Part shown: piece by piece, positions 1 to 50,932 of the stretch
How the letters are laid out: each line of letters opens with the position of its first letter
Position numbering within the stretch: the first letter of the stretch is position 1
Assembly (NCBI GenBank): GCA_017394405.1
Contig: JAFPYW010000020.1
Location: 1-50,932, forward strand
DNA from: Alphaproteobacteria bacterium
Lineage (GTDB): Bacteria; Pseudomonadota; Alphaproteobacteria; CAAHEQ01; UBA3637
Length of the DNA stretch: 50,932 bases
Direction of reading: 5' to 3'
Notes under the pieces: generated by a model
Seen by the model: the letters and a program-made list of their open reading frames with translations, nothing else
What the model was told of the DNA's origin: nothing
The model's database searches: none
Program-made: the position numbers and the translations under genes

Positions 1-1
1 C

Positions 2-247
2 GAACCTGAAAAATTACAAGCAACCAAAGCCAATTTTCCACAAGCTTTAGCTGTAGATATGGAAAGCACCGCAATTGCTCAAAGTTGCTTTCACTACAAA
101 TGTCCATTGATTGTTACCCGACAAATTAGTGATATCGTCGGACAGCATAACCAAAAAGAAATTTATGAAAAATTTTGGCAAGATGCCCCCAAACAAGCAT
201 CGGAATTGTTGCAAAAACTTTTAACACAACTAACGAATCTTGCGTAA
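2..247 (+). CDS. mtnN: 5'-methylthioadenosine/S-adenosylhomocysteine nucleosidase, C-terminal fragment (5' end outside window)
   Basis: The frame is open from the window edge. NFPQALAVDMESTAIAQSCFHYKCPLIVTRQISD matches the conserved MtnN/Pfs C-terminal block (E. coli [34 protein letters not shown]). Confidence 0.6.
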   Translation, partial: EPEKLQATKANFPQALAVDMESTAIAQSCFHYKCPLIVTRQISDIVGQHNQKEIYEKFWQDAPKQASELLQKLLTQLTNLA

Positions 248-778
248 ATATTTAGGCGGTACAACGCCCCCTTTAATCACCAACACATAGAATTGTAGCG
301 GTGCCATGCGCAGCCCCTTGCTGTCATCACAAATATCCCATGTTTGTTGATAATCATAGTCAATTTCCTTTACGGATTTAAGCCGAATCAATGTTTCATC
401 CGCCCCGTTGCGAAGATATTTTTTGCGATCTTCTTCTGAAAAATATCGTTCATCAAACACGGAAGGCTTTACATACACCGCCTCAATCAATCCGTCTTTT
501 GCCAACGCATCCACATTGACTTCAAACAAATCGCATGTATCTACCAATTCTTTCAGACGCAAACTTTTCTTTGTCCAAGAAAGCGGCGTTGTAAAAAAAC
601 GAATAGCACGCGACCGCCCCTTGAAACACTTTTCCATCCACGCACACACGCCTTTATGTGTTTTGCGCCCAGATCGTTTGGTATAATAATTGATATCTGC
701 CGCGGGATTTCGGCTGATGGACAACAAACCAACATCCATCACATTGTTTCCCTTTGTCACGTAATGATATAACTTCAT
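230..778 (-). CDS. hypothetical protein, unknown family (paralog of 41136..41606)
   Basis: 182-aa ORF whose ATG (778) abuts the stop of the upstream vanX-like gene (779). No known motif. Clear similarity to the 156-aa ORF at 41136..41606: KLYHYV/KLYNYV, GRSRAIRFFTTP/GRSRAISFLTSP, YVLVIKGGVVP/YMIVLKDGIVP. Confidence 0.6.
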   Translation of the reverse strand: MKLYHYVTKGNNVMDVGLLSISRNPAADINYYTKRSGRKTHKGVCAWMEKCFKGRSRAIRFFTTPLSWTKKSLRLKELVDTCDLFEVNVDALAKDGLIEAVYVKPSVFDERYFSEEDRKKYLRNGADETLIRLKSVKEIDYDYQQTWDICDDSKGLRMAPLQFYVLVIKGGVVPPKYLRKIR

Positions 779-1459
779 TTATTCCTTTTCAATCAGGCCA
801 TAAAAAGCATTTTTCTTGCGCTTGTAGGCAGCCCACATGCGATCGCCATAACAATAATGCCACCATTCTGGCGGATAGTTTTGGAACCCCTGTTTGGCCA
901 TCGCACGATATAAAATACGACGATTGCGACGGGCTTCGCGGCTCAACCTCAACGCCCACATAGGTGTTGATTTTCCCATTTCCAAATAAGCCGTTCCCAT
1001 ATCATAATCATGCCCTTTGCTGTCACATAAAGTCACATCCAATGCCCCACCAGTTTGATGCCCGCCAAATCCAAATCTGGGATCTGCATAAACCGCCTTC
1101 ACCCGACGCAACAATTCAGCGCGCGTCCATTCTGGATGAGCCGCTTGTTGGCGACGACATTCTTCATCCCATAATTGCCGCTGTTCTATTAAAGAACGAT
1201 AGGCAGAACAAATTTTGAAGTAATACCCTTTGGGCAATGTCCGTTGGGCTTGTTTTAACAACTGATATACTTTAACCCGCAAAAACACTGATTTTTGTTT
1301 TTTCAAATCACGATGAAACTGCAAAGATCCGTCCTGCTTGATATCAACCATCACTTCGCCGTTTTCCAAAATAGGAACATCGTTGATAAAGGCCGCCGGA
1401 ACGGTCTGACGACGCCCCAAACGCCAAAGTAAATATCTGAAATAATCTTGCATTCTCAT
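779..1459 (-). CDS. D-alanyl-D-alanine dipeptidase, VanX/DdpX (M15D) family
   Basis: SAYRSLIEQRQLW, GGHQTGGALDVTL (H-x-x-G-x-A-x-D zinc/active-site block) and PPEWWHY (E-x-x-H) are typical of VanX/DdpX. The start could instead be the ATG at 1453, which has better spacing from the GAGG. Confidence 0.75.
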   Translation of the reverse strand: MRMQDYFRYLLWRLGRRQTVPAAFINDVPILENGEVMVDIKQDGSLQFHRDLKKQKSVFLRVKVYQLLKQAQRTLPKGYYFKICSAYRSLIEQRQLWDEECRRQQAAHPEWTRAELLRRVKAVYADPRFGFGGHQTGGALDVTLCDSKGHDYDMGTAYLEMGKSTPMWALRLSREARRNRRILYRAMAKQGFQNYPPEWWHYCYGDRMWAAYKRKKNAFYGLIEKE

Positions 1460-1553
1460 ACCTCATGAATACCACAAACAACGCCCTCTGTCAAACATTA
1501 ATATTGCTTGGATAAAATAAATATGCTATTTTAATACCAGAAAGGATTCGCAA

Positions 1554-2669
1554 ATGCATTTACAAATTGCCATTGTCGTTTCATTGTTAGGTTTATGTAT
1601 CACAATGCCCGTTTTTGTGCGCTATTTTGCATGCAGCGGTTTTCCGTTTTGGATTAAATTATTGGGCTTTTTGATTTGTGTTGTAATCGCTGTTTCGCCC
1701 GTGATTATTTCCCGAAACTTTGCCGATGCTTACGGACGTCATTTTGCATGGATAGAATCCGTTGTATATTTTATCTATGTTTTTGCGGTTATTGTTTTTT
1801 CTTTAACCTTTTTGAGAGATATTATCTGGGTGATTTTATCTTGGTTCAAATGGGCACCATCCCCCTTTAAGCCCGCCATATTTAACCCCATCAATTGGGC
1901 GACACTTGTGATTGCATTTTTGTGTGCATTATGGAGTTTGTATGAAGGAACAAAGGTTCCCGCTTATCGGCATATCACTTTAACAGACACCAAAATCCAA
2001 ACCTCGCGAACCATTGTTGTTTTGTCCGATTTGCATATCAGCCGCACCATAAATCCCGATAAAATCAAAGGAATTGTTGCACAAACCAATGCGCTCCAGC
2101 CCGACCTGATTTTACTGGCAGGTGATATCGTTGATGACCACCCCGACACCATCCGAAATATAACGGCTATTTTGTCGGACCTAAATGCCAAACAAGGTGT
2201 TTATTTTGTCAGCGGCAATCACGAATTTTATATTGGCTATCGCACGGCCATGGATATGTTGTCAGATTTGGGATTAAAATCCATTGAAAACAGAAAAGTT
2301 CAAATATCTCCTGATTTGGTTTTGGCTGGCGTTGCAGATATCAGGACAACGACGCGCTTAGGATTGCCCGATAAAACACGCGAGGTTTTATCCGACGCAC
2401 CAAAATCGTCCTACACTATTTTGATTTCTCACAGCCCAACACCACTAAATTTACCTTTTGATTTACAGGTGTCGGGCCATACGCACGGTGGACAAATCTT
2501 TCCTTTTCATATACTCAGTTGGCTTGGCAATCACCACCTGTCGTCCGGCTTTTATCCGAAAGAGCGCATATACGTATCGCGCGGAGCCGGCCAATGGGGC
2601 CCGCAAATGCGCTTTTTAGCGCCATCTGAAATTACGGTTATTCACTTACAAAGCCAAAAAGCGTTTTAA
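1554..2669 (+). CDS. membrane-anchored metallophosphoesterase (calcineurin-like, YkuE-type)
   Basis: The N-terminal ~130 aa form hydrophobic helices. These are followed by VVLSDLHISR, LLAGDIVDD, SGNHEFY and SGHTHGGQ, the metallophosphoesterase motifs. Confidence 0.8.
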   Translation: MHLQIAIVVSLLGLCITMPVFVRYFACSGFPFWIKLLGFLICVVIAVSPVIISRNFADAYGRHFAWIESVVYFIYVFAVIVFSLTFLRDIIWVILSWFKWAPSPFKPAIFNPINWATLVIAFLCALWSLYEGTKVPAYRHITLTDTKIQTSRTIVVLSDLHISRTINPDKIKGIVAQTNALQPDLILLAGDIVDDHPDTIRNITAILSDLNAKQGVYFVSGNHEFYIGYRTAMDMLSDLGLKSIENRKVQISPDLVLAGVADIRTTTRLGLPDKTREVLSDAPKSSYTILISHSPTPLNLPFDLQVSGHTHGGQIFPFHILSWLGNHHLSSGFYPKERIYVSRGAGQWGPQMRFLAPSEITVIHLQSQKAF

Positions 2670-3530
2670 TGCTGGCAGAGCCCTTTTTGCCTCACGACGT
2701 CCCATTTGATAGACCCTTTCCAATTCATCGGGATTGTTTTCCGTACGGCTGATCCCCAGCGATTCCGGAGGTCTTATCACAAACGAAGTCCCCTTTTGTT
2801 CTCTTTCTTTAATTTCTTCCATCTGTTTGTTATACATTTTATAGCGTGAAAGTGCCGCCCTTACGAATGCGGGATATTTACGCAGCACAATCTTTACTAA
2901 AAAAGATAATTCACTTTTCTCTTTTCTGTATCCATCGGGTTGCGTTAGAATAATTAAATTGCGATTATAGCCCTTTTGTTCCATATATTTGTAAGGCACG
3001 GAATCCGCAATCGCGCCATCAAGCAACAAGTGTCCATCCACCGAAACAGGACGTGACACCAACGGCATTGAGGCCGATGCCTGCATCCACTTGATATCGG
3101 TTTTACCACCATCAGTACATTTATGATATACACATTTACCCGTTTTCAAGTCAGTCGCGCCAATAAAAAACTCCAAAGGATTATTTTTGAATGTTTTCCG
3201 ATCAAACGGATCCAACGAATCGGGAATGTCTTTATAGCAAAAATCCGCGTTGTATAAATTTCCTGTTTTGATCAGCGACCAAATACTGCAATATCTGGGA
3301 TCGCGACAATACTTTTTGTTGTATCGGATAGGCCGGCCGATTTGTCTTGATTTGAAATTACAGCCGAAAACAGCCCCCGCCGAAATGCCTGCGGCGCCAT
3401 CAAAGGTAATACCATTTTCCATTAAAACATCCAACACGCCGCATGTGAACATGCCACGCATGGCTCCACCCTCAAGGACGAGTCCCCGTTTAATCGCGCT
3501 ATTTTTTGTCTTTTTATTTCTGTTACTCAT
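2646..3530 (-). CDS. patatin-like phospholipase
   Basis: GLVLEGGAMRGMFTCGVLDVL (oxyanion G-G-x-R/K-G), GISAGAV (G-x-S-x-G nucleophile) and LLLDGAIADSVP (catalytic D-G-A/G). Confidence 0.85.
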   Translation of the reverse strand: MSNRNKKTKNSAIKRGLVLEGGAMRGMFTCGVLDVLMENGITFDGAAGISAGAVFGCNFKSRQIGRPIRYNKKYCRDPRYCSIWSLIKTGNLYNADFCYKDIPDSLDPFDRKTFKNNPLEFFIGATDLKTGKCVYHKCTDGGKTDIKWMQASASMPLVSRPVSVDGHLLLDGAIADSVPYKYMEQKGYNRNLIILTQPDGYRKEKSELSFLVKIVLRKYPAFVRAALSRYKMYNKQMEEIKEREQKGTSFVIRPPESLGISRTENNPDELERVYQMGRREAKRALPALKRFLAL

Positions 3531-3587
3531 CGGCTATAAATATAGCCCAAATCAGCTTCGGTCGCAACACCTTATTTGTAAAACATG

Positions 3588-3611
3588 AAAAAAGCCACCG
3601 CTTTCGCGATG
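3588..3611 (-). terminator. rho-independent terminator downstream of tRNA-Met
   Basis: The minus strand reads CATCGC-GAAA-GCGGTG (6-bp stem, GAAA tetraloop) followed by GCTTTTTT. Confidence 0.6.
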
Positions 3612-3622
3612 ACTTCTTTACT

Positions 3623-3699
3623 TGGTGGGCCCGGCAGGACTCGAACCCGCGACCTATCCGTTATGAGCGGACAGCTCTAACCAACTGAGCTACAGGCCC
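3623..3699 (-). tRNA. tRNA with CAT anticodon (elongator Met or lysidine-modified Ile2; not initiator)
   Basis: The reverse complement GGGCCTGTAGCTCAGTTGGTTAGAGCTGTCCGCTCATAACGGATAGGTCGCGGGTTCGAGTCCTGCCGGGCCCACCA folds as a cloverleaf. It has a 7-bp acceptor stem, anticodon loop CTCATAA, T-loop TTCGAGT and an encoded CCA. G1-C72 is paired, so it is not the initiator. Confidence 0.9.
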
Positions 3700-3861
3700 T
3701 ACGCACTAACCGCCCATTATACCAGATTTCAAGGCAAAAAGCAACCTTTTTCTAACCATTTGAAAATATTTTTACTTTTTGTGTTTTTTTACTGGTTTTT
3801 GCCCGAAAAATGTGGTACACTGCTTGTCGTTGAGGGAAAACGAAAATGAAACGGAGAAACG

Positions 3862-4371
3862 ATGTCAAAAGACTATACATTTAATCCCGGTGATTTTGTT
3901 GTTTATCCTGCGCATGGTGTGGGGCAAGTAACAGACCGAAAAACGACGACTATCGGTGAACAAACCATAGATTGCATTTGTATCCACTTTAATAAAAACG
4001 ATATGACTATGCAGATTCCGGCCCAAAAGGCTTTGAATTCCGGGTTGCGCCAAGTTGCAACACCCGTTATGATGGAAGCGGCTGAAAAGGTTTTGTGCAA
4101 GAAAGTGAAACCAAAACGCGTCCAATGGAACAAAAGAAATGCTGAATACACTGCAAAAATCGGAACAGGTGAGCCCGTTGCTTTGGCTGAGGTCATTCGC
4201 GAGGTTTATAAAGATCCAACCATCAGCAATCAAACAAGCAGCGAGAAAGAGGTCTATGAAAAAGCAAGAGATCGCTTGGCCGCTGAATACGCCGTTATCT
4301 ATAAAATGTCAGAAGCCGATGCCTGTTGCAAGATTGAATGCTTGCTCAAAGGCGAAGTTTCTGCCAAATAA
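3862..4371 (+). CDS. carD: CarD/CdnL family RNA-polymerase-binding transcription factor
   Basis: The N-terminus FNPGDFVVYPAHGVGQV is the typical Tudor-like CarD_CdnL_TRCF start. It is 169 aa with a helical C-terminal domain. Confidence 0.8.
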   Translation: MSKDYTFNPGDFVVYPAHGVGQVTDRKTTTIGEQTIDCICIHFNKNDMTMQIPAQKALNSGLRQVATPVMMEAAEKVLCKKVKPKRVQWNKRNAEYTAKIGTGEPVALAEVIREVYKDPTISNQTSSEKEVYEKARDRLAAEYAVIYKMSEADACCKIECLLKGEVSAK

Positions 4372-4398
4372 TCTGATTTGAAGATTGAAGGGGGAGTA

Positions 4399-5340
4399 AT
4401 GGAAAAACAGCCCAAAGAAAAAAAGCCATTCATGATGCCTATGTGGGTGGCCGTGTTGTTCCACGTTGTTATATGGGCCGCATTGTTGGGTTTGGTCGGA
4501 TATGCTATTTGGCACCCCGAAACCGTGGCTGTGGTTTTTCCTGATTTCAAATGGAGCAAAATCAATTACGCCGGTATTTTGAAGGCCATTTTGTTCATTT
4601 GGGTGACATTGACGATCTTCCGTGTTATTAAGCGCGGCATGTTGAAATGGATTCAACACCACGATAAAATTGACAAAGGTATCTATTATTCTTTTGTCAC
4701 ATTGTTGGGATATGTCGGTTGGGTGATTGCCGGATGGGGCGGTTTATCATTATTGGGCGTGAATTTGGAAAGTTTGGCCGTTATCGTTGGCGCCTTATCC
4801 GTTGGTATTGGTTTTGGTTTACAACATGTGGTCAATAACTTTATTTCGGGATTGTTGATTTTGTTTGAACGCCCTATTCGCAAAGGCGATTGGATTCGTG
4901 TCAGCGGCCATGAAGGGATTGTAAAAAATATCCATATTCGCTCCACAGAATTGGAAACATTTGATAAAACCAGCGTTTTAATCCCGAACGCGGACGTATT
5001 ATCACGCGAATTGGAAAACATTACAAAAGGCAATTCCTTGGGCCGCGTCATTATTCCTGTGGGTGTTTCCTATGATTCCGATTTGCGGTTGGTTGAAAAG
5101 ATTTTATTGGATGTTGCCAAAAAAGAAGAAGGATTAGCAGAATCGCCGGCACCCTTTGTTTTGCTCACCGATTTTGCCGACAGCAGCGTTCAATTTGAAT
5201 TGCGCGGCATTTTGAAAGATGTCACAAAGGGCTTAGCGGTCAAAAGCCGTTTAAGATTTGCTATCTGGGATGAATTCCAAAAACATCACATTGAGATTCC
5301 ATATCCGCAACGGGTGGTCCATGTTAAAGATGAAAAATAG
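4399..5340 (+). CDS. small-conductance mechanosensitive channel (MscS family)
   Basis: TM helices followed by LSVGIGFGLQHVVNNFISGLLILFERPIRKGDWIRV, the MscS pore-helix/beta-domain signature. I prefer the ATG at 4399 (GGGGGAG RBS) over the TTG at 4378. Confidence 0.85.
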   Translation: MEKQPKEKKPFMMPMWVAVLFHVVIWAALLGLVGYAIWHPETVAVVFPDFKWSKINYAGILKAILFIWVTLTIFRVIKRGMLKWIQHHDKIDKGIYYSFVTLLGYVGWVIAGWGGLSLLGVNLESLAVIVGALSVGIGFGLQHVVNNFISGLLILFERPIRKGDWIRVSGHEGIVKNIHIRSTELETFDKTSVLIPNADVLSRELENITKGNSLGRVIIPVGVSYDSDLRLVEKILLDVAKKEEGLAESPAPFVLLTDFADSSVQFELRGILKDVTKGLAVKSRLRFAIWDEFQKHHIEIPYPQRVVHVKDEK

Positions 5341-5620
5341 TTTGATTTTGTTATCATTGGCGCTGTTATTAAACGCTTGCAGCCAATTTGTGCCATTTGA
5401 AGATCAACGACGTGAAGCGGGCAAACAAACACCTGTTGGATTATCCACCAATAAAAATCCGGCCATTTGCTATAACCCCATTTGGCACGATGTGGAACAA
5501 ACAAAGGAATTAGCTGATGCTGCCTGTGCCAGAACAAACAAAAGGGCCGAATTTGTTCGTAGCGACGCTTTCTCGTGTCGTTTGGTCAATCCTTCTGCTG
5601 CTATCTATAAATGCAAATAA
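5330..5620 (+). CDS. small lipoprotein (unknown function)
   Basis: MKNSLILLSLALLLNAC is a signal peptide with a lipobox (L-N-A-C). The mature part has four more Cys. The start overlaps the mscS stop; an alternative ATG lies at 5321. Confidence 0.55.
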   Translation: MKNSLILLSLALLLNACSQFVPFEDQRREAGKQTPVGLSTNKNPAICYNPIWHDVEQTKELADAACARTNKRAEFVRSDAFSCRLVNPSAAIYKCK

Positions 5621-6106
5621 TTATTCTATGACTTCACCGTCATATAATCCCCAGACAAAACGGCGGGGAAACCATCCTTCAATTTGTTTGTCCTGATAAA
5701 CGAATTGCAACCGACAATAATCGCCAGCCGGGCACGAATGCACTTTTCCCACAACGCCTGGCTGTACATAGGCAATAACTTTGCCGGAAACGGTCGGCGT
5801 TGATAACAACTTATCTTCGGATTGAATCAACACATAACGCGTTGGTTTTAACATTTTTTGATGCACCCAACCCAACGTCCCATCTACTTCACGGATTTGC
5901 CGCCACATTTCAAAAGAATCTATTACTTCCACGGGATAATTGCGTTCCTGATAGACCCATTTAATCGGAAAACGTTCTGCAGGACCGGCGCGCAAATTCA
6001 CTTGGTCTGATTTCAAAGATTGAAAACCGGTTTCTTCGGCACAAACGCCAAAGGCTGTCAATAAAATCGCCGCAAACACTACCTTATTCAGCTTTTTCAT
6101 TTTCAT
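5621..6106 (-). CDS. periplasmic SH3b-domain protein (YgiM/COG3807-like)
   Basis: Signal peptide MKMKKLNKVVFAAILLTAFGVCA, then NLRAGPAERFPIKWVYQERNYPVEVIDSFEMWRQIREVDGTLGWVHQKML and ...CPAGDYCRLQF...GWFPRRFVWG, typical of alphaproteobacterial SH3-like proteins. The ATG at 6106 is preceded by GGAGG, so the upstream in-frame extension to 6223 is rejected. Confidence 0.7.
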   Translation of the reverse strand: MKMKKLNKVVFAAILLTAFGVCAEETGFQSLKSDQVNLRAGPAERFPIKWVYQERNYPVEVIDSFEMWRQIREVDGTLGWVHQKMLKPTRYVLIQSEDKLLSTPTVSGKVIAYVQPGVVGKVHSCPAGDYCRLQFVYQDKQIEGWFPRRFVWGLYDGEVIE

Positions 6107-6641
6107 CCTCCTTGCTGAACCGATGCCGAATATCCTTATAAACACGGCGCGACGATACCATTTTTGAATGGTCTTCTTTTTCACCCGATTCCAACACAAC
6201 CTTATCTTCCGAGGTTGTACCACCTACCATTGCCGCACCATTTGTCACATCTTTCCAAGCCACCTGAATAGCCGGAACAATCAACATTTGCGCAACAATA
6301 TCCCCACGATGGACCACCACTTGATGGGCAGACATATTTTGCAATAATACAAACAACGGATCGCGACTGGCAGGATGCACCACTTGAGGACCATCTAATA
6401 CAATCAGCCCTTGATCGCGCGCTAATTCCGGCTGGCTAACCACCAAACCACAATAATTGGCAGGAACGCCAATAGCAAAACCGCACGGCATATACGCCCT
6501 ATCACCCGGCTCCAATCGCAAGGTGGAGGGAATGGCCGCCTGTAAATTCAATCCTATATGATACTTAGATGAATATGATGGCAACGCTAATCCGTTTCCA
6601 TCCGCAGTCCGAGCAATATATAATGTTGGAACACGTGCCAT
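6084..6641 (-). CDS. dUTPase-fold protein with degenerate catalytic motifs plus a charged C-terminal tail
   Basis: It aligns by eye with trimeric Dut (LPSYSSKYHIGLNLQAA..LEPGDRAYMPCGFAIGVP..GDIVAQMLIVP). However, motif I AGxDL is IGLNL, motif II (P/G)RS is SQPE, motif III G-x-ID-x-DY-x-G is GPQVVHPASRDP, and the motif V Gly-rich arm is absent. It ends in ~45 aa rich in K/E/D/S/R. Starts 11 nt after the virB11 stop. Confidence 0.6.
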   Translation of the reverse strand: MARVPTLYIARTADGNGLALPSYSSKYHIGLNLQAAIPSTLRLEPGDRAYMPCGFAIGVPANYCGLVVSQPELARDQGLIVLDGPQVVHPASRDPLFVLLQNMSAHQVVVHRGDIVAQMLIVPAIQVAWKDVTNGAAMVGGTTSEDKVVLESGEKEDHSKMVSSRRVYKDIRHRFSKEDENEKAE

Positions 6642-6652
6642 AATTTTCCCCT

Positions 6653-7636
6653 TTAAGTAATTGCCGTAATGGCACGAATATTACCATCTCTGTTGATCTG
6701 AACAACGCGCAATTTTTCTTTCATTTCTTTGCGAGTTTTTTCCTGATCCAATTCCGGATTGGTGTGCATAATGCGGGAAATAAACGCTTGATACGCGGCC
6801 TCAGGACTTTCGGCATGGATCGTGGCAAAGCAGTTTTCGTGGCCTGAATTCATCAATTCCCAAATAGCTCCCGCATTGGATGTTGAAATTTCTCCACCGA
6901 TAATCGCATCCGGCGTAAAACGCACAACCAAATCCACCACTTGGCGATAATCAAATTTGTTATTGGCTTCAGTACGCGCCAACACCAAATGCACGCGGTT
7001 TGGTTGATGTACAATCAATTCACGCGTATCTTCCACCGTAATAATGCGTTTATGCTCATCCAATAACTTTAACATATTATTCAAGAAGGTTGTTTTACCA
7101 GTCGCCGTACCACCGCTGATCAAAATATGGTCGCCACGCTTTATGGATAAAACCAATCGATCATATGGATCATCCGGATCTTCCACATTTTTTAATTTAT
7201 TGATTTGATGCAAACGACCACCTTGAACCAATCCGAATTGATCCATGTGAATATCCACATCCGGGCGATACACACGAATATCCATCGCCACACCGCCTTC
7301 CAAATCGTTTTCATCATATTTCACGTTTTGGCCAACAATACCTGCAAAACGGTGTCCTCCCGGCAATTCTGTATAAAGAGCCGGCACACCCACTTCTTCC
7401 CCAAAGGGTTTGTCTTGGCTGTTGGCAATAATGTACATGATGTTCGTCAAATACTCGCGCGTTAATTTGGGATCTTCATAATAATGCCACGGATGCGCAT
7501 GGCGCCCCCTTAAACGCAACCAAATTCCCCCCGGATTATTGACGGCAACGTCTTCCACATTATCTTGGGAATACCAATAGGCCAATGGTTTCAAAGCCAT
7601 TTCTAAAATACGATGTGAATCTGGACGAGCAACCAT
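6653..7636 (-). CDS. virB11: type IV secretion ATPase VirB11
   Basis: Walker A ISGGTATGKTTFLN, RIITVEDTREL, FTPDAIIGGEIS and NSGHENCFATIHAES match the VirB11/T2SSE hexameric ATPase pattern. The ATG at 7636 has a GGAGGA RBS; the extension to 7705 would overlap the virB10 end. Confidence 0.85.
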   Translation of the reverse strand: MVARPDSHRILEMALKPLAYWYSQDNVEDVAVNNPGGIWLRLRGRHAHPWHYYEDPKLTREYLTNIMYIIANSQDKPFGEEVGVPALYTELPGGHRFAGIVGQNVKYDENDLEGGVAMDIRVYRPDVDIHMDQFGLVQGGRLHQINKLKNVEDPDDPYDRLVLSIKRGDHILISGGTATGKTTFLNNMLKLLDEHKRIITVEDTRELIVHQPNRVHLVLARTEANNKFDYRQVVDLVVRFTPDAIIGGEISTSNAGAIWELMNSGHENCFATIHAESPEAAYQAFISRIMHTNPELDQEKTRKEMKEKLRVVQINRDGNIRAITAIT

Positions 7637-7646
7637 TACATCCTCC

Positions 7647-10600
7647 TTAAAAATACGACTTTGACCCTGTTGGCGGCTGGGAAACGGGTTGCACAAGACG
7701 ATCATCTATATTCGGTTCTTCGGCCGGATAGATGGTGCCAACAGAACTCCCGCCTGCAACGTTAGGACTGCCGCCTGTGGGTTGTCCTTTATTTTCGTTT
7801 GAAGAATTTTCTTCATTTCCCTCTTGCGGCTCACGTTTTTTCATCGGATTATATTCGCTAGGGGGTGTCCCAGCTTTTGTGCTGGGCTTACCATTTTCTG
7901 CCTCTAACTTCGCCTGATCATCCGACACGGCACGCAACCACAAATCTTGACCAGCAAACACTGTAATCCGCGTTCCAGATGGCACATACACGATATTCGG
8001 CACTTCTTTTGCTTCGTCTATCATCTGGTTGAACATTTCTTCCATACGATCGGAAATCATTTGACGCACATCATGACCCACTGAATTTCCGCTTGCCCCA
8101 CTCTTTTCATTGAGAGAAGTCATTTCTAGAGCAAAGATTTCAACTGCTGTGGATAACCATGGTGCCGTATATTTTTTGAACATCTGTTCATCCAAATACG
8201 CTGCCACACCGCCACGTCCCATCGCGTCACCAGAAACGGCCTCAATAGCAAAGGCAGCACCATCAGGTCTGATTAAACGTTCCCAAGAAATGCTCAATTT
8301 GACGGCCTTGCCCGAATCGCCATCGCCACCACTTTCAGCCTTACCAATCAAATGGCTGCCCGCTGGGATCAAAATATTACGTCCTTCTTCTGCATAAATA
8401 TGACGTTCCACCACCGCAGTCACAGGAACATCTGCATACCGAGAATCTATTGCACGTGTCAATACGGCTGGAATTGCCTTGTCTTTTAACAACACATGTG
8501 TCATATCCACAGGCCATGTAGAAATAGACTTGCCCGCCCCAATACTGGACCAATCCTTGTCCTGATGTTTCTTTGCTTTTGCCAAAATTTCAGGGCCCGG
8601 AATAATACCCGGCGTAGAGCTCATCTTTTCACGCATTTGTTTGCGCCGATTAAACATCAACTCTGTCATTATTTGCCGTTGTTCAGGCGTGATTGTCATC
8701 GGTTTTGGCATGACCGGTGGTTCGCGTTTTACTTCTATCGGCCCATCAATCTTGTCACTTTCAAAGAAAAACGGCCGACCATCTTCGCCCATATAACCCA
8801 CGATATTACCATTAGAATCAACCAAAGATCCATTTTCAACCGTAAATGGTTTGCCCTTCAAAATAATCTTCCGACCAGAACCAATCATGTTAGCACTGGA
8901 CAATCCACACTTGCGTAAATCTAATCCAATACCGCGGAACTGACCATATTGAGATCCATCAGGATTATACACCTTACCATCTGGGGTCACCGTCAATAAG
9001 ATATCGTTATTATCGTCACGCAAAGCCCCATCTGCCATCAAGGCCGCCATCTTTTCACCACCAGGCAATTTGCGCAATTCGCAACCAATCAATCTGGCAA
9101 CAGGTTTGTTTGCCATATCATACAAAATCACGAAGTTATCGCCATCTGGTTTAATTCTGGTGCCATCCGGCAAGACCATTTCATTCTTTTTATAATCCCA
9201 CTGGAATAAATCTTCTCCCGTTTCCGGATCTTTCACCCAACCTTCTGCCGTCACGGCATACTTCAATGTGCCATCTTTATTAAAGCCTAAACTGGTCGAT
9301 TTGGGGGCCATCCAACCTTTTCTTTCCCCATTTTCGTCAACCCATATAGCCGTTTTGCCACCGACGATCACACCACATTTACGTCCATCCATACAAATCA
9401 CGTTACCCATGGCGTCAACACGACCTTCCATCTTCTTACTTGTACCAAACACAGGACCACGTTCACGCACCCAACCAATTGTATTTCCGTTCGGATCTAC
9501 AACGCGTGTATCTGTTTGCCCACAACCAATGGTTACACCATTCGGATCCACCACCGTAGAATCAGGCAGCGTACGGCCAACAAACACAGATGTCCGACTG
9601 AATTGTTCGCTGGTCACCGGTCCATACACAACTGTATGACCTAAAACCTTCCCTTGGGCATTTGTGGCATACAACGTCGGTTGAATACGGCCAACGATAT
9701 TTCCTTGACCATTGACCACCTCACCATTATACGTTGTTTGGCCGACAATCGAGCAAGAATCTGTCGTCACCAAAGCATCCGGAATCACCCGACCAATATT
9801 CTTTGTTTCCTCCAATTCCGATTTCACTTCGTGCGGGAAAATGGCCCCTGCAGAATCTACAAAGCCCAAATCTTCTCCAGCAGAAGACATCATTCTGGCA
9901 TCACCATCCATTGTTCCCATTATTGTATCGTCATGAGAAATAGCTGGATAAAATGGCACAACAACACCTTCCAAAGGCCGTTCTTTACCCAAAACAGTAG
10001 CATCATCCAATAAGTTATAAATAATCTTGTCTGAGGAATCAATAATATCGCCATGAACCGTTGTCCGCCCTAACACATTTCGGCCATAACCGATTGGCAA
10101 CCCCTGCGCCACCAAGTGCCCGTTATAAGGCATTGTGTTATACACAGCCCGCTCATCCACACCAACAGACGATCCATCCGCCAAAACGCGGCCTTTGAAT
10201 CCCCTGTCAGATCCAACAATCGTTCCATCAGCCGCAACAACACCCACTTTGCGTGCATAGTCATCAATGATTGCACCGGTTTTGATTTGTCCCCCGATCC
10301 ATAATGTTTCCGGTGTCAACGCCGAATAAAATGGTGTTTTAACACCCAACACCTTACCAGCAAAATCAACAACCTGACCTTTGGCATCTAATTGGCCGAC
10401 CACAGCGCCCACGCGGTCAATAATGGTCGCCGGTGGTGTCACAGATCCGGAAATAACTCCAGCATTTTTATACAATACACCCATACCGGATACATTTCCT
10501 TGAACACGCCCACCCAACCATAAAGCACCCGTCATCAACTCAGTGCCCGCCTGACTTAAATTGATTTGTGACATCAACCCCATCGGAACAACAGCTCCGG

Positions 10601-13600
10601 TCAATTTCTTATCAGCATCCATCACATAATCATTCATCATGGCGGTACCAACTTGCTTTGTGCTGTTGTCGCGATACACGGTTCCATCCAAATTTAACCC
10701 ACCGACTTCACCATCATCTCGCAAGTTACGCACATATAAAGAACCTGTCCGCAAACGACCATTTAGGGCCCCATTTTCCATTGTGTAATCCGGCGCCAAT
10801 GCCACACCTAAATTCCGACCACTAACAGCCATAACGGCACCCGATTCCGTCACAATACCGCTTTGACGAATATCTTCGTGCATAGAGGGCGTTCCCAATG
10901 GCACATAGCCACCGACAATTGCATTATTTTCGCCCAACACACGATTATCCAAACTGACACGACCAACAACTTCCGTGCTATTCATAATACGACCATCAAT
11001 GGCCGTCCAGCCCAACATTTGTCCAGCGCCACCGACAGCAATACCTTCACGCAATACCCGACCAACGGAAGACAGATCATTATTCCATACATATCCTTCG
11101 GCACCGACCACAAAGTCCGTCAGCCCGTTTGCACCGTAAACAGCACCATCTGCAGAAACACGTCCGATATACGCTCCTGAACGATCCACCACTGTTCCTT
11201 TATGAATCACCGAACCGATTACATAACCATCGGCATCAAACACCAATCCGTTTTGACCCAAACGACCAATATCTTTTCCTTCGGCATCAACCACTTCGCC
11301 ACGGAAAGTAACCCAACCCAACAATTCATGAGCCGTACTCATCACCAAACCGATCGGCTCCGCAACACCACCCAAACGACCTTCTGTTGTTAAAACTGTT
11401 CCAAACGGTGACACAACCCCCAAATAATTGCCGGCTTTATCATATGCCGCTAATTGATAAGACATTGTATCCGTTTTACTGGTTGCCCTTGGAACAATCG
11501 TTCCAGACATACCCTCGCCAGACACAACTACAGACATCGGCATCCACACACGACCAATCACACGATTATCTGGATTCACAACCAAACCATTACCCAAAAC
11601 AGATCCAATACGGGTTCCTTTTGACATAACATCCCCATTGGCATTTGCCCAACCAACCTGAGTTCCCATCGCGGATAACACCACGCCTGTCGGAACAGCC
11701 GCACCAATCAAGACATTGTTCGTACTATACAACGCGCCATCAGACATCACCTTTCCAACGACTTGACCTGTTTCATCCACAACCTGTCCATCCAAACTCA
11801 ACATACCGACGAATTCACCATTCAATCCAACAAATGTTGTATTTTGTGGAATCAAAGAACCCAAAACTTGATTTCCAGCCATATTCAAAACTGTTAAATC
11901 TGGCATCACGCGCCCCAATTCATCTCCGTTGGCATTTAACGCTTCACCCAATAAACGATTATAGGTACCCAAAACAGCACCAGTTACTGAAACAATTACC
12001 CCATTAGGCGGCATAAAACCAATCATGTGGCCCTGTTTATCGGAAGCCCATCCGTTAAACGCCACTGAGCCAACTTCTTCATTACGTTCATTGAAACATT
12101 TGCCAGACATCGCCATCAATCCAGACGGCAAACCATTATCACCCAATACAACGCCCTTTTCCAAATTCATTGCATCTTGTAACAAGCCGCTGGGATCCAC
12201 ACAATCAATCACTTTTCCTTCGCGATCAATCACACGACCATCATAGCGAATATAACCCTTCACGCTGCCATCTGGAGAAATTGCCACACCAACCGGTGTA
12301 ATAGCCCCTATTTCTACGCCATTGGCTTTGACAGCACGCTTTTGCATATTCACGCAACCAACTGACATTCCCTCTTTATTCACAACCTGACCGGTCAAGG
12401 AAATCAGGCCCATTAAACGACACCCTTCAGCCATTACTGTTCCCCGTGGCACCACCACACCAATCACTTTGTTTTTGTTATTCAAAACATATCCATCAGC
12501 CCGCACAACGCCCGTGGGTTGAACATCTTGGGACATAACTTGACCATCTGGATAAACCGATCCTAACACATTGCAAGCATTCCCCACGACTTTTCCTTTT
12601 TGCAAAACTCCCCCGATAGTTTTCTTGCCAGTTGTCACCATACCATCTGGACCCGCAAAACCAATCATTGTTTCTTTGTTAGAAACACCCTTTCCCTCAG
12701 AATTGATAAAGCCAACGATAACTCCTTTAACATCCGCGATCAAACCTTGACGCACAACGGCCCCCAATTCATTCAACTTGCCATCAACAACCGTGCCATC
12801 CGGCATAACACGACCGACAATTTGACCATAATTATCTTTCACTTGTCCATTTAACGCCACAACACCATACGATGTGCCATTTGTTCCAACCGCCACACCT
12901 TGTGGCACAATACGACCCAACAATGTACCATTGGAATCTGTCACAAAACCATTTTGTTGCAAATGTCCCACGACTTTATTGTCGCCATTGATAATATCAC
13001 CCGTTGGTAAAATAGCACCCAACAAATTACCCGACAAATCTAATGTATAACCCCAATCACGAACAGTACCAATTTCTGAGCCAGTACTATCCACAACAGA
13101 TCCATCAACACGTGGATACCCAATTGTATCGCCGTGATTATCTATGACTTTAATTGAATTATTTTCAATCAAAAACTTACCAATAACAGTTCCTTGGGCA
13201 TTTATAACAGATGTCACCGGTAACGCAGCACCCAATACATTCAACTCTGTATCAACCAATGTGTCATCACCCAACAAACGGCCCAATGTAACACCATCTT
13301 TTTCCACCGTTCTGTATTCTGTGACTTCTCCCAAGTATTCGTTTTTCAAACTTAAAGCAATCCGTTTTGGTTCCACGACCACGCCCGGAACGATATTACC
13401 TTTTTCGTCACGCAACAATTCACCATCAACGGTTTCACCATCTTTCAGATCACGAGTTTCTCCATTGGCCAACATTACTTGCCGACGATGTTTTGTACCC
13501 TTTTCCTTTTCTACCTCACAACAAACACATTCTTTAGAGTCTGTAGAACTCCCCTTTAATTGAATTTGGGTGCGTTCATCCCTCAACACACGAGGATTAT

Positions 13601-14105
13601 CTTCACGCCAAACAATGGTTAAAGTATTTTGAATTGTACCAACAGTTATTGGCTTCCATGTTACTTTCAACAAACATTCATCATTTTCGTTTAATTGTGT
13701 TTTTTCCATACAAGGACCGCCCAACATAAATCCATTTTCCGGATTTTCTGCCAGATATTTTTGTAAGAAGACAATTGGCGCATTTTTAGCACGTAAGACC
13801 AAAACGGCTTCACCCAAACCACCTAACACAACTTGATCCATACTGACTTCTGATGGTGTAACCAACAATTCAGCGCCCCCCACACCGAAAGAAGGCAAAC
13901 GAGAATCTTTTCCACTTCCATCATCAACGGTGGATGCCAACGAAAAATCATCCACTGGGCGGATTTGTTGATTGTTATTTTTCTTTTGACGAACAGAACA
14001 TAAAACCAACAGGAACAGAATAAAAACAATCAAACCCAACACAGACAGAATCCATGTCGTACGGCGTTTTGATTGCTCTGATAAACTTTCCCGACTTTCT
14101 GCCAT
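7647..14105 (-). CDS. virB10: giant VirB10-like T4SS protein (2152 aa)
   Basis: Single uninterrupted ORF. It has an N-terminal TM anchor (TTWILSVLGLIVFILFLLVLCSV). The C-terminal ~200 aa (VLLKDKAIPAVLTRAIDS..PVTAVVERHIY..GRNILIPAGSHLIGKA..ISWERLIRPDG..GVAAYLDEQMFKKY..YVPSGTRITVFAGQDLWL) show the TrbI/VirB10 barrel-domain pattern. Position is between virB9 and virB11. Confidence 0.85.
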   Translation of the reverse strand: MAESRESLSEQSKRRTTWILSVLGLIVFILFLLVLCSVRQKKNNNQQIRPVDDFSLASTVDDGSGKDSRLPSFGVGGAELLVTPSEVSMDQVVLGGLGEAVLVLRAKNAPIVFLQKYLAENPENGFMLGGPCMEKTQLNENDECLLKVTWKPITVGTIQNTLTIVWREDNPRVLRDERTQIQLKGSSTDSKECVCCEVEKEKGTKHRRQVMLANGETRDLKDGETVDGELLRDEKGNIVPGVVVEPKRIALSLKNEYLGEVTEYRTVEKDGVTLGRLLGDDTLVDTELNVLGAALPVTSVINAQGTVIGKFLIENNSIKVIDNHGDTIGYPRVDGSVVDSTGSEIGTVRDWGYTLDLSGNLLGAILPTGDIINGDNKVVGHLQQNGFVTDSNGTLLGRIVPQGVAVGTNGTSYGVVALNGQVKDNYGQIVGRVMPDGTVVDGKLNELGAVVRQGLIADVKGVIVGFINSEGKGVSNKETMIGFAGPDGMVTTGKKTIGGVLQKGKVVGNACNVLGSVYPDGQVMSQDVQPTGVVRADGYVLNNKNKVIGVVVPRGTVMAEGCRLMGLISLTGQVVNKEGMSVGCVNMQKRAVKANGVEIGAITPVGVAISPDGSVKGYIRYDGRVIDREGKVIDCVDPSGLLQDAMNLEKGVVLGDNGLPSGLMAMSGKCFNERNEEVGSVAFNGWASDKQGHMIGFMPPNGVIVSVTGAVLGTYNRLLGEALNANGDELGRVMPDLTVLNMAGNQVLGSLIPQNTTFVGLNGEFVGMLSLDGQVVDETGQVVGKVMSDGALYSTNNVLIGAAVPTGVVLSAMGTQVGWANANGDVMSKGTRIGSVLGNGLVVNPDNRVIGRVWMPMSVVVSGEGMSGTIVPRATSKTDTMSYQLAAYDKAGNYLGVVSPFGTVLTTEGRLGGVAEPIGLVMSTAHELLGWVTFRGEVVDAEGKDIGRLGQNGLVFDADGYVIGSVIHKGTVVDRSGAYIGRVSADGAVYGANGLTDFVVGAEGYVWNNDLSSVGRVLREGIAVGGAGQMLGWTAIDGRIMNSTEVVGRVSLDNRVLGENNAIVGGYVPLGTPSMHEDIRQSGIVTESGAVMAVSGRNLGVALAPDYTMENGALNGRLRTGSLYVRNLRDDGEVGGLNLDGTVYRDNSTKQVGTAMMNDYVMDADKKLTGAVVPMGLMSQINLSQAGTELMTGALWLGGRVQGNVSGMGVLYKNAGVISGSVTPPATIIDRVGAVVGQLDAKGQVVDFAGKVLGVKTPFYSALTPETLWIGGQIKTGAIIDDYARKVGVVAADGTIVGSDRGFKGRVLADGSSVGVDERAVYNTMPYNGHLVAQGLPIGYGRNVLGRTTVHGDIIDSSDKIIYNLLDDATVLGKERPLEGVVVPFYPAISHDDTIMGTMDGDARMMSSAGEDLGFVDSAGAIFPHEVKSELEETKNIGRVIPDALVTTDSCSIVGQTTYNGEVVNGQGNIVGRIQPTLYATNAQGKVLGHTVVYGPVTSEQFSRTSVFVGRTLPDSTVVDPNGVTIGCGQTDTRVVDPNGNTIGWVRERGPVFGTSKKMEGRVDAMGNVICMDGRKCGVIVGGKTAIWVDENGERKGWMAPKSTSLGFNKDGTLKYAVTAEGWVKDPETGEDLFQWDYKKNEMVLPDGTRIKPDGDNFVILYDMANKPVARLIGCELRKLPGGEKMAALMADGALRDDNNDILLTVTPDGKVYNPDGSQYGQFRGIGLDLRKCGLSSANMIGSGRKIILKGKPFTVENGSLVDSNGNIVGYMGEDGRPFFFESDKIDGPIEVKREPPVMPKPMTITPEQRQIMTELMFNRRKQMREKMSSTPGIIPGPEILAKAKKHQDKDWSSIGAGKSISTWPVDMTHVLLKDKAIPAVLTRAIDSRYADVPVTAVVERHIYAEEGRNILIPAGSHLIGKAESGGDGDSGKAVKLSISWERLIRPDGAAFAIEAVSGDAMGRGGVAAYLDEQMFKKYTAPWLSTAVEIFALEMTSLNEKSGASGNSVGHDVRQMISDRMEEMFNQMIDEAKEVPNIVYVPSGTRITVFAGQDLWLRAVSDDQAKLEAENGKPSTKAGTPPSEYNPMKKREPQEGNEENSSNENKGQPTGGSPNVAGGSSVGTIYPAEEPNIDDRLVQPVSQPPTGSKSYF
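7932..8525 (-). other. TrbI/VirB10 C-terminal barrel domain within the giant ORF (aa ~1861-2058)
   Basis: The motif run listed for the parent CDS. The remaining 94 aa (7650..7931) form a P/G/N/E/S-rich low-complexity tail. Confidence 0.75.
8766..13478 (-). repeat. protein-level degenerate tandem repeat array, period ~17 aa (aa ~210-1780 of VirB10)
   Basis: Consecutive units read directly from the translation: GQVKDNYGQIVGRVMPD / GTVVDGKLNELGAVVRQ / GLIADVKGVIVGFINSE / GKGVSNKETMIGFAGPD / GKVVGNACNVLGSVYPD / GQVMSQDVQPTGVVRAD / GYVLNNKNKVIGVVVPR. Consensus is G-x-V-x-[DN]-x-x-G-x-x-[IVL]-G-x-[VI]-x-x-[DG]. Boundaries and copy number (roughly 80-90) are by-eye estimates. The DNA copies are too diverged to be exact repeats. 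Confidence 0.75.
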
Positions 14106-14114
14106 AGCACCCTA

Positions 14115-15815
14115 CTATTTAATTCTGACGACCGAGCACGAATATCCGCGTTTTCCCAATTTCCGGCAAAGCGTATCTGCCGTCTCAGCATCTTTCACAG
14201 TTCCCGCACGCAAACGGAACAAATCCATTGTTTCACCATTTGCCGATGTATCAACAGAATAGTACGGATCATATCCGGCCAACAAGTCCCCATTTGCACG
14301 ATATACTTGCTCCCACAATTTTTCCAACTCGGCAATTTCACCGGCTGTACCAAATTCTAGAGCAATATTTTCTTTTGCAGCAACCGGCAACACAACACCT
14401 TTGTCGGCTTGAATAGCATCAATTTCAGCGCGAGCCGCACTGGATTGTCTGACTGATGCAGGAATCGCCGCCATTGGTTGCCATGCAGCTGTACCGCCAC
14501 AACGATTAGCCCCTAATGTGTCATCACAATATGGGTTGATACCACCCGTTGCATACGGATTATATCCACCAGTTTCTGTCGCATAAGCCCCATTTCCAGC
14601 ACCTAATTGAGCCGGTGCATACGGATTATTACCATGCAACACAGAACCTCCTCTGTATGTCACTTCCGGATTCGGCATATCTGGCGCACGCACAGGTAAT
14701 TGAGTGTTATAAGCATAGGGTTGAGAATTAAACGCGCTGTAATCCGTATATTCCAAACCAGCGGCAGGATCACGACGCATCTTGATGCAAATAACTTTGC
14801 GCCCATTTCTCAAAACCAAATCACCAATGGCTTCTACTACAATCAATCGGCTGTTTGGACCACGCGTTCTAAAGCCCACCGGCACCTCTGAATCTTGTTG
14901 CAATAAACTGACCACTGGACGTTGTGTCATTGTCAATGCTTTCGGGCCCAAATCAATGTAGGTGAAAATGTTATCACGCCACACATTATCCGGCGCAATA
15001 TCAACATCATCCGGATTTGGCAAGAACATATCCAAGTCAAATTTCAATGCTTCTGGATCCATTGGAACCGTATTTTTCCATTCATTGGCTGTATTGATTT
15101 GCAACGCACTTGTTGTCGAACGTGCAGTTGTTGCACCCATCATATTCAAAGACGGCATAGAGGCCATTGTGGAAACCCCATCACCCTCGCGCAACTGGCC
15201 ACCATCAGCCACAGGCGTCCAACGTGGCCCCACCAAAACATCTACCACCGATTGAGTAATTTTGTCTGTGTTGAAGGTTTCACTGCGCAAATAGAAAACG
15301 TATCTATTTCCGGAACGACCAAACATCACCATGTTACTATCCACACCCACATAGGTTGGATCTGCATACAACAACATTGAGTTTGGCGCCACAATATCCC
15401 CACCGAAAGATTCCGGCGCACCAATATGAACTTTTTCAATCAATTCCCATGACGGCAAATTGATCAAAGTCATCATTCCTTCTCGAACACGCACAGGCAA
15501 CACAGTATCTGGCGTCCAGTTATATTTGGAATACCCTGGCTTTGTTTGTCCGGAACCCATGTGAGCCAATGGATTATTCCACGCTTTTTGTTGCATTCCC
15601 AATCCTTGTCCCATTGAACGCAACCAATCCATATCCACTTCATCATATTGGCCGGATGCGTTAGCAAGAGCGTCAGCTAATTGTGCCGCTTGTGGATCGG
15701 TAGGAACATTTGTTTGTGCAAAAAGAGGGGAAACAAAAACACCCAAAACACCCGTCAATACGGGTAAAACTCCCTTTAATAAAAACTTTTTACTCACCGG
15801 TTCCTCCTTTTTCAT
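14115..15815 (-). CDS. virB9: VirB9-like T4SS outer-membrane core protein with C-terminal SPOR domain (566 aa)
   Basis: Signal peptide ..LTGVLGVFVSPLFA. VirB9/CagX-type N-domain (YNWTPDTVLPVRVREGMMTLINLP..RYVFYLRSE) and C-domain (IFTYIDLGPKALTMTQRPVVSLLQQDSEVPVGFRTRGPNSRLIVVEAIGDLVLRNGRKVICIKM). This is followed by a ~130-aa Y/N/P/G-rich linker and the SPOR-like end. Confidence 0.8.
   Translation of the reverse strand: MKKEEPVSKKFLLKGVLPVLTGVLGVFVSPLFAQTNVPTDPQAAQLADALANASGQYDEVDMDWLRSMGQGLGMQQKAWNNPLAHMGSGQTKPGYSKYNWTPDTVLPVRVREGMMTLINLPSWELIEKVHIGAPESFGGDIVAPNSMLLYADPTYVGVDSNMVMFGRSGNRYVFYLRSETFNTDKITQSVVDVLVGPRWTPVADGGQLREGDGVSTMASMPSLNMMGATTARSTTSALQINTANEWKNTVPMDPEALKFDLDMFLPNPDDVDIAPDNVWRDNIFTYIDLGPKALTMTQRPVVSLLQQDSEVPVGFRTRGPNSRLIVVEAIGDLVLRNGRKVICIKMRRDPAAGLEYTDYSAFNSQPYAYNTQLPVRAPDMPNPEVTYRGGSVLHGNNPYAPAQLGAGNGAYATETGGYNPYATGGINPYCDDTLGANRCGGTAAWQPMAAIPASVRQSSAARAEIDAIQADKGVVLPVAAKENIALEFGTAGEIAELEKLWEQVYRANGDLLAGYDPYYSVDTSANGETMDLFRLRAGTVKDAETADTLCRKLGKRGYSCSVVRIK
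14118..14369 (-). other. SPOR-type peptidoglycan-binding domain at the VirB9 C-terminus (aa ~483-566)
   Basis: NIALEFGTAGEIAELEKLWEQVYRANGDLLAGYDPYYSVDTSANGETMDLFRLRAGTVKDAETADTLCRKLGKRGYSCSVVRIK follows the alphaproteobacterial SPOR pattern (..A...W..l....gdlL.g..p......G...yRLR.G......A..lC..L...G..C.vv). Confidence 0.65.
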
Positions 15816-15936
15816 AGACTCTACTTTATTCCAATGTATCTAAAAATAAAACGAAAGTCCAGTAAAAAGTGGCAATTTTTTCAGTTTTTTTAAAAAAAAA
15901 TATCTTGGAGAAAAAGTTGAAGACAAAAAACGACTT

Positions 15937-16650
15937 TTATGGTCTTATTTCTTCAGGTTCCGAAGGCTCCAAACCAAAACTTAAAACCTTAAATCCAAGT
16001 GGGTTTTGCAAGATTTGAGAACGGCTGCGCGGTTCTCCATCTGGACGGAATGCAACTTTAGCACGAGCAATCCACCAAGTTTCTTCCGGCACAGACGAAA
16101 CGCGGTTCATTTGACTAATTTTAATTTTGGCTTCATAGACATCCCCATCATTTGGACCCGTTGCAGTCTGAGTTTTATTCACGCGCAAAATTTTAACATC
16201 CCGTGTCATATTGTCTTCTTGGGCCATTTTTCCCAATCTTACCAATTCTTGTTTTTTGAATTCGTCATACACCGTATTAGAGCTCATTTGTTCCACGATA
16301 CCACCGGGCCCCCAACGTGTTTCTTGTTCTTGCCAGTTGGATCCGATACCATATCGCGCCAACAAATATTGACGTACATAAGACCCTTTTAATGTATCGG
16401 AATCTAATACTTCCTGGGCAGGACGCACCACATCAATAATTTGCTCATTTTTATCTTTTGTTGAAATATAAAACGGCTGAACACGCAACACAGGAGTCAC
16501 ATTAGCCAAGGCAATCAGCAAAACAATATCACAAATAATGGCCAAAACTACCATCACCACAAAAGCCCGAGACATCCATAAATAACGCTCCTCCTGCAAA
16601 ACTTCGCGGGAAGAAACAGAATGTTTCTGTGTGTTTTCAGATGGTGCCAT
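15937..16650 (-). CDS. virB8: VirB8 family T4SS protein (copy b, 237 aa)
   Basis: Bitopic layout: cytoplasmic N-terminus, TM (AFVVMVVLAIICDIVLLIALANV), then an NTF2-like VirB8 region (LRVQPFYI...YVRQYLLARYGIGSNWQEQETRWGPGGIVEQMSSNTVYDEF). GAGGAGG RBS. Confidence 0.8.
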   Translation of the reverse strand: MAPSENTQKHSVSSREVLQEERYLWMSRAFVVMVVLAIICDIVLLIALANVTPVLRVQPFYISTKDKNEQIIDVVRPAQEVLDSDTLKGSYVRQYLLARYGIGSNWQEQETRWGPGGIVEQMSSNTVYDEFKKQELVRLGKMAQEDNMTRDVKILRVNKTQTATGPNDGDVYEAKIKISQMNRVSSVPEETWWIARAKVAFRPDGEPRSRSQILQNPLGFKVLSFGLEPSEPEEIRP

Positions 16651-16664
16651 AGCCCCTCCTCAAC

Positions 16665-16841
16665 TTACGAAAACCACTCAGGCAATTCCGGTGCTTTTTT
16701 CAATTCCAAACAGGCACAAGGAGATTTTTTCAACTCCGAATATTCAGGACCAATGCCCACCGGCATTTTTTCATAAACCGAGTTACATGCGGCCAAAATC
16801 AAGCCACAAAGCCCTAAAAACAAACAAATATACGTTTTCAT
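16665..16841 (-). CDS. virB7: small lipoprotein in the VirB7 position (RvhB7-like)
   Basis: MKTYICLFLGLCGLILAAC has a lipobox, and the mature peptide is ~40 aa. It sits between two virB8 copies, as in rvh islands. Assignment is by size, lipobox and position only. I prefer the ATG at 16841 over the GTG at 16847. Confidence 0.55.
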   Translation of the reverse strand: MKTYICLFLGLCGLILAACNSVYEKMPVGIGPEYSELKKSPCACLELKKAPELPEWFS

Positions 16842-16911
16842 AGTCACCCTTTCTGTTATCTCATTTTCCCTTACTTTATCACATTAAATCAAAATATCAA
16901 CAAAAAAATGA

Positions 16912-17523
16912 TTATTTTGTCACATTTGATTCATCCACACTGGTTATAATAAAGCCATAAGGATTGGAAAGAACGCTACCCATCAAACGTCTGGCAGGCA
17001 TATAACCAAAGTGCAGCACAACGCTTCGTGTCGATTTGCGCCATGTTCCACGTCCCGTGGCTTCATATAAGTCAAAAATAACGGCATAATAATTTTCTTT
17101 ACGTGTTGCACTAATAATATCAACAACCTTTTGTTGGGAATTTTCATCCGCCGAAGTGTAAATATCTTCCGAAGGAGCAAATTCATCATATACTTTTGGG
17201 GCAGACAAAAAGGCCACAATGCCATTTGGCCCCCAACGACGGGTCATTTCTACAGAATCCGAAATAAAAGAATAACGCATTGTCACATACAAACGAACCA
17301 GTGCATCATCTACTGTTTGACGTTGTAACGCGCTCACTGGAATAACCGTAATTAAATCGCGAAACTCACCAGAATCTAAACGAAAAACTTGTGCAAGCAC
17401 ATTGACCTGTAAAACCGCCTGAAACAAAGTAACAACAATAAAAAATGTCACAATCCAAACGGCCCAACATACCACCATCAGTAATCGTGTCAAATGCCAT
17501 GCTGTCGTTTTGTGTTCAGTCAT
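16912..17523 (-). CDS. virB8: VirB8 family T4SS protein (copy a, 203 aa)
   Basis: TM (LLMVVCWAVWIVTFFIVVTLF), then VRLYVTMRYSFISDSVEMTRRWGPNGIVAFLSAPKVYDEF, which parallels copy b (R-W-G-P-x-G-I-V..Y-D-E-F). Confidence 0.8.
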   Translation of the reverse strand: MTEHKTTAWHLTRLLMVVCWAVWIVTFFIVVTLFQAVLQVNVLAQVFRLDSGEFRDLITVIPVSALQRQTVDDALVRLYVTMRYSFISDSVEMTRRWGPNGIVAFLSAPKVYDEFAPSEDIYTSADENSQQKVVDIISATRKENYYAVIFDLYEATGRGTWRKSTRSVVLHFGYMPARRLMGSVLSNPYGFIITSVDESNVTK

Positions 17524-17539
17524 GCCGTTCCTTTTTTAT

Positions 17540-18691
17540 TTAGCAAGAACCGAGATCAATCTCCCGATTCACGACATTAGCATCAAAATCGCTGTATGCT
17601 TGATCAATCATTTTGTTCAACATCGCTTTGTTGGCGCGTTTTTCCGCCATTCTTCTATCCACTTCAGACGCATTTGTTTCTGTCATATAAACCTCACCAT
17701 CCGCGTCTTTTTCCAAAGCCGTTACAATAATTTGTTGGCGTGCCTGTGGCGTCATTTGATCTGCTACAGCTATATCCGGAAATACATCGGGAAATTGTTC
17801 CTGAATTTCTCCAAATACCGCCTGTTTATTTTGAGAACGAGCCGCCCTGCGCTCAACCAAATCAGGATTAGCTGCATCTTGAGCATCTAATTGGCTGATA
17901 TAGGCCTTCGCCTCGTCCAAATATTGTTGTTTCAATGTCTTTAATTTTTTATGCACAGCCGTTACTTTCGTGCCGCGAATAAAATCTAACTCTGGCTCTT
18001 GAACATCAAATTCTGCCAATTTAGAAACGAACATTTGTTGCATTTTCATAAATTGTTCATCCGCCTGAGTTTGTCCGATTTGGGCGTGTGTCAATCCTTT
18101 TTCAGCCATATTCATTTCTTCTAACAAGTTGTAGTCGCTGTTACGAGCCAAGGCCTCTGGTGCCTCATCCGAGGAACGATCCACAACATCACCACCCCAC
18201 GTTCTGGCATTTTTGAAAACATCTTTCATCAAATCATTTTCAATATCACGCTTTTCGGCAAGTTTTGCGTTTTGCTCGGAAATGGAGAGCGGCACAATGC
18301 TGTCTGGATGTGCTTTTTTATCACTTTTCAGATCTGCGGTCCGCGTCTTATAGGCCTCACGTACCTTTTTTAACATTTCACCTGCATTCTTAAAACGTCC
18401 GGAAAAGCGTTTTTCGCCACATTGGTTCAATGCCTTCATATACTTTTCCATCTTTCCTGTTGTTTTACGCAATACACGAACGGTTTCCGCTGTCTTTTCC
18501 AATTCTGGCATTTGGTTCATTAAATTATGAACAGCCAACGCCTTTTCCAAGGCCTCGTTCCGCGTTGCCAACAATTGTCGGCGCGCTTTGACTTCAATTT
18601 TTATAACAGGCGGAGCCCCGTGGCGCACAGCACCCACAGGCGAACTCACCAAAACAAATCCACAAACACATGCTAATAAAATATGCTTCAT
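17540..18691 (-). CDS. exported coiled-coil protein, unknown family (383 aa; T4SS-linked block member 6)
   Basis: Signal peptide MKHILLACVCGFVLVSSPVGA. The rest is K/E/A/Q-rich helical sequence ending in ..DLGSC. There is a 16-nt gap to virB8a. Confidence 0.75.
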   Translation of the reverse strand: MKHILLACVCGFVLVSSPVGAVRHGAPPVIKIEVKARRQLLATRNEALEKALAVHNLMNQMPELEKTAETVRVLRKTTGKMEKYMKALNQCGEKRFSGRFKNAGEMLKKVREAYKTRTADLKSDKKAHPDSIVPLSISEQNAKLAEKRDIENDLMKDVFKNARTWGGDVVDRSSDEAPEALARNSDYNLLEEMNMAEKGLTHAQIGQTQADEQFMKMQQMFVSKLAEFDVQEPELDFIRGTKVTAVHKKLKTLKQQYLDEAKAYISQLDAQDAANPDLVERRAARSQNKQAVFGEIQEQFPDVFPDIAVADQMTPQARQQIIVTALEKDADGEVYMTETNASEVDRRMAEKRANKAMLNKMIDQAYSDFDANVVNREIDLGSC

Positions 18692-18694
18692 GTC

Positions 18695-19939
18695 CTAATC
18701 TCCCACTGTTGAATTTGTATCCAAAGGAACCTCTGATGTCAATGGCCCATCATCATCAGAATCTGTCACTGGGTTTTCCGAAATACGATCAAAGTTCAAT
18801 TCCAACGCCTCTGAACGTAATTTCAACCGAGCAGCAACAACATTCATCTTTAATTCCGTTAAAGCATCATATAATACCCGACGAGATGCCGCCGTATTCA
18901 ATGCTTGCGGTTTTGTACCATATTCTGCGTCAATTAATCCGTCAGCTTCGGACAATTCTTTTAAGGATTGTTTCAACTGCATAGCCGTTGCCAAAGCCCG
19001 AATAGAACGTTGCTGTGCCTTATAACGCATCGTGTAGTTTTCAACCGAGTTACTAGTCAAAGAACGTTGATCATTCACCAATGTTTCGGCACGATATTCC
19101 ATCAACTCACGCGGAGAAGCAGAAGAAGCATCTTTCAGACCTTCATATTCCTTGGAATCAAATTTCATCAATCCAAACTTTTGTGATTTAACGGCCACAT
19201 CCCCCATAATTTGGACGATCTTGTTTCTATTTGGCGGGCCAACCCATTGGTCTGTCACGTGGCCTTCTTCACCGGCAAAACTGGCCAAGATCTTGTTGGC
19301 TTCAGCCAAGAACATATCCGTTGCAATACGCACGGCAGACGTCATCATAGACATCAAGTTCGGAGCTGTCGGCAACAGCGGCGCATAAGTCATTTCGTAT
19401 GTTGCAACACATACTGCTGCATTAGGATCCGTTTCCACCAAGAAAGTATGTGTCGTTCCCGTCACGGGATCAGGTACCACCACATCCTCAAAACAAGCAG
19501 CAAATGATGCCTGATAACACTCTGGATAACACAACGCCGCCGCCAATGTACAAGAGGCCATACACGAAGCCGTCAGAGCCGAAAATCCCGCATAGTTCGG
19601 GCAATTAACCTCTTTCCCTTTAACTTGTACACTCGTTGTTCCCCATAAACCATCCCAAGCGCTTGCTAATGTTTCGCCTAAAACAGATGTATTGATGAAA
19701 AATCCCGCAACGGTGGCCACAGCACCAGCCGCCATATTGATTGCAGCCGCTTGATCATTTTTCTTTGATTTTTGAGTTCCGGATCCTTTACTACTGGCAT
19801 CAGCACTTGTTGATTTAGCCGCATTTGAGGCCGCTGTTGAAGCATTATCTACACCCCGCGAAACACTGATGTCGGCATTGGCATTAAACGACGCCAACAG
19901 AACAGATCCCGCACAAATCAAAACACTTAACGTTCTCAT
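18695..19939 (-). CDS. exported Cys-rich protein, unknown family (414 aa; block member 5)
   Basis: AAGGAGG RBS and signal peptide MRTLSVLICAGSVLLASFNANA. It has an S/A/K-rich spacer, a second hydrophobic stretch AAAINMAAGAVATVAGFFINTSVLG, and a Cys cluster NCPNYAGFSALTASCMASCTLAAALCYPECYQASFAAC. The C-terminus is helical with an acidic tail. Confidence 0.75.
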   Translation of the reverse strand: MRTLSVLICAGSVLLASFNANADISVSRGVDNASTAASNAAKSTSADASSKGSGTQKSKKNDQAAAINMAAGAVATVAGFFINTSVLGETLASAWDGLWGTTSVQVKGKEVNCPNYAGFSALTASCMASCTLAAALCYPECYQASFAACFEDVVVPDPVTGTTHTFLVETDPNAAVCVATYEMTYAPLLPTAPNLMSMMTSAVRIATDMFLAEANKILASFAGEEGHVTDQWVGPPNRNKIVQIMGDVAVKSQKFGLMKFDSKEYEGLKDASSASPRELMEYRAETLVNDQRSLTSNSVENYTMRYKAQQRSIRALATAMQLKQSLKELSEADGLIDAEYGTKPQALNTAASRRVLYDALTELKMNVVAARLKLRSEALELNFDRISENPVTDSDDDGPLTSEVPLDTNSTVGD

Positions 19940-19948
19940 AATGCCTCC

Positions 19949-20791
19949 TTATTTCTTTTCATTGTTGTTGGCGGCGGCATAATTGCTGCTACCTCCAGTC
20001 CAACTTGTTGCATCCGGTTTGCTTTCGTGTTGCAAATCCGATGGTGGCGTTTCATCCATTAAAATTACCGGCTGGTATGTCAAAAACTTGGCCGCATCCA
20101 ATTCCATCAATTCAATTTGCAAGGCAATATCCACGATCAACGCTTTATTGACGGCTTTCCATGTTTGGTCAATACCAGAAATCACACCGATTGTTCCGTT
20201 AGCATTGATGTCCGCCGTAACAGCATCCATATCGGTTGCCAAATTCATTTGTGTTTCATAGGCCAACCGCACATAAGCATCAGAAATCGTTTTCAAATAA
20301 TCCTCACGATTTTTCTTGACCTTATCAACTTCATCTTGTGTCAATGTGCTTTTATTGGGTAAAAAGAACAAATCTAAAATTGCTTGTTTTGTATCGCCTT
20401 TACCACCATCAATTTTATTGTTCAATGGCGCATAGGGTGTATATTTTCCCGATAAAATCTGATCTTTCTCAATTAAATGATCATAGGCCGTAATATCCAA
20501 ACCGCTGGCTGGATCACCAGTACCTTCATTGACTTGGTAAGAAGTATCACCCTCTGCCAACGCACCAACTTCTTGTTGTTTCACATTGACTTCAGCAATT
20601 TGCACAGGCTCTTCACCCAAAGAAAGCAACGACAACACGGCACCGGTTGCATTTCGAATAGGGTCGGTGGTTGTTGGAACGACCGGCTTCAAATCCTGTA
20701 TTGGTGGAGCAGGACAAATTGCTTTAGCAACGCCGGCACACATCAATGTGGATAAGACCACAACACCTAAAATCTTACTTTTTGTCATCAT
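19949..20791 (-). CDS. exported protein, unknown family (~280 aa; block member 4)
   Basis: The GGAGG-spaced ATG at 20791 gives the signal peptide MMTKSKILGVVVLSTLMCAGVAKA. The C-terminal module is DKVKKNREDYLKTISDAYVRLAYETQ...ALIVDIALQIELMELDAAKFL. Confidence 0.75.
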   Translation of the reverse strand: MMTKSKILGVVVLSTLMCAGVAKAICPAPPIQDLKPVVPTTTDPIRNATGAVLSLLSLGEEPVQIAEVNVKQQEVGALAEGDTSYQVNEGTGDPASGLDITAYDHLIEKDQILSGKYTPYAPLNNKIDGGKGDTKQAILDLFFLPNKSTLTQDEVDKVKKNREDYLKTISDAYVRLAYETQMNLATDMDAVTADINANGTIGVISGIDQTWKAVNKALIVDIALQIELMELDAAKFLTYQPVILMDETPPSDLQHESKPDATSWTGGSSNYAAANNNEKK

Positions 20792-21614
20792 CAGACCCTC
20801 CAGTAATTTCTTCACTCAATTCAACTTCCTCTGTTCCTTCTGTTGCCAAATTGCGATAGGATTGAGCCGTTAAATCTTTTGATTGCAACAAAATAATTGT
20901 CGGCACCCGTTGTGAAGCATATACAGATAAATCACCCATACCTGCAATAAACTCACGCAATGTCGTCATACCATTTAACGAAGACACCAATTCATTTAAT
21001 TCTTTGTATTCCGTATCCATTTGTCCAAAGAAAGCATCTGCTTCGGCGATGGCACTACTTGTTGCTGTTGCTAACTCTTCATTTTGACGTGCTTTAGCAC
21101 ATTCAATCGGATCACATTGATCGGCTGTTCCATCAGCACATTTACAATCTTTGTTGGCTTCGGCACCATCTTGAGCAAAAGCAATTTTAGCAATCTCAGT
21201 TTGAACACTTTCCAAAGAAACCTTTTCTTTATCTTCAATCAATTTGATGGCGCTGTCAGGCACATCCATAGCGGCTTTTTCGGCCTCTTCTGCCATGGCC
21301 GCCCCTTCTTCTTCGGTGGTCAAATCGCATCCCGTATTTCCGGTGGCTGAACGACCACAATGGCCACGATCTTGTTGCATACCGATATTCTTTTCCAATT
21401 GATCAGAACCGGCACTGGCATCAATTTCCAATTTTTTCAATTTTTCACCGGCCGCAGACACTGCATATTCCAACAAGGCCCCGATATAATCGGTCAGCAA
21501 ACCAATGTTAAAAAAACCGTGTTTAATCGGCCACGCGCTCGAAAGAGCATGACTCGGCAACGCGGTTCCCAACATGACTAGAAAAACAAAAACAAGTTTC
21601 AACTGGCGCATCAT
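20775..21614 (-). CDS. exported protein, unknown family (279 aa; block member 3)
   Basis: AGGAGGAC RBS and signal peptide MMRQLKLVFVFLVMLGTALPSHA. Cys pairs (GHCGRSATGNTGC, KDCKCADGTADQCDPIEC) and an acidic tail ..EEITGGSDDDKK. Confidence 0.75.
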   Translation of the reverse strand: MMRQLKLVFVFLVMLGTALPSHALSSAWPIKHGFFNIGLLTDYIGALLEYAVSAAGEKLKKLEIDASAGSDQLEKNIGMQQDRGHCGRSATGNTGCDLTTEEEGAAMAEEAEKAAMDVPDSAIKLIEDKEKVSLESVQTEIAKIAFAQDGAEANKDCKCADGTADQCDPIECAKARQNEELATATSSAIAEADAFFGQMDTEYKELNELVSSLNGMTTLREFIAGMGDLSVYASQRVPTIILLQSKDLTAQSYRNLATEGTEEVELSEEITGGSDDDKK

Positions 21615-21620
21615 GTCCTC

Positions 21621-22547
21621 CTATTTCACTTCCATCAAGGCCGCAGCCGCATCATTGGCCACCTGTTGCCCCTGTACCATATTTGCTGTATTCAAACGTT
21701 GAGCCAACCCCAAATCTAAGCCCGTCAGCACTTTAATGTTAGCGCTTTCGCTTTTTCCTGTACCGACATAACTTTTCATTGTATTGGCAAAATTCTTTTG
21801 ATCTGCCGCAACCGTTCTCATTAAATAAGAACGCGCAATTCCGGCTGTTGCTGTTTTTTGCAAATGCACGACCTTACGATTTTTTTGAACCTTTAACAAT
21901 TCCGCTTCACTCAAATCGGACGGATTGACGCCACTGGCCCCAGCCGTTGAGGTCGGAATTTCAATTTCTTTGCCATCTGCCCCTTTAATTTTGGTTGTTC
22001 CACCATCTGATGTGGTTCCAAAGCCATCCTGAATTGTGGGCATAGCACCAACAATTTCGTCCGCCTTCTTCAAAACCGTGCCAGAAGGATCAGCCAACGC
22101 CGGCAAACCACTATTGTTTAATGAGGCCACATGAACTTCTGTTTCATCCAAGAACATACCTTCGGTACCCTCTTCAGCCAATTCTTCCAATCCACCGATT
22201 TTACGCACAGCGGCTTGATAATGGTCTTTTAATCCTGTCCATTCCACTTCACGTTCGCCCGCTTTTGCCAAATTCAACGCATCAACAACAATGGATGCGG
22301 CATCCGTGTTCCAAGAACCGATACCTGGCATTTTAACATTTGTCATCCACCAACAAAACAACGCTGGACAACCATGCAAGTTTGTGAACATCGTTATACC
22401 AGCTGATACGATGCTGACACCAGCCATCGCAATTGTATAGGCCTTCTGCGCACTGGCCATATTGGCCTTTGCCGGTTGAGGAGCAAACAAACATGTCGTT
22501 CCCAATAATGCAGCTCCACACAAAGCACTGATTACTTTATTACTCAT
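21621..22547 (-). CDS. exported protein, unknown family (308 aa; block member 2)
   Basis: ATGA start/stop overlap with the upstream gene. Signal peptide ..LCGAALLGTTCLFAPQPAKA, second hydrophobic stretch AYTIAMAGVSIVSAGITMF, then HGCPALFCWW. The C-terminal module is LKVQKNRKVVHLQKTATAGIARSYL...LDLGLAQRLNTANMVQGQQVANDAAAALMEV. Confidence 0.75.
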   Translation of the reverse strand: MSNKVISALCGAALLGTTCLFAPQPAKANMASAQKAYTIAMAGVSIVSAGITMFTNLHGCPALFCWWMTNVKMPGIGSWNTDAASIVVDALNLAKAGEREVEWTGLKDHYQAAVRKIGGLEELAEEGTEGMFLDETEVHVASLNNSGLPALADPSGTVLKKADEIVGAMPTIQDGFGTTSDGGTTKIKGADGKEIEIPTSTAGASGVNPSDLSEAELLKVQKNRKVVHLQKTATAGIARSYLMRTVAADQKNFANTMKSYVGTGKSESANIKVLTGLDLGLAQRLNTANMVQGQQVANDAAAALMEVK

Positions 22548-25384
22548 TTGTTATCTCCTTCCCCATTATTGTCACCATCCGTTGATCCAGCGCTTGGTGG
22601 AGTCACATCTTGAGCATTTAACAATGACGCACCCTGCACACCCATCTGAACTGCGGACAACGCGGCACCACGCAAAGTTTCTAATAACACATAACGTCCA
22701 ACGTCTTGCACCAAACCGAACGAGCCCGTTTCAGTCGGCGGATTTTGGGCATTAGCAAAATCAACCAAGGCCTTTGCCCGATCCATAAATGCATTGGAAA
22801 TCGCGTTCATTCCTTCGGAAATCAACACGCCAGCATTAGCATATTGAGCCAACAATTTTTGACGACGAGATTGAATTTCTTGGATGTACCCAGCTTGCTC
22901 TGGTGTCAATTCATCGCCACCATCATCATCGGTATCAGAATCCTCAGTATTTTCATCATCATTTGTATTGTTATAACCCAAGCCGCTGGTCGTCATACCG
23001 GCCTCAAACGTGGCATACAAAGGATCTTCTTTCTTTTTTTCCTCTGTTTCCGTTTTCTTCACGGTTGTGCTCAACAAATCCAAATCAATTTGAGCGGCTT
23101 GCAACAATTGTTGAGTCAAGGCAGCAGCGCCGGCAGCCGTTTTACCCAACTGAGCCATATCAATATCAGCCAATTCGGTGGCATCTTCTGCTGCCACAGC
23201 CTCACCGATATCACCGGCCTGGACAATAACTTCTTTGTTTTCATTAACCTTGTTATCGCTTTTTTCGTTGGCTAAAATTTCTAAAGCCGTCTGAACAACA
23301 TCCCACACCTTTAATGTTTGTGGAATCTGTGGCACGGAATCGCCTTGTTGCGTAGCCAAATCTTTATTAGCATCTTCCAACGCCCCATTGGCCGCACTCA
23401 TCGCAGCACCATCATTTTTGCACTGCTCTTCATTATTATTCAAGTAATTGGCCTGATTCAACAAATCGTTCATTTTTTCGGATTGATCAATCTTGCCCAT
23501 TAAATCGTCATTTCCTTTGGCACCCGCACGCATGGCATCGTAATCATAGGAGCCATCCGGTTTGAATACCTCGGCAACGCCAGCATCACGTAACGCCCCC
23601 TTCATTTGAGCATCCGCAACACCAGCACCAAATTTCAAATCACGAACTAACGATTCATTGGAGGTTGTGTCTGGATGGAACTCCGGTTGCACCTTGTTTG
23701 CCGCGTCAGCAATGGCACTACGAAATTCATCAGATGTTGTTTTACCAGATAACAAGGCACTACCCAACGCACTATCTTTACCAATGCCGGCCGCAGCCAA
23801 ATGTTGCGCTGTCCGATCCGCGACAGCACCTTGAAGCGCCGTAGCATCTGTCACACGTTGTGACGCATTTTTCAAAGCATCTGTTTGTTGTTTTAATAAT
23901 TTAGAATTAGCCTCTTTTAATTCCGCTTCGCGTTCCTTGATTTGCTCCTTCAATGCCGATTTTTCGGCACCGGATGCACCTTTTAATTGCTCGCGCAATC
24001 CCGTCAATTCTTCATTCAATGCATTGACATGATCTTTTGTCGCGCTGATTAAAGCCCCATCTGCCTTTGAAATCTGAGCACTCTTATCCAAATTGATAAC
24101 CGCATCAGCCACCTTGTTATCAGCATCAGAGTTTGATCCCAATTTTGTGATGTTGCCATTTTTATCTATATTGATACCAAAGACTTTTCCCAATTTGTCA
24201 TTATCTTCACCGGACAAAGTAAACACAGATCCGCCATCCTTTGTCGGAGTTCGATCCAAATTAAACAGCGCATCCAAACCCAGGGCTTTTCCCCGTTCGC
24301 TGGAAATAACACCAGTATTGGGATCCGTAGTAGAAATCTTATTCTTAAAACTATCAAGGTTTTGCTTCGCCCACGACCTCACATTATCCCAAAAACCCGG
24401 ACCCTTTTCCTTTGGCGCCTCGGTCTTTGGCGCCTCGGTCTTTGGCGCTTCGATCTTTCCATCATATACCTTCTTAACATCCTCCGGCATATTATAGTAA
24501 CCCAATTCATTATTGACCTGGTGAGCCGCCATTTCACGCTCTTCTGCACTTAAATTTGGATCAAGTGCCTTACGAATATTTTCCTGCAATGTCTCATTAC
24601 TTTTTGCATTATAGATTCTTTGAACGTCATCCGGTAAATTGTAGTATCCGATCTCGCTATTCAACCGAGCAGCCGCGGCCTCCCTTTCAGACATTGGCAA
24701 ACTTGTATTGCGTACAATATCTATATCTTTGGCATTTGGTGTTGCCGCTGGGGTTGTACCAGGTGCTGGTGATTCCGCACCCACAGCATTCCTTGCGGCA
24801 GTAAGTGCTCGCCCTGCATTTAATCTCCTAACAAGGGAGTCATTACCTGCATTACCATAAGTTCCAGTTATATTGCCGTCTTTATCCCTTACCGTTACCT
24901 GAGTAGGCACACCATCCTCATTAATGATAAAAGTATCTGTCCCCCCGGCAATGTTTGGATGTACCTCTGTACGCTCACCGGCAGATGTGACGGCCGATCC
25001 GGATCCTGCCCTCTGTGCATAAACTCCAGTATATGCGCCCATATTAACTTGGTTTGTCGCGGGATTGTAATCACCAGAAACCTGTCTACCATTTACTGTT
25101 GCTGTATATCTTCCATTTTTGGAATCAAATTTTATGTCCTTTGCTCCTGGATGTAAGGTTCGAACCGTTGATGCCGCCACATCAAGCGAATACATCGGCT
25201 GAGTGGTCGCGGTCTTACCAGCGCCTGTGGATGCTGACGATTTCGGCGAATTTTTGAGATATTGCGCATACGCAGGATTTCTCATAGCCCCTATGGCAAT
25301 TGCTTCTTCTCGGGTAATCGCCCACACATTAGACGTGCTCACCAAAATGGTTCCCAGCAACAAAACCTTCACAAAATTGCGCAT
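22544..25384 (-). CDS. large exported coiled-coil/repeat protein, unknown family (946 aa; block member 1)
   Basis: GGAGG RBS 5 nt upstream and signal peptide MRNFVKVLLLGTILVSTSNVWA. It has an internal ~32-aa duplication (LNSEIGYYNLPDDVQRIYNAK / VNNELGYYNMPEDVKKVYDGK), EAPKT x3, long K/E/A/Q-rich helical regions and an acidic D/E/T/N segment. The C-terminal module is IQEIQSRRQKLLAQYANAGVLISEGMNAISNAF... Confidence 0.8.
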   Translation of the reverse strand: MRNFVKVLLLGTILVSTSNVWAITREEAIAIGAMRNPAYAQYLKNSPKSSASTGAGKTATTQPMYSLDVAASTVRTLHPGAKDIKFDSKNGRYTATVNGRQVSGDYNPATNQVNMGAYTGVYAQRAGSGSAVTSAGERTEVHPNIAGGTDTFIINEDGVPTQVTVRDKDGNITGTYGNAGNDSLVRRLNAGRALTAARNAVGAESPAPGTTPAATPNAKDIDIVRNTSLPMSEREAAAARLNSEIGYYNLPDDVQRIYNAKSNETLQENIRKALDPNLSAEEREMAAHQVNNELGYYNMPEDVKKVYDGKIEAPKTEAPKTEAPKEKGPGFWDNVRSWAKQNLDSFKNKISTTDPNTGVISSERGKALGLDALFNLDRTPTKDGGSVFTLSGEDNDKLGKVFGINIDKNGNITKLGSNSDADNKVADAVINLDKSAQISKADGALISATKDHVNALNEELTGLREQLKGASGAEKSALKEQIKEREAELKEANSKLLKQQTDALKNASQRVTDATALQGAVADRTAQHLAAAGIGKDSALGSALLSGKTTSDEFRSAIADAANKVQPEFHPDTTSNESLVRDLKFGAGVADAQMKGALRDAGVAEVFKPDGSYDYDAMRAGAKGNDDLMGKIDQSEKMNDLLNQANYLNNNEEQCKNDGAAMSAANGALEDANKDLATQQGDSVPQIPQTLKVWDVVQTALEILANEKSDNKVNENKEVIVQAGDIGEAVAAEDATELADIDMAQLGKTAAGAAALTQQLLQAAQIDLDLLSTTVKKTETEEKKKEDPLYATFEAGMTTSGLGYNNTNDDENTEDSDTDDDGGDELTPEQAGYIQEIQSRRQKLLAQYANAGVLISEGMNAISNAFMDRAKALVDFANAQNPPTETGSFGLVQDVGRYVLLETLRGAALSAVQMGVQGASLLNAQDVTPPSAGSTDGDNNGEGDNK
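24411..24455 (-). repeat. 15-bp tandem repeat x3 (encodes EAPKT EAPKT EAPKE)
   Basis: The plus strand reads tttggcgcctcggtc / tttggcgcctcggtc / tttggcgcttcgatc. Two copies are identical and the third has 2 mismatches. It is in-frame inside the 946-aa gene. Confidence 0.9.
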
Positions 25385-25419
25385 ACAATCCTCCCTTTAG
25401 ATAAAAGTCCCTTTCCCAC

Positions 25420-25448
25420 ACTTTACATACTTTTTTTATGCTTTGCAA
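25420..25448 (-). promoter_or_regulatory. candidate sigma70-type promoter for the T4SS-linked block
   Basis: The minus strand reads TTGCAA - 17 nt (agcataaaaaaagtatg) - TAAAGT, about 36 nt upstream of the ATG at 25384, in an A/T-rich context. Sequence pattern only. Confidence 0.35.
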
Positions 25449-25488
25449 TACTTTTTTTATCTTTTTTGCATTTTTTATATCTAGCCCA

Positions 25489-25515
25489 TAAAAAAATCCC
25501 CGTCGTTAAACGGGG
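25489..25515 (-). terminator. rho-independent terminator downstream of tRNA-Arg
   Basis: The minus strand reads CCCCGTTTAACGACGGGG (stem of ~6-7 bp) followed by ATTTTTTTAT, directly 3' of the tRNA. Confidence 0.65.
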
Positions 25516-25519
25516 AAAA

Positions 25520-25596
25520 TGGCGATCCCGGGGCGATTCGAACGCTCGACCTACTGCTTAGAAGGCAGTTGCTCTATCCAGCTGAGCTACGGGACC
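25520..25596 (-). tRNA. tRNA-Arg (anticodon TCT)
   Basis: The reverse complement is GGTCCCGTAGCTCAGCTGGATAGAGCAACTGCCTTCTAAGCAGTAGGTCGAGCGTTCGAATCGCCCCGGGATCGCCA. It has a 7-bp acceptor stem, anticodon arm ACTGC-CTTCTAA-GCAGT, T-loop TTCGAAT and an encoded CCA. There is one A-C mismatch in the T-stem. Confidence 0.85.
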
Positions 25597-25645
25597 AACG
25601 CCTTACATTATACTGCATTAAAGGCAAAACGTCAAGAAAAAACAC

Positions 25646-26212
25646 CTATTTCGGTGATACCAACATACCCATATTGCGCCCTTCCAATTTCGGGGCTTGC
25701 TCAATTTTCGCAATATCAGCCACATCCTCGGCAGCGCGTTTCAAAACGGCTTCACCCAAGTCTTGATAGGACATTTCACGGCCACGGAAGCGTAATGTAA
25801 ATTTGACTTTATTGCCTTCGCCTAAAAACTTCTTCGCGTTGCGCATCTTCACCAAATAATCGTTATCGCCGATGTTCGGCGTGAATTTAATTTCTTTGGT
25901 TTCTTGCACTTTTTGTTTTTTCTTGGCTTCACTGCGGCGCTTTTGTAATTCATATTTATATTTTCCAGCGTCCATGATTTTGCACACCGATCCGGCCGGC
26001 GTTGCAGAAATTTCAACCAAATCCAATCCCGCTTCATCCGCACGACGTAATGCTTCGCGTTGAGTCACAATACCAACGTTTGTCCCATTTTCGTCAATAA
26101 GCCGTATTTGTAAAGCAGTGATTTTTTCGTTTATACGCGGTTCATCTTTGTTTGCATTGGGAGTCCGCACATCTCCACGATCAAAAGTTTGAGTAATGGT
26201 AAAATCCTCCAT
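25646..26212 (-). CDS. infC: translation initiation factor IF-3
   Basis: [60 protein letters not shown]...[14 protein letters not shown]......[17 protein letters not shown] is canonical IF-3. The exact start is uncertain because infC often uses an unusual start codon. Confidence 0.9.
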
Positions 26213-26284
26213 AGTGGTTAATCACATTGTTATTATATTCATTTTTTTGCAGACAAGCAAGTTTTTTTTTGATATCATCACAAT

Positions 26285-27133
26285 ATGATCAAATTTATGA
26301 AGATACTTTTTTGTTTTTTGCTGATAAAAGCCGTGGCAGTTCAAGCCAGCGATTTATTGCCCGATTATCCGTGGCAGGAGGTGCCTTTCGGTCGGGTGCG
26401 GTTGATATCGGCCCGCAGCACATTCACCCCGCAATCTCCTCTATATTTAGCGGTACAGGCCACACCAAATGACGGGTGGAAAATTGGTACACCATCCCTG
26501 ATGGCAACGGCATCCACACATGCCGTCGGAACTACGCTCATTCCCTTTGAGCAACGCCAAGACAACACCTTTTATTATCCCGTCATTTTTACCATCACCC
26601 CTACAACGCAGCCCATTACTTTTTCAGTCCAAGGAACAATTCCCGCATGCAAAGAACAATCTTGTATTGATACAAAAATCAATTTGAATTTAACTTTGAA
26701 CGCGGGGTATGGTTTATTCACGCCGCAGTACCCGTTCATTTCGGATACCTTAGCATTGACGCCCGTACCGATGGATTTGAATCGTGTAAAGGGTTGGGCC
26801 ATACCAAATGGCGATTCCGTTACGATAACTTTGGATTTACCTTTGGCCCCCGGCAAGATATCTTTATATACTGACAACAAAGAACCGATTGAAGCGCCTG
26901 TCAAAACAGATGGAAAACGGGTGATTTTTCAATTACCGACACCCACCGACAATCGTGTGACTTTATTATTGGATGCAACCAATACGATTTATGCTATTGA
27001 CTTGCCATTGTTATCCGCGGATACAAAAATTCCAACGCCCTTCAAAATAAGGTGGTGGATGCTGATTCCTATATGGGGATTACTTTTGTTGGTTTATTTT
27101 ATTCGGCGTTTTATTTGTAAGAATCGCGCTTAG
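26285..27133 (+). CDS. exported, C-terminally anchored protein with DsbD/ScsB N-terminal-like (thiol-disulfide) domain
   Basis: Signal peptide [28 protein letters not shown]..., WKIGTP and the Cys pair [22 protein letters not shown] resemble the DsbD-alpha C-x-x-x-C-[IV]-P..l.l.l block. There is a C-terminal [19 protein letters not shown]. Confidence 0.45.
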
Positions 27134-27548
27134 CCACCGCTAACGCATCCACGCGTTCATTGTATGGATTACCCGCATGACCTTTAACCCAATGCCATGT
27201 GATTGTATGGCGCGCCAATTCGTCAGCCAAAACCTGCCACAATTCCACATTCAAAACAGGCTTTTTATCCGCGCGGCGCCAGCCCTTTTCTTGCCAACCG
27301 GACAACCATTTTGTGGCGCCTTCCATCACATATTTACTATCCGTATATAATTGCACAGAACAAGATTCTTTTAACGCCCGCAATCCTTCAATTACAGCCG
27401 TCAATTCCATCCGATTATTGGTTGTTTCGGCCTCACCACCAGACAATTCTTTTTTAGTTTCTTTATAAAGCAAAACGCACGCCCATCCCCCGGGACCGGG
27501 GTTGCCTGAGCATGCGCCATCTGTGTATAAAGTAACTTCTTTAATCAT
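27111..27548 (-). CDS. rnhA: ribonuclease HI
   Basis: [45 protein letters not shown] and [19 protein letters not shown]. Confidence 0.9.
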
Positions 27549-27996
27549 CTCTGTCGTTTTGAATCACCAAATCATATAATTCTTTTGCAGAATGGGCTTT
27601 CCGAATATTGGCCACCGTCTCTTCGTTGCGCAACAAACGAGACAACCGCGCCAATGCCTTCAAGTGATCAGCACCGGCTTCTTCCGGAACCAACAACACA
27701 AAAGCCAAATCTACTGGCTTGTTATCCACAGCTTCAAAATCAACGGGCTCGCTGGTTGCAAAGCCACAGAAAATTTTCTTTAATTTTGGCAACCGCGTGT
27801 GGGGCAATGCTACCCCGAATCCAATACCGGTTGTGCCCAAACGTTCACGTTCAACTAGTGCATCCAAAACAACTGTTTCTTCTAATTTTGTTTTTTTTGC
27901 AGCCAACGCGGCCAAGGCAGACAAAAGTTGCTTTTTGTTTTTGGCTTTGACGTTGTATAACACAGCATCAGGCGCCAAAATATCTGCAATTTTCAT
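27541..27996 (-). CDS. ptsN: PTS EIIA-Ntr nitrogen regulatory protein
   Basis: EIIA(Fru/Ntr) pattern with [20 protein letters not shown] (phospho-His site). It lies directly downstream of hpf, as in many proteobacteria. Confidence 0.8.
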
Positions 27997-28007
27997 TTAT
28001 GACTCCT

Positions 28008-28556
28008 TTATTTGTTCTTCGGATCAACCCAGCCGATATTACCATCAGCGCGACGATAAACCATATTCAAACCACCATGGGCTGTATTGCGGAACAACAA
28101 CGCATTTTGTCCGGACAAATCCATACGCATCACTGCCGTTACAACGGTACAAATCGGCAATTCTGTTTGCATTTCAGCAATAATAATTGGCGCATCTGTC
28201 ACTTCCTCTTTATCCTCTTCCGCATCAATAACGGACATATCCACCATTTCTACTTTGCTATATTTATGTCCAACTAATTTATTTTTATATTTACTCAACT
28301 GACGATTCATTTTGCCCAATGCTTCGTCAATGGATGCATAAGCATCACCGGCTTTGCCTTCTGCGGAAATAACAGTTCCTTGCGCCGGATGTACCATCAC
28401 TTCAGATTTCAACAAATCACCGCTACGGGAAACTTTGACGGTCGCATCCAAAGCGTTTGGAAAATACTTTTGTGCAATATCTGTCAATTTTTCTGTGGTA
28501 TATGCACGCCAACTATCGCCCAAGTCAATTTGATGTCCATTGATAATTACTTGCAT
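28008..28556 (-). CDS. hpf: ribosome hibernation promoting factor (long HPF/RaiA family)
   Basis: MQVIINGHQIDLGDSWRAYTTEKL...DATVKVSR..., plus a C-terminal dimerisation domain (PIIIAEMQTELPICTVVTAVMRMDLSGQNALLFRN...NMVYRRADGNIGWVDP). Confidence 0.85.
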   Translation of the reverse strand: MQVIINGHQIDLGDSWRAYTTEKLTDIAQKYFPNALDATVKVSRSGDLLKSEVMVHPAQGTVISAEGKAGDAYASIDEALGKMNRQLSKYKNKLVGHKYSKVEMVDMSVIDAEEDKEEVTDAPIIIAEMQTELPICTVVTAVMRMDLSGQNALLFRNTAHGGLNMVYRRADGNIGWVDPKNK

Positions 28557-28622
28557 TTTGTTTCCTTTCAGTTAAAATATTCTTTGTATTATTACCATAC
28601 TTTTTTTTTGAAGGATTGTCAA

Positions 28623-29708
28623 GTGGGCACAAAAAAACAACAGGATCAAGACTTGTTAGGGCTGTATATTCATTGGCCGTATTGTTTGAACAAATGCCCT
28701 TATTGTGATTTTGCCAGTTATGTATCCAAAAATATAGACGAAGACGCGCTGATTCGCGGGTATTGTCGTGATATGGATTTATTTTTAGACAAACGACCGC
28801 TCACCAGCATTTTCTTTGGTGGTGGCACCCCCAGTTTAATGTCCGTCAAATGTTTGGACCGCCTGATGAACGAAATTCAAAAGAGGTATAAATTGGCACC
28901 TAACATTGAAATAACAATGGAAGCAAATCCAGACACAATAGATGCCCCAAAATTAAAAGATTTTCATCATCGTGGCATCAATCGTTTGTCCATTGGCGTA
29001 CAATCATTGAACGATTCTGCTTTGCATTTTTTGGGGCGCACACACAATGCACAACGTGCCATCCAAGCCATTCAATGGGCCACAAATGTTTTTGATAACA
29101 TCAACATAGATTTAATTTATGCACGACCACACCAATCTGTTGCACAATGGGAAAAAGAATTGACTTTTGCATTATCATTTCAATTACCACACTATTCTTT
29201 ATATCAACTAACCATTGAAGAAAATACCATCTTTGAGCGCAAACACCAAAATGCCGCCACCCCCGCACAGGCACGGCGTTTATATATCGCAACAGATGCG
29301 CAAATGACGGCCGCTAAACGCTCGGCCTACGAGGTATCAAATTATGCTAAAGCCGGAAAAGAATGTCGGCACAATCTGACCTATTGGTTGGGCGGCGATT
29401 ATATTGGTATTGGACCCGCAGCCCATGGACGTTTAGGATTAAAAGCCACCCAAAACACAAAATTTGTCGGAGCTTGGTTAAAAACACCGCCGACAACCGA
29501 AATTTTAACACCCGAACAACGACATTTAGAAAAATTATTGATGGGACTTCGCTTACGACATCATCCGTTTTGTGCCAAAGACTTAGATCCCATCGGCATT
29601 CAAGAAGCATTAAAAAGAAAATGGATTATTCAAACTAAGCAGGGGATTCAACCGACATTGGAAGGCACGTTGATGCTTAATCAGCTGCTGGTGCTATTGG
29701 CGAATTGA
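28623..29708 (+). CDS. hemW: radical SAM heme chaperone HemW (coproporphyrinogen III oxidase-like)
   Basis: LGLYIHWPYCLNKCPYCDFAS (CxxxCxxC radical SAM), FFGGGTPS, NRLSIGVQS, and a HemN_C-like end. The start is set at the in-frame GTG at 28623 because the upstream ORF part is antisense to hpf. Start is uncertain. Confidence 0.8.
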   Translation: MGTKKQQDQDLLGLYIHWPYCLNKCPYCDFASYVSKNIDEDALIRGYCRDMDLFLDKRPLTSIFFGGGTPSLMSVKCLDRLMNEIQKRYKLAPNIEITMEANPDTIDAPKLKDFHHRGINRLSIGVQSLNDSALHFLGRTHNAQRAIQAIQWATNVFDNINIDLIYARPHQSVAQWEKELTFALSFQLPHYSLYQLTIEENTIFERKHQNAATPAQARRLYIATDAQMTAAKRSAYEVSNYAKAGKECRHNLTYWLGGDYIGIGPAAHGRLGLKATQNTKFVGAWLKTPPTTEILTPEQRHLEKLLMGLRLRHHPFCAKDLDPIGIQEALKRKWIIQTKQGIQPTLEGTLMLNQLLVLLAN

Positions 29709-30894
29709 GAACCGCATTCCATTTAGAATCTAAACGGGGCGTAAAAGATGTTTCAGCGGCTTCAATCAAGGTGCTACGTGAGCCATGTTTTTGTTTTAAT
29801 TGCAAGGATCGTTTGTTCATTCCGTTGGCTTCCAAACGCACTAATCCATCCACTCCCCAATAACTATCCTCGGCTTTCAAGTCAGCCAAAGAAATTCCTT
29901 TTCCGCGGCTGGCCTGATCAAAAATCCAACCCACAGAATCATACATTTGCGACGTAATGCGTAACGGCGCAGTTCCAAATAAATTTTCATATTCGCGCGC
30001 AAAATTGCGATAAGCCGTTTCATCTAAATCAGCAAAATAAACGCTGTTAGCATTAACATCTGACACCTGTTTAACCAATGTCAAACCATAGGTTGGGATA
30101 TCACGCGGACCAGCGTCATAAAAGGCCAAAATGCTCAACAATTGACGCAATTTCATTCCTTCTTCAAACACAACGATTGCATCTATTCCTGCGCGCGCTC
30201 TAACGGAGGAAGCAGTCGTTTTTTTCGCGTCTATATCTGCGGGTAAAATCCGTTTAATCGCATTGGTAAAATTCATCGTATTCGCTTCATACAAAGAAAC
30301 CTTTTTCATTGTCATTCCCGGACAACTTTCCACTTCATCTGCCAACGCATTCAGTGCAATTTCTCCGGTTTTGCTGTCAGGCCCCAAAACAGCCAATCTC
30401 TTTTGTCCTTTATTACACGCATGTCGCACTATTTGGCGCACTTGCTCCGGCACCGTCACCGCCATAGTCGCCACTTGGTTGTTCATTAAAGTTGTATCCG
30501 ATGTAAAGGTCAACAATGGCACCGAAATACCCGCTTTTTGAATAGCCGCCACTTCCTTGGAAAACACGGGACCCAACACAATATCCGGCTTTTGCGCCAA
30601 AGCCCAACGATATGCTTGCTCCGCCCCATCGGCTTTGCTTTCTGTGTCAAAAAATAAGATCTTTAACGGCGTATTTTTGTGTTCAAAGGCCGACATCATC
30701 GCAGCATTTTTCATGCTTTCACCAACTTTGGCCGATTCGCCGGACAAAGGCAAAACAACAGCAACAGTCGGCGCTTGTACTGGTTGGTTTTCACCGACCG
30801 AACTAGGCGTCTGGAAAAACACAGGCTGCTTTTGTTGAACGCACGCTGCCAATAAGGAACAACCTAAAAAAATTGCAATTTTTTTTAACATCAT
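29677..30894 (-). CDS. lipoprotein with type-1 periplasmic-binding fold, LpoA-like penicillin-binding-protein activator
   Basis: The lipobox is in MMLKKIAIFLGCSLLAAC. It has Leu/Ile/Val-binding-protein-like repeats (VAVVLPLSGESAKVGESM..). It is divergent from rsmI and followed by yraN, which reproduces the enterobacterial yraL(rsmI)/lpoA/yraN neighbourhood. Confidence 0.55.
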   Translation of the reverse strand: MMLKKIAIFLGCSLLAACVQQKQPVFFQTPSSVGENQPVQAPTVAVVLPLSGESAKVGESMKNAAMMSAFEHKNTPLKILFFDTESKADGAEQAYRWALAQKPDIVLGPVFSKEVAAIQKAGISVPLLTFTSDTTLMNNQVATMAVTVPEQVRQIVRHACNKGQKRLAVLGPDSKTGEIALNALADEVESCPGMTMKKVSLYEANTMNFTNAIKRILPADIDAKKTTASSVRARAGIDAIVVFEEGMKLRQLLSILAFYDAGPRDIPTYGLTLVKQVSDVNANSVYFADLDETAYRNFAREYENLFGTAPLRITSQMYDSVGWIFDQASRGKGISLADLKAEDSYWGVDGLVRLEANGMNKRSLQLKQKHGSRSTLIEAAETSFTPRLDSKWNAVLNSPIAPAAD

Positions 30895-30952
30895 TTTCCC
30901 TTTTTTGAAAATTATGTTATACTGAATTTAACTTTTTTTCAAGGAGATTTTT

Positions 30953-31777
30953 ATGTTGTATCTTGTTTCCACCCCCATCGGCAACCTAGGCGATATGAGC
31001 CCACGCGCCAAAGAAGTCCTAGAACATGCGGATTTAGTTGCTTGTGAAGACACGCGCACCAGCCATCAATTATTTTCTTTGCTGGGAATTAAAGTAAAGG
31101 CCACAACTCCGTATCACGATCACAACGCTGATGAAGCGCGGCCGAAATTGATTAAAAAATTGCAACAAGGTTTAGAAATTGCTTTGGTATCAGATGCTGG
31201 CACTCCTTTGGTATCTGATCCGGGATATAAACTCGTTCGCGATTGTTTGCAATTAGGTATCAAAGTTTCAACCGTCCCTGGACCCAACGCCGTTTTATCG
31301 GCATTACAATTATCTGGTCTTTCTAGTGCCAATTTTTATTTTGGTGGATTTTTACCTCCGAAATCTGGTGCACGTCAAGCCCATTTGGCCGAAGTTAAAT
31401 CCTTAAAAAGCACTTTGATTTTTTATGAAACGCCGAATCGGCTATTAAAATCTTTGCAAGATATTTTATCCGTTTATGGCAACAGGAATATGGCCGTTGT
31501 TCGGGAAATTACCAAAAAATTTGAAGAAACGCGGTCGGGATCTGTATCCGACCTGATCACTTTTTACACACAAAACGGCGAACCCAAAGGCGAATTGGTT
31601 TTGGTCATTGAAGGGGCCACACAACCGGCTTTATTTACTGGCGATATTGATGCTCTAATCCCGTCCGTGCGCCCTAAATACCCAATCAAAAAAGCCGCCG
31701 AAATTTTGGCCACACAAACCGGACTCAACAAAAAAGAATTGTATCAAAAGATATTAGATTATGAGAAAAACAACTAA
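30953..31777 (+). CDS. rsmI: 16S rRNA (cytidine1402-2'-O)-methyltransferase
   Basis: MLYLVSTPIGNLGDMSPRA..LE.ADLVACEDTR, ALVSDAGTPLVSDPGY, FYETPNRL: tetrapyrrole-methylase-fold RsmI pattern. Confidence 0.85.
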   Translation: MLYLVSTPIGNLGDMSPRAKEVLEHADLVACEDTRTSHQLFSLLGIKVKATTPYHDHNADEARPKLIKKLQQGLEIALVSDAGTPLVSDPGYKLVRDCLQLGIKVSTVPGPNAVLSALQLSGLSSANFYFGGFLPPKSGARQAHLAEVKSLKSTLIFYETPNRLLKSLQDILSVYGNRNMAVVREITKKFEETRSGSVSDLITFYTQNGEPKGELVLVIEGATQPALFTGDIDALIPSVRPKYPIKKAAEILATQTGLNKKELYQKILDYEKNN

Positions 31778-32126
31778 TTATGCCAGCGGACATTTTGCTG
31801 AAAAAATCGCCACATGGTTTTTGCGATTAAAGGGCTATCGTTTGATTGCACGCAATTATGTCACGGGCCGCGGCACGGGTGCTGGCGAAATTGATCTGAT
31901 TATGACAAAAGGAAAAACGTTGGTCTTTTTTGAAATAAAAAAGCGCAAAAACTTCACCACATCAGCCGAAGCCATTACCACGAAAAACAAACAACGTTGC
32001 TTGCGCGGAGCTGAGGCCTTTTTGAAAACACATCCGAAATATCACAATTATCGAATCAGATTTGACGCGGTTTTATTTGAACAAAATCTGTGGCCGCATC
32101 ATATTCCAAATGCGTGGCACGCCTAA
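31761..32126 (+). CDS. yraN: YraN family (UPF0102) endonuclease-like protein
   Basis: G..AE..A..FL...GY.LIARNY....G.GEIDLIM..G.TLVFFEIKKR... and RFDAV, the typical YraN layout. 121 aa. Confidence 0.8.
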   Translation: MRKTTNYASGHFAEKIATWFLRLKGYRLIARNYVTGRGTGAGEIDLIMTKGKTLVFFEIKKRKNFTTSAEAITTKNKQRCLRGAEAFLKTHPKYHNYRIRFDAVLFEQNLWPHHIPNAWHA

Positions 32127-33382
32127 GAAAGTGGCGGCGGAATCACTTCAATTTTTAACAGCTGATTATGCTTTTTTTCATGAACAACAAACGTCCAATC
32201 ATCTATGGCAAAAGTTTGCCCTTTATTTGGAATGCGCTCTAAATAATACATGACATAGCCCGCCAATGTGGCTGCATTTTCGTCCGACAATTCCCAATGG
32301 AAATGCCGATTGATATCACGAATCGTTGTCCCGCCATCCAATAAATATCCCCCTGTGGCGGTCTTTTCCCAATGAAATGTAGATTCTTCCAATTTATCCG
32401 TTTCATCGGAAATATCACCCACGATTTCTTCCAATAAATCTTCCAATGTTAAAATACCTTCCCAATCGCCATACTCATCCACAACAATTGCAAAATGTTC
32501 GCGGCGTTTTTTGAAGGCCACTAACTGGTCCAACAATGAAGTTGTATTCAATACAAACCATGGCTTTGTACAATAATCCAACAAAGATATTTTTGCTTTT
32601 TTTGCATAAAATAACGGCATCATTTGCATTACTGATTTGGTATGTAAAATACCGATAATATTATCACGCCGTCCCTGATAAACAGGAATACGACTATAGG
32701 GTGTATGAGTCACAAATTGGATCACATCCGCTATAGGTGTATTAGCATTTAATGAAATCACTTTTGATCGGTGCATTTTAACATCACCCACACACACTTC
32801 ATCCAAATCCAACACGCTTCTCAACATCCCTTTTTCATGGGGCAATACATCAGCGTTTTGCATCGCCAAAGCCCCGCGAATTTCCGCCTTTAATTGTTCA
32901 TCTGGATCGGAAAAAGTTTTGGTGCGTGGCAACAATATCATCACCCTTTTACTCAGCCAATTCAACGCCCGCACAAAAGGACGGAATAACCACACTAATC
33001 CAGCCAAAATTGGCGTCGTTTTTAACGCCAATGGCAACGCGTTGTTCATAGCATAAGTTTTCGGCAAAATTTCCGCAAAAATCAATACAATCACACTAAC
33101 CACAAACGTGGAAATTAAAACCCCGTATTGAGGGCCAAACATTTGCACCAACAACCCCGTGGAAATGGCTGTAAAGGCAATATTGACAATGTTATTTCCC
33201 AACAATAATGTACCCAAAATAGATCCGGAATTTTGCTTCATTTCCAATAATTTTTGGGCCCATTTATTGCCCCGTTTAGCTTGTTCATGTAACAATGGTT
33301 TTGAAGCCGCGGTTACTGCCGTTTCCGTGCCCGAAAAATAAAAAGAAGCAATCAACAAACAAATCAAAACAACCCAAGACAT
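32123..33382 (-). CDS. CNNM/DUF21-CBS-CorC_HlyC membrane protein (TlyC-like hemolysin family)
   Basis: N-terminal DUF21 TM region (FYFSGTETAVTA), a CBS pair (..IGILHTKS..) and a CorC_HlyC C-terminal domain (..TLAGYVMYYLERIPNKGQTFAIDDWTFVV). Confidence 0.8.
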   Translation of the reverse strand: MSWVVLICLLIASFYFSGTETAVTAASKPLLHEQAKRGNKWAQKLLEMKQNSGSILGTLLLGNNIVNIAFTAISTGLLVQMFGPQYGVLISTFVVSVIVLIFAEILPKTYAMNNALPLALKTTPILAGLVWLFRPFVRALNWLSKRVMILLPRTKTFSDPDEQLKAEIRGALAMQNADVLPHEKGMLRSVLDLDEVCVGDVKMHRSKVISLNANTPIADVIQFVTHTPYSRIPVYQGRRDNIIGILHTKSVMQMMPLFYAKKAKISLLDYCTKPWFVLNTTSLLDQLVAFKKRREHFAIVVDEYGDWEGILTLEDLLEEIVGDISDETDKLEESTFHWEKTATGGYLLDGGTTIRDINRHFHWELSDENAATLAGYVMYYLERIPNKGQTFAIDDWTFVVHEKKHNQLLKIEVIPPPLS

Positions 33383-33384
33383 TT

Positions 33385-33948
33385 TTACCTCTTGTACGTT
33401 GGTTGATATGGCGATACAACATGGTGCGCCTCCAATTCCTTCATCAAACGAATCACCGTTTGCGCCGGATGTTCATTAAAAGATTCTATTGTTAAATCGG
33501 CCTCAGCATACAGCGGATAACATTCCTTGACCAAACGTTCAATTACCTTTTGATTATCCATAGATGGAACCAACGGACGATGTGTGCGCCCTTCGGTGCG
33601 GCCAGAAATAACGTCGGCTTGTGCCCTGATCCAAATGGAAACAGATTTTTGTTTGGCTAATGCCCGCGTTTTAGCCGATAAAAAAGCACCTCCGCCGGAC
33701 GACAAAACACATGGCTCTCCGTTCAACAATCGTTCCATGACTTTTTCTTCACCCAAACGAAATTCTGATTCCCCATAACGAGCGAACAAATCGGAAATGG
33801 AAAAGCCTGTCATTTTTTCAATTTCTTTATCAGAATCCATAAAGGGTAAGTGTAATTTTTTAGCCAATAAACGACCCACACTGGTCTTGCCGACGCCCAT
33901 CATACCCACCAGCAATAAGATTTTAGGTTGTAATAATTTTTGACTCAT
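33385..33948 (-). CDS. aroK: shikimate kinase
   Basis: Walker A LVGMMGVGKTSVGRLLAKKL, then FMDSDKEIE, GE.EFR.E and LSSGGGAF. Confidence 0.85.
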   Translation of the reverse strand: MSQKLLQPKILLLVGMMGVGKTSVGRLLAKKLHLPFMDSDKEIEKMTGFSISDLFARYGESEFRLGEEKVMERLLNGEPCVLSSGGGAFLSAKTRALAKQKSVSIWIRAQADVISGRTEGRTHRPLVPSMDNQKVIERLVKECYPLYAEADLTIESFNEHPAQTVIRLMKELEAHHVVSPYQPTYKR

Positions 33949-33999
33949 GGTAAAATATATAGCATAAAATTTTGGCTTTGTCTAGTGAAAGGGGAAAAT

Positions 34000-34143
34000 A
34001 TGAAATACGCAGAAAAAAGAAAGCATTTAATTACAAAGGTGATAATTGCACTCATTATCGGGACGGCTTTATTGTTTGCTGTTTATGATTGCGCACCAAA
34101 ATCTCAAGAACGCCAAGTAACCGTTGCTTTTGAACGGGGATAA
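34000..34143 (+). CDS. small single-TM hypothetical protein (47 aa)
   Basis: MKYAEKRKHLITKVIIALIIGTALLFAVY.. with a GGGGA RBS-like stretch upstream. No other support. Confidence 0.3.
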   Translation: MKYAEKRKHLITKVIIALIIGTALLFAVYDCAPKSQERQVTVAFERG

Positions 34144-34149
34144 AATATA

Positions 34150-35055
34150 ATGCGTCCAGAAGTGGCAAATTTTTTAGATGTTCAAGTGGCAGAATGTGGT
34201 GCTGCCACAAACACTATTGCCGCTTACACAAAAGATTTGGAATTATTGGATGAATTTTTACAAAAAAAAGGCGTTGATTTAATTCACGCCAAAAACCAAG
34301 ATTTACGCGATTATTTATCGTGGATTACCAATCAAGGATATGCTATTAAAACACAAAGTCGCCGAATGTCCAGCATGCGCGATTTTTACCGCTTTTTGTT
34401 TTCTGAAAACATTATTAAAAAGAATCCAACCGATTATTTGGACAGCCCCAAAACACGCAAATCTTTGCCAAAATATTTAAGCGAAGAAGAAGTAACTGCT
34501 TTGATTCAAAACGCCCCCAAAATAAATCGGCGCATGCAACCATTGTTAGAACTTTTATACGCATCCGGCATGCGTGTCAGTGAATTGGTCGGTCTGCCTG
34601 TCGAAGCCGCGACACGCGAAAAAAAACGTATTTATATTGTTGGAAAAGGGTCCAAAGAACGCATCGTTCCATTGAATGACAAGGCCTGTGAAGCATTAGA
34701 AAAATGGATAACCGTGCGCCAAATTTTGAATCCTCGTGAAGCAAAAAGCAAATGGTTGTTCCCGGCAAAATCTGCCTCAGGGCATTTAACACGCGGTGGC
34801 TTTTTTAAGGAATTAAAAAAATTGGCCGGACTCATCGGGTTGGATCAAAGCAAAGTATCGCCACACGTTTTTCGCCATTCTTTCGCCTCACATTTAATCG
34901 CTCATGATGCCGATTTAAGATCTGTGCAAAAGTTGTTGGGACATTCTGATATTGCCACAACCGAAATTTATACACACATCTTGCCGGACAGATTAAAAAA
35001 GGTCATTGAAAAATCTCATCCTTTAGCGTATAATGATAGCGAGGATCAATCATGA
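34150..35055 (+). CDS. xerD: site-specific tyrosine recombinase XerD
   Basis: NTIAAYTKDLELLDEFL, SRRMSSMRDFYRFL, LPKYLSEEEV, LLYASGMRVSELVGL, HVFRHSFASHL and LLGHSDIATTEIYTH (R-H-R-Y catalytic set). Confidence 0.85.
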   Translation: MRPEVANFLDVQVAECGAATNTIAAYTKDLELLDEFLQKKGVDLIHAKNQDLRDYLSWITNQGYAIKTQSRRMSSMRDFYRFLFSENIIKKNPTDYLDSPKTRKSLPKYLSEEEVTALIQNAPKINRRMQPLLELLYASGMRVSELVGLPVEAATREKKRIYIVGKGSKERIVPLNDKACEALEKWITVRQILNPREAKSKWLFPAKSASGHLTRGGFFKELKKLAGLIGLDQSKVSPHVFRHSFASHLIAHDADLRSVQKLLGHSDIATTEIYTHILPDRLKKVIEKSHPLAYNDSEDQS

Positions 35056-37694
35056 AAATTGTAGATAAGTACATTTTCCGGCAAACATTGGTGGGGTTTT
35101 TAACCCTACTGATCAGCCTAACCATTTTAATTTGGCTGACACAATCTTTGCGTATGATTGACATGATTGTCACCAAAGGCGTATCCGTCGGTGTCTTTTT
35201 GAAAATGACCTTATTGGTGTTGCCAAATTTTTTACAAATCTTATCTCCGCTAGCTTTATTTGGCGTTGCTTTATTTGTTTTTATTCGGATGCAAGCCGAT
35301 AAAGAATTGATTGTCCTAAAGGCTGTCGGAATGAACAGCCGACAATTGATTCGCCCCTTGTTTTTGTTGGGCGTTGTGTTAGTCGCGTTCGGATATATGC
35401 TGACATTATGGGTTATTCCGAAATCATACGCTCATATGCGACAAATGCGCTGGACCATTCAAAATGATTTATCCCATTTATTGTTGCAGGAAGGACAATT
35501 CAACTCTTTCAAAAATGGCACAACTTTGTATATCAAGGAACGTGATAGCGAAGGAAAAGCAAAAGGTATTTTGGCGTATGAAATTAAAAAAGACAAACGT
35601 TCCGTGTTGATTGCCGATGAAGGAAGTATGATTCAAACGCCAGAAGGAATTAGTTTAACTTTTAACAATGGCACACGCCAAGAATTCACTCCTTCCACCC
35701 ACCAATTTTCTGTTTTGAAATTCCAAAAACACACAATGTTATTTGCCGACAAACCCGGGAAATCATCCCGCAAATTGGATCAACGGGAAATGTCGTTGGG
35801 CAAATTGTTAAAAGCAAAAAAAGACGATATCAAAGACGCGCCGACATATCGGAAATATAAAGTAGAAGCATTCAAACGTTTGACTCAACCGCTGTATAAT
35901 TTATTGTTTTTGTGGTTAGCGGCCTTTGGTGTTTTAAGCGGATTTTATAATCGACGCGGACAATCCAAACAAATCAATGCTGTTGTGATAGCCGCTTTAT
36001 TGATTCAATCTATGGCCTTGGCGTTTGAAAATATTGCCGCCAGAAATTTGTGGGGCTTGACGCTGATGGGGCTAAATCTATTTGTTCCGCTGATGATTTT
36101 GTATGTTGTTTTGTTCAAAGAAAAGAAAATCGGTTGGATCCATTTGGTGGCTTTGTTCGGTGTTTTGAGTGTCGTCAGTCCAGCGGGAGCTGTTCCAAAA
36201 ATCAACACAGATAATTTTAATGCAAAAGCACCTATTGATTTTGAAGCCGATGATATGGATTACAACTTGAAAACGGGTATTTTGACTGCAAAAGGAAATG
36301 TCGTTGTAAAGCAAAACGGCATTGTCATGAAAACCGATAAAATTTTGTACAACAAAGAACAACAAAAAGTTGATATTCCCAATAAAGTGCATATGACTTT
36401 GCCAGACGGGACAAAATCTTCTGTTCAAAGTATGCAATTATTTCCACAAAAATCTGAGGCCGAAGCACAAACATTTGCGGGACAATTCGCAGATGGCAGC
36501 AATTTATCCGCCAAAGATATTTTGAGCACACAAGAAGGTGATATTATCATTATGCATAATGCCTCCTATACACCATGCGATTTATGCGAAGGAAAATCTG
36601 CATTGTGGCAAATATCTGCCCAACAAATTACTCAAGATTTTACTGATCATACTTTGTCGTACAAACACATGTCATTGGATATCAAAGATATACCTGTTTT
36701 GTATTTCCCGTATTTTCAAATGCCCGACTTTACCATCAAACGCAAAACTGGTTTTTTGAACCCCAGTTTCAGACATAATCACGAAATGGGTTTTTCTGTG
36801 GAAACGCCGTTTTTTGTGAATTTAGCCGACAATCAAAATTTATTGTTCACCCCCATTATTTCCGTGGAACATGTTCCGTTGGGCATCATAGATTATAACG
36901 CCCGGTTCACACGTGGTGTCGTCAATTTACAATTGAGTGGAACCCAAGATGATCACAGCACAAATGAAGGCCATATAAAAGGTGATTTCAGGTATGATGT
37001 GACAGATCACATTCGCTTGACTGGCCAATATTTCCGAACAACAAACGATACCTATTTTCGCCGGTACGATATTCCAAACATTGACGATTCAGAATCATTC
37101 TTGCAATCTCATTTGACGGGCGAATACTTTGGCACTCGATTTTATACAAAATTAAAAACATGGCATTTTCAAAGTTTACTTGATGGTGTTAGTAGCAGAT
37201 CTATTCCGATATTATTACCAACATTAAATATGGATTATGTGACCAAGACATTTGGTAATACAAACATCAGTGCTTTTACCAACATCAACGGGGCCATGTA
37301 TAACACACGTCAGCATTTCAAATCCAATCGTATTTCTTTGACTCAGGGTTTCCAAATGCCCTATATTGCCCCCTTTGGCTTGGTGACACAAACACGCGCC
37401 AGCGTTCGTTTAGACGGTTATGCATTAGATTCTGGCAACAGTACGATGGTTTCCAAACATAATAACGACACCTATAACAAGGGGCGTTTTTATCCTGTTG
37501 CTTCCACGAAATTCAGTTATCCTTTGGTGGCACAAACAGAAAAAACAATGCAAATTTTGGAACCGATTGCCATGTTGGTTGTTTCTCCTAACACCAAAAA
37601 TGCTGACGACATCCCAAACATTGATAGTACTGTTTTTGATTTTGATGACATCAATTTGTTTTCCGAAAACCGGTTTGCCGGATATGAAGTGTAG
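35052..37694 (+). CDS. LptF/LptG-family LPS export permease (aa 1-~358) fused in-frame to LptD (signal peptide, OstA N-domain and most of the barrel)
   Basis: KYIFRQTLVGFLTLLISL...LPNFLQILSPLALF...KELIVLKAVGMN is the YjgP/YjgQ permease pattern. With no intervening stop, it continues as FKEKKIGWIHLVALFGVLSVVSPAGA (signal-peptide-like), then IDFEADDMDYNLKTGILTAKGNVVVKQNGIVMKTDKILY (OstA/LptD N-domain), then LptD barrel sequence. The ORF ends at the TAG at 37692-37694, inside the conserved NRF-G-x-[DE]-R-V-E block. Confidence 0.7.
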   Translation: MKIVDKYIFRQTLVGFLTLLISLTILIWLTQSLRMIDMIVTKGVSVGVFLKMTLLVLPNFLQILSPLALFGVALFVFIRMQADKELIVLKAVGMNSRQLIRPLFLLGVVLVAFGYMLTLWVIPKSYAHMRQMRWTIQNDLSHLLLQEGQFNSFKNGTTLYIKERDSEGKAKGILAYEIKKDKRSVLIADEGSMIQTPEGISLTFNNGTRQEFTPSTHQFSVLKFQKHTMLFADKPGKSSRKLDQREMSLGKLLKAKKDDIKDAPTYRKYKVEAFKRLTQPLYNLLFLWLAAFGVLSGFYNRRGQSKQINAVVIAALLIQSMALAFENIAARNLWGLTLMGLNLFVPLMILYVVLFKEKKIGWIHLVALFGVLSVVSPAGAVPKINTDNFNAKAPIDFEADDMDYNLKTGILTAKGNVVVKQNGIVMKTDKILYNKEQQKVDIPNKVHMTLPDGTKSSVQSMQLFPQKSEAEAQTFAGQFADGSNLSAKDILSTQEGDIIIMHNASYTPCDLCEGKSALWQISAQQITQDFTDHTLSYKHMSLDIKDIPVLYFPYFQMPDFTIKRKTGFLNPSFRHNHEMGFSVETPFFVNLADNQNLLFTPIISVEHVPLGIIDYNARFTRGVVNLQLSGTQDDHSTNEGHIKGDFRYDVTDHIRLTGQYFRTTNDTYFRRYDIPNIDDSESFLQSHLTGEYFGTRFYTKLKTWHFQSLLDGVSSRSIPILLPTLNMDYVTKTFGNTNISAFTNINGAMYNTRQHFKSNRISLTQGFQMPYIAPFGLVTQTRASVRLDGYALDSGNSTMVSKHNNDTYNKGRFYPVASTKFSYPLVAQTEKTMQILEPIAMLVVSPNTKNADDIPNIDSTVFDFDDINLFSENRFAGYEV

Positions 37695-38284
37695 AACGTG
37701 GTTCCCGCATCAACTATGGTTTTCAATGGACGGCTTATCATAATGAAGCCCAAAGGCAATCATTCTCATTCTTGTTCGGTCAGGTCTTCCGTTTTTCCAA
37801 AACACAGGAAGTGGATGATGTGATGGGATATCAAGGACACTTATCCGATTTTGTCGGTCGTGCCAGCATGAATTATGAATACTTGAATTTATCTTACCGC
37901 TTCCGTTTGGACAGACAAAATTTAGCCAAACGGCGCAACGATCTCGGTTTATCCCTCGGAGATAATCCGTTGCGGGTGGGTATCAACTATTTATTTCAGG
38001 GCGCATACACTTTGGACAAACAACATTACAATGAACAAAATGAAATTCGTTTTTGGGCTAATTCCAAACTGACGAAAAACTGGCAAATAAGCGGAAATTA
38101 CCGGTACGATCTAAAAAAACATGGCGGCCCTATTGAATATGAATTGCAATTGCGCTATGATAATGAATGCACCGCGGTTGTGTTTGGGTTAGACAAGTCA
38201 TTTGCCCGAGACCGCAATTATAAAGGAAGTACATCCTTTGTTCTGAAAGTCTTTTTGAAAACATTAGGAGGAGTTGGCGAGTGA
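37688..38284 (+). pseudogene. lptD: 3' part of lptD displaced into another reading frame (frameshift at ~37689)
   Basis: The frame that opens at 37688 reads SVERGSRINYGFQWTAYH...FGQVFRFSKTQ...LRYDNECTAVVFGLDKSF, which continues the LptD C-terminus interrupted at ..ENRFAGYEV*. One extra base after gaa (37686-88) would give GYE-RVERGSRINYG. Confidence 0.6.
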
Positions 38285-39171
38285 AATACCTGATTGTACT
38301 TTTAACGATTTTACTGACCGGATCTGTGCATGCGATGGAATTAAAAGCAACAGTGAATGATCAACCAATTTCTGATTTAGATGTCAAAAACTGGGTTGCT
38401 TTATTGAAAATGCAACAACCTCAAAAATATGACTATATGAGCAAGAAAAAATTGTATGATGCCGCATTGGACGCCATTATTGAATCGCGTATAAAAAAGG
38501 AAACAGCAACAGCCGCCGGCAAAAAAATTACACAAAAAGATATCCAAGATGCAAAAGCCCATTTGGAACAACAAAACCATCTTCCAGCCGGCGGTTTGAG
38601 TTCCATGTTGAAAAAAAATGCTGTCAGCGAAAAAACATTGACCGAACAAATTGAAGCCGATTTATTGTGGTTACATTATTTAAGGGAACAAGCCGGCGAC
38701 TTAAATGTATCAGATTTGGCCGTATCAAAACGCTATAATGCAATGAAACAGAATTTGAAAAAACAAGGCATTACCGGCGATTCCGTGTTGTTGTGGGAAA
38801 TGGCACAAGGCGTTTTACCGGAAAATGTAGATGTTTCCACCACTTTACAATCAAAAAGTTGCGATGCGTTTTTGGAACACATTAAAATCGGACCTTATCC
38901 TGAATCGGCTCAACGCGGTTGGACAGACCCGAACCAATTCCCGATTGAAATGCGTGATTTATTAAAAGATGTTGCTGTGGGGGACACCGTAGGACCCTTA
39001 CGCACACCGAAAGGATTGTTGATGATGATGAAATGTAATGTCCATTCTCAACAAGTCATGCCCTCAAAAGACCAATTAAAAATGCAAATGGAAATGGAAC
39101 AATTAGATGTGCTTTCCAAACGATTACTGGCTGAAGCAACCCGAAAAGCCATTATTGAAAAAAAGGAATAG
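38281..39171 (+). CDS. surA: SurA-like periplasmic chaperone / peptidyl-prolyl isomerase
   Basis: The GTG start overlaps the lptD stop (GTGA). Signal peptide MKYLIVLLTILLTGSVHA, a SurA_N-like helical region (ATVNDQPISDLDV...), and a weak parvulin-like end (VGDTVGPLRTPKGLLMMMKC). It follows lptD as in alphaproteobacteria. Confidence 0.65.
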   Translation: MKYLIVLLTILLTGSVHAMELKATVNDQPISDLDVKNWVALLKMQQPQKYDYMSKKKLYDAALDAIIESRIKKETATAAGKKITQKDIQDAKAHLEQQNHLPAGGLSSMLKKNAVSEKTLTEQIEADLLWLHYLREQAGDLNVSDLAVSKRYNAMKQNLKKQGITGDSVLLWEMAQGVLPENVDVSTTLQSKSCDAFLEHIKIGPYPESAQRGWTDPNQFPIEMRDLLKDVAVGDTVGPLRTPKGLLMMMKCNVHSQQVMPSKDQLKMQMEMEQLDVLSKRLLAEATRKAIIEKKE

Positions 39172-39173
39172 AT

Positions 39174-40010
39174 ATGGAAACAATTCGTTTAGATGGCCGT
39201 GTTTTGGCTGGACATATTCAACACCAGCTACGAACTGAGGTGATGAATTTGCCTCACAAACCACATTTGGCTGTTGTGGTGGTGGGTGAAAATCCTGCCA
39301 GCACTTTATATATCAATATGAAAACAAAGGCAGCGGATATTGTCGGGATTCAAACATCCGTGCATACTTTACCGGCACAAATCACCACACAGGAAATTAT
39401 TGCATTTGTAGAAAATTTGAACCACGATTCCTTGATTGATGGTATTTTGGTTCAGTTACCTTTGCCTAAAAACATTGATACCAACATGGTTATTGAGGCC
39501 ATTGATCCAAAAAAAGACGCCGATGGTTTGACCAGCAAAAATCAAGGGGGGCTCATGACCGGCTATCCGACATTATTGCCTTGTACGCCGCTCGGATGCT
39601 TACGTCTGATTCAACAGGCCAAAGCTGATTTGGGTGGCTTGAATGCTGTTGTGGTTGGGCGTTCACGGCTTGTCGGTCGTCCGATGGCACAACTATTGTT
39701 AAATGAAAACTGCACCGTGGCACAAGCCCACTCCTATACAAAAAATTTGGCAGATTTATGTTCCCGCGCCGATATTTTGGTTTCAGCAACAGGCGTCCGC
39801 GGTTTGATTAAACGCGAATTTGTCAAGCCCGGTGCGATTGTGATTGATGTCGGTATTTCTAAGACAGAAGAAGGACAAATTGCTGGCGATGTAGATAGCG
39901 GTGTTTGGGGTGTAGCTGGATGGCTGACGCCCGTTCCCGGAGGCGTTGGACCAATGACGGTTGCAATGCTGATGTCAAATATGGTCAATATCGTCAAAAA
40001 CAAATCATAG
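39174..40010 (+). CDS. folD: bifunctional methylenetetrahydrofolate dehydrogenase/cyclohydrolase
   Basis: LAVVVVGENPASTLYINMKTKA, DGILVQLPLP, DPKKDADG, CTP.GC, VVVGRSRLVGRPMAQLL and TPVPGGVGPMTVAML. Confidence 0.9.
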   Translation: METIRLDGRVLAGHIQHQLRTEVMNLPHKPHLAVVVVGENPASTLYINMKTKAADIVGIQTSVHTLPAQITTQEIIAFVENLNHDSLIDGILVQLPLPKNIDTNMVIEAIDPKKDADGLTSKNQGGLMTGYPTLLPCTPLGCLRLIQQAKADLGGLNAVVVGRSRLVGRPMAQLLLNENCTVAQAHSYTKNLADLCSRADILVSATGVRGLIKREFVKPGAIVIDVGISKTEEGQIAGDVDSGVWGVAGWLTPVPGGVGPMTVAMLMSNMVNIVKNKS

Positions 40011-40013
40011 CCC

Positions 40014-41135
40014 ATGGATTTTGAAAAATTTTTAACCGAACCGTTTGTTAAAATAATCCTCAGCAATAAAAAGGATAAATCTTATGCTTACAACAAAGCG
40101 GTCGTTGAACCCGTGATATTGAAGAACAAATCGGTATGGCAAATAACATCCTATACAAATAAGCAGGCCTTTCATGAAAATTTGCCCGACTTAAAATCTG
40201 TGCAAGACCGAATCAAAAACCTGTTCGGCAATCATTACAAACAATTGAATATCTTGGGGATCACACAAGATACGGAAATAAAACTCAGCAAGCGCGACAA
40301 AGTGATGGAAAGCCACCACAACCACCCACCCAAACAAACCGATTCCAAAACACATAATCGCACCAAAAATTATTTGATTGCTGAAAATCAAAAAATTCCT
40401 GCGCTGATTGACATGGGTGTTATGACAAAAGAAGGAAAAATCATTCATGCGCAAATGGACAAATTCCGCCAAATCAATCGCTTTTTGGAAATCATAGATG
40501 ACACCTTAAAAACATGGAAGAAAAAAGAAATTACCGTCGTTGATTTTGGGTGTGGAAAATCATATCTGACCTTTTTGACATATTATTATTTGACCAAAAT
40601 AAAGGGATTAAATGCTCATGTGATCGGCTTGGACCTAAAAGAAGAAGTCATTGAAAAATGCAACATCGTGGCTGAAAAATATGGCTATAAAAATCTGCAT
40701 TTTGAAATCGGAAACATTGCGGGATACAGACCAAAAACAAATGTTGACATGGTGATTTCCCTGCATGCGTGCGATACCGCCACAGATTATGCCTTATACA
40801 ATGCCGTTCAATGGAATGTGCCGATTATTTTGTCCGTCCCGTGTTGCCAACATGAAGTCAATGCACAAATGAAAAATGTCTGGCCCCTGATTACCAAATA
40901 TGGCATTTTCAAGGAAAGATTCAGCGCTTTATTGACCGACGCGATGCGGGCCGATTTGCTGGAATCTTGCGGTTATTCCGTTCAGATTTTAGAATTCATT
41001 GATTTTGCTCATACGCCCAAAAATTTACTGATTCGCGCCATTAAAACCGGAAAGAAATCCGGAGCAGAACAAACACAAAAGGCCTGTGATCAATTCAAAA
41101 TCGCCCCAACTTTGCCAAAACTTTTGAAAAAATAA
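40014..41135 (+). CDS. class I SAM-dependent methyltransferase (Methyltransf_32/RRNAD1-like)
   Basis: VVDFGCGKSYLTF (motif I), GLDLKEE, and ISLHACDTATDYAL, typical of this family. Confidence 0.55.
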   Translation: MDFEKFLTEPFVKIILSNKKDKSYAYNKAVVEPVILKNKSVWQITSYTNKQAFHENLPDLKSVQDRIKNLFGNHYKQLNILGITQDTEIKLSKRDKVMESHHNHPPKQTDSKTHNRTKNYLIAENQKIPALIDMGVMTKEGKIIHAQMDKFRQINRFLEIIDDTLKTWKKKEITVVDFGCGKSYLTFLTYYYLTKIKGLNAHVIGLDLKEEVIEKCNIVAEKYGYKNLHFEIGNIAGYRPKTNVDMVISLHACDTATDYALYNAVQWNVPIILSVPCCQHEVNAQMKNVWPLITKYGIFKERFSALLTDAMRADLLESCGYSVQILEFIDFAHTPKNLLIRAIKTGKKSGAEQTQKACDQFKIAPTLPKLLKK

Positions 41136-41606
41136 TTATTCTTTATTTATAAATTCAGATGGCACAATACCATCTTTTAACACAATCATATAATGAGGAA
41201 TTTTGGTAAAGAAAAATCCATTACCCACTTTTTCCCATGGCAATTTTTCATTCCACATGATTTTTGATGACGGAATTTTTTTGATATTTTTACCATCGAT
41301 TCGATAGATGCTTTCAACCAATCGTGCGTTTTTCAAATCATCAAAATTGACTCTATATAAAATGCGATCCTTTTTGAAATCTTTATAAAAACAACATTCT
41401 TTTGTCATTGGGCTTGTTAAAAAAGAAATCGCCCGACTGCGCCCAGGAAAAATGCTTTCCAAATAGGCTAACACACCTTTTTTTGTGTGGCTTTTTGCAC
41501 GTCCAAAGTAATGGGTAAGTGACTCGCGTGGGGCCACCGCCGGCGCCCAAAGCCCCGTTGTCAAAACATCAACTTCCTTTGGCACATAGTTGTAAAGTTT
41601 ATGCAT
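41136..41606 (-). CDS. hypothetical protein, unknown family (paralog of 230..778)
   Basis: 156-aa ORF. Its ATG (41604-41606) overlaps the lepA TAA (41606-41608) by 1 nt (TAATG). Shared blocks with the ORF at 230..778 are listed there. Confidence 0.6.
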   Translation of the reverse strand: MHKLYNYVPKEVDVLTTGLWAPAVAPRESLTHYFGRAKSHTKKGVLAYLESIFPGRSRAISFLTSPMTKECCFYKDFKKDRILYRVNFDDLKNARLVESIYRIDGKNIKKIPSSKIMWNEKLPWEKVGNGFFFTKIPHYMIVLKDGIVPSEFINKE

Positions 41607-43393
41607 TATTCTTCCCCGATTTTAAGGGCTTCGATAAAGGCATTTTGTGGGATTTCCACCTCACCAAATTGGCGCATACGCTTTTTACCCTCTTTTTGCT
41701 TTTCAAGCAGTTTGCGCTTACGCGTAATATCACCGCCATAACATTTCGCCGTCACATCTTTACGGTAGGCAGAAATATCTTCACGAGCGATAATTTTGCC
41801 CCCAATACTAGCCTGAATCGGAATCTTGAATTGATGGCGCGGAATCAGATCTTTCAAGCGCGCACAAATTTGCCGACCACGCCGTTCGGCCTGTGACCGG
41901 TGAACTAAAAACGCCAACGCATCCACCTGCTCCCCATGCACTAAGATGTTGACACGAACAAGATCACTTTCGCGGTAATCATCCACTTCGTAATCAAAAC
42001 TGGCATAGCCCCGTGAAATAGATTTCAACCGATCATAAAAATCAAATACAATTTCGTTTAGCGGCAACCGATACACCGCCATCGCACGATTACCAACATA
42101 GGTTAAATCCAATTGTTCGCCACGGCGTTCCGTGCAAAGTTGCAAAATGCTGCCCAAATACTCATCCGGGGTTAAAATCGTGGCCTTTACCCATGGTTCT
42201 TCAATCTTGCGGATTGTCGTCACATCCGGCATGTCGGCGGGGTTATGCATAACCAACATTTCCCCATTTGTTTTATAAACCTTATACGCCACAGATGGTG
42301 CTGTTGTAATTAGATCTAAATTAAACTCCCGAGATAAACGTTCTTGAATAATTTCCATATGCAAAAGGCCCAAAAAGCCACAGCGGAAACCTTGGCCCAA
42401 CGCCATAGATTTATCCGGTGTAAATTGGAAACTTGCGTCATTTAATTGTAATTTACCAATCGCCTCTTTCAAGTTTTCGTAATCGCTCATATCCACTGGG
42501 AACATTGAACAGAACACAACACTTTGGCTGGGCTTAAAGCCAGGCAACGCTTCTTTACACGGATTTTTTTCGTGCGTAATTGTATCACCCACTTTTGTTT
42601 CGCCAATGGTTTTGACACCACAAATCACAAAGCCCAGTTCGCCGGCCATAATGCTGTCCGAATCTTGCATCTTTGGGGTAAAGTATCCCAAACGTTCCAC
42701 TTTATATGTGGCGCCCGTGGACATAAATTGAATCTGATCATTTTTATGCAAAGCGCCATCCACCACACGCACCAACACCACAATTCCTAAATAAGCATCA
42801 TACCACGAATCCACCAACATGGCTTTTAATGGTGCCTTTGCATCGCCTTTCGGAGCGGGCAAACGATTCACAATTGCATCCAAAACCTCGTCAATACCGA
42901 TACCGGTTTTGGCGGAAATCAATGGAGCACCGGTTGTATCCAAGCCAATCACATCTTCAATTTGTTTTTTCACTTTGTCGGGATCGGCGGCAGGCAAATC
43001 AATTTTGTTGATAACAGGCACAATTTCGTGATTCGCATCTAATGCTTTATACACATTAGCCAACGTTTGCGCTTCCACACCTTGTGTCGCATCCACAACC
43101 AACAAAGAACCTTCACACGCGTGCAAAGAACGGCTAACCTCATAACCAAAATCCACATGCCCCGGGGTATCAATCAAATTCAAAATGTAATCGCCATATT
43201 TAAGGCGCACCGTTTGTGCTTTAATGGTAATCCCGCGTTCGCGCTCAATATCCATATTGTCCAAAATTTGGGCTTTCATTTCACGATCGGACACGGCGCC
43301 GCACTTTTGAATCAAGCGATCCGCCAACGTGGATTTGCCGTGGTCAATATGCGCCACAATGGAAAAATTACGAATATGCGATAAATCAGTCAT
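41606..43393 (-). CDS. lepA: elongation factor 4 (LepA)
   Basis: [21 protein letters not shown] (G1), DTPGHVDF (G3), NKIDLP (G4), and the LepA-specific C-terminal domain (..[24 protein letters not shown]). Confidence 0.95.
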
Positions 43394-43437
43394 GGTTTGA
43401 TTATATCGGATTTTATGCGAAAAGGCAAGGTAAAATC

Positions 43438-44031
43438 CTACACATCCCGACGAGACTTAAAGGCCATTTGAATCGTTCCGTCATCCAAATAATCCAACTC
43501 GCCACCCAACGGCACGCCTCGGGAAAGCGTTGTCATTTTGACATGACAATTACTCAATCGATCCACTAAATAATGAACGGTTGTTTGTCCATCCACCGTC
43601 GCCGGCAACGCAAACACCACTTCATCTACGCCACCCGACTGAACGCGTGCAATCAAACTTTGAATGTTCAATTCGTCCGGACCGATCCCGTCCAAAGCCG
43701 ATAAAACGCCACCGAGCACATGATATTGTCCGCGGAACAAATCGGCGTGCTCAAACGCCCACAGGTCTGCCACATCTTGAACCACACAGATTTGATTTTT
43801 ATCTCGTTTCGGATTGGAACAAATATGGCATGGCACTTCTGTATCCAAATTGCCACAAATAGGACATGTTTTGACGTGATCTGCAACGTTTTGCAACGCC
43901 TGGATCAACGGCAACAATTGTGATTCACGTTTGTTCATTAAAAACAACGTCGCCCGACGTGCTGAACGAGGCCCAAACCCCGGCACACGAGAAAGCAATT
44001 GAATCAGTTGTTCTATTTCCGAAACAGCCAT
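43438..44031 (-). CDS. recR: recombination protein RecR
   Basis: [18 protein letters not shown] (HhH), zinc finger C-x-x-C...C-x-x-C ([16 protein letters not shown]), and Toprim ([14 protein letters not shown]). Confidence 0.9.
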
Positions 44032-44037
44032 GTTTAA

Positions 44038-44361
44038 TTAAAAGGGCAACTTAAATCCGGGCGGCAATCCCAAACCAGCCTGCATTTTTTCCATTTCGCT
44101 GGCCATATAATTATCGATATTGTCCCGAGCATTTGTCAAAGCCACCATCAACAAATCCTCCAATGTTTCCACATCGTTTGGATCAACCACAGACTTATCT
44201 AATTTAACAGACACAGGAACACCTTTGCCGGTCATCACAATTTTCACGGCACCATTAGCGGCTTCTCCTGTAAATTCTTGTTGTTCCATTTTAGATTGCA
44301 AAATGGTCATTTGAGATTGCACTTTTTGAGCTTTTGCCATCAGTTCACCAATATTTTTCAT
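44038..44361 (-). CDS. ybaB: YbaB/EbfC family nucleoid-associated protein
   Basis: 107 aa. MAKAQKVQSQM..Q..M...EFTGEAANGAVKIVMTGKG....VKLD.SVVDPNDVE.LEDL...A.N is the typical YbaB layout. It is upstream of recR, as usual. Confidence 0.85.
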   Translation of the reverse strand: MKNIGELMAKAQKVQSQMTILQSKMEQQEFTGEAANGAVKIVMTGKGVPVSVKLDKSVVDPNDVETLEDLLMVALTNARDNIDNYMASEMEKMQAGLGLPPGFKLPF

Positions 44362-44499
44362 TACAAATTCCTTTCTGTTGATAAATGTATTTTAAGGTTT
44401 TTTTAGAAAATCTGCAACAATTTATTTCAAAATGTCATTTTGTGCTGGACGAGCAAAACAAAATCTGTTATGATATCAAAGAATAAAGGAGCGTCCTTA

Positions 44500-44691
44500 A
44501 TGGAACAGATTAAACAAGCCATCAAGAATTTGGAACAATCAGTTATGCGGTTGGAATCTGCTGTGCATGCGACCAAAAAGAACAATAGTCGCGCCCTAGA
44601 GGAAATTGCAACACTCAAAACAGTTATCCGACAAACGCACGACAGAATTGATCGCGCGCTGACACGCTTTAATCAACAGGAGGAGGCATAA
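44500..44691 (+). CDS. small coiled-coil protein (DUF4164-like, precedes zapA in alphaproteobacteria)
   Basis: MEQIKQAIKNLEQSVMRLESAV...; AAAGGAG RBS; the stop overlaps the zapA start. Assignment is by position and composition. Confidence 0.5.
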   Translation: MEQIKQAIKNLEQSVMRLESAVHATKKNNSRALEEIATLKTVIRQTHDRIDRALTRFNQQEEA

Positions 44692-44999
44692 TGGGTGTTG
44701 TGTCCTTGAAAATTGGTAGTCGTTTTTATAAATTCTCCTGTAATGACGGGCAAGATGCTCACATGCGTGAGTTGGCCGAAAATTTGGATAAACGCGCCGA
44801 ATCTTTAACAAAGTCATTGGGCGTAATGCAAGAAGGTCAATTATTAGCCATGATTTGTTTGTTATTAGCGGAAGAAAAACACAATTTGGAACGCGCAACC
44901 AATGCTCAATTATTAGAACAAACAACAGAGCAAATGGCTCAAAGCATTGAAAATCTGGCGCTCAAAGTCGGAGTTTTGGCCGAAAGTTTAGAACAATGA
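44691..44999 (+). CDS. zapA: cell division protein ZapA
   Basis: VSLKIGSRFYKFSCNDGQDAHMRELAENLDKR... followed by a coiled-coil tail. 102 aa. Confidence 0.7.
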   Translation: MGVVSLKIGSRFYKFSCNDGQDAHMRELAENLDKRAESLTKSLGVMQEGQLLAMICLLLAEEKHNLERATNAQLLEQTTEQMAQSIENLALKVGVLAESLEQ

Positions 45000-45808
45000 A
45001 GATTTTATTTTGTGGCGATATATCAGGGGAAGCTGGACGCACGGCAATCAAAACTTATATTCCTAAATTAAAGGAAAAATTATCCCTTGATGCCATTATT
45101 GCTAATGCTGAAAATGCCGCCCACGGATTAGGCCTGACCCCAAAAACATACAATGAATTATTACGCGCCGGAATTGATGTGATGACAATGGGAAATCATA
45201 CCTTTGATAAAATGGTCGTTACTGAAATTTGGCAACATGACAATGTCTTGGTCCGTCCCTTAAATTATCCAGCCGACACAGCCGGTAAGGGCTTTCATAT
45301 TTTTTCAGTCAGTAATAAACGCGTTTGTGTGGTCCAAATTTTAGGTCGCGCTTTTATGAACACCAAATTGGAATTGGCAGATCCTTTTCAAACAATTCAA
45401 ACATTTATAAATGAACATCAAAAAGATTATGACATTTTAATTGTGGATTATCACGCCGAAACGACCGCTGAAAAAGTGGCTATGGGATATTTTTTGGATG
45501 GCAAAGCGATCTTGGTGATTGGCACACACACACATATTCCAACCGCTGACGCACATTTATTGGAAAAAGGAACGGCCTTTATGACAGATGTCGGTATGTG
45601 TGGTGATTACACGTCCGTACTGGGCATGACACGCGAAACGGCTTTTTCTCATTTTGGCATCGGGATGGAACAAACTCGTTTTGAGCCCGCTTCAAATGCA
45701 ATAACTTTGTCCGCCGCTTTGGTGGAAATTGACAATAAAACATTAAGACCGAAATCGATTCAGTCAATCATTTTGGGTGATACCCTTGAAAACACAATAA
45801 AAATATGA
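44996..45808 (+). CDS. YmdB-family metallophosphoesterase (TIGR00282-type 2',3'-cyclic-nucleotide phosphodiesterase)
   Basis: MKILFCGDISGEAGR, ANAENAAHGLG, TMGNHTFD, VDYHAETTAEK, GTHTHIPTAD and MTDVGMCG. Confidence 0.8.
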   Translation: MKILFCGDISGEAGRTAIKTYIPKLKEKLSLDAIIANAENAAHGLGLTPKTYNELLRAGIDVMTMGNHTFDKMVVTEIWQHDNVLVRPLNYPADTAGKGFHIFSVSNKRVCVVQILGRAFMNTKLELADPFQTIQTFINEHQKDYDILIVDYHAETTAEKVAMGYFLDGKAILVIGTHTHIPTADAHLLEKGTAFMTDVGMCGDYTSVLGMTRETAFSHFGIGMEQTRFEPASNAITLSAALVEIDNKTLRPKSIQSIILGDTLENTIKI

Positions 45809-45840
45809 TATAATTATCTTATTCGAACGAAAGGAACAAC

Positions 45841-46581
45841 ATGTCAGGACATTCCCAATTCAAAAACATTATGAACCGCAAAGGCGCGCAAGATAAAGCT
45901 CGCGCTCGCGTCTTTTCGAAATGTGCTCGTGAAATTACGGTCGCCGTTAAAACTGGCGGGGCCGATCCAAACAGCAACCCGCGTTTGCGTTTGGCCATCC
46001 AAAATGCACGCAGCGAAAATATGCCGAAAGACAACATTGAACGCGCTATTGCCAAAGGTAGCCAAACCGCGGATACCAGCAATTATGAAGAAGTGCGTTA
46101 TGAGGGCTATGGCCCGGGTCATGTGGCCATTATTGTGGAGGCCTTGACCGACAACCGCGCTAGAACAGCACCGAATTTGCGTGCACTCTTTACAAAGCGT
46201 GGTGGATCCTTTGGTGATACAGTTTTATTTAACTTTGAAAAAATCGGTTATTTGGAGTTTCCATTGGCTGTTGCCACCGCTGATGCCATGTTTGAAGAAG
46301 CGTTGAATGCTGGTGCTGATGACGTTCAAACCACCGAGTCGGCTCATGAAATTATATGCAAACCGGAAGATTTGGGTACTGTGCGCGATGCCTTGGAAAG
46401 CAAATTAGGCACACCAAATGTGGCCCGAATCGATTGGAAACCAACCGTTGAAACGCCGATTACAGATTTAGAAACCGCTCAAAAACTGATGAGTTTTGTG
46501 GAAGATTTGAACGAAGATGATGATGTACAACGCGTGATCACAAACGCCAACATTGCCGAGGATATTTTGGCTCAACTTTAA
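45841..46581 (+). CDS. yebC: YebC/PmpR family DNA-binding transcriptional regulator
   Basis: MSGHSQFKNIMNRKGAQDKARARVFSKCAREITVAVKTGGADPNSNPRLRLAIQNARSENMPKDNIERAI is a near-canonical YebC N-terminus. Confidence 0.9.
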   Translation: MSGHSQFKNIMNRKGAQDKARARVFSKCAREITVAVKTGGADPNSNPRLRLAIQNARSENMPKDNIERAIAKGSQTADTSNYEEVRYEGYGPGHVAIIVEALTDNRARTAPNLRALFTKRGGSFGDTVLFNFEKIGYLEFPLAVATADAMFEEALNAGADDVQTTESAHEIICKPEDLGTVRDALESKLGTPNVARIDWKPTVETPITDLETAQKLMSFVEDLNEDDDVQRVITNANIAEDILAQL

Positions 46582-46593
46582 TATAAAGGAGAA

Positions 46594-47094
46594 TTGTCTA
46601 TGCGGATTTTGGGGTTGGATCCGGGATTAAGACATACGGGATGGGGTCTTGTTGAAAAACAAGGCACCCGTTTTGTTTTTGTGGCGGCCGGTGTGATCAA
46701 TCCAGATGAAAAATTACCGCTGGCGAATCGATTGACCGAATTACACGAATCGCTCAAAGCCCTGATAGAACAATGGAAACCAGATACAGCCGCCGTAGAA
46801 GAAACATTTGTGAATAAAAATCCATCTTCTACATTAAAATTGGGGCAAGCACGCGGTGTTGTCTTGATGACGCCTGCTTTGTTCGGATTGGCTGTCGGCG
46901 AATACACCCCAAATCAGATCAAAAAAACAATCACGGGTGTCGGGCATGCCGATAAAAATCAAGTAGATATGATGGTGCGTACTTTATTAAAGACCGTGCC
47001 CGAAGGAATGCCCCCCGATGCGGCTGACGCCCTTGCGATAGCCCTTACCCATGGCTTCTTAGGGCTATGCCAACACAATATCTTGGGACGCTGA
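46594..47094 (+). CDS. ruvC: crossover junction endodeoxyribonuclease RuvC
   Basis: RILGLDPGLRHTGWG, AVEETFVNKNPSSTLKLGQARGV, KKTITGVGHADKNQV and DAADALAIALTH. Confidence 0.9.
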   Translation: MSMRILGLDPGLRHTGWGLVEKQGTRFVFVAAGVINPDEKLPLANRLTELHESLKALIEQWKPDTAAVEETFVNKNPSSTLKLGQARGVVLMTPALFGLAVGEYTPNQIKKTITGVGHADKNQVDMMVRTLLKTVPEGMPPDAADALAIALTHGFLGLCQHNILGR

Positions 47095-47225
47095 AAACTA
47101 CATTTAGTGTCAAGCAAAATATTTAACAAATTATTAAAATTTTTTGTTGTTTTTTCCAAAAATACCCTTATGATGAGGAAACAGAAAAATGAAAAAGTTT
47201 AATTTGAACTACAAAGAGGGGTAAT

Positions 47226-48614
47226 ATGGAAAACGTTAATGCTATTCAAGGTCAATGGGCCGAAATTTGCACACAACTGACACAAACGCTCAGTGACCGA
47301 TTTGCAATGCGATTTCTCAGCAAAATCATACCAGATAAAATTGAAAATAATTGTGTCAATTTGATGGTGTCCAGTCCCTGTGTTCGTGAAGTTATTAAAC
47401 AAAATTATATTGAATCCATCTTATCTTTATGGAAAACCAAAAATCCGGGCATCTCTGCCATTAATTTGGAATTGGCCGAACCTGAACAATTGCCGGTTAT
47501 CAAACAAGAAATAGTTCAACCCGTGCCGGCCCCTTCTGTTTCTTTACCCGAATCAGACAATACCGATTCTCAAACGGATGAAATTCCTTGTTATTTAGAC
47601 AAAACGCACACATTTGATACATTTGTTGTCGGCAAATCCAATCAATTTGCCTGTGCTGCCGCCAAACAAATCGCAGAAGCAGACGTACCACCCTTTAATC
47701 CGCTCTATTTCCATGCAGGATCTGGTTTGGGAAAAACACACCTGTTGCACGCAATTGCTTGGCGTATGAAAGAACGTCATCCAGAAAAAACAATTTTATA
47801 TTTGTCTTCTGAACAATTCTTCCAACGCTGCATGCACGATTTGGGCACAACCAACAAGGATGCCTTTATCACCATGGTGCGCTCTGTAGATGTGTTGCTG
47901 ATTGATGATATTCAATTTATTTTAGGAAAACCATGGACACAAGAAGTCTTTTTCCACACCTTTAATAATTTAATTGCGCAAAATAAAACCGTGATTTTGG
48001 CCGCCGATTCGGCACCATCCGAATTACACGGCATCAGCGACAAATTGCGCACACGCATTTGCCAAGGATTAGTGGTCGATATCACGCCAGCCGAAGAAGA
48101 ATTGCGTTTGGGCATTTTACAAGGCAAGGCCAAACAAATCGGTGTTGAAATTCCACAGGATGTTTTGTCCTTCTTGGCCAAAAACATTACCTCAAACGTT
48201 CGTGAATTGGAAGGGGCCTTAAAACGAATCGCTGCTCATTCAACTTTATTAAACACGCCTATCAATATGGAAACGACTCGGTTGGTGTTGAAAGATATTT
48301 TACACACCTATGATCGTCCCGTGAAGGTGCCAGAAATTCAACAATTTGTTGCTGCGTATTATCATATTTCATTGAATGATTTGAAATCAACACGCCGTGA
48401 TCGCGCCATCGCACGCCCACGCCAAATTGCCATGTATTTGACAAAAGCTCTCACCTCATTGGCTTTGCCGGATATTGCTTTGTGCTTTAACCGCGACCAT
48501 ACAACAATTATTCACGCGGTTCGCACCATTGAAGGTTTGATGCAACAAGATAAAAAATTATCGGAACAAATTGCCGATATCACCGCCAAACTGAAAGCCG
48601 GAATGAATGCCTAA
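47226..48614 (+). CDS. dnaA: chromosomal replication initiator DnaA
   Basis: TFDTFVVGKSNQFACAAA, Walker A AGSGLGKTHLLHAI, LLIDDIQF, SNVRELEGAL, and the domain IV helix-turn-helix region (IARPRQIAMYLTKALTSLALPDIALCFNRDHTTIIHAV). Confidence 0.95.
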   Translation: MENVNAIQGQWAEICTQLTQTLSDRFAMRFLSKIIPDKIENNCVNLMVSSPCVREVIKQNYIESILSLWKTKNPGISAINLELAEPEQLPVIKQEIVQPVPAPSVSLPESDNTDSQTDEIPCYLDKTHTFDTFVVGKSNQFACAAAKQIAEADVPPFNPLYFHAGSGLGKTHLLHAIAWRMKERHPEKTILYLSSEQFFQRCMHDLGTTNKDAFITMVRSVDVLLIDDIQFILGKPWTQEVFFHTFNNLIAQNKTVILAADSAPSELHGISDKLRTRICQGLVVDITPAEEELRLGILQGKAKQIGVEIPQDVLSFLAKNITSNVRELEGALKRIAAHSTLLNTPINMETTRLVLKDILHTYDRPVKVPEIQQFVAAYYHISLNDLKSTRRDRAIARPRQIAMYLTKALTSLALPDIALCFNRDHTTIIHAVRTIEGLMQQDKKLSEQIADITAKLKAGMNA

Positions 48615-49056
48615 TTTGACCCCATTTAACAATCCTTTTTTGGTTGGCTTTGACGAATTAGAGCAAATGTTATTGCGAGTCGCCAAAGGGGCTGATTCTT
48701 TTCCGCCTTACAATGTAGAACAATTAGATGCCGCGACTTTTCAAATCACAATGGCGGTTGCCGGTTATTCCGAAGAAGATTTAGACATTTTGCAAGAAGA
48801 TAATCAGTTGGTCATTCGTGGTCGTCAAGAACATGATCCGAATCGGCATTATTTACATCAAGGTATTGCCGCCCGTTCTTTTTTGAAATCTTTTGTGTTG
48901 GCCGATGGTATGAAAATTGACAACGCTGTGTTGGAAAATGGGCTGTTGATAATCACCTTGCAAAAACCGCAAAAAAATCCTAATATAAAGAAGATAGCGA
49001 TCACCAAAAAGTCAAAAACCGTTCATTTGAATAGGAAAGGGGGACAAAATGGGTGA
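48607..49056 (+). CDS. Hsp20/IbpA family small heat-shock protein
   Basis: FPPYNVEQLDAATFQITMAVAGYSEEDLDILQEDNQLVIRG... and NGLLIITL, an alpha-crystallin domain. Confidence 0.85.
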   Translation: MPNLTPFNNPFLVGFDELEQMLLRVAKGADSFPPYNVEQLDAATFQITMAVAGYSEEDLDILQEDNQLVIRGRQEHDPNRHYLHQGIAARSFLKSFVLADGMKIDNAVLENGLLIITLQKPQKNPNIKKIAITKKSKTVHLNRKGGQNG

Positions 49057-49264
49057 TAGGATTATTGTTCCGACACATGACGCGTTTTGTTGCAAAGAAG
49101 TTGGATCTGACAAACGTGTCTATATCAAAAAAGAAACCAAAAATAACGAATTAGTTTGGGCGATTTACAGCCCCGATGGGGAATGTATGGCTCAAACGGG
49201 ATCGCGTGAAATGGCTATGGCGCTCGTCCGCCAAAACGATCTAACCGCCGCGCAAGTGCACTAA
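49049..49264 (+). CDS. DUF1150-like small protein (commonly follows hsp20 in alphaproteobacteria)
   Basis: 71 aa. ..LVWAIYSPDGECMAQTGSREMAMALVRQNDLTAAQVH matches the characteristic C-terminal pattern. The start overlaps the hsp20 end. Confidence 0.6.
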   Translation: MGDRIIVPTHDAFCCKEVGSDKRVYIKKETKNNELVWAIYSPDGECMAQTGSREMAMALVRQNDLTAAQVH

Positions 49265-50270
49265 CTTGTTGAATACCAATTCTAAATGGCTTTGCACCCA
49301 AATAATCTTCAATTACCAGTTCTGATTTGTGCGTGTTTGGAATCGGCAACTTCTCAGCCGCATCTATCAAGACACCATAAAAATCATCACCAAACGCTTT
49401 AATTTGTACTGGACGTTGCTTTTGATCACACAAAATCAATAAATCTCCGTCTGTATCTACGACGGCATAATCGCGGCTATTGTGAATTTGCAACGGCCCC
49501 CCACTTAATCGATTAACCCAGAAGCATTTTTCAAGTGGCATATCAGCATACGTTATGTCCAAGCGCATCCGTTGAAAACGCTGATTCATCAACCGATTAA
49601 AATAACGATCACTATCGTCGTTGGGCTCCACAATTTCATCGGCTTGCATTAAATCAGACACCAACACCTCCACGGCGCTGGTCATCAAATTATAGTTCCG
49701 CCCCTTTACAAAAAAGGAACGAACAAAATCAATTCGGCTTTTGAATTGTTTTTTCATCAAGGAAATATTACGTGTCAGGCCTGGATAGAGAGGAACCAAC
49801 TCCGATTCCACATCCCGCGACCATAAATCGGCCTCGGCTTCCATCCAAACTTGCGCATAAAAACGTTCTTTAAGGGGAAGCGATGCGTTGATACGATCTT
49901 CTCGTTTCAAAAATTGCAACGCATGACCTAATTCGTGTGTCAAAGTAAGGGTCTGTTGAAAAATGGCACGATCCGTTTGAGCTTTTGAAAAATCTGACTG
50001 ATTCGGATTGCCAATTTTTACCACCAACGAAGGGTCACAATAACCCAACGCATCCTTTTTGGGCTTCATCATCGACAAGACAACAGGCACTTCCCGTCTT
50101 TCACACACATCCCCGATTCGACAAATCAAATCACGCCCCGTCTTTGTCTTCACAATCATCCGTAACATTTTTTGGAAAGTCGCCTTGTCCAACAACGATC
50201 CACGCAATTGGAAAATATCCTCATCATTGATATATCTGTAGGCCCTATCTAACATTTTGTCCCCTTCCAA
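49215..50270 (-). CDS. HExxH-motif protein, putative zinc metallopeptidase of unknown family (351 aa)
   Basis: LTLTHELGHALQF, followed ~25 aa later by WMEAEADLWSRDVESEL. It is a paralog of the upstream ORF over this core and has an extra ~180-aa C-terminal region. Confidence 0.6.
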   Translation of the reverse strand: MEGDKMLDRAYRYINDEDIFQLRGSLLDKATFQKMLRMIVKTKTGRDLICRIGDVCERREVPVVLSMMKPKKDALGYCDPSLVVKIGNPNQSDFSKAQTDRAIFQQTLTLTHELGHALQFLKREDRINASLPLKERFYAQVWMEAEADLWSRDVESELVPLYPGLTRNISLMKKQFKSRIDFVRSFFVKGRNYNLMTSAVEVLVSDLMQADEIVEPNDDSDRYFNRLMNQRFQRMRLDITYADMPLEKCFWVNRLSGGPLQIHNSRDYAVVDTDGDLLILCDQKQRPVQIKAFGDDFYGVLIDAAEKLPIPNTHKSELVIEDYLGAKPFRIGIQQVSALARRLDRFGGRAP

Positions 50271-50932
50271 ACAAGCGTTGAAACCAATTCAAACGTGGTG
50301 CGGGTTTTTCTTCCGCAATTTGTAAAATCGGCGATTGCAACACTTCCTCTACTGATATAGGTAGTTTCATATTCGTTAGCCAGACCCCCACCAACTCATT
50401 AAACAAACGCGTTCTGACAGGATTTGGTTCTGATCGGAAATGACTTTGCGAACGGTACGCATCTTTGGCCTCATGACCTGCCCATGCGAAAGTACCATTC
50501 AATGTGTCTTTCATGTGTTGCAATCGTCCATTTTCACCATCATATTTTCTGTTGCGCTCCTTTAATCTGTCCGGCACTGGCAAAAAATCACTATTGACAT
50601 ACAATTCGCTTTCAATCCGATCGCCCATAAACCATGCGTCTTCTTCCTGTAACAATTTGGCTAACAACACCTCGGATTTCGTTTGCGCATACATCATCAA
50701 AGATAAATATGCATACCGCGTCATAATGTGGCGCAATTCATGCCCCAAAGTGGCAGCCATAGCAATATCACCCGACAAACTGGGATCACGCACCATATTG
50801 CGACCATCGGCGGCAAAACAACTCAATTCGACTTTGTTAAAGGTGATGTCCGTCATACCGGCCACGCCCCGCAAAGATCGTGTCAAACCAATGGATATGC
50901 GTGGGTCCGACAACCACCACACCTTTTTCTTC
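50245..50932 (-). CDS. HExxH-motif protein, putative zinc metallopeptidase (paralog; 5' end possibly outside window)
   Basis: ATLGHELRHIMT, followed by LQEEDAWFMGDRIESEL. The frame stays open to the window edge upstream of the GTG at 50922. Confidence 0.55.
   Translation of the reverse strand, partial: KKKVWWLSDPRISIGLTRSLRGVAGMTDITFNKVELSCFAADGRNMVRDPSLSGDIAMAATLGHELRHIMTRYAYLSLMMYAQTKSEVLLAKLLQEEDAWFMGDRIESELYVNSDFLPVPDRLKERNRKYDGENGRLQHMKDTLNGTFAWAGHEAKDAYRSQSHFRSEPNPVRTRLFNELVGVWLTNMKLPISVEEVLQSPILQIAEEKPAPRLNWFQRLFGRGQNVR

What the first reader, a model, noticed from the sequence alone, without database searches (positions are those of the whole stretch)
6084..6641. Catalytically degenerate dUTPase-fold protein occupies the slot after virB11 where rvh islands carry virD4
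Seen: the ORF starts 11 nt after the virB11 stop on the same strand and aligns along its length with trimeric dUTPases. Every catalytic motif is altered. Motif I AG-x-DL is IGLNL. Motif II (P/G)-R/K-S is SQPE. Motif III G-x-ID-x-DY-x-G is GPQVVHPASRDP, with no Asp pair. Motif IV R-I-A-Q survives only as IVAQ. The motif V Gly-rich P-loop-like arm is missing. It is replaced by a ~45-aa K/E/D/S/R-rich tail (..SGEKEDHSKMVSSRRVYKDIRHRFSKEDENEKAE). Established: these motifs bind dUTP/Mg2+ and are near-invariant in active Dut. dUTPase folds are known to moonlight as regulators, for example phage Dut acting on staphylococcal Stl repressors. Inference: this is a pseudo-enzyme recruited to the T4SS operon as a regulator, chaperone or adaptor, or as a secretion substrate carrying a charged C-terminal signal. 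It is probably not the cell's housekeeping Dut.
Basis: partly seen in the sequence, partly recalled or inferred. Interest (0 to 1): 0.62.

Follow-up and report, generated by a model that had tools for sequence, protein, structure and literature searches.

The report
Inactive dUTPase relative after virB11
This gene encodes a strongly conserved descendant of the bacterium's own dUTPase that has lost its catalytic residues, and its constant partner across relatives is a small periplasmic SH3 protein, not the type IV secretion genes it follows here.

Summary
ORF 6084-6641(-) starts 11 nt after virB11 and has a trimeric-dUTPase fold (hhalign 99.95%; Foldseek TM 0.88-0.92). It lacks the catalytic and phosphate-binding residues of motifs I-IV and the Gly-rich motif V.

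It is not a one-off. At least 75 proteins from uncultured Alphaproteobacteria share the same substitutions ("DutL"; the window's close relatives are gut and rumen MAGs). The core is under strong purifying selection (dN/dS 0.04-0.10). A basic C-terminal motif, [RK]R-x5-R-x-R-[FY], is present in 65 of 73 members.

The T4SS reading is only partly supported. virB8-virB11 lies directly upstream in the window and in 13 relatives. Five deeper DutL lineages and a second degenerate family (DutL2) have no T4SS genes next to them.

The invariant neighbour is the downstream, start-overlapping gene for a signal-peptide SH3_4 protein. Other Alphaproteobacteria carry coaBC-dut(canonical)-thiF-SH3_4, so DutL is probably the positional descendant of the housekeeping dut.

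The acidic C-terminal tip is largely encoded by the Shine-Dalgarno and start region of the SH3_4 gene.

Still untested: the protein's function, and whether these genomes carry another dUTPase.

The parts
6084..6641 (-). dutL: 185-aa degenerate trimeric-dUTPase-fold protein (whole CDS including stop)
6246..6641 (-). dUTPase jelly-roll core, residues 1-132. Motif I is HIGLNL, motif II VVSQPE, motif III GPQVVHPASRDP, motif IV HRGDIVAQ.
   Evidence: Gap-free hhalign to canonical Dut; motif table; pLDDT about 90; dN/dS 0.04-0.10
6162..6245 (-). Variable, acidic, predicted-disordered linker (residues 133-160)
   Evidence: pLDDT below 50 for residues 134-165; dN/dS 0.2-0.4 or higher; poorly aligned columns in A1
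6117..6155 (-). Conserved basic C-terminal motif S163-S-R-R-V-Y-K-D-I-R-H-R-F175. Family pattern is [RK]R-x5-R-x-R-[FY].
   Evidence: R166 and R172 invariant, R174 and F175 at least 90%; present in 65 of 73 members, ending 4-12 residues from the C-terminus; dN/dS about 0-0.1 in four of five close pairs
6084..6116 (-). Acidic tip SKEDENEKAE plus stop. The DNA doubles as the SD (AAGGAGG) and start region of the SH3_4 gene.
6642..6652 (-). 11-nt virB11-dutL spacer containing the SD AGGGGA; no room for a promoter
   Evidence: The same layout is seen at 12 of the 13 related virB11-linked loci; in L015 virB11's TAA is directly followed by ATG.
5621..6100 (-). SH3_4 (DUF1058) gene: 159 aa, signal peptide, two conserved Cys. 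It overlaps the dutL 3' end by 17 nt and is the invariant partner of dutL.
   Evidence: (P0247). SH3_4 is downstream in every dutL and dutL2 locus examined.
6653..7705 (-). virB11-type ATPase. The true start is probably M24 at 7636, where the alignments to related loci begin (residues 18-29).
7647..14105 (-). Giant VirB10/TrbI (2152 aa) with beta-flower repeats
14115..15815 (-). VirB9/CagX with a C-terminal SPOR domain
15937..17523 (-). Two VirB8 paralogues (15937-16650 and 16912-17523)

Best explanation
ORF 6084-6641(-) belongs to an undescribed but well-conserved family, here called DutL. The family occurs in uncultured Alphaproteobacteria; the window's close relatives are gut and rumen MAGs.

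Origin. DutL descends from the alphaproteobacterial housekeeping dUTPase and probably sits at that gene's ancestral position. Other Alphaproteobacteria have coaBC-dut-thiF-SH3_4; here thiF is gone and dutL overlaps the SH3_4 gene.

What it kept. It retains the jelly-roll core. By inference it also retains the arm-swapped trimer.

What it lost. It has lost the residues that hold Mg2+ and phosphate and that activate the catalytic water: D32, R71/S72, D90, D92, Y93, R116 and the Gly-rich motif V. It is therefore very unlikely to hydrolyse dUTP by the canonical mechanism.

What replaced motif V. A disordered linker of about 30 aa is followed by a conserved Arg-rich motif, [RK]R-x5-R-x-R-[FY].

Proposed mechanism (inferred, not shown). 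The protein is a non-catalytic trimer that presents three flexible basic arms. These arms bind a polyanionic ligand or partner, such as a nucleotide, a nucleic acid or an acidic protein surface. They may still close over the former inter-subunit cleft, as motif V does in active Dut.

Relation to the T4SS. The fixed functional unit is the translationally coupled dutL-SH3_4 pair. In the window's clade the virB8-virB11 operon has been joined directly upstream. There dutL and SH3_4 are read out with the T4SS genes, but that link is secondary and clade-specific.
For: Fold and homology.

Loss of catalytic residues across 75 members. None of 27 members reaches the NCBIfam dut cut-offs. The window protein scores 69.8 bits against a cut-off of 103, and the best member has E=1.7e-25 (about 90 bits by my conversion).

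Functional constraint: 28 invariant columns at 44-91% identity. dN/dS is 0.04-0.10 in the core, about 0-0.1 in the basic motif in four of five close pairs, and 0.2-0.4 or more in the linker.

SH3_4 directly downstream, usually with overlapping start, in every locus: the window, the L004 locus plus 13 GTDB species representatives, P0061, P0064, P0068, L023, L026, and DutL2 loci L019-L022.

T4SS absent next to dutL in five DutL lineages and in DutL2: same calls.

Ancestral neighbourhood: among 80 metagenomic SH3_4 loci, thiF lies upstream in 23 (16 of the 25 with at least 3.5 kb of flank). A canonical dut lies upstream of thiF on the same strand in 7. Four loci show dut-thiF-SH3_4 with a coaBC match upstream of dut (L049, L067, L078, L088).

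Phylogeny: in an NJ tree, DutL and DutL2 branch beside canonical alphaproteobacterial Duts.

Localisation: DutL has no signal peptide or TM segment, while SH3_4 has a signal peptide.
Against: No biochemical data exist.

I could not read whole genomes, so a second, canonical dut (or a Dcd-Dut, or a dimeric dUTPase) in these MAGs is neither shown nor excluded.

The dut-thiF-SH3_4 neighbourhood is seen in only a subset of Alphaproteobacteria. The S. meliloti dut locus lacks it.

The NJ grouping of the two degenerate families could be long-branch attraction.

The virB11-dutL junction is tight and conserved in 13 related loci whose downstream flanks differ where examined. That could reflect a real T4SS-related role in that clade.

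Trimer formation and arm docking were not modelled. Only a monomer prediction was possible, and the arm has pLDDT of about 50-60.

The idea that the basic motif derives from motif V rests only on a MAFFT global alignment. The profile-profile alignment stops at column 139.
Confidence: 0.6

Rival explanations
1. T4SS accessory or substrate. DutL was recruited to the virB operon as a regulator, chaperone or adaptor of the secretion ATPases, or it is itself translocated using its charged C-terminus.
For: The window and 13 related loci show virB8-virB9-virB10-virB11-dutL-SH3_4 on one strand. Only 11-20 nt and an SD separate virB11 from dutL, while the downstream flanks differ between the loci examined. 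No VirD4 is recognisable in the window. An Arg-rich motif near the C-terminus loosely recalls the Arg-rich signals of Agrobacterium VirB/D4 substrates; this is from my memory and was not tested.
Against: Five DutL lineages and all three DutL2 loci lack T4SS neighbours but keep the degenerate motifs. The DutL lineages also keep the basic motif and the SH3_4 partner. The last 10 residues are net acidic (mean -2.75). The last 20 residues of the window protein have net charge 0. The tip is dictated by the overlapping SH3_4 initiation region. DutL shows no homology to any T4SS component. No paper in the searched library links dUTPase and virB11. The genome scan that gave 12 of 13 linked loci used peptide patterns biased towards close relatives of the window.
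Confidence: 0.15
2. Still an enzyme or nucleotide binder with a rebuilt site. DutL hydrolyses or senses dUTP or another nucleotide using new conserved residues (H28, N32, H89, D92, R93, R112, Q118) and the Arg/Phe-bearing arm.
For: If it is the only dut descendant, pressure to keep a nucleotide function would be expected. The residues replacing the motifs are themselves nearly invariant. R94, the RG of motif IV, A118 and Q119 are retained. The arm keeps an S-x-R...F pattern that MAFFT aligns with R141 and F146 of motif V. Purifying selection is as strong as for an enzyme.
Against: Five or more residues needed for Mg2+, phosphate binding and water activation are replaced at once: D32N, R71Q, S72P, D90H, R116V/I. 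Y93, the Tyr of motif III, is Asp in most members. Scores fall below every curated dut cut-off. The profile-profile alignment does not extend to the arm.
Confidence: 0.17
3. Decaying relic. The ORF persists only because its translation delivers ribosomes to the overlapping SH3_4 start, and the protein itself has no function.
For: The SH3_4 start and SD lie inside the last codons of dutL in nearly all loci. All catalytic motifs are lost.
Against: Core dN/dS is 0.04-0.10. There are 28 invariant positions across sequences down to 44% identity. Length is conserved, with no frameshifts or stops in more than 70 members. The C-terminal motif is conserved. A spacer ORF would not be constrained in this way.
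Confidence: 0.05

Closest known systems
Homotrimeric dUTPase (Dut, EC 3.6.1.23; PF00692 / TIGR00576), especially alphaproteobacterial enzymes (Brucella 3mbq, Rickettsia 7n56) and Aquifex 8y1q
   Same: Same jelly-roll fold. The alignment over about 135 residues is gap-free. The N-terminal I-x-R...G-L-P-L-P-x-Y signature is shared with alphaproteobacterial Dut. R94, the RG of motif IV, A118 and Q119 are kept. The genomic neighbourhood with SH3_4 is shared.
   Different: Motif I Asp, motif II Arg-Ser, motif III Asp-x-Asp-Tyr, motif IV Arg and the Gly-rich motif V are all replaced. A 30-aa linker, a basic motif and an acidic tip are added. Scores fall below the curated dut cut-offs.
DutL2, the second degenerate Dut family found here (P0085, P0087, P0243 and others)
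   Same: Alphaproteobacterial. Motifs I, II and IV and the Gly-rich motif V are lost, and Y93 is Asp. It is always followed by an overlapping SH3_4 gene. It has a disordered acidic C-terminal extension.
   Different: It keeps D90, N84 and T88 of motif III. The tails are 70-300 aa, Pro- and Glu-rich, and in the seven C-termini read carry a [AKP]P[FHCV]IP-like motif instead of the Arg-rich one. It lies after L21-L27-Obg-RsfS and was not next to a T4SS in the three loci read.
Herpesvirus dUTPase-related proteins (DURPs; Davison & Stow 2005, cited as ref. 21 in PMC12524310)
   Same: The dUTPase fold is redeployed after loss of catalytic motifs, and the proteins are retained for non-enzymatic roles.
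   Different: DURPs are viral, derive from a monomeric double-domain dUTPase, and have host-directed functions. There is no specific sequence relationship. The comparison rests on the literature, not on a test here.
Staphylococcal phage trimeric Duts that derepress SaPI Stl (PMC4914113, PMC5593958)
   Same: A trimeric Dut used for protein-protein signalling, with the C-terminal arm (motif V) involved.
   Different: Those Duts are catalytically active, need an extra motif VI insertion, and need intact motifs IV and V. DutL has no insertion in the core (gap-free alignment) and lacks those motifs.
Rickettsiales vir homologue (rvh) / P-type T4SS cluster virB8-virB9-virB10-virB11-virD4
   Same: The order virB8(x2)-virB9-virB10-virB11 is on one strand, and virB8 is duplicated.
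   Different: No virD4 follows virB11. The next genes are dutL and SH3_4. VirB10 is 2152 aa with beta-flower repeats, and VirB9 carries a SPOR domain. The rvh gene order is from my own knowledge, not from a tool result.

Membership tests
Trimeric dUTPase (PF00692 / TIGR00576 / NF001862) | Jelly-roll dUTPase fold and significant profile match | tested here: met
   Pfam 29.6 bits against GA 22. hhalign 99.95%, E=1.2e-38. Foldseek TM 0.88-0.92 to Dut structures.
Trimeric dUTPase (PF00692 / TIGR00576 / NF001862) | Score above the curated NCBIfam cut-offs for dut (NF001862 equivalog, TIGR00576) | tested here: not met
   69.8 bits against 103, and 52.7 against 102.55. All 27 family members match, but the best is E=1.7e-25, about 90 bits by my conversion and still below the cut-off.
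Trimeric dUTPase (PF00692 / TIGR00576 / NF001862) | Motif I Asp (E. coli D32), which helps hold Mg2+ | tested here: not met
   Asn in 61 of 75 members and Thr in 8; the window has N32.
Trimeric dUTPase (PF00692 / TIGR00576 / NF001862) | Motif II Arg-Ser-Gly (R71, S72, G73), which binds phosphate | tested here: not met
   Q/L/N at R71, P at S72, variable at G73; the window has Q-P-E.
Trimeric dUTPase (PF00692 / TIGR00576 / NF001862) | Motif III G-x-I-D-x-D-Y-R-G (catalytic D90; Y93 over the deoxyribose) | tested here: not met
   D90 is H/N/S, D92 is A, Y93 is D (S in the window). Only R94 is kept.
Trimeric dUTPase (PF00692 / TIGR00576 / NF001862) | Motif IV R-I-A-Q (R116, Q119) | tested here: not met
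   R116 is V/I. A118 and Q119 are kept in 71-72 of 75 members.
Trimeric dUTPase (PF00692 / TIGR00576 / NF001862) | Motif V Gly-rich C-terminal arm R-G-x-x-G-F-G-S-T-G | tested here: not met
   No Gly-rich arm is present. HMM and hhalign alignments end at about residue 135. A possible relic (S-x-R...R-F) is suggested only by MAFFT.
Trimeric dUTPase (PF00692 / TIGR00576 / NF001862) | dUTP hydrolysis | not testable with these tools
   Needs an enzyme assay or complementation.
dCTP deaminase (PF22769) | Profile score above the gathering threshold | tested here: not met
   17.3 bits against 27.
T4SS (VirB/VirD4, rvh) component or dedicated accessory | Homology to a known VirB/VirD4 protein | tested here: not met
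   Only dUTPase and DCD models hit.
T4SS (VirB/VirD4, rvh) component or dedicated accessory | Gene neighbourhood with T4SS genes conserved across the protein family | tested here: not met
   Linked in the window and 13 related loci. Unlinked in P0064, P0068, P0061, L023, L026 and in DutL2.
VirB/D4-type secretion substrate | Net-positive, Arg-rich extreme C-terminus | tested here: inconclusive
   An Arg-rich motif is present but ends 4-12 residues before the C-terminus. The last 10 aa have mean net charge -2.75. The last 20 aa have mean +1.1, and 0 in the window protein. The criterion itself is from memory.
VirB/D4-type secretion substrate | T4SS-dependent translocation | not testable with these tools
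   Needs a reporter assay.
Stl-derepressing phage Dut | Extra motif VI insertion plus intact motifs IV and V (PMC4914113, PMC5593958) | tested here: not met
   The core alignment to canonical Dut is gap-free, so there is no insertion. Motifs IV and V are degenerate. There is no phage context.

The most novel reading that the evidence does not exclude
This clade of host-associated (gut and rumen) Alphaproteobacteria has no active dUTPase at all. Its only Dut homologue has been converted into a non-catalytic trimer with three SLiM-bearing arms. That trimer works with the envelope: it is co-expressed with the periplasmic SH3_4 protein and, in the gut clade, with the T4SS, for example as a cytoplasmic adaptor or regulator of the secretion ATPases. 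This would be a bacterial counterpart of the herpesvirus DURPs.
Probability: 0.15. Interest if true: 0.7.

Novelty: new variant of a known kind. Interest (0 to 1): 0.42.

Why it matters
Pseudo-dUTPases are established in herpesviruses. I found no description of a conserved, chromosomal, catalytically stripped Dut family in bacteria.

If DutL is the only Dut homologue in these genomes, three things follow:
- A whole host-associated alphaproteobacterial lineage lives without dUTPase.
- It shows how an essential enzyme fold can be turned to another use.
- It offers a tractable case: a small soluble trimer with one short conserved motif, suitable for finding a new non-enzymatic Dut function.

There is also a practical point. 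Some members are named 'dUTP diphosphatase' in public annotation, which is probably wrong and would mislead metabolic reconstructions of gut MAGs.

For T4SS biology the lesson is cautionary. A tight operon junction in one clade is not evidence of a dedicated role.

Tried and rejected
It was repeated with 12 sequences. That scan is biased towards close relatives, so its 12 of 13 T4SS linkage is not a family-wide frequency.

2. I looked for a canonical dut in the window and in every fetched locus of the clade by tblastn with E. coli Dut. Only dutL itself was found. Whole genomes could not be read, so the 'sole dut' question stays open.

3. I looked for transcript evidence of virB11-dutL read-through. 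Only gut-metagenome DNA runs hold the sequence, and no RNA run does.

4. Plasmid collection: only canonical duts at 35% identity or less, and no DutL. This is not a plasmid T4SS accessory. The S. meliloti dut locus shows no SH3_4 neighbour.

5. Motif V relic idea. MAFFT pairs R166 with R141 and F175 with F146, but hhalign ends at column 139. I keep it only as a lead.

6. dCTP-deaminase reading: rejected, because the score is below threshold.

7. Reading the six ORFs upstream of virB8 (17540-25384) as VirB6, VirB4 or VirD4: rejected. They have no Pfam hits, and each starts with a signal-peptide-like segment rather than the many TM helices expected of VirB6.

8. Trimer and pocket inspection was not possible. 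Only a monomer model without coordinates was available.

9. Literature searches for dUTPase with virB11, and for dUTPase-like with type IV secretion, gave nothing relevant.
Full report
**What is at the coordinates**

The ORF at 6084..6641 on the minus strand encodes 185 aa. The virB11-type ATPase gene (6653..7705; TIGR02788 E=8.5e-44, PF00437) ends 11 nt upstream on the same strand. The junction reads TAA-AGGGGAAAATT-ATG, that is, a stop codon, a Shine-Dalgarno sequence and a start codon.

Further upstream on the same strand lie:
- a 2152-aa VirB10/TrbI with beta-flower repeats;
- a VirB9/CagX with a SPOR domain;
- two VirB8 paralogues;
- six ORFs without Pfam hits.

The rest of the window is chromosomal housekeeping: IF3, LepA, RecR, YebC, DnaA, Lpt genes and FolD. 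Nothing in the window is recognisable as VirD4 or VirB4.

**Is it a dUTPase-fold protein with degenerate motifs? Yes.**

Evidence for the fold:
- Pfam PF00692 scores above its gathering threshold (29.6 against 22 bits).
- The best solved relative is the Aquifex Dut 8y1q (E=1.5e-18, residues 7-131).
- A profile of 27 family members against a profile of 25 canonical Duts gives 99.95% probability, E=1.2e-38, over 139 columns without a single gap.
- The AlphaFold model has pLDDT of about 90 through residue 130. Foldseek returns only trimeric dUTPases (Aquifex, Brucella, Rickettsia, M. tuberculosis, E. coli), with target-normalised TM 0.88-0.92.

Evidence for the degenerate motifs, using E. coli numbering (sequence checked as identical to PDB 1dud) and 75 family members against 68 canonical Duts:

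| E. coli residue | Family | Window |
|---|---|---|
| D32 | N (61 of 75) | N |
| R71 | Q/L/N | Q |
| S72 | P (59) | P |
| G87 | Q | Q |
| D90 | H (52), also N/S | H |
| D92 | A (73) | A |
| Y93 | D (64) | S |
| R116 | V/I | I |
| R94, RG of motif IV, A118, Q119 | retained | retained |

The Gly-rich motif V is absent. The window protein and all 27 members tested fall below the curated NCBIfam dut cut-offs.

**It is a family, and it is under selection**

The word-indexed search found 69 homologues of 174-197 aa at 45-91% identity, all covering the full length and all from metagenomes or 'Alphaproteobacteria bacterium' MAGs.

The exhaustive profile search found only 13 cluster representatives at E<=1e-30 before running into ordinary Duts. 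The family, which I call DutL, is therefore small and discrete.

Twenty-eight columns are invariant across 27 sequences.

Pairwise dN/dS:
- 0.04-0.10 in the core;
- about 0-0.1 in the C-terminal basic motif for four of the five closest pairs;
- 0.2-0.4 or more in the linker between them.

This is a working protein, not a decaying gene.

**Anatomy of the tail**

The tail has three parts.

- Residues 133-160 form a variable, acidic linker predicted to be disordered (pLDDT below 50).
- Residues 163-175 (SSRRVYKDIRHRF) carry a conserved motif. R166 and R172 are invariant, and R174 and F175 are at least 90% conserved. The strict pattern [RK]R-x5-R-x-R-[FY] occurs in 65 of 73 full-length members and ends 4-12 residues before the C-terminus.
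- The final acidic tip (SKEDENEKAE) is encoded by AAGGAGGATGAAAATGAAAAAGCTGAATAA. This stretch holds the Shine-Dalgarno sequence and the start codon of the next gene.

The same overlap of 4-23 nt recurs in nearly every related locus. The E/D-rich tip is therefore largely a by-product of the downstream gene's initiation region.

The last 10 residues are net acidic (mean -2.75). The last 20 residues of the window protein have net charge 0.

**The neighbour that never changes is SH3_4, not the T4SS**

The downstream gene (5621..6100, 159 aa) encodes a two-SH3 protein of family PF06347 (SH3_4/DUF1058). It has a signal peptide and two conserved cysteines.

Linked loci. A scan of one genome per GTDB species found DutL in 13 MAGs (human-gut and rumen samples, including UBA3650 and UBA3768). 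Twelve of them, like the window, show virB8-virB9-giant virB10-virB11-dutL-SH3_4; L016 and L018 show only part of it on short contigs. In 12 of the 13 related linked loci the stop of virB11 is followed within about 20 nt by an SD and the dutL start; in L015 the start follows the stop directly. That scan used peptide patterns taken from close relatives, so it over-samples the window's clade.

Unlinked loci, found by sampling deeper branches:
- P0064: dutL-SH3_4 follows an acyl-ACP thioesterase gene and has its own TATAAT box.
- P0068 and P0061: a stand-alone bicistron after a divergent gene.
- L023: follows a metallo-beta-lactamase gene. L026: follows a TerC gene.

All five keep the degenerate motifs, the basic motif and the SH3_4 partner, and none has a T4SS gene in the flanks.

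DutL2. A second degenerate family of 200-430 aa emerged from the exhaustive search.
- It keeps D90 but has lost D32, R71, S72, D92, Y93, R116 and Q119, and it has no Gly-rich motif V.
- It has long acidic, proline-rich tails.
- In all three loci read it lies after Obg-RsfS (preceded by L21-L27 in two of them), is followed by an overlapping SH3_4 gene, and has no T4SS neighbour.

**Where the pair comes from**

I scanned metagenome contigs with an SH3_4 alignment and obtained 80 loci of more distant SH3_4 genes.
- In 23 of them a thiF-family gene lies upstream. This is so in 16 of the 25 loci with at least 3.5 kb of upstream flank.
- In 7 loci a canonical, motif-intact dut lies upstream of thiF on the same strand.
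- Four loci (L049, L067, L078, L088) show dut-thiF-SH3_4 with a coaBC match upstream of dut.

A given gene lying within 4 kb of dut by chance would be a roughly one-in-a-thousand event. This is therefore a conserved alphaproteobacterial neighbourhood, though not a universal one; S. meliloti lacks it.

The simplest reading is that DutL is the positional descendant of the housekeeping dut, with thiF lost in between. An NJ tree places DutL and DutL2 together beside canonical alphaproteobacterial Duts. Long-branch attraction cannot be excluded.

In the window's clade the virB8-11 operon was then joined directly upstream. In the tree the T4SS-linked loci form two groups, and the unlinked P0064/P0061/P0068 group sits near one of them. 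The junction may therefore have been made once and later lost, or made more than once.

**How it most likely works**

Shown:
- the fold;
- loss of the canonical catalytic and phosphate-binding residues;
- strong constraint on the core and on the basic motif;
- no signal peptide or TM segment in DutL, consistent with a cytoplasmic protein;
- a predicted exported partner;
- overlapping start and stop signals.

Inferred:
- The arm-swapped trimer is retained, because the last core strand and the Q-V-x-W segment are conserved.
- dUTP hydrolysis by the canonical route is lost.
- The three flexible arms with their Arg-rich, aromatic-ended motif bind a polyanionic ligand or partner. They may fold back over the old inter-subunit cleft as motif V does.

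A MAFFT alignment pairs R166 with R141 and F175 with F146, but the profile-profile alignment does not reach that far.

I put about 0.6 on this overall picture: a non-catalytic descendant of dut, a DutL-SH3_4 unit, and a secondary T4SS link. The alternatives get about 0.15 for a genuine T4SS-specific role in the gut clade, about 0.17 for a rebuilt nucleotide-binding or hydrolysing site, and about 0.05 for a mere coupling relic.

**Comparison with what is known**

DutL has the dUTPase fold but fails the defining sequence tests of the enzyme family (motifs I-V and the curated cut-offs). I therefore do not file it as a dUTPase.

As a concept it resembles the herpesvirus dUTPase-related proteins, where the fold is redeployed after catalytic loss (Davison & Stow 2005, cited in PMC12524310). 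It also recalls the signalling use of phage Duts against Stl (PMC4914113, PMC5593958). It lacks motif VI and the intact motifs IV and V that those phage proteins need.

Some prokaryotes are known to live without dUTPase (PMC5122711), so a lineage whose only Dut homologue is inactive would not be unprecedented.

My searches of the paper library found nothing describing a bacterial chromosomal pseudo-dUTPase family, or any link between dUTPase and virB11. Two members are annotated 'dUTP diphosphatase' in NCBI records. That name is probably wrong.

**Verdict**

It is a pseudoenzyme, but most likely the lineage's own dut gone non-catalytic and tied to SH3_4. The T4SS adjacency is a clade-specific operon fusion, not the reason the protein exists.

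The open points are whether another dUTPase exists in these genomes, and what the basic arm binds. Neither could be tested with the data I could reach.

Novelty: a new variant of a known kind. Interest is moderate.

Noticed in passing
window 7647-14105 (-); also L004 2404-8979: The VirB10/TrbI homologue is a giant of 2152 aa. Its long N-terminal region has at least five 'beta-flower' repeats (PF21785), and only the last 190 aa or so form the TrbI domain. A 2191-aa version is conserved in a relative.
   Followed up: partly
window 14115-15815 (-): The VirB9/CagX homologue carries a C-terminal SPOR (peptidoglycan-binding) domain.
   Followed up: no
window 17540-25384 (-): Six consecutive ORFs (383, 414, 288, 279, 308 and 946 aa) lie upstream of the two VirB8 paralogues. 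None has a Pfam hit that passes threshold, even at E<0.1. All begin with a signal-peptide-like segment. They may be novel secreted or periplasmic T4SS-associated proteins.
   Followed up: partly
window 35052-37694 (+): A single 880-aa ORF combines an LptF/LptG permease domain (residues 6-355) with LptD_N and LptD domains (residues 398-878). This is an unusual apparent fusion; the LptD match is partial.
   Followed up: no
loci L019-L022 (for example L019 10001-11017; L021 10001-11299): A second family of degenerate dUTPase homologues (DutL2, 200-430 aa) has long acidic, proline-rich tails. In the seven C-termini read, the tails carry a [AKP]P[FHCV]IP-like motif. In the three loci read the order is Obg-RsfS -> DutL2 -> SH3_4 -> two unknown ORFs.
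   Followed up: partly
loci L049, L067, L078, L088 and others of L028-L107: There is a conserved alphaproteobacterial neighbourhood coaBC-dut-thiF-SH3_4(DUF1058). The thiF-SH3_4 adjacency is seen in 23 of 80 loci.
   Followed up: yes
window 6084-6116 / 6100: The ORF list shows the SH3_4 reading frame open from a GTG at 6223. The real start is the second ATG at 6100, which has an AAGGAGG SD and a 6-nt spacer and matches the 159-aa called product P0247. The overlap with dutL is therefore 17 nt.
   Followed up: yes
proteins P0011, P0058 (relatives of window 6084-6641): Public records name these DutL members 'dUTP diphosphatase', although no member reaches the NCBIfam dut cut-offs and the catalytic residues are missing. 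This is a probable mis-annotation.
   Followed up: partly
window 47226-48614 (+) and surroundings: dnaA, YebC, RecR and LepA lie within about 40 kb of the T4SS cluster, so the cluster is chromosomal. The only integrase-family gene is a XerC/D-like one at 34150-35055. tRNA-Arg at 25520-25596 lies just upstream of the 946-aa ORF.
   Followed up: no

Follow-up and report, generated by a model that had tools for sequence, protein, structure and literature searches.

The virB gene cluster and its giant virB10

The window, that is, the whole 50,932-nucleotide (51-kb) stretch of DNA analyzed, carries on its minus strand the genes of a VirB-type type IV secretion system (T4SS), and the features considered here are listed in Table 1. 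The ORF in the virB10 position begins with ATG and has no internal stop codons; its ATG lies 9 nt past the end of virB9, and its TAA stop is followed by GGAGGATGTA and then by the ATG of virB11, a gap of 10 nt. ORF calling thus reproduced the uninterrupted ORF and both gaps given in the first-pass annotation. The six ORFs beyond the second virB8 gene are syntenic in close relatives and each encodes a signal-peptide-like N-terminal segment; no other hydrophobic segments and no Pfam or NCBIfam matches were found in them. The secretion system may use their products as accessory components or export them as substrates. VirB2, VirB3, VirB4, VirB6 and VirD4 were absent from the window.

Table 1. Features of the giant virB10 gene and its neighbors in the window
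Feature	Position (nt)	Strand	Basis or description
VirB11 ATPase	6653..7636	minus	328 aa from the ATG; TIGR02788, E 8.5e-44
Giant virB10 ORF	7647..14105	minus	2152 codons and a stop; same sequence as database protein P0001
Disordered Pro/Ser/Glu/Gly/Asn-rich C-terminal tail, aa 2058-2152	7650..7934	minus	Composition; pLDDT <50
TrbI/VirB10 C-terminal barrel domain, aa 1872-2057	7935..8492	minus	Pfam, PDB sequence matches, Foldseek
Two-helix antenna hairpin (putative) in barrel domain, aa 1974-2000 and 2009-2034	8004..8186	minus	AlphaFold2
Lys/Pro-rich linker, aa 1781-1871	8493..8765	minus	K 11%, P 11%; low pLDDT
17-residue beta-hairpin repeat array, aa 209-1780	8766..13481	minus	72 recognizable units, ~89 slots
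ASH/PapD-like Ig beta-sandwich, aa 75-190 (strands 79-188)	13536..13883	minus	AlphaFold2, Foldseek
Cytoplasmic tail and single TM helix, aa 1-37	13995..14105	minus	Hydropathy, AlphaFold2
VirB9 homologue, 566 aa	14115..15815	minus	CagX Pfam, E 4.5e-15; TIGR02781 VirB9
SPOR domain of VirB9, C-terminal, aa 514-564	14124-14276	minus	Pfam, E 8.6e-5
VirB8	15937-16650	minus	VirB8 Pfam; the two copies E 7.6e-14 and 1.6e-6
VirB7-like lipoprotein, 58 aa	16665-16841	minus	Small ORF; lipobox LAAC
Second VirB8	16912-17523	minus	VirB8 Pfam; the two copies E 7.6e-14 and 1.6e-6
Six co-oriented ORFs, 383, 414, 288, 279, 308 and 946 aa	17540..25384	minus

Pfam placed TrbI (PF03743) at aa 1872-2057 with E 9.1e-30 (104 bits, cut-off 35), PDB sequences matched included ComB10 (2e-15), Xanthomonas VirB10, CagY, TraF and TrwE, and Foldseek aligned the barrel with TrwE, VirB10, CagY, TraF, ComB10 and DotG (probability 1.0, TMt 0.46-0.62). 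The TrbI/VirB10 domain proposed earlier for the C-terminus was therefore recovered, and gene position, domain and fold together support assignment of the ORF as a VirB10 orthologue. The N-terminal anchor was likewise confirmed: the only hydrophobic segment lies at about aa 18-37 (maximum Kyte-Doolittle 19-aa mean 3.09, at aa 18-36), and AlphaFold2 models a helix at aa 8-36. The earlier scheme of anchor, array and barrel holds, with the gene on the minus strand, but it overlooked an Ig-like domain after the TM helix (aa 79-188), which is modeled at pLDDT ~90 and resembles the PapD-like domains of HYDIN and CEP192 (Foldseek probability 1.0, TMt 0.57-0.75), the Pfam ASH match being below cut-off (E 0.001). 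Two family-invariant cysteines, Cys132 and Cys144, lie within this domain, and two more, Cys193 and Cys196, directly past it in a low-confidence linker (aa 191-202).

Within the Lys/Pro-rich linker a helix is predicted at about aa 1807-1830 (model residues 855-878). The two helices of the barrel domain correspond to model residues 1022-1048 and 1057-1082 (offset 952), with pLDDT of about 50-66, and by analogy with solved VirB10 structures they would form the antenna that spans the outer membrane. In the tail, the terminal Phe is kept in at least 90% of an 18-member alignment of homologues, where F2152, P2128, R2136 and P2140 are nearly invariant.

Periodicity, structure and conservation of the repeat array

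Glycine autocorrelation in the giant VirB10 was highest at lags 17, 34, 51, 68 and 85 (0.40, 0.33, 0.25, 0.19 and 0.13, respectively). A PSSM scan, with the threshold set at the 99.5th percentile of shuffled sequence, detected 57 array units. A 58th match above threshold, at aa 1911, is located inside the TrbI domain and not in the array. The best tiling placed 72 units in the stretch from aa 265 to 1776, with a step of exactly 17 residues in 43 of 71 cases, and its wider gaps could hold about 15 further degenerate units, giving ~87-89 slots in total. The derived consensus, x-V-V-[DN]-x-x-G-x-[LVI]-[ILV]-G-x-V-x-P-D-G, is close to the motif reported earlier (G-x-V-x-[DN]-x-x-G and onward), and exact phasing without linkers persists over many successive units, about 12 of them in one run (aa 319-522). 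In the AlphaFold2 models, 3- and 5-residue strands alternate across aa 209-1780, so that the first-pass estimate of 80-90 copies of a ~17-aa unit of beta-hairpin type agrees with these results.

The pLDDT of the array was mainly above 85, and the two overlapping models, of aa 1-1200 and aa 953-2152, reached pLDDT values of 84.8 and 79.5 and pTM values of 0.75 and 0.68, respectively. Bflower_2 (PF21785) matched the protein with E 2.9e-56 (188.6 bits, cut-off 38), and all ten 170-aa array fragments matched the same profile, each at an arbitrary start position within it. Because of these model scores, the exact linker-free phasing and the Bflower_2 matches without register breaks, the array is confidently predicted to be one continuous rigid beta-hairpin body of ~1570 residues. 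The repeat type itself is already in Pfam as the beta-flower hairpin PF21785 (PMC10584680).

The database contains 86 homologues, and more than 100 species of uncultured alphaproteobacteria from gut and rumen carry the giant VirB10. Related loci numbered 81, each in a MAG of gut or rumen origin labeled 'Alphaproteobacteria bacterium'. Of these loci, 78 have an unbroken ORF of ≥2000 aa (2048-2666 aa), the virB8-B7-B8-B9-B10-B11 module is conserved in 74-80, and the VirB8/VirB7-like/VirB8 arrangement occurs in 74. The kinship with Rickettsiales or Holosporales suggested earlier was not borne out by the labels of these relatives. Array units are positionally orthologous between species, indels being mainly of 1-2 aa and changes of whole units rare; identity to homologues is 37-47% in the array versus 56% in TrbI and 20% in the C-terminal tail, and dozens of glycines are invariant over the whole length in 69 sequences with identities down to 24-26%. 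No tandem DNA repeats were detected in the virB10 gene, where the top direct repeats are 20-62 nt long with 60-85% identity.

Since the repeats align position for position and their DNA is non-repetitive, the array points to a fixed structural element, and not to a variable region or a misassembly. Long repeat-coding genes in general are often misassembled, and this is all that could be brought forward for regarding the ORF as an assembly artefact, chimera or decaying pseudogene; given the lack of DNA-level repeats, the architecture and length shared by independent assemblies from many studies and the glycines invariant from end to end, that explanation is effectively refuted and the ORF can be taken as genuine, as first annotated.

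In a sister lineage the giant VirB10 is encoded by two genes. One specifies an inner-membrane-anchored half of 1371 aa, which comprises the TM helix, the ASH-like domain and repeats; the other specifies a Sec-exported half of 1422 aa, in which repeats and TrbI follow a cleavable Sec signal peptide. The anchored half has ~65 hairpins and lacks an outer-membrane targeting domain. From the topology and this split-gene variant we infer that the array is located in the periplasm.

Comparison with known VirB10 proteins and beta-flowers

Canonical VirB10/TrbI proteins (A. tumefaciens VirB10, pKM101 TraF, R388 TrwE and Xanthomonas VirB10) share with the giant version a cytoplasmic tail, a single TM helix, a C-terminal TrbI barrel with two-helix antenna (Foldseek probability 1.0, TMt 0.54-0.60) and a gene between virB9 and virB11. 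The giant version is ~4-5 times longer, has an Ig-like domain and ~1570 residues of hairpin repeats in place of the Pro-rich linker, and carries a disordered tail of ~95 residues past the barrel. Its nearest canonical relatives are 500-630 aa long and Pro-rich (8-12% Pro; e.g., Microvirga, 590 aa), so that the expansion noted earlier is well founded, and the 17-residue periodicity is absent from them.

The length given earlier for VirB10 proteins, a few hundred residues, overlooks CagY and DotG. CagY, the Helicobacter pylori homologue, has 1927 aa, with a very large repeat region preceding the barrel, and belongs to a core complex that is itself expanded and in which VirB9 and VirB7 are enlarged as well (PMC9371333); the CagY repeats are alpha-helical modules according to Delahay 2008, as cited there. 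DotG/IcmE of Legionella (~1000 aa) has 10-aa repeats N-terminal to the barrel (bioRxiv 10.1101/2023.03.22.533729), and a periplasmic collar has been proposed for the repeats of both DotG and CagY (bioRxiv 10.1101/2023.03.22.533729; PMC9371333). The barrels of CagY and the giant VirB10 match in sequence and fold, but the repeats of the latter are beta-hairpins, with non-repetitive DNA and a unit number fixed across species. The repeats of CagY are encoded by recombining direct DNA repeats. DotG, part of a type IVB system, also has its repeats between membrane anchor and barrel (barrel TMt 0.61-0.62), but these are of 10 residues, variable in number and modeled at low confidence, whereas the hairpins described here are of 17 residues, fixed in number and modeled at high confidence. 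A giant repeat-bearing VirB10 is thus already known in principle and only the beta-hairpin architecture is new; the claim of an undescribed VirB10 holds for the array and not for the expansion as such, and no description of a giant beta-hairpin VirB10 was found in the literature.

Beta-flowers (PF21784, PF21785 and PF21786; clan CL0395) have no solved structure and no known function (Durairaj et al. 2023; PMC10584680). Those described are single closed barrels of ~100 residues with 4, 5 or 6 hairpins; the hairpin unit with its [DN]xxG tip is shared, but here ~89 hairpins follow one another without domain-register breaks within a secretion-system subunit. In the rvh T4SS of Rickettsiales, two VirB8 paralogues flank a small VirB7-like lipoprotein gene, and RvhB10 is of ordinary size. 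The present system shares this arrangement and the chromosomal, apparently scattered T4SS genes, but VirB6 paralogues are not recognizable, VirD4 does not follow VirB11, and none of the gut or rumen MAGs carrying it is assigned to Rickettsiales.

Proposed role of the array

The giant VirB10 would be a working part of a VirB-type T4SS that lies on the chromosome of an uncultured alphaproteobacterium and is inherited vertically. Its single TM helix would be held in the inner membrane with the tail in the cytoplasm, and the TrbI barrel and antenna would assemble with VirB9 and VirB7 into the core complex at the outer membrane. Where ordinary VirB10 has an extended Pro-rich linker, an Ig-like domain and ~89 beta-flower-type hairpins of 17 residues are found, the hairpins being predicted to fold into one rigid continuous beta-structure. 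Core complexes of other systems contain 13-18 copies of VirB10. By likeness to DotG and CagY, the arrays of many copies may pack in the periplasm around the translocation channel, their constant repeat number setting the dimensions of the assembly. As a straight rod of 178 short strands would not fit a periplasm of 20-30 nm, the geometry of the array would have to be compact or lateral. By likeness to DotG and CagY, the array most likely acts as a scaffold or collar in the periplasm, and we consider it probable, though far from certain, that the protein is a functional VirB10 whose array serves as a scaffold, collar or cage of this T4SS. Of the three structures suggested at first, the split-gene variant favors the periplasmic sheath or cage and disfavors the surface fibre.

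A less likely role for the array is mainly that of a glycan- or peptidoglycan-binding module that, jointly with the SPOR domain at the VirB9 C-terminus, would anchor the secretion apparatus to the cell wall. Carbohydrates are bound by other hairpin repeats of ~20 aa (choline-binding repeats and CROPs, for instance), and Foldseek returned a toxin A repeat fragment (2g7c), but this match is weak and not significant (E 0.067), no known wall-binding repeat family was matched in sequence, ~89 units in ~14 copies go well beyond the needs of tethering, and a strictly conserved unit number is better suited to an architectural role. Display at the surface as a fibre or adhesin contacting target cells, as proposed for the CagY repeat region, is more doubtful still. 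Work referenced in PMC9371333 reports interaction of CagY repeats with host receptors, and many adhesins are large and beta-rich; a chain fixed at the inner membrane and in the outer-membrane barrel, however, would need two passes through the outer membrane, the anchored half of the split variant lacks an outer-membrane targeting domain, and repeat number and positions are conserved instead of variable, with no DNA repeats for recombination. Very improbable is a closed shell of Rhs/YD type encapsulating cargo: local Foldseek similarity to Rhs cocoons, teneurins and TcB/TcC extends over 900-1400 columns (E 1e-9 to 1e-12) and some homologues carry a precomputed RHS_repeat match, but this Pfam match is absent from the 2152-aa protein, TM-scores of 0.06-0.07 with rmsd of 28-39 Å indicate a different global fold, and the YD motif, the Rhs core/aspartyl-protease plug and a toxin domain are all absent.

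Identity and genomic setting of the giant VirB10

In type IV secretion systems (T4SS), the subunit VirB10 spans the cell envelope, and it is considered to pass conformational changes driven by ATPases on to the gate in the outer membrane. An ORF scan, Pfam/NCBIfam searches and hydropathy analysis bore out the coordinates, gene junctions, N-terminal anchor and C-terminal barrel that the first-pass annotation had assigned to the giant virB10 ORF (see the table). The ORF starts 9 nt beyond the end of the upstream VirB9 gene (Pfam CagX, E 4.5e-15; TIGR02781), and its stop codon is followed after a 10-nt gap by the ATG of VirB11 (TIGR02788, E 8.5e-44), the junction reading TAA-GGAGGATGTA-ATG. The virB9-virB10-virB11 gene order is that of virB operons and is kept in the relatives.

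Membership of the C-terminus in the TrbI/VirB10 type, also proposed at first pass, was confirmed by sequence and by structure. The TrbI profile PF03743 was matched from position 2 to 188 of 188 with 104.3 bits (cut-off 35), and a PDB sequence search matched the C-terminus to ComB10, Xanthomonas VirB10, CagY, TraF and TrwE. Foldseek related the modelled barrel to six solved VirB10 homologues with probability 1.0, with matches to TrwE, VirB10, CagY, TraF, ComB10, DotG and F-plasmid OMCC models (TMt 0.46-0.62). Two helices modelled in the barrel correspond to the antenna, with modest pLDDT (~50-66), and one hydrophobic segment provides the inner-membrane anchor. The Pro-rich extended periplasmic linker of VirB10 is absent: Pro does not rank among the eight most frequent array residues, it makes up 2.8-5.2% of full-length giants versus 8-12% of canonical relatives, and only one short segment between anchor and barrel is Pro-rich. 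Four of the five defining features that could be assessed are present, and the giant VirB10 belongs to the VirB10/TrbI family; the replaced linker is its novelty and gives no ground for exclusion. NCBI already labels some members "TrbI/VirB10 family protein" (e.g. MBO7483877.1, 2140 aa).

Coordinates of features in the window, in the giant VirB10 and in the split-gene locus
Feature	Nucleotide position (strand)	Residues	Description
virB10 ORF	7647-14105 (-)		2152 codons, uninterrupted
Inner-membrane anchor		18-37	Hydrophobic segment
TM helix		8-36	AlphaFold2
Disordered linker		38-74	AlphaFold2
Beta-sandwich		79-188	AlphaFold2
Repeat array		209 to ~1780	AlphaFold2; unbroken alternating 3- and 5-residue strands
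Low-confidence linker		between array and barrel	AlphaFold2; one helix
Pro-rich segment		1781-1871	11% Pro
TrbI domain		1872-2057	PF03743
Barrel with two long antenna helices		1974-2000, 2009-2034 (helices)	AlphaFold2
Disordered C-terminal tail	7650-7934 (-)	2058-2152	AlphaFold2
VirB9	14115-15815 (-)		566 aa
SPOR domain of VirB9	14124-14276 (-)		C-terminus of VirB9; Pfam E 8.6e-5
Six co-oriented ORFs upstream of virB8	17540-25384 (-)		946, 308, 279, 288, 414 and 383 aa
Lpt ORF	35052-37694 (+)	6-355, 398-531, 649-878 (own numbering)	880 aa; LptF/LptG permease, LptD_N, LptD
dnaA, lepA, recR, infC, yebC	47226-48614 (+), and whole window		Chromosomal genes
Split-gene locus L082	L082:5884-14269		ENA ERZ15609927 NODE_274

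The T4SS module is part of the core chromosome, ~35 kb or less from dnaA, because dnaA, lepA, recR, infC and yebC lie in the same window; virB2, virB3, virB4, virB6 and virD4 were not found within these 51 kb. In the rvh T4SS of Rickettsiales, multiple VirB6 paralogues and duplicated VirB8 and VirB9 accompany the order VirB10-VirB11-VirD4. The window carries a duplicated VirB8 with a VirB7-like gene, and its 51 kb contain no polytopic VirB6-like ORF and no VirD4. VirB9 itself is about twice the usual size and ends in a SPOR peptidoglycan-binding domain, a sequence match which suggests that the core complex may be tethered to the cell wall.

Anatomy and predicted structure of the repeat array

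The Gly residues of the array autocorrelate at 17, 34, 51, 68 and 85 residues. An hmmsearch with a profile of the 15-17-residue unit under-counted the repeats (40 overlapping or partial matches), and a PSSM scan followed by dynamic-programming tiling was therefore employed. A total of 57 array units exceeded the 99.5th percentile of scores from shuffled sequence, and the TrbI domain contains one extra match, at aa 1911. The best tiling contains 72 units (aa 265-1776), with 43 of 71 steps of exactly 17 residues, and its larger gaps fit ~15 more degenerate units, giving ~87-89 slots, in agreement with the 80-90 copies of a ~17-aa unit estimated from the sequence at first pass. The unit consensus is x-V-V-[DN]-x-x-G-x-[LVI]-[ILV]-G-x-V-x-P-D-G. 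No super-period of 4, 5 or 6 units and no duplication module were visible in slot profile similarity at lags 1-24. When unit positions were compared by mutual information (lags 1-9), only the trivial contact of position 17 with position 1 of the next unit emerged, on a background that rose with fewer pooled slots.

At the DNA level, the array is free of tandem repeats according to TRF, which gave a single weak match in the ORF (a 12-nt unit of 1.9 copies), and the best direct repeats of the array are 20-62 nt long with 60-85% identity. Since the array DNA is non-repetitive, assembly collapse or expansion is of no concern, and there is no substrate for recombination of the kind known for CagY.

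AlphaFold2 models were built from a 69-sequence family alignment in two overlapping segments, aa 1-1200 (mean pLDDT 84.8, pTM 0.75) and aa 953-2152 (mean pLDDT 79.5, pTM 0.68). The array was modelled as beta-strands with just occasional helical turns of 3 residues, and so high a pTM over 1200 residues argues for a predicted rigid, continuous body and not beads on a string. The sandwich between TM helix and array is an ASH/PapD-like Ig domain (Foldseek probability 1.0 to HYDIN and CEP192); the viral library returned Ig-domain matches only. The structure prediction and Foldseek search proposed for the repeats in the first-pass annotation yielded continuous hairpin strands and only local similarity to YD shells, and a PDB sequence search with the array found nothing.

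The array repeat is of a type already in Pfam. The whole protein matches PF21785, the "5-fold beta-flower" family of clan CL0395, with 188.6 bits (cut-off 38, E 2.9e-56). Durairaj et al. 2023 derived this family from AlphaFold models, and its defining "petals" are beta-hairpins whose tip reads [DNEQ]xxG (PMC10584680); the fold is known only from such models, with no solved structure or known function (PMC10584680). The tip recurs in our unit: of the 58 PSSM matches, 33 have D/N at position 4 and 26 have G at position 7. All ten overlapping 170-residue array fragments match PF21785 and start at arbitrary profile positions, so that the match denotes the hairpin and not discrete five-hairpin domains. 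As for closed shallow barrels (8, 10 or 12 strands; 4-, 5- or 6-fold), the arbitrary match starts, the unbroken phasing of the array and the missing super-period argue, short of proof, against them. The array would provide the beta-flower hairpin with its first context in a molecular machine and a cellular compartment.

Four Cys residues are kept in the array among the 69 family members, Cys 562 and 635 being invariant and Cys 511 and 584 present in at least 90%. Their successive spacings are 51, 22 and 51 residues, 51 being exactly 3 units, and the two members of each 51-apart pair (511/562 and 584/635) occupy an identical position within the unit. Judged from these positions, the pairs may form disulfides stapling hairpins i and i+3; the spacings of 51, 73 and 22 all derive from the same four orthologous Cys and are not independent evidence on the number of hairpins per turn.

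Family, hosts and the split-gene variant

The protein search returned 86 clusters, all with the 17-residue period, of which ~68 are 2126-2609 aa long and share an identical domain set at 24-58% identity. A single-protein query for related loci gave no relatives, and an alignment-based scan, with each GTDB species represented by one genome, was used instead; it identified 107 relatives, of which 80 were kept. Nearly all are titled uncultured Alphaproteobacteria MAGs, a few evidently mis-binned, and the record titles name ruminant rumen, abomasum and colon, faeces of horse and rabbit, and human cohorts, among them Hadza and Nepali. The carriers are an understudied group, common in human cohorts as well as in the rumen and the guts of other animals. 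All 81 related loci examined contain the module, which is for that reason likely central to the interaction of the carriers with other cells; its arrangement of virB8, virB7-like gene, virB8, virB9, virB10 and virB11 is kept in 74-80 of them. In closer relatives the chromosomal flanks (dUTPase-like, SH3, MscS, CarD) are also syntenic.

Between species the array hairpins align one-to-one, with indels mostly of 1-2 residues and rare whole-unit changes, and dozens of Gly are invariant across the 69 sequences. Together with the shared period, this bears the signature of an old, dimensionally constrained structure and not that of an antigenically variable region. Identity amounts to 37-47% in the array and 56% in the barrel. 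The disordered tail behind the barrel (~95 residues, rich in Pro, Ser, Glu, Gly and Asn) has 20% identity overall, yet ends in a near-invariant motif, R-x-V-x-P-V...F-COOH, with a terminal Phe.

For a size survey, the last 372 residues were searched against 1.84 billion representative proteins. Among the resulting 3889 homologues, 17-residue periodicity was confined to the giant-VirB10 family, either full-length (1400-2400 aa) or as anchorless fragments; the next-nearest proteins, such as Microvirga TrbI/VirB10, are 500-630 aa long with 8-12% Pro, a TM helix and no such periodicity.

In a sister lineage (locus L082), two adjacent genes between virB9 and virB11 take the place of the giant one, in the order virB9-1371-1422-virB11, the 1422-aa gene lying directly after the 1371-aa gene. 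The 1371-aa protein comprises a cytoplasmic tail, TM helix, ASH-like region and 17-residue hairpins (Gly autocorrelation 0.45 at lag 17) and aligns with aa 80-1380 of the window protein (BLASTP E 7e-79). In the 1400-1650-aa class, to which the 1422-aa protein belongs, the N-terminus is a Sec signal peptide of the cleavable type (...SAFA/QEITAIDFNGDL), followed by hairpins and the barrel. The giant VirB10 of this lineage is therefore two proteins. The array would accordingly be placed in the periplasm, since its inner-membrane half is without an outer-membrane targeting domain and the other half is predicted to be Sec-exported. The split also calls into question the need for an unbroken VirB10 chain from inner to outer membrane: covalent continuity appears dispensable in this lineage, which offers a ready-made natural test of that need in the VirB10 relay.

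Relation to known systems and proposed role of the array

Like CagY and DotG, both expanded VirB10s, the giant VirB10 carries repeats ahead of the barrel. However, CagY repeats are alpha-helical and encoded by recombining direct DNA repeats, whereas those of the giant VirB10 are modelled as beta-strands on non-repetitive DNA; a DotG repeat spans 10 residues, in contrast to 17 here, and the number of DotG repeats varies. The protein is thus of neither type. No published description of its architecture was found, nor any joining VirB10 with Bflower or beta-hairpin repeats or RF32 with type IV secretion, and a broader check for VirB10 in gut alphaproteobacterial MAGs gave only unrelated papers. 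The first-pass statement that no VirB10 of this architecture had been described therefore holds for the architecture itself, but repeat-bearing expanded VirB10s exist.

The analysis shows the identity of the protein, the order of its domains, the make-up of the repeat, the conservation and the secondary structure as predicted; the packing of the arrays in the periplasm is inferred. Solved core complexes contain 13-18 VirB10 copies (PMC9371333), and DotG repeats (bioRxiv 10.1101/2023.03.22.533729) and, by extension, the unresolved repeats of CagY (PMC9371333) have been proposed to form a periplasmic collar. The arrays of the 13-18 copies in a core complex probably pack around the channel in the periplasm as a scaffold, collar or cage, and the repeat number would be fixed because it sets the dimensions. 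A bolder reading, which we consider rather improbable, is that ~14 arrays build a beta-structured periplasmic assembly of several megadaltons, in the form of a tube, sheath or cage, with the split halves docking non-covalently. If true, this would be a previously unseen super-structure and a new architectural class of T4SS, in which the energy transmission proposed for VirB10 from inner to outer membrane would, in the split lineage, pass through a reversible hairpin-to-hairpin interface instead of a continuous chain.

The main rival to packing around the channel is that the array binds peptidoglycan, acting with the SPOR domain of VirB9. A surface fibre is disfavoured by the topology and the split variant. 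A shell of the Rhs kind has in its favour local Foldseek similarity of the array to the YD shells of Rhs proteins, teneurins and Tc toxins (E down to 1e-12), but TM-scores of 0.06-0.07 and rmsd of about 28-39 Å, together with the absence of an RHS_repeat Pfam match in the window protein, led us to reject such a cocoon. An artefact is disfavoured by conservation: misassembly and pseudogene were rejected on the non-repetitive DNA and on the uninterrupted ORFs of 2048-2666 aa (median 2211) in 78 of 81 loci. The protein is an extreme natural variant: in place of a flexible linker, its periplasmic part has ~1700 residues predicted to be structured, and its size is near-constant across more than 100 species. 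It is highly relevant to secretion-system structure and to the biology of gut Alphaproteobacteria, with the reservation that CagY and DotG already exist and that its putative function is argued from analogy.

The six ORFs upstream of virB8 each have a signal-peptide-like N-terminal segment and are syntenic but fast-diverging in close relatives; they gave no Pfam match, even at a relaxed threshold, and no NCBIfam match. VirB6 paralogues were rejected, the hydrophobic segment being only N-terminal with no polytopic TM pattern. Possible roles of the six products are as accessory components of the core, as parts of a pilus or adhesin, or as substrates. Elsewhere in the window, the LptD match of the single 880-aa Lpt ORF breaks off at position 246 of a 384-position profile, which may reflect a frameshift or assembly error; by its domain matches, the ORF looks like an inner-membrane permease fused to an outer-membrane LPS insertase.

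Follow-up and report, generated by a model that had tools for sequence, protein, structure and literature searches.

The question raised by this locus is whether VirB9, a subunit of the outer-membrane core of type IV secretion systems (T4SS), has been joined to a SPOR-type domain and, if it has, what that domain would do there. The means by which T4SS cross the cell wall, and are held and positioned in it, are poorly understood beyond the VirB1 transglycosylase and Legionella DotK, and a SPOR-type module on VirB9, kept in more than 1,000 sequences, would offer a simple and genetically separable handle on the problem. Agrobacterium VirB9 and pKM101 TraO are approximately 290 aa in length. The window analysed here, a stretch of 50,932 nucleotides from an uncultured gut alphaproteobacterium, encodes a VirB9 protein of 566 aa, which a reading of the sequence without database searches (hereafter the sequence-only reading) had described as VirB9 fused through a long linker to a peptidoglycan-binding SPOR domain. 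Features of the gene and its neighbours are given in Table 1.

Table 1. Coordinates of the VirB9 gene, its domains and the surrounding operon in the window.
Feature	Position	Strand	Basis or remarks
VirB9 ORF (566 aa)	14115-15815	-	ORF check of window; secreted VirB9/CagX protein
VirB9 signal peptide (aa 1-34, ending ...SPLFA, followed by QTN)	15714..15815	-	hydrophobic aa 10-28, then AxA-type site
VirB9 N-terminal block, conserved (aa 41-202)	15210..15695	-	CagX match from aa 96; column conservation 0.7-0.97
Variable A/T/G/S/M-rich insert between VirB9 blocks (aa 203-245)	15081..15209	-	conservation 0.41-0.61
VirB9 C-terminal block, conserved (aa 246-360)	14736..15080	-	CagX match to aa 345; conservation 0.85-0.99
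Hypervariable linker (aa 361-481)	14373..14735	-	conservation 0.21-0.44
C-terminal SPOR-type domain (aa 482-566, 85 aa)	14118..14372	-	Pfam, phmmer, AF2, Foldseek, hhalign
Giant VirB10, 2152 aa	7647..14105	-	N-terminal TM segment, 11 beta-flower repeats, C-terminal TrbI domain
VirB11-type ATPase	6653..7705	-	Pfam T2SSE; NCBIfam TIGR02788 E 8.5e-44, under family cut-off
dUTPase-like gene, after VirB11	6084-6641	-	
Secreted SH3b protein, after VirB11	likely 5621-6100	-	
VirB8	15937..16650	-	Pfam VirB8, E 7.6e-14
Small conserved lipoprotein, VirB7 position	16665..16847	-	lipobox LAAC; conserved YSELKKSPCACL...APELPEWFS
Second, divergent VirB8 paralogue	16912..17523	-	Pfam VirB8, E 1.6e-6
Six consecutive ORFs (383, 414, 288, 279, 308, 946 aa)	17540..25384	-	all with signal peptides; upstream, same orientation

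Membership of the VirB9 superfamily is indicated by Pfam CagX (PF03524), which matches aa 96-345, scores 56.4 bits where its gathering cut-off is 34.2, and covers profile positions 4-196 of 198. When domain boundaries were set by alignment of 65 family sequences, two conserved blocks emerged, one on either side of a variable insert; the N- and C-terminal VirB9 blocks proposed previously are thus upheld, as is the extra insert that had been placed at aa ~200-260, and both of the peptide strings then quoted are present in the ORF. The insert is 43 aa long here and 36-54 aa across the family, with pLDDT below 50. The family N-terminus is variable and ends A-x-A-Q, the signal peptide marks an exported periplasmic protein, and the gene has virB8 and virB10 as its neighbours on either side, while virB11 and the gene of a small lipoprotein are close by. 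The body HMM of the family also matches plasmid VirB9 proteins, while NCBIfam TIGR02781, which describes the P-type VirB9 equivalog, scores 38.1 bits, far under its cut-off of 217.7. A profile search of the PDB with the full-length family matched none of the solved VirB9 proteins by sequence, and the full-length AF2 model (pLDDT 47) has only fragmentary strands at aa 100-340 of the VirB9 body, where a VirB9 should have two beta-sandwich domains, the N-terminal one for the I-layer and the C-terminal one for the O-layer. The protein therefore resembles VirB9, TrbG and CagX in its CagX match, signal peptide, paired conserved blocks, VirB8 and VirB10 flanks and upstream lipoprotein, but differs from a usual VirB9 in being about twice as long and in carrying the insert, a linker of 121 aa and a C-terminal SPOR-type domain. 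Judged by sequence, it is a divergent member of the superfamily rather than a P-type conjugative VirB9 equivalog, and the gene most probably encodes VirB9, an outer-membrane-core subunit, for a divergent type IV secretion locus on the chromosome whose gene order is like that of the Rickettsia rvh system.

A fusion of this kind might arise artificially, if the loss of a stop codon, or an error of assembly, had merged virB9 with an independent SPOR gene. The search for homologues elsewhere returned 1,328 protein matches to the fused protein, and among the best 120 of these, query coverage is 94-100% (excepting two at 59-60%) and every one ends in the conserved C-terminal domain. The fusion is a single ORF in these homologues, which come from hundreds of independent assemblies and many sources, and it is not peculiar to one assembly. 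The operon order VirB8'-lipoprotein-VirB8-VirB9-VirB10-VirB11 is conserved in four related loci, at 52-73% identity and in differing chromosomal neighbourhoods (L003, L005, L006), and the same structure occurs on contigs of 150-240 kb; an independent gut-metagenome run holds 98% of sampled words of the window sequence. A scan of a genome collection with the single VirB9 protein found one true relative, a rumen metagenome-assembled genome. We found nothing in favour of an artefact: short database proteins that comprise the domain only do exist (P0121, P0123, P0127), but they look like fragments from contig ends, and the similar short proteins P0126 and P0130 retain the C-terminal part of CagX. 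We therefore reject a lost-stop or mis-assembly origin of the 3' extension, the probability of which is negligible given its recurrence across independent assemblies. Literature searches, within the library consulted, found no paper that pairs VirB9 with a SPOR domain, and none that combines T4SS, a peptidoglycan-binding domain and the outer membrane core complex; a 2025 review of T4SS nomenclature never mentions SPOR.

That the last ~84 aa represent a SPOR domain, as the sequence-only reading maintained, is corroborated by several methods. Pfam SPOR (PF05036), like CagX, passes its gathering cut-off, here 21 bits, matching aa 514-564 with 23.2 bits when the whole protein is scanned and 27.5 bits for the domain by itself; the match is marginal, spanning profile positions 29-76 only, or two thirds of the model, yet it recurs in all 25 family members tested (best E 1.2e-7). 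The domain alone, when compared with 1.84 billion sequences using phmmer, reaches TPR-SPOR, Ank-SPOR and multi-SPOR proteins with E of 1e-10 to 1e-7, and hhalign of the domain family against canonical SPOR paralogues gives 99.4% (E 6e-22). Sequence searches of the PDB with the single domain and with the domain profile found no SPOR structure, and hence homology is established here through Pfam, phmmer bridging, hhalign and a search by fold. The isolated domain is modelled with confidence by AF2 (pLDDT 85.4, and 85-97 over the domain across models) as beta-alpha-beta-beta-alpha-beta, with strands at 10-17, 43-48, 58-66 and 87-90 and helices at 20-33 and 69-81 in model numbering. The best three Foldseek matches to this model are the SPOR domains of CwlC (1x60) and RlpA (6i09, 6i05), with target-normalised TM of 0.74-0.78 and rmsd of 2.3-3.4 A, and subsequent matches fall below TM 0.5. 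It shares with the SPOR domains of FtsN, DamX, DedD, RlpA and CwlC both this RNP-like fold and the basic strand 'RLR.G', and with SPOR paralogues of alphaproteobacterial type the cysteine pair in 'LC.KL...G..C.VV', here C550 and C560, a conserved pair that probably forms a periplasmic disulfide. Unlike the former, it sits on a secretion-channel subunit and not on a division protein or cell-wall enzyme. Column identity is 0.64-0.80, with surface motifs PYYSVD and LE..W that are invariant and specific to the family. The C-terminal 85 aa are accordingly a genuine SPOR-fold homologue by sequence, and are predicted by modelling to fold as one.

Between the VirB9 body and this domain lies a linker of 121 aa (family range 80-164 aa, median 125) that is predicted to be disordered, with low pLDDT except for a helix at 453-470 in the AF2 model; this corresponds to a semi-conserved helix at aa ~451-470, ahead of the SPOR-type domain. 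The linker had been described as ~130 aa, rich in Y/N/P/G and built of NPY repeats. Its length and the presence of NPY motifs stand, there being three, at aa 397, 419 and 427, but alanine (18%), glycine (12%) and proline (10%) exceed asparagine (8%) and tyrosine (7%). The idea of a repeat array was rejected, since the motifs are short and a search for a DNA-level tandem repeat in the linker found none; the NPY motifs are moreover limited to closer relatives. The linker also contains a cysteine pair, C429/C439.

Comparable tails are not confined to this clade. Divergent SPOR-like tails end the VirB9 proteins of complete conjugative T4SS on megaplasmids of Erythrobacter and Sphingosinicella, with hhalign support of 97.5%, and support is weaker in Microvirga (81.7%). 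The plasmids concerned include NZ_CP031358 of Erythrobacter aureus YH-07 and p1 of Sphingosinicella BN140058. Pfam alone does not call the Erythrobacter and Sphingosinicella tails SPOR (16.3 bits or nothing), and their assignment rests on hhalign and custom HMMs. The megaplasmid systems have a VirB10 of normal size and lack the six secreted ORFs that accompany the operon in the window. The module hence accompanies VirB9 in more than one T4SS lineage.

What the domain recognises is a separate matter from its fold. The only highly conserved side chain of SPOR domains that contacts glycan is a glutamine on strand beta-1 (RlpA Q270, FtsN Q251, DamX Q351), which in the RlpA complex hydrogen-bonds the lactyl group of MurNAc (a free carboxylate) and the N-acetyl group of GlcNAc. 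In the window family this position is an invariant glutamate, E487. Among the 150 representatives listed from the search with the domain, glutamate occupies it in 13 of the 15 domains carried by proteins that also match the VirB9 body and in 30 further domains, mostly fragments with the same family motifs; one VirB9 protein among them, the divergent P0159, keeps glutamine, which is the commonest residue at this position in SPOR domains of other architectures (119 instances among the listed representatives). The VirB9 tails of Sphingomonadales megaplasmids have aspartate. At the position of F274, the phenylalanine that stacks on the glycan in SPOR domains, the window family has a polar or small, non-aromatic residue, and strand beta-2 has gained an invariant Tyr/Phe pair that canonical SPOR domains do not share. 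A basic patch is present in 'FRLRAG', where R534 and R536 are the equivalents of RlpA R309 and R311 (FtsN R285); R536 is invariant, while R534 is Arg or His, being His in approximately half of the divergent members. The domain is thus a SPOR homologue by sequence whose binding of denuded glycan is only putative, and the proposal that it tethers the core directly to peptidoglycan through denuded glycan is not supported as stated, the canonical glutamine being an invariant glutamate.

These residues bear on the conventional explanation, in which the tail would bind the denuded glycan left by division amidases and so recruit new VirB9 cores to the septum, and thence to the new poles. All characterised SPOR domains do bind denuded glycans and target the septum (PMC6895207, bioRxiv 2022.07.01.498525), main-chain atoms of strand beta-1 account for most contacts between SPOR domains and glycan, the window domain retains the basic patch, and P0159 still has its glutamine; furthermore, the Dot/Icm T4SS comes to lie at the poles through assembly at mid-cell together with peptidoglycan binding by DotK (PMC10266036). 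The native glutamate, however, equals FtsN Q251E, a published mutation that lowers both denuded-glycan binding and septal localisation of the SPOR domain; its carboxylate should repel the free lactyl carboxylate bound by glutamine in the RlpA complex; and the phenylalanine that stacks on sugar is lost. The acidic or non-glutamine state is fixed both in the gut clade (E) and in the megaplasmid clade (D), which points to selection for a non-canonical ligand. We consider the canonical function unlikely for these reasons.

If the ligand has changed, the fold might also have left the cell wall altogether and been repurposed as a protein-protein module, contacting for example the repeats of the giant VirB10, the VirB7-like lipoprotein or a secreted protein of the operon, or else plugging or regulating the outer-membrane complex. 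The alteration of key glycan residues would suit such a role, as would a degree of conservation across the domain, invariant surface motifs included, that is above that expected of a generic anchor, and the semi-conserved helix ahead of it. But the megaplasmid tails occur without a giant VirB10 or the secreted ORFs, so the partner is unlikely to be one that only the gut-clade operon supplies; the beta-sheet's exposed side retains its arginines; and, of the characterised SPOR domains in the papers considered here, none is described as acting via a partner other than peptidoglycan. Repurposing of this kind is, in our estimation, rather improbable.

Our preferred reading, on which our confidence is evenly balanced, is that the SPOR-type tail is a tethered module for anchoring or positioning in the cell wall, with an altered ligand. 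With VirB9 at some 14 or more copies per core complex, the tails would form a ring of dangling SPOR-type domains able to reach the peptidoglycan layer just beneath the outer membrane, and could anchor or position a very large channel, that of the 2152-aa VirB10, in the sacculus. As the model of the VirB9 body is poor, how the tether is presumed to sit with respect to the core is taken from published VirB9 structures. The binding cleft appears remodelled, in that glutamine is replaced by invariant glutamate, the phenylalanine position is polar or small, one arginine is partly kept and an aromatic pair is new on beta-2, and so the ligand is probably not classic denuded glycan with its free lactyl carboxylate but more likely another glycan state of the cell wall. 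A bolder version of this proposal, which we regard as doubtful, is that SPOR domains attached to VirB9 constitute a distinct subclass with an acidic or non-glutamine key residue, retuned to another state of peptidoglycan (peptide-bearing or N-deacetylated), and that a ring of ~14 domains could fasten the core to the sacculus at any point, or at one that is marked chemically. The natural replacement of glutamine by glutamate or aspartate offers a ready means of testing the ligand specificity of SPOR: should the domain prove still to bind the cell wall, the recognition range of SPOR is wider, and should it not, a cell-wall-binding fold has been recruited to a different task. Experiments are feasible because cultured Erythrobacter and Sphingosinicella have plasmids that encode related tails.

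On this bolder version, the machine served by the gut-clade module would be chromosomal and unusual, having a beta-flower VirB10 of 2,100-2,350 aa and a set of unassigned secreted proteins. In the window, VirB10 begins 9 nt past the VirB9 stop codon, and its size is 2164-2354 aa in L003, L005 and L006. The lipoprotein at the VirB7 position, 58-69 aa across related loci, has no Pfam or NCBIfam match, and its position, size and lipobox suggest the role of VirB7. The six upstream secreted ORFs likewise have no match in Pfam or NCBIfam; their homologues stand at the same position in L003, L005 and L006, with 25-45% identity. Beyond VirB11, the dUTPase-like and SH3b genes are present in L003 and L006 and absent in L005. 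The sequence-only reading had combined the SH3b protein with the tail in a cell-wall-anchoring theme, and while SH3b does follow the operon in the window and in two of these loci, its absence from L005 makes the link only a loose one. No second virB9 was seen in the window, VirB4, VirB6 and VirD4 were found neither in the 51-kb window nor in the flanks (+/-10 kb) on related contigs, and Pfam and NCBIfam detected no operon-encoded amidase or transglycosylase that might be a local source of SPOR ligand. The finding flags an uncharacterised and widespread secretion locus in Alphaproteobacteria of the gut and rumen.

Three known systems may be compared with it. The Cag T4SS of Helicobacter pylori belongs to the 'expanded' systems, its VirB9 (CagX) being oversized and its VirB10 (CagY) repeat-rich and ~1,900 aa long, and the window locus resembles it in having both an oversized VirB9 and a very large, repeat-rich VirB10. 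No SPOR domain is described for CagX, however, the VirB10 repeats in the window are of the beta-flower type, and the sequences are not close. The relationship of CagX to VirB9 is stated in PMC13417560. 'CagX' is also merely the name of the VirB9 family in Pfam.

By gene order, the basis on which the two were compared, the locus resembles the rvh (Rickettsiales vir homologue) system of Rickettsia (PMC2653234), where islet C reads virB8-virB7-virB8-virB9-virB10-virB11-virD4 with VirB8 duplicated, and VirB1, VirB2 and VirB3/4/6 lie on other islets. The window shares the order VirB8-lipoprotein-VirB8-VirB9-VirB10-VirB11 and the VirB8 duplication, and, like the rvh 'archipelago', its locus is without other T4SS components; it differs in having a dUTPase-like gene after VirB11 in place of VirD4, and in its giant beta-flower VirB10 and six secreted proteins upstream. 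In the part of the rvh description considered here, a SPOR tail on RvhB9 is not mentioned. This order also qualifies an earlier remark that the window has no VirB1-like lytic transglycosylase. The remark is true, in that no SLT/VirB1 Pfam match was found in the window ORFs scanned (nearly all real ORFs of at least 120 aa), but with the gene order of rvh islet C, and VirB1 elsewhere in rvh, its absence says little, and we rejected it as meaningful.

A functional counterpart to the tail is DotK of the Legionella Dot/Icm system, a peptidoglycan-binding lipoprotein of the T4BSS outer-membrane cap that holds the machine at the poles, with binding that depends on the chemistry of the glycan, specifically on GlcNAc acetylation (PMC10266036). 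It is a lipoprotein in its own right, has an OmpA-like fold and recognises the stem peptide, whereas the module in the window has a SPOR fold and, within a VirB-type system, forms part of VirB9, to which a long linker attaches it; the likeness is one of function, not homology. DotK provides a precedent for a peptidoglycan-binding core subunit that fixes the position of a T4SS.

The window encodes an exported VirB9, VirB9-SPOR, which ends beyond a hypervariable linker of ~120 residues in a well-folded SPOR-type domain, hereafter the tail. Its reading frame contains both peptide strings picked out in the sequence-only reading, and its parts, bounded from an alignment of 65 homologous sequences (Table), include the insert, NPY-containing linker and C-terminal domain described there. 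Across the full protein, Pfam returns CagX (VirB9) at aa 96-345 with 56.4 bits against a gathering cut-off of 34.2, and SPOR at aa 514-564 with 23.2 bits against 21, the latter covering profile positions 29-76 only. The NCBIfam VirB9 equivalog scores 38 bits, far under its cut-off of 217.7, and hence the protein is a divergent VirB9. Its linker, rich in Ala, Gly, Pro, Asn and Tyr, holds three NPY motifs and is probably flexible, being modelled with low confidence; no DNA-level repeat was found within it. A cysteine pair (NPYC...RCG) lies within aa 429-470 of the linker in the closer clade, and a near-invariant 'IP..V..S..A..GI' helix (aa ~451-470, pLDDT ~72) directly precedes the SPOR-type domain in otherwise hypervariable sequence; these could represent a docking motif.

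Table. Location of VirB9-SPOR, its parts (from the homologue alignment), neighbouring genes and megaplasmid relatives
Feature	Location	Strand	Details
VirB9-SPOR ORF	14115-15815	minus	566 aa
Signal peptide	about aa 1-34	minus
First conserved block	aa 41-202	minus
Variable insert	aa 203-245	minus	36-54 aa across family
Second conserved block	aa 246-360	minus
Hypervariable linker	aa 361-481 (14373-14735)	minus	80-164 aa across family
Conserved C-terminal domain (tail)	aa 482-566	minus
Secretion locus	5621-25384	minus
Giant VirB10	7647-14105	minus	2152 aa; N-terminal TM segment; TrbI at aa 1872-2057; low-complexity tail
Conserved lipoprotein	16665-16847	minus	58-69 aa; lipobox AAC; invariant YSELKKSPCACL...AP.LP.W; between two VirB8 genes
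Six consecutive ORFs	17540-25384	minus	383, 414, 288, 279, 308, 946 aa; all with signal peptides
Peptidase_M15/VanY-type D-Ala-D-Ala peptidase	779-1459	minus
880-aa ORF	35052-37694	plus	LptF/LptG permease domain aa 6-355; LptD_N and LptD domains aa 398-878
dnaA	47226-48614	plus
Erythrobacter aureus YH-07 VirB9	L007 11905-13203 (plasmid NZ_CP031358)
Sphingosinicella BN140058 p1 VirB9	L008 8899-10191

Four independent lines make the homology of the tail to SPOR domains solid. Scanned in isolation, all 25 family tails match Pfam SPOR (25/25, best E-value 1.2e-7), the window tail with 27.5 bits. A phmmer search of 1.84 billion representatives with the 92-aa tail alone returns first VirB9-length proteins carrying the domain at their extreme C-terminus, and then, at E 1e-10 to 1e-7, canonical SPOR proteins (TPR with two SPOR, ankyrin with SPOR, triple SPOR) that score 82-93 bits in Pfam. 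Profile-profile comparison with 44 canonical domains gives 99.4 % probability (E 6e-22, 81 columns). AlphaFold2 models the tail as beta-alpha-beta-beta-alpha-beta (pLDDT 85 alone, 90-97 in the full-length run), for which the top three Foldseek matches in the PDB are the SPOR domains of CwlC and of RlpA with and without denuded glycan (TM-scores 0.74-0.78 target-normalised, 0.65-0.66 query-normalised; rmsd 2.3-3.4 Å); lower matches are generic ferredoxin-like folds with TM <0.5. The SPOR profile and fold proposed from sequence were thus both recovered. PDB sequence searches with the tail returned no match, which fits the low identity that SPOR domains share with each other (PMC6895207). A conserved Cys pair in the tail is common to free alphaproteobacterial-type SPOR paralogues.

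An assembly artefact joining VirB9 to SPOR is excluded by the wide occurrence of the fusion in homologues. Against 5.8 billion clustered proteins the query gave 1,328 matches; the best 120 of these range from 509 to 613 aa. Query coverage is 94-100 % in nearly all of them (59-60 % in two), and 120/120 end in the same conserved domain. Many homologues carry precomputed CagX and SPOR assignments, and the few annotated ones are titled 'TrbG/VirB9 family P-type conjugative transfer protein [Alphaproteobacteria bacterium]' by NCBI. Since, in addition, 98 % of the gene's sampled words are present in an independent gut-metagenome run and the genome nearest by VirB9-SPOR is a rumen MAG, a stop codon lost in this assembly only, which the sequence-only reading had named as the alternative, does not explain the fusion.

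That reading also had the tail tethering the core to peptidoglycan by binding denuded glycan; here the homology holds, and the function cannot simply be carried over with it. Glycan lies on the exposed sheet of SPOR domains, where the only highly conserved side chain (RlpA Q270 = FtsN Q251 = DamX Q351) in RlpA forms hydrogen bonds to the lactyl carboxylate of MurNAc and to the N-acetyl group of GlcNAc; the rest of the site consists of basic residues clustered in a patch (R302/R309/R311) and of F274, a Phe that stacks (Alcorlo et al., PMC6895207). In pairwise and profile alignments, E487 of VirB9-SPOR takes the place of this Gln ('LEFGT' vs 'LQVGS' and 'IQLGS'). Among the 150 representatives listed in the domain search and aligned to the family HMM, Glu occupies the position in 13 of the 15 domains on proteins matching the VirB9 body, and in 30 more domains, most of them fragments that share the family motifs; Gln is retained in one divergent VirB9 (P0159) and, with 119 instances, is the most frequent residue where SPOR domains occur in other architectures. 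With the substitution Q251E, the isolated SPOR domain of FtsN is reported to bind denuded glycan less well and to localise less to the septum (bioRxiv 10.1101/2024.05.13.594014), and because the native Glu is this very substitution, denuded-glycan binding is not simply transferable. Instead of an aromatic residue, the F274-equivalent is Asp, Asn, Gly, His or Ala; Arg or His stands at the R309 position, and the R311-equivalent is invariant. Canonical denuded-glycan binding, leading to septal and then polar placement, is consistent with the retained basic residues and seems unlikely given E487. It is similarly improbable that the fold was repurposed for protein-protein contact, a reading that could accommodate both the altered glycan face and a family-specific invariant aromatic pair on strand beta-2 (P-[YF]-[YF]-S-[VI]-D), set against the basic positions still kept.

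No full-length match was found among PLSDB plasmids, where the closest VirB9 proteins match only aa 54-348 (36-38 % identity). Two plasmid VirB9 proteins, on megaplasmids of E. aureus YH-07 and Sphingosinicella BN140058 (430-432 aa), end in a ~90-aa segment, '..VDLGSG..RLRVGPF..VCKAM..KSCAVI', that aligns in hhalign with canonical SPOR paralogues (97.5 %, E 7.5e-12) and with the tail of the gut clade to which the window protein belongs (96.8 %), and scores 16.3 bits in Pfam SPOR, below cut-off. Asp stands at the canonical Gln position in both. In nearly every case, VirB9 proteins with such a tail have lost this Gln. Both loci are complete conjugative-type T4SS (relaxase, VirB4, VirB8-11, VirD4) with a VirB10 of ordinary size, and the Erythrobacter plasmid has an annotated VirB2. 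A Microvirga VirB9 of 550 aa has a weaker tail match (hhalign 81.7 %); none was found on VirB9 of Azospirillum, Paracaedimonas or Roseibium. Because the megaplasmid proteins also carry a divergent SPOR-like tail, the combination is older than the gut clade and more widely spread, and these cultured Sphingomonadales make the fusion tractable to experiment.

The minus-strand operon runs from the six signal-peptide ORFs through a second VirB8, a 60-aa lipoprotein in the VirB7 position, VirB8, VirB9-SPOR, VirB10 (starting 9 nt beyond the VirB9 stop codon), VirB11 and a dUTPase-like gene to a secreted SH3b protein. Three relatives (L003, L005, L006) share the core at 52-73 % identity in different neighbourhoods, L005 without the SH3b gene. 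Neither the lipoprotein nor the six ORFs matched a family (for the ORFs, in Pfam and NCBIfam); the latter are fast-evolving (25-45 % identity between loci), keep their place upstream of the VirB8 genes in every related locus, and are candidates for new T4SS components, surface structures or substrates. The giant VirB10 holds ~1,800 aa with 11 Pfam Bflower_2 (5-fold beta-flower) repeats, and its size is kept (2164-2354 aa) in the three relatives. Housekeeping genes, among them dnaA, lepA, recR, folD, lptFG/lptD and infC, fill the remainder of the window, and the locus is therefore chromosomal; dnaA, ~22 kb beyond its upstream end, places it close to the presumed replication origin. The VanY-type peptidase gene lies ~4 kb beyond the SH3b gene. 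Elsewhere, the 880-aa ORF resembles an inner-membrane permease joined with an outer-membrane LPS translocon, which may reflect a genuine fusion, a frameshift or a stop codon that was missed.

That envelope-spanning machines can carry peptidoglycan-binding modules is already known, and the VirB9-SPOR architecture was already present, unremarked, in sequence databases. No paper linking VirB9 with a SPOR domain was found in the literature searched, and a 2025 T4SS review (PMC12857230) does not mention SPOR. The main value of the system lies in its natural Gln-to-acidic switch, tractable plasmid relatives and unusual giant-VirB10 locus.

In size this VirB10 recalls H. pylori CagY, although the repeats differ. 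In the Rickettsia rvh system (PMC2653234), islet C has the same order, VirB8-lipoprotein-VirB8-VirB9-VirB10-VirB11, with RvhB7/VirB7 where the window's lipoprotein lies and virD4 in the place of the dUTPase-like gene, and other components sit on separate islets. No VirB1/SLT, VirB4, VirB6, VirB2 or VirD4 was recognisable in the 51-kb window, nor within +/-10 kb in three related contigs; the absence of VirB1 reported from sequence is thus correct, and since the rvh components are split between islets, it is no evidence that the tail replaces VirB1. In the O-layer, at least 14 copies of VirB9 make up the outer ring (PMC12857230), and the core complex would therefore bear a crown of tethered SPOR-type domains, with the thin layer of peptidoglycan under the outer membrane within their reach. 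With about even confidence, we favour the reading that these domains bind a glycan ligand unlike the classic denuded strand and so fasten or position the core complex in the sacculus. The nearest functional precedent for such anchoring is Legionella DotK, a peptidoglycan-binding lipoprotein of the outer-membrane cap that keeps Dot/Icm at the poles and whose binding depends on GlcNAc acetylation (PMC10266036).

Follow-up and report, generated by a model that had tools for sequence, protein, structure and literature searches.

Organization of the locus

The window, by which we mean the whole 50,932-nucleotide stretch of DNA analyzed, carries six co-directional, closely packed ORFs on the minus strand between positions 17540 and 25384 (Table 1). 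From g946 to g383 the intergenic gaps are -4, +6, -17, +9 and +3 nt, and g383 is separated from virB8a by +16 nt. Five of the six genes have a ribosome-binding site (RBS) of the GGAG/GGAGG type, that of g383 being weaker (GGGAG). An alternative GTG start of g280 at 20815 would give a protein of 288 aa. A first-pass annotation had described the packing (gaps of -17 to +16 nt), GGAGG-type sites before most genes, and a block leading directly into virB8-virB7-virB8-virB9-virB10-virB11. The ORFs and measured gaps reproduce the packing, the RBS pattern is as described, and Pfam and a lipobox ORF agree on the gene order downstream.

Table 1. Positions of the block genes, the adjoining T4SS core and flanking signals in the window
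Feature	Position	Strand	Basis and remarks
tRNA-Arg(TCT)	25520-25596		upstream of hairpin
Terminator-like hairpin + T-run	25497..25516	-	8-bp stem, 5 GC pairs, T7 tail; end of tRNA-Arg unit
Promoter-like site TTGCAA-N17-TAAAGT	25420..25448	-	sequence reading; probable operon promoter
g946	22544..25384	-	ORF + RBS; 946 aa, predicted exported
g946 C-terminal helical module	22598..22900	-	~aa 829-929; hhalign to g280 module
g308	21621..22547	-	ORF; 308 aa, predicted exported
g279	20775..21614	-	ORF; 279 aa, predicted exported, acidic, 6 Cys
g280	19949..20791	-	ORF, ATG with GGAGG; 280 aa, predicted exported
g414	18695..19939	-	ORF; 414 aa, predicted exported
g383	17540..18691	-	ORF; 383 aa, predicted exported, adjoins virB8a
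T4SS core (virB8a, virB7-like, virB8b, virB9 (+SPOR), virB10, virB11)	6653..17523	-	Pfam, lipobox ORF, synteny
VirB8 (virB8a)	16912-17523	-	Pfam
VirB7-like lipoprotein	16665-16847	-	lipobox ORF; 60 aa
VirB8 (virB8b)	15937-16650	-	Pfam
VirB9 + SPOR domain	14115-15815	-	Pfam
VirB10	7647-14105	-	Pfam; 2152 aa, eight beta-flower repeats
VirB11	6653-7705	-	Pfam

The synteny of the core genes is kept in all related loci. virB2, virB3, virB4 and virB6 were not found within the window, in none of the lineages examined is virB11 followed by a virD4 coupling-protein gene, and PDB searches with VirB8b and VirB9 detected no relative by sequence. The earlier label "rvh-type" captures part of this arrangement: as in the rvh T4SS of Rickettsiales, the genes are chromosomal, VirB8 duplicates flank a VirB7 lipoprotein and are followed by virB9-virB10-virB11, the layout is split, with the other virB genes absent from the locus, and no virB5 is recognizable. 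The label is nevertheless too loose. In Rickettsia, virB8a is on the opposite strand beside virB9a, and virD4 follows virB11 (PMC2653234), whereas here all genes are co-directional, virB9 is single and no virD4 is adjacent. In addition, VirB10 has about four times the length, a SPOR domain is part of VirB9, and the hosts are gut/rumen MAGs, not Rickettsiales.

The probable operon promoter scores only 8/12 against the consensus, which is below the threshold of the scan, and was therefore missed by it. It is kept as TTGC[AT][AT]-N17-TA[AGC]AGT in two other species (loci L064 and L065), where the spacer DNA around it is otherwise divergent and both hexamers and their spacing are conserved. The annotation had placed this promoter behind a terminator. 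A hairpin is indeed found there, but it ends a tRNA-Arg unit that had been overlooked, and the tRNA gene has a promoter of its own (11/12); in L064 and L065 the equivalent position is taken by the infC terminator. The gaps of -17 to +16 nt and the conserved promoter before g946 fit a single transcript that would continue into the virB genes. A second promoter-like site (17493-17466, 10/12 with TG) lies within the 5' end of virB8a.

The encoded proteins

A hydrophobic N-terminal segment and an AXA-type site, scored by a heuristic only, are present in 6/6 proteins and are kept in their orthologues, in line with the signal peptides assigned earlier. The proteins had also been called unplaceable in any known family: Pfam and NCBIfam indeed give no match for any of the six, and a PDB sequence search with the g280 and g383 families gave nothing significant. 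The dN/dS ratio is 0.14 for the C-terminal part of g946, 0.15 for g308, 0.17 for g279, 0.14 for g280, 0.21 for g414 and 0.11 for g383; the corresponding ratios are 0.22-0.24 in the pair of virB8 genes and 0.03 in virB9. With values of 0.11-0.21 and synteny in about 70 loci, the six are real genes under purifying selection, not chance ORFs.

Conservation across the block proteins is weighted to the C-terminus. In g946, found in 21 loci, a variable N-terminal part of ~700 aa precedes a conserved C-terminal domain, identity to orthologues being 0.42 over the last 100 aa vs 0.13 elsewhere; in g414 the N-terminal part is hydrophobic and Cys-rich, and the C-terminal half is conserved. g308 has an extra hydrophobic segment at aa 36-54. 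The most widespread paralogue is g280 (84 family clusters among 1.84e9 representatives). Its AF2 model is all-alpha, with a helical hairpin formed by H152-197 and H200-239 (pLDDT 72-87), it is duplicated again in three loci, and variants of 390-820 aa exist with large variable N-terminal extensions. Ser/Gly/Thr-rich expansions are seen in distant homologues, a few of which have teneurin-type EGF domains. g383, the most constrained of the six, occurs in 73 loci, always as the gene adjoining virB8a, and has three invariant residues (C10, C91 and one C-terminal Cys). Its AF2 model is all-helical (pLDDT 59), and Foldseek matches it to generic coiled coils only.

Linkage to the T4SS and distribution

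The comparison covered about 70 related loci, taken from MAGs of rumen and gut origin. Type-A loci keep the whole set of six genes in synteny, at 28-71% identity. Across metagenome and genome collections, the g280 and g383 homologues with enough context are without exception placed directly 5' of virB8a, and neither family was found anywhere else. The strict operon linkage of the block to the T4SS is thus as expected of the exported, T4SS-associated module proposed in the annotation, and homologues free of such linkage did not come to light. A trio of g280, a g414-type gene and g383 is constant across blocks, and its order is fixed in more than 50 species; gene number and content otherwise differ between lineages, from 4 to 7 genes, with repeated duplication. 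The block occurs in 53/65 species-level genomes. The remaining 12/65, a human-gut clade, have housekeeping genes at its position, so that the block is not universal to this type of T4SS. This sister clade has the same core operon, giant VirB10 included, indicating that the block is dispensable there or has been relocated.

One reading of these data, which we consider very improbable, is that the proteins are envelope or surface proteins unrelated to secretion that merely share the virB promoter. The tie of the proteins to the T4SS is one of gene position, the sister clade runs its virB operon without the block, and the promoter-like site inside virB8a would also suit such an arrangement. The exclusive position of the g280 and g383 families argues against it, as does the persistence of the block-virB8a adjacency in two upstream contexts, infC and folD, which is hard to explain without functional coupling.

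Relationships among the block proteins

The annotation had seen a C-terminal layout shared by five of the proteins and had proposed a single diverged paralogous family. Profile comparisons (hhalign; reversed controls ≤6% overall, median 0.1%) uphold this for part of the block, and locate the similarity within the last 90-120 residues. The homology of g279 and g280 has good support in their sequence profiles (91.3%, E 9.7e-7, 119 columns; reversed control 0.0-0.1%). g279 equals the c21 and s5 families (96-98%), and in locus L014 the adjacent g280 and c21 genes match each other (iE 1.7e-8). g308 and the g946 C-terminus are probably relatives of this pair. g308 aligns with g279 at 32-44% (E 2-5e-4, up to 204 columns), with g280 at 6.6-9%, and with c22_232 by phmmer (iE 1.8e-4 over 140 aa); the g946 C-terminus aligns with g280 at 15-40% (E 3e-4 to 1.7e-3, 89-96 columns; reversed controls ≤0.3%). 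g414, which equals c14, s10 and s16 (85-97%), may be a further member, its match to g280 being weak (4.5%, E 0.009, 67 columns on the basic-patch helix). By the same profile comparison g383 has no link to the other five, and is a separate, unrelated family.

A possible distant relation to VirB5

Several observations on g280-type proteins suggest VirB5, the pointers from TrwJ, CagL and merged profiles being weak and independent of each other; each falls short of conventional significance. A profile of 66 g280-family sequences has TrwJ as its only PDB sequence match at E≤10 (E 0.077, covering the mature N-terminus). Among natural structures, Foldseek ranks CagL first against the g280 model (prob up to 0.82, TM 0.3-0.5), although at E 0.2-1, with a model of mean pLDDT 61, and with long helical bundles that match many unrelated proteins, de novo designs included. 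The merged g280+g279 profile aligns co-linearly with VirB5 over about 200 columns (27.9%, E 6.4e-4; reversed control 0.1%). The motif P[VI]xD stands just past the signal peptide in 11/52 g280-type proteins, in 10/10 reference VirB5 proteins and in 0-1 members of unrelated families; the strict motif is thus found in about a fifth of the family, and g280 of the window has TDP in place of PVxD. A Sec signal, a size of 230-300 aa and all-alpha content also agree with known VirB5 proteins (A. tumefaciens VirB5, pKM101 TraC and R388 TrwJ; 220-300 aa with long helices), and in both cases the genes precede virB7 and virB8 within the virB operon.

There are also differences. Curated VirB5, TrbJ and CagL models gave no match to the 66 family members even at E≤1. 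Canonical virB5 sits between virB4 and virB6, and the block lies upstream of virB8 instead. Several diverged paralogues are present here vs one gene, and g946 and the longer g280 variants have large N-terminal extensions. Searches by sequence or by fold can miss a VirB5; TraH of the F plasmid is such a case (10.64898/2026.07.31.741991). We consider it most likely that several block proteins are related, very remotely, to VirB5, the pilus-tip/adhesin subunit, and that the common ancestor of the g279/g280-type proteins was of VirB5 type, g280 being the best VirB5-like candidate among the paralogues. Of the three roles listed in the annotation, it is the VirB5-like one that has gained some evidence.

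Possible roles of the block

VirB5 caps the periplasmic stalk on VirB6, and its final place is the tip of the pilus or the surface of the cell, where it serves as an adhesin. The six unannotated genes would form the promoter-proximal part of a chromosomal T4SS operon of uncultured gut/rumen Alphaproteobacteria, and their products would be Sec-exported, mostly alpha-helical, lineage-specific extracytoplasmic accessory subunits. Our tentative preference is for an array in which diverged stalk/tip or adhesin subunits of VirB5-like type are joined by a new partner protein. g279, g280, g308 and the C-terminal domain of g946, which share a helical-hairpin module of ~100-120 residues, would descend by duplication and divergence from one ancestor of VirB5 type. 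After export, these conserved modules may bind the proteins to one another or to the stalk/core, whereas the poorly conserved N-terminal parts, which in relatives hold the low-complexity expansions and few EGF modules, would face outward and contact the target. g383, unrelated, always beside virB8a and the most constrained, could be a dedicated assembly or docking partner. In this reading the VirB5 ancestry, the location and the adhesin/tip role of the proteins are inferred.

Alternatively, the proteins could be periplasmic or outer-membrane scaffolds that enlarge the core, like Cag3 and CagM around CagX/CagY/CagT in H. pylori or DotC/DotD/DotH in Dot/Icm. The core is unusually large, with its giant VirB10 and SPOR-bearing VirB9; the genes for these exported, helical proteins are packed tightly together with virB8-virB10; and g383, the most constant virB8a neighbor, has no VirB5-like feature. 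As the Cag system shows, a core complex can include species-specific proteins (PMC12070742). Nonetheless, a scaffold is unlikely. The oversized VirB10 occurs both with and without the block, and the full core is equally present in the clade that lacks it, so the core does not depend on the block proteins, and the annotation's suggestion of a scaffold for an oversized VirB9/VirB10 is weakened. A gene number of 4 to 7 with repeated duplication would be unusual for symmetric ring components, and N-terminal hypervariability, low-complexity expansions and EGF modules suggest exposure, not a buried scaffold.

Comparison with known systems

In Bordetella, a single operon contains the ptx genes followed directly by ptl. 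The resemblance raises the rather improbable alternative that the block encodes secreted cargo, which would reach the periplasm by Sec and be released by the T4SS, as is pertussis toxin via Ptl. In both systems, several signal-peptide genes directly precede T4SS genes, with which they appear to be co-transcribed, and no VirB5 is recognized; the lack of virD4 after virB11 in the lineages examined fits a periplasmic loading route, and some members have eukaryote-like EGF modules. Ptx, however, consists of beta-rich AB5 toxin parts with an ADP-ribosyltransferase, whereas the block proteins are all-alpha and no enzymatic or toxin domain was found in any member. Repertoires of effectors are as a rule variable and dispersed; the trio's fixed membership and order, with dN/dS like that of the virB8 genes, resemble machine parts, and the weak similarities lead to structural VirB5/CagL.

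The VirB5-type array that we favor has closer parallels. CagY, the VirB10 homologue of the Cag system, is likewise giant and repeat-rich. CagH, CagI and CagL of H. pylori are also lineage-specific and encoded by adjoining genes that overlap, within a T4SS operon, with a common C-terminal motif and signal peptides predicted for CagI and CagL (PMC3164655; PMC12070742). Mutual C-terminal similarity is weak in both systems, and helical CagL, the top natural fold match of g280, is regarded as a VirB5 analogue. No sequence relation was found between the two sets; the shared element is a helical module of ~100 residues here and a terminal hexapeptide there, the block proteins have no RGD-type motif, and the hosts here are Alphaproteobacteria, apparently gut commensals.

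In the Trw system of Bartonella, trwJ (VirB5) is amplified and diversified, and there is no coupling protein (PMC2883598). In both systems a (putative) VirB5-type surface component has multiplied in tandem and diverged rapidly within an alphaproteobacterial T4SS locus, neither locus has a coupling-protein gene, and a model of variant surface forms for host-specific adhesion fits both. The Trw copies (trwJ-trwI-trwH, trwL) are recent and clearly recognizable as TrwJ paralogues, and homologues of VirB6 and VirB7 were amplified along with them, whereas the paralogues here are ancient, detectable at profile level only, VirB6 and VirB7 are not co-amplified, and the unrelated conserved partner g383 is present.

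Organization of the Block and the T4SS Core Genes

The six-gene block preceding virB8a is a clade-specific, previously unannotated accessory module of the T4SS. ORFs, gaps and Pfam assignments confirm that the six consecutive minus-strand genes are tightly spaced and run into the virB genes, as the first-pass annotation had described. Gaps from g946 to g383 are -4, +6, -17, +9 and +3 nt, with +16 nt between g383 and virB8a. A GGAG- or GGAGG-type site lies ahead of all six starts, that of g383 being the weakest. For g280, orthologue alignments speak for a start at 20791 (ATG, GGAGG upstream) rather than at 20815 (GTG).

Positions of the block genes, the T4SS core genes and associated features in the window
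Feature	Position	Strand	Description
g946	22544-25384	minus	946 aa ORF
g308	21621-22547	minus	308 aa ORF
g279	20775-21614	minus	279 aa ORF
g280	19949-20791	minus	280 aa ORF
g414	18695-19939	minus	414 aa ORF
g383	17540-18691	minus	383 aa ORF
virB8a (VirB8)	16912-17523	minus	Pfam
VirB7 equivalent	between both virB8 genes	minus	60-aa ORF with lipobox
virB8b (VirB8)	15937-16650	minus	Pfam
VirB9	14115-15815	minus	Pfam; C-terminal SPOR domain
VirB10	7647-14105	minus	Pfam; 2152 aa, eight 5-fold beta-flower repeats
VirB11	6653-7705	minus	Pfam
tRNA-Arg(TCT) with promoter and terminator	25497-25635	minus	between infC and block
tRNA-Arg(TCT) promoter	25635-25607	minus	11/12
tRNA-Arg(TCT) gene	25520-25596	minus	
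Hairpin ending the tRNA gene	25516-25497		
Putative block promoter	25448-25420		TTGCAA-N17-TAAAGT, 8/12
Promoter-like site in virB8a 5' end	17466-17493	minus	TTGACA-16-TATGTT with upstream TG, 10/12
lptF/G::lptD	35052-38284	plus	fusion

The eight VirB10 repeats (PF21785) precede its TrbI domain, and VirB10 measures 2100-2500 aa in every related locus, with the block present or absent. A literature search found no paper on beta-flower VirB10. The SPOR domain, which binds peptidoglycan, is unusual for VirB9. As listed, the virB11 ORF overlaps virB10 by 59 nt (7647-7705); similarity to its orthologues starts at residue 29, and the true start is probably a downstream codon. No virB2, virB3, virB4, virB6 or virD4 was found within the 50.9-kb window.

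All six block proteins have an N-terminal hydrophobic stretch and an AXA-type site by heuristic prediction, in agreement with the signal peptides assigned to them earlier, and these features are retained in the orthologues. One extra, moderately hydrophobic segment occurs in g308, and another in g414. The earlier statement that no block protein can be placed in a known family also holds: neither Pfam nor NCBIfam gave a match to any of the six, VirB5 models included. Family profiles of g280 and g383 gave nothing significant against PDB sequences, and Pfam and NCBIfam scans of 66 g280-type and 12 g383-type members revealed no recurring weak family. Since these databases cover none of them, new family models could well be built for the g280, g414-type and g383 proteins.

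Measured against L003, the closest related locus, dN/dS is 0.11-0.21 for the six block genes, 0.22-0.24 for the two virB8 genes and 0.03 for virB9; dS is near saturation, making the values approximate. The block genes are constrained, given their ratios. Protein identity to L003 is 63-71% for the block, 56% for VirB8a and VirB8b, 92% for VirB9 and 90% for VirB7. The block evolves fast compared with VirB9 and VirB11, and at about the rate of VirB8 and VirB10.

Distribution and Linkage to the T4SS

The block families are rare. Word-indexed searches of 5.8 billion proteins returned 4 for g383, itself included, and 15 for the g280 profile, and exhaustive hmmsearch of 1.84 billion representatives returned 84 clusters of g280 type. 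With VirB9 as the anchor, 55 metagenome loci were gathered and 106 species-representative genomes were found, 80 of which were retrieved. Nearly all hosts are labelled uncultured Alphaproteobacteria, from the gut of goat, yak, sheep, deer, buffalo, rabbit and human. Widespread in the guts of ruminants, rabbits and humans, the lineage is uncultured; no T4SS biology has been described for it, and our literature search found no described T4SS. Three records, labelled Lactobacillales or Holdemanella biformis (L124, L132 and L129), carry the same alphaproteobacterial locus and are probably mis-binned contigs in public MAGs.

In the window's arrangement (type A), infC is followed by g946-g308-g279-g280-g414-g383 and virB8a. 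In type B, folD is followed by seven signal-peptide genes, the last three g280-like, g414-like and g383-like (~530 aa), and then by virB8a. Further lineages have 4-7 block genes, with g280, a g414-type gene and g383 as the constant trio. Three loci (L098, L126 and L139) carry two g280-type genes per block, which indicates ongoing duplication in that family. Look-ups begun independently from g280 homologues reach the identical position, 5' of virB8a. Across the protein, metagenome and genome collections searched, no homologue distant from a T4SS was found; homologues found widely and lacking such linkage were the outcome that the first-pass annotation had named as counting against it. If the block proteins were functionally unrelated envelope proteins that happen to be co-transcribed, this exclusive linkage would be hard to explain, and we regard that account as very improbable.

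The block is present in 53 and absent from 12 genome loci with enough upstream sequence. The 12 form the most distant clade, from human gut, with VirB9 ~45% identical, and in them genes for a DEAD-box helicase and an esterase adjoin virB8a instead; the block was either lost or relocated. Block-negative loci (L145-L155, L030, L033-L039, L043, L056, L057) retain virB8-virB7-virB8-virB9-giant virB10-virB11. A tie between the block and VirB10 size was considered and rejected, as giant VirB10 occurs both with and without the block. The same observation weakens the earlier suggestion that the block proteins are a scaffold for the oversized VirB9 and VirB10. A scaffold of the core complex is unlikely, as loci lacking the block still have the giant core and block gene content turns over.

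Promoter and Co-transcription

The best promoter in a consensus scan (11/12) drives a tRNA-Arg(TCT) gene that ends in a hairpin; with its own promoter and terminator, this gene sits between infC and the block. The promoter proposed earlier for the block scores 8/12 and is absent from the consensus-scan list, yet two loci from other species, L064 and L065, keep TTGC[AT][AT]-N17-TA[AGC]AGT at equal distance to the RBS, behind a terminator-like hairpin. Their spacers between infC and the first block gene have no tRNA and are otherwise divergent in sequence. This conservation provides reasonable evidence that the promoter is real, and, as the tRNA is missing there, tRNA-Arg(TCT) is a lineage-specific insertion. 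A sequence scan found no convincing terminator among the six block genes or ahead of virB8a, and the block and virB genes are therefore likely to share one transcript. The promoter-like site at the start of virB8a, inside the gene, might serve the virB genes as an internal promoter.

Relationships among the Block Proteins

The paralogy is visible solely by profile-profile comparison on a dataset of ~70 loci. All-against-all BLASTP of the six window proteins gave nothing significant, hhalign of three-sequence profiles reached a maximum of 9%, too shallow for decision, and a deep g280 HMM did not match the other five window proteins. We assembled 492 block ORFs from ~73 loci; positional orthologues were pooled and signal peptides removed before the profiles were compared, and reversed-sequence controls gave a maximum of 6.1% and a median of 0.1%.

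Profile-profile comparisons among block protein families (scores are probabilities; c14, c21, s5, s10 and s16 are families from related loci)
Comparison	Score	E	Extent
g279 = c21 = s5	96-98%		positional equivalents
g414 = c14 = s10 = s16	85-97%		positional equivalents
g280-g279	91.3%	9.7e-7	119 columns, C-terminal
g279-g308	32-44%	2-5e-4	up to 204 columns
g280-g946 C-terminus	23-40%	3-9e-4	92-96 columns
g280-g308	6.6-9%	about 0.005	115 columns
g308-g946	5.8%	0.0065	98 columns
g280-g414	4.5%	0.009	67 columns, basic-patch helix
g383 vs any other family	0.5% or less		clean groups

Individual proteins provide further matches. Neighboring g280 and c21 genes in the related locus L014 match with an iE of 1.7e-8 over 160 aa; c22_232, a block protein of a related locus, is matched by the deep g280 HMM (2.9e-8) and by g308 (phmmer, 1.8e-4); and window g280 matches one g414-type protein (1.3e-5). 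A phmmer single-linkage merger of g279, g280 and g414 was discounted as partly a chaining artefact: its g280-g414 edges come from five proteins of the c14 position that chaining had drawn into the g280 cluster, and from low-complexity matches. Conservation is skewed to the C-terminus, strongly in g946 (0.42 vs 0.13 elsewhere) and also in g414.

AF2 models were made for g280 (15-sequence alignment) and g383 (4 sequences), both with pLDDT ~60. The g280 model (mean 61) is all-alpha, with short helices before a confident C-terminal hairpin of long antiparallel helices at 152-197 and 200-239 (pLDDT 72-87); these helices depict the shared module. By sequence comparison, the module of a basic patch and two helices is genuinely common to g280 and g279, probably extends to g308 and g946, and possibly to g414. 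Of the five proteins originally credited with a shared C-terminal layout, g280 and g279 thus stand, g308 and g946 are probable, and g414 is possible only. The omission of g383 from that layout matches its scores, and the proposal of one diverged paralogous family applies to part of the block, with g383 separate.

The g383 model is all-helical (pLDDT 59), and Foldseek returned generic coiled coils only. Across 12 diverse orthologues, g383 has invariant cysteines at C10, at C91 and at or beside the extreme C-terminus; C10 falls inside the hydrophobic core of the signal peptide.

Possible VirB5 Ancestry

VirB5 is the least conserved T4SS part and, to our knowledge, has been reported absent from rvh, from Ptl and, until 2026, from the F plasmid. 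As a pentamer, it rests on the stalk's VirB6 pentamer, and it is extruded at the tip of the pilus (PMC9259494). VirB5 is listed as missing in rvh systems (PMC2653234), and TraH of the F plasmid exemplifies its divergence beyond sequence and fold detection (10.64898/2026.07.31.741991).

The VirB5, TrbJ and CagL models of Pfam and NCBIfam gave zero matches at E<=1 to 66 g280-family members. The 66-sequence g280 profile (A9) had a single PDB match at E<=10, TrwJ (E 0.077), which is VirB5 in plasmid R388; their alignment extends beyond the signal peptide and takes in mature N-terminal sequence, GIPVFDGTRALDFVQQ. Type-B g280 proteins have WFVFDALRTAEFAIQ or WPVFDVMRTAEFAVQ right after the cleavage site. 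Among natural proteins, Foldseek ranks H. pylori CagL, an adhesin of VirB5-like kind, first for the g280 model, with several of its crystal forms matching (E 0.2-1, prob up to 0.82, TM 0.3-0.5), a score equalled by de novo helical bundles. A VirB5 reference profile of ten annotated plasmid genes scored 1.6% against g280 alone (N-terminus), 13.6% against g279 (C-terminal helices) and 27.9% against merged g280 and g279 (E 6.4e-4, co-linear over ~200 columns) in hhalign, with reversed controls at 0.1%. At the mature N-terminus of VirB5, PVxD and a helix-loop-helix are conserved. Behind the signal peptide, strict P[VI]xD is found in 11/52 g280-type proteins, 5/62 g414-type proteins and 10/10 VirB5 references, and in 0-1 members of every remaining block family; window g280 has TTTDPIRN at this position, not PVxD. 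VirB5 proteins have a signal peptide, about 220-250 aa and an elongated helical-bundle fold; size, signal peptide and helical content of g280-type proteins are compatible with VirB5.

The PDB, fold and profile matches all point to VirB5, as three weak, independent results of which none is conventionally significant. They lend some substance to the VirB5-like role proposed at the outset; membership in VirB5 is not established, because the signals are too weak by the usual standards and the curated VirB5 models do not match. Part of the block is a diverged paralogue family, for which VirB5 ancestry is plausible but unproven. Should these proteins be VirB5 derivatives, they would add about 500 sequences from roughly 70 loci on the range of VirB5's divergence and multiplication, and a heteromeric tip or stalk cap would become testable.

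Comparison with Known T4SSs and Possible Roles

The locus shares with rvh the VirB8-VirB7-VirB8 duplication, followed by virB9-virB10-virB11 (PMC2653234), and a split chromosomal layout. In rvh, virD4 is contiguous with virB11, and virB8a/virB9a are divergent, on the opposite strand (PMC2653234), whereas here all genes are co-directional, virB9 is single and there is no adjacent virD4. Beyond virB11, the window has a dUTPase gene, and no virD4-like ORF was found there in related loci. Expanded virB6 paralogues, along with virB3-virB4 on an islet of their own, are a further rvh trait; the window holds none of virB3, virB4 and virB6. VirB8b and VirB9 have no sequence-detectable relative in PDB. 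The likenesses make "rvh-like" a fair label for this gene order; "rvh-type", the original term, is not demonstrated.

The closest precedents are Bartonella Trw and the CagH/CagI/CagL module. In Trw, trwJ is amplified and diversified, and there is no coupling protein (PMC2883598). Unlike the tandem, recognizable trwJ copies co-amplified with trwI and trwH, the block paralogues are related at profile level only and include no VirB6 or VirB7 copies. CagH, CagI and CagL have contiguous, overlapping genes and a common C-terminal motif, are associated with the outer-membrane core complex and are required for pili (PMC3164655, PMC12070742). The block genes are likewise contiguous or overlapping (gaps -17 to +9 nt) and appear to share a C-terminal module (g279, g280, g308, g946), but this spans ~100 residues, whereas the Cag element is a terminal hexapeptide. 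Pfam, NCBIfam and PDB comparisons revealed no sequence relationship to CagH/CagI/CagL, the sub-threshold CagL fold match being the sole link. Ptx-Ptl, with AB5 subunits and an ADP-ribosyltransferase encoded upstream of the T4SS genes, differs in that the block has no toxin or enzyme domain and its modeled proteins (g280, g383) are predicted to be all-alpha. Sec-dependent cargo in the ptx-ptl fashion is accordingly improbable for the block: no protein has an enzymatic domain, and gene order is fixed across species.

The most likely reading, at somewhat less than an even chance, is that the block encodes a series of VirB5-derived subunits, of stalk, tip or adhesin type, with a dedicated partner. 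The conserved C-terminal modules would dock, and the variable N-terminal parts would be exposed, which fits the low-complexity expansions and teneurin-type EGF modules of distant homologues. Two of these g280 homologues, P0065 and P0053, have Cys-rich, EGF-type-looking modules, and one scanned g280-type member, presumably P0065, matches Pfam EGF_Teneurin (E 6e-12). Such modules imply that these proteins are extracellular and may contact a eukaryotic host. Rather doubtful as a whole is a heteromeric stalk cap or surface tip of four to six anciently diverged VirB5-derived paralogues and the new conserved partner g383, forming a modular, fast-evolving, Trw-like recognition or adhesion device, possibly without a coupling protein. 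If true, the device would be at work in Alphaproteobacteria of gut and rumen that are abundant but uncultured, and would exemplify a form that the "missing VirB5" of split, rvh-like systems can take. The presence of a dedicated exported module that diversifies rapidly, placed before a giant beta-flower VirB10, suggests contact between this lineage and other cells, be they host, protists or bacteria, which would alter the view of the host group.

The remaining window genes are housekeeping chromosome (infC, hpf, lptFG-lptD, surA, folD, lepA, recR, yebC, dnaA). The lptF/G::lptD fusion is one ORF of 1077-1078 aa in the related loci L059 and L062; in the window, a frameshift near 37690-37800 leaves ORFs of 880 and 170 aa and marks a pseudogene or else an error in the assembly. 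As such, the fusion is unusual.
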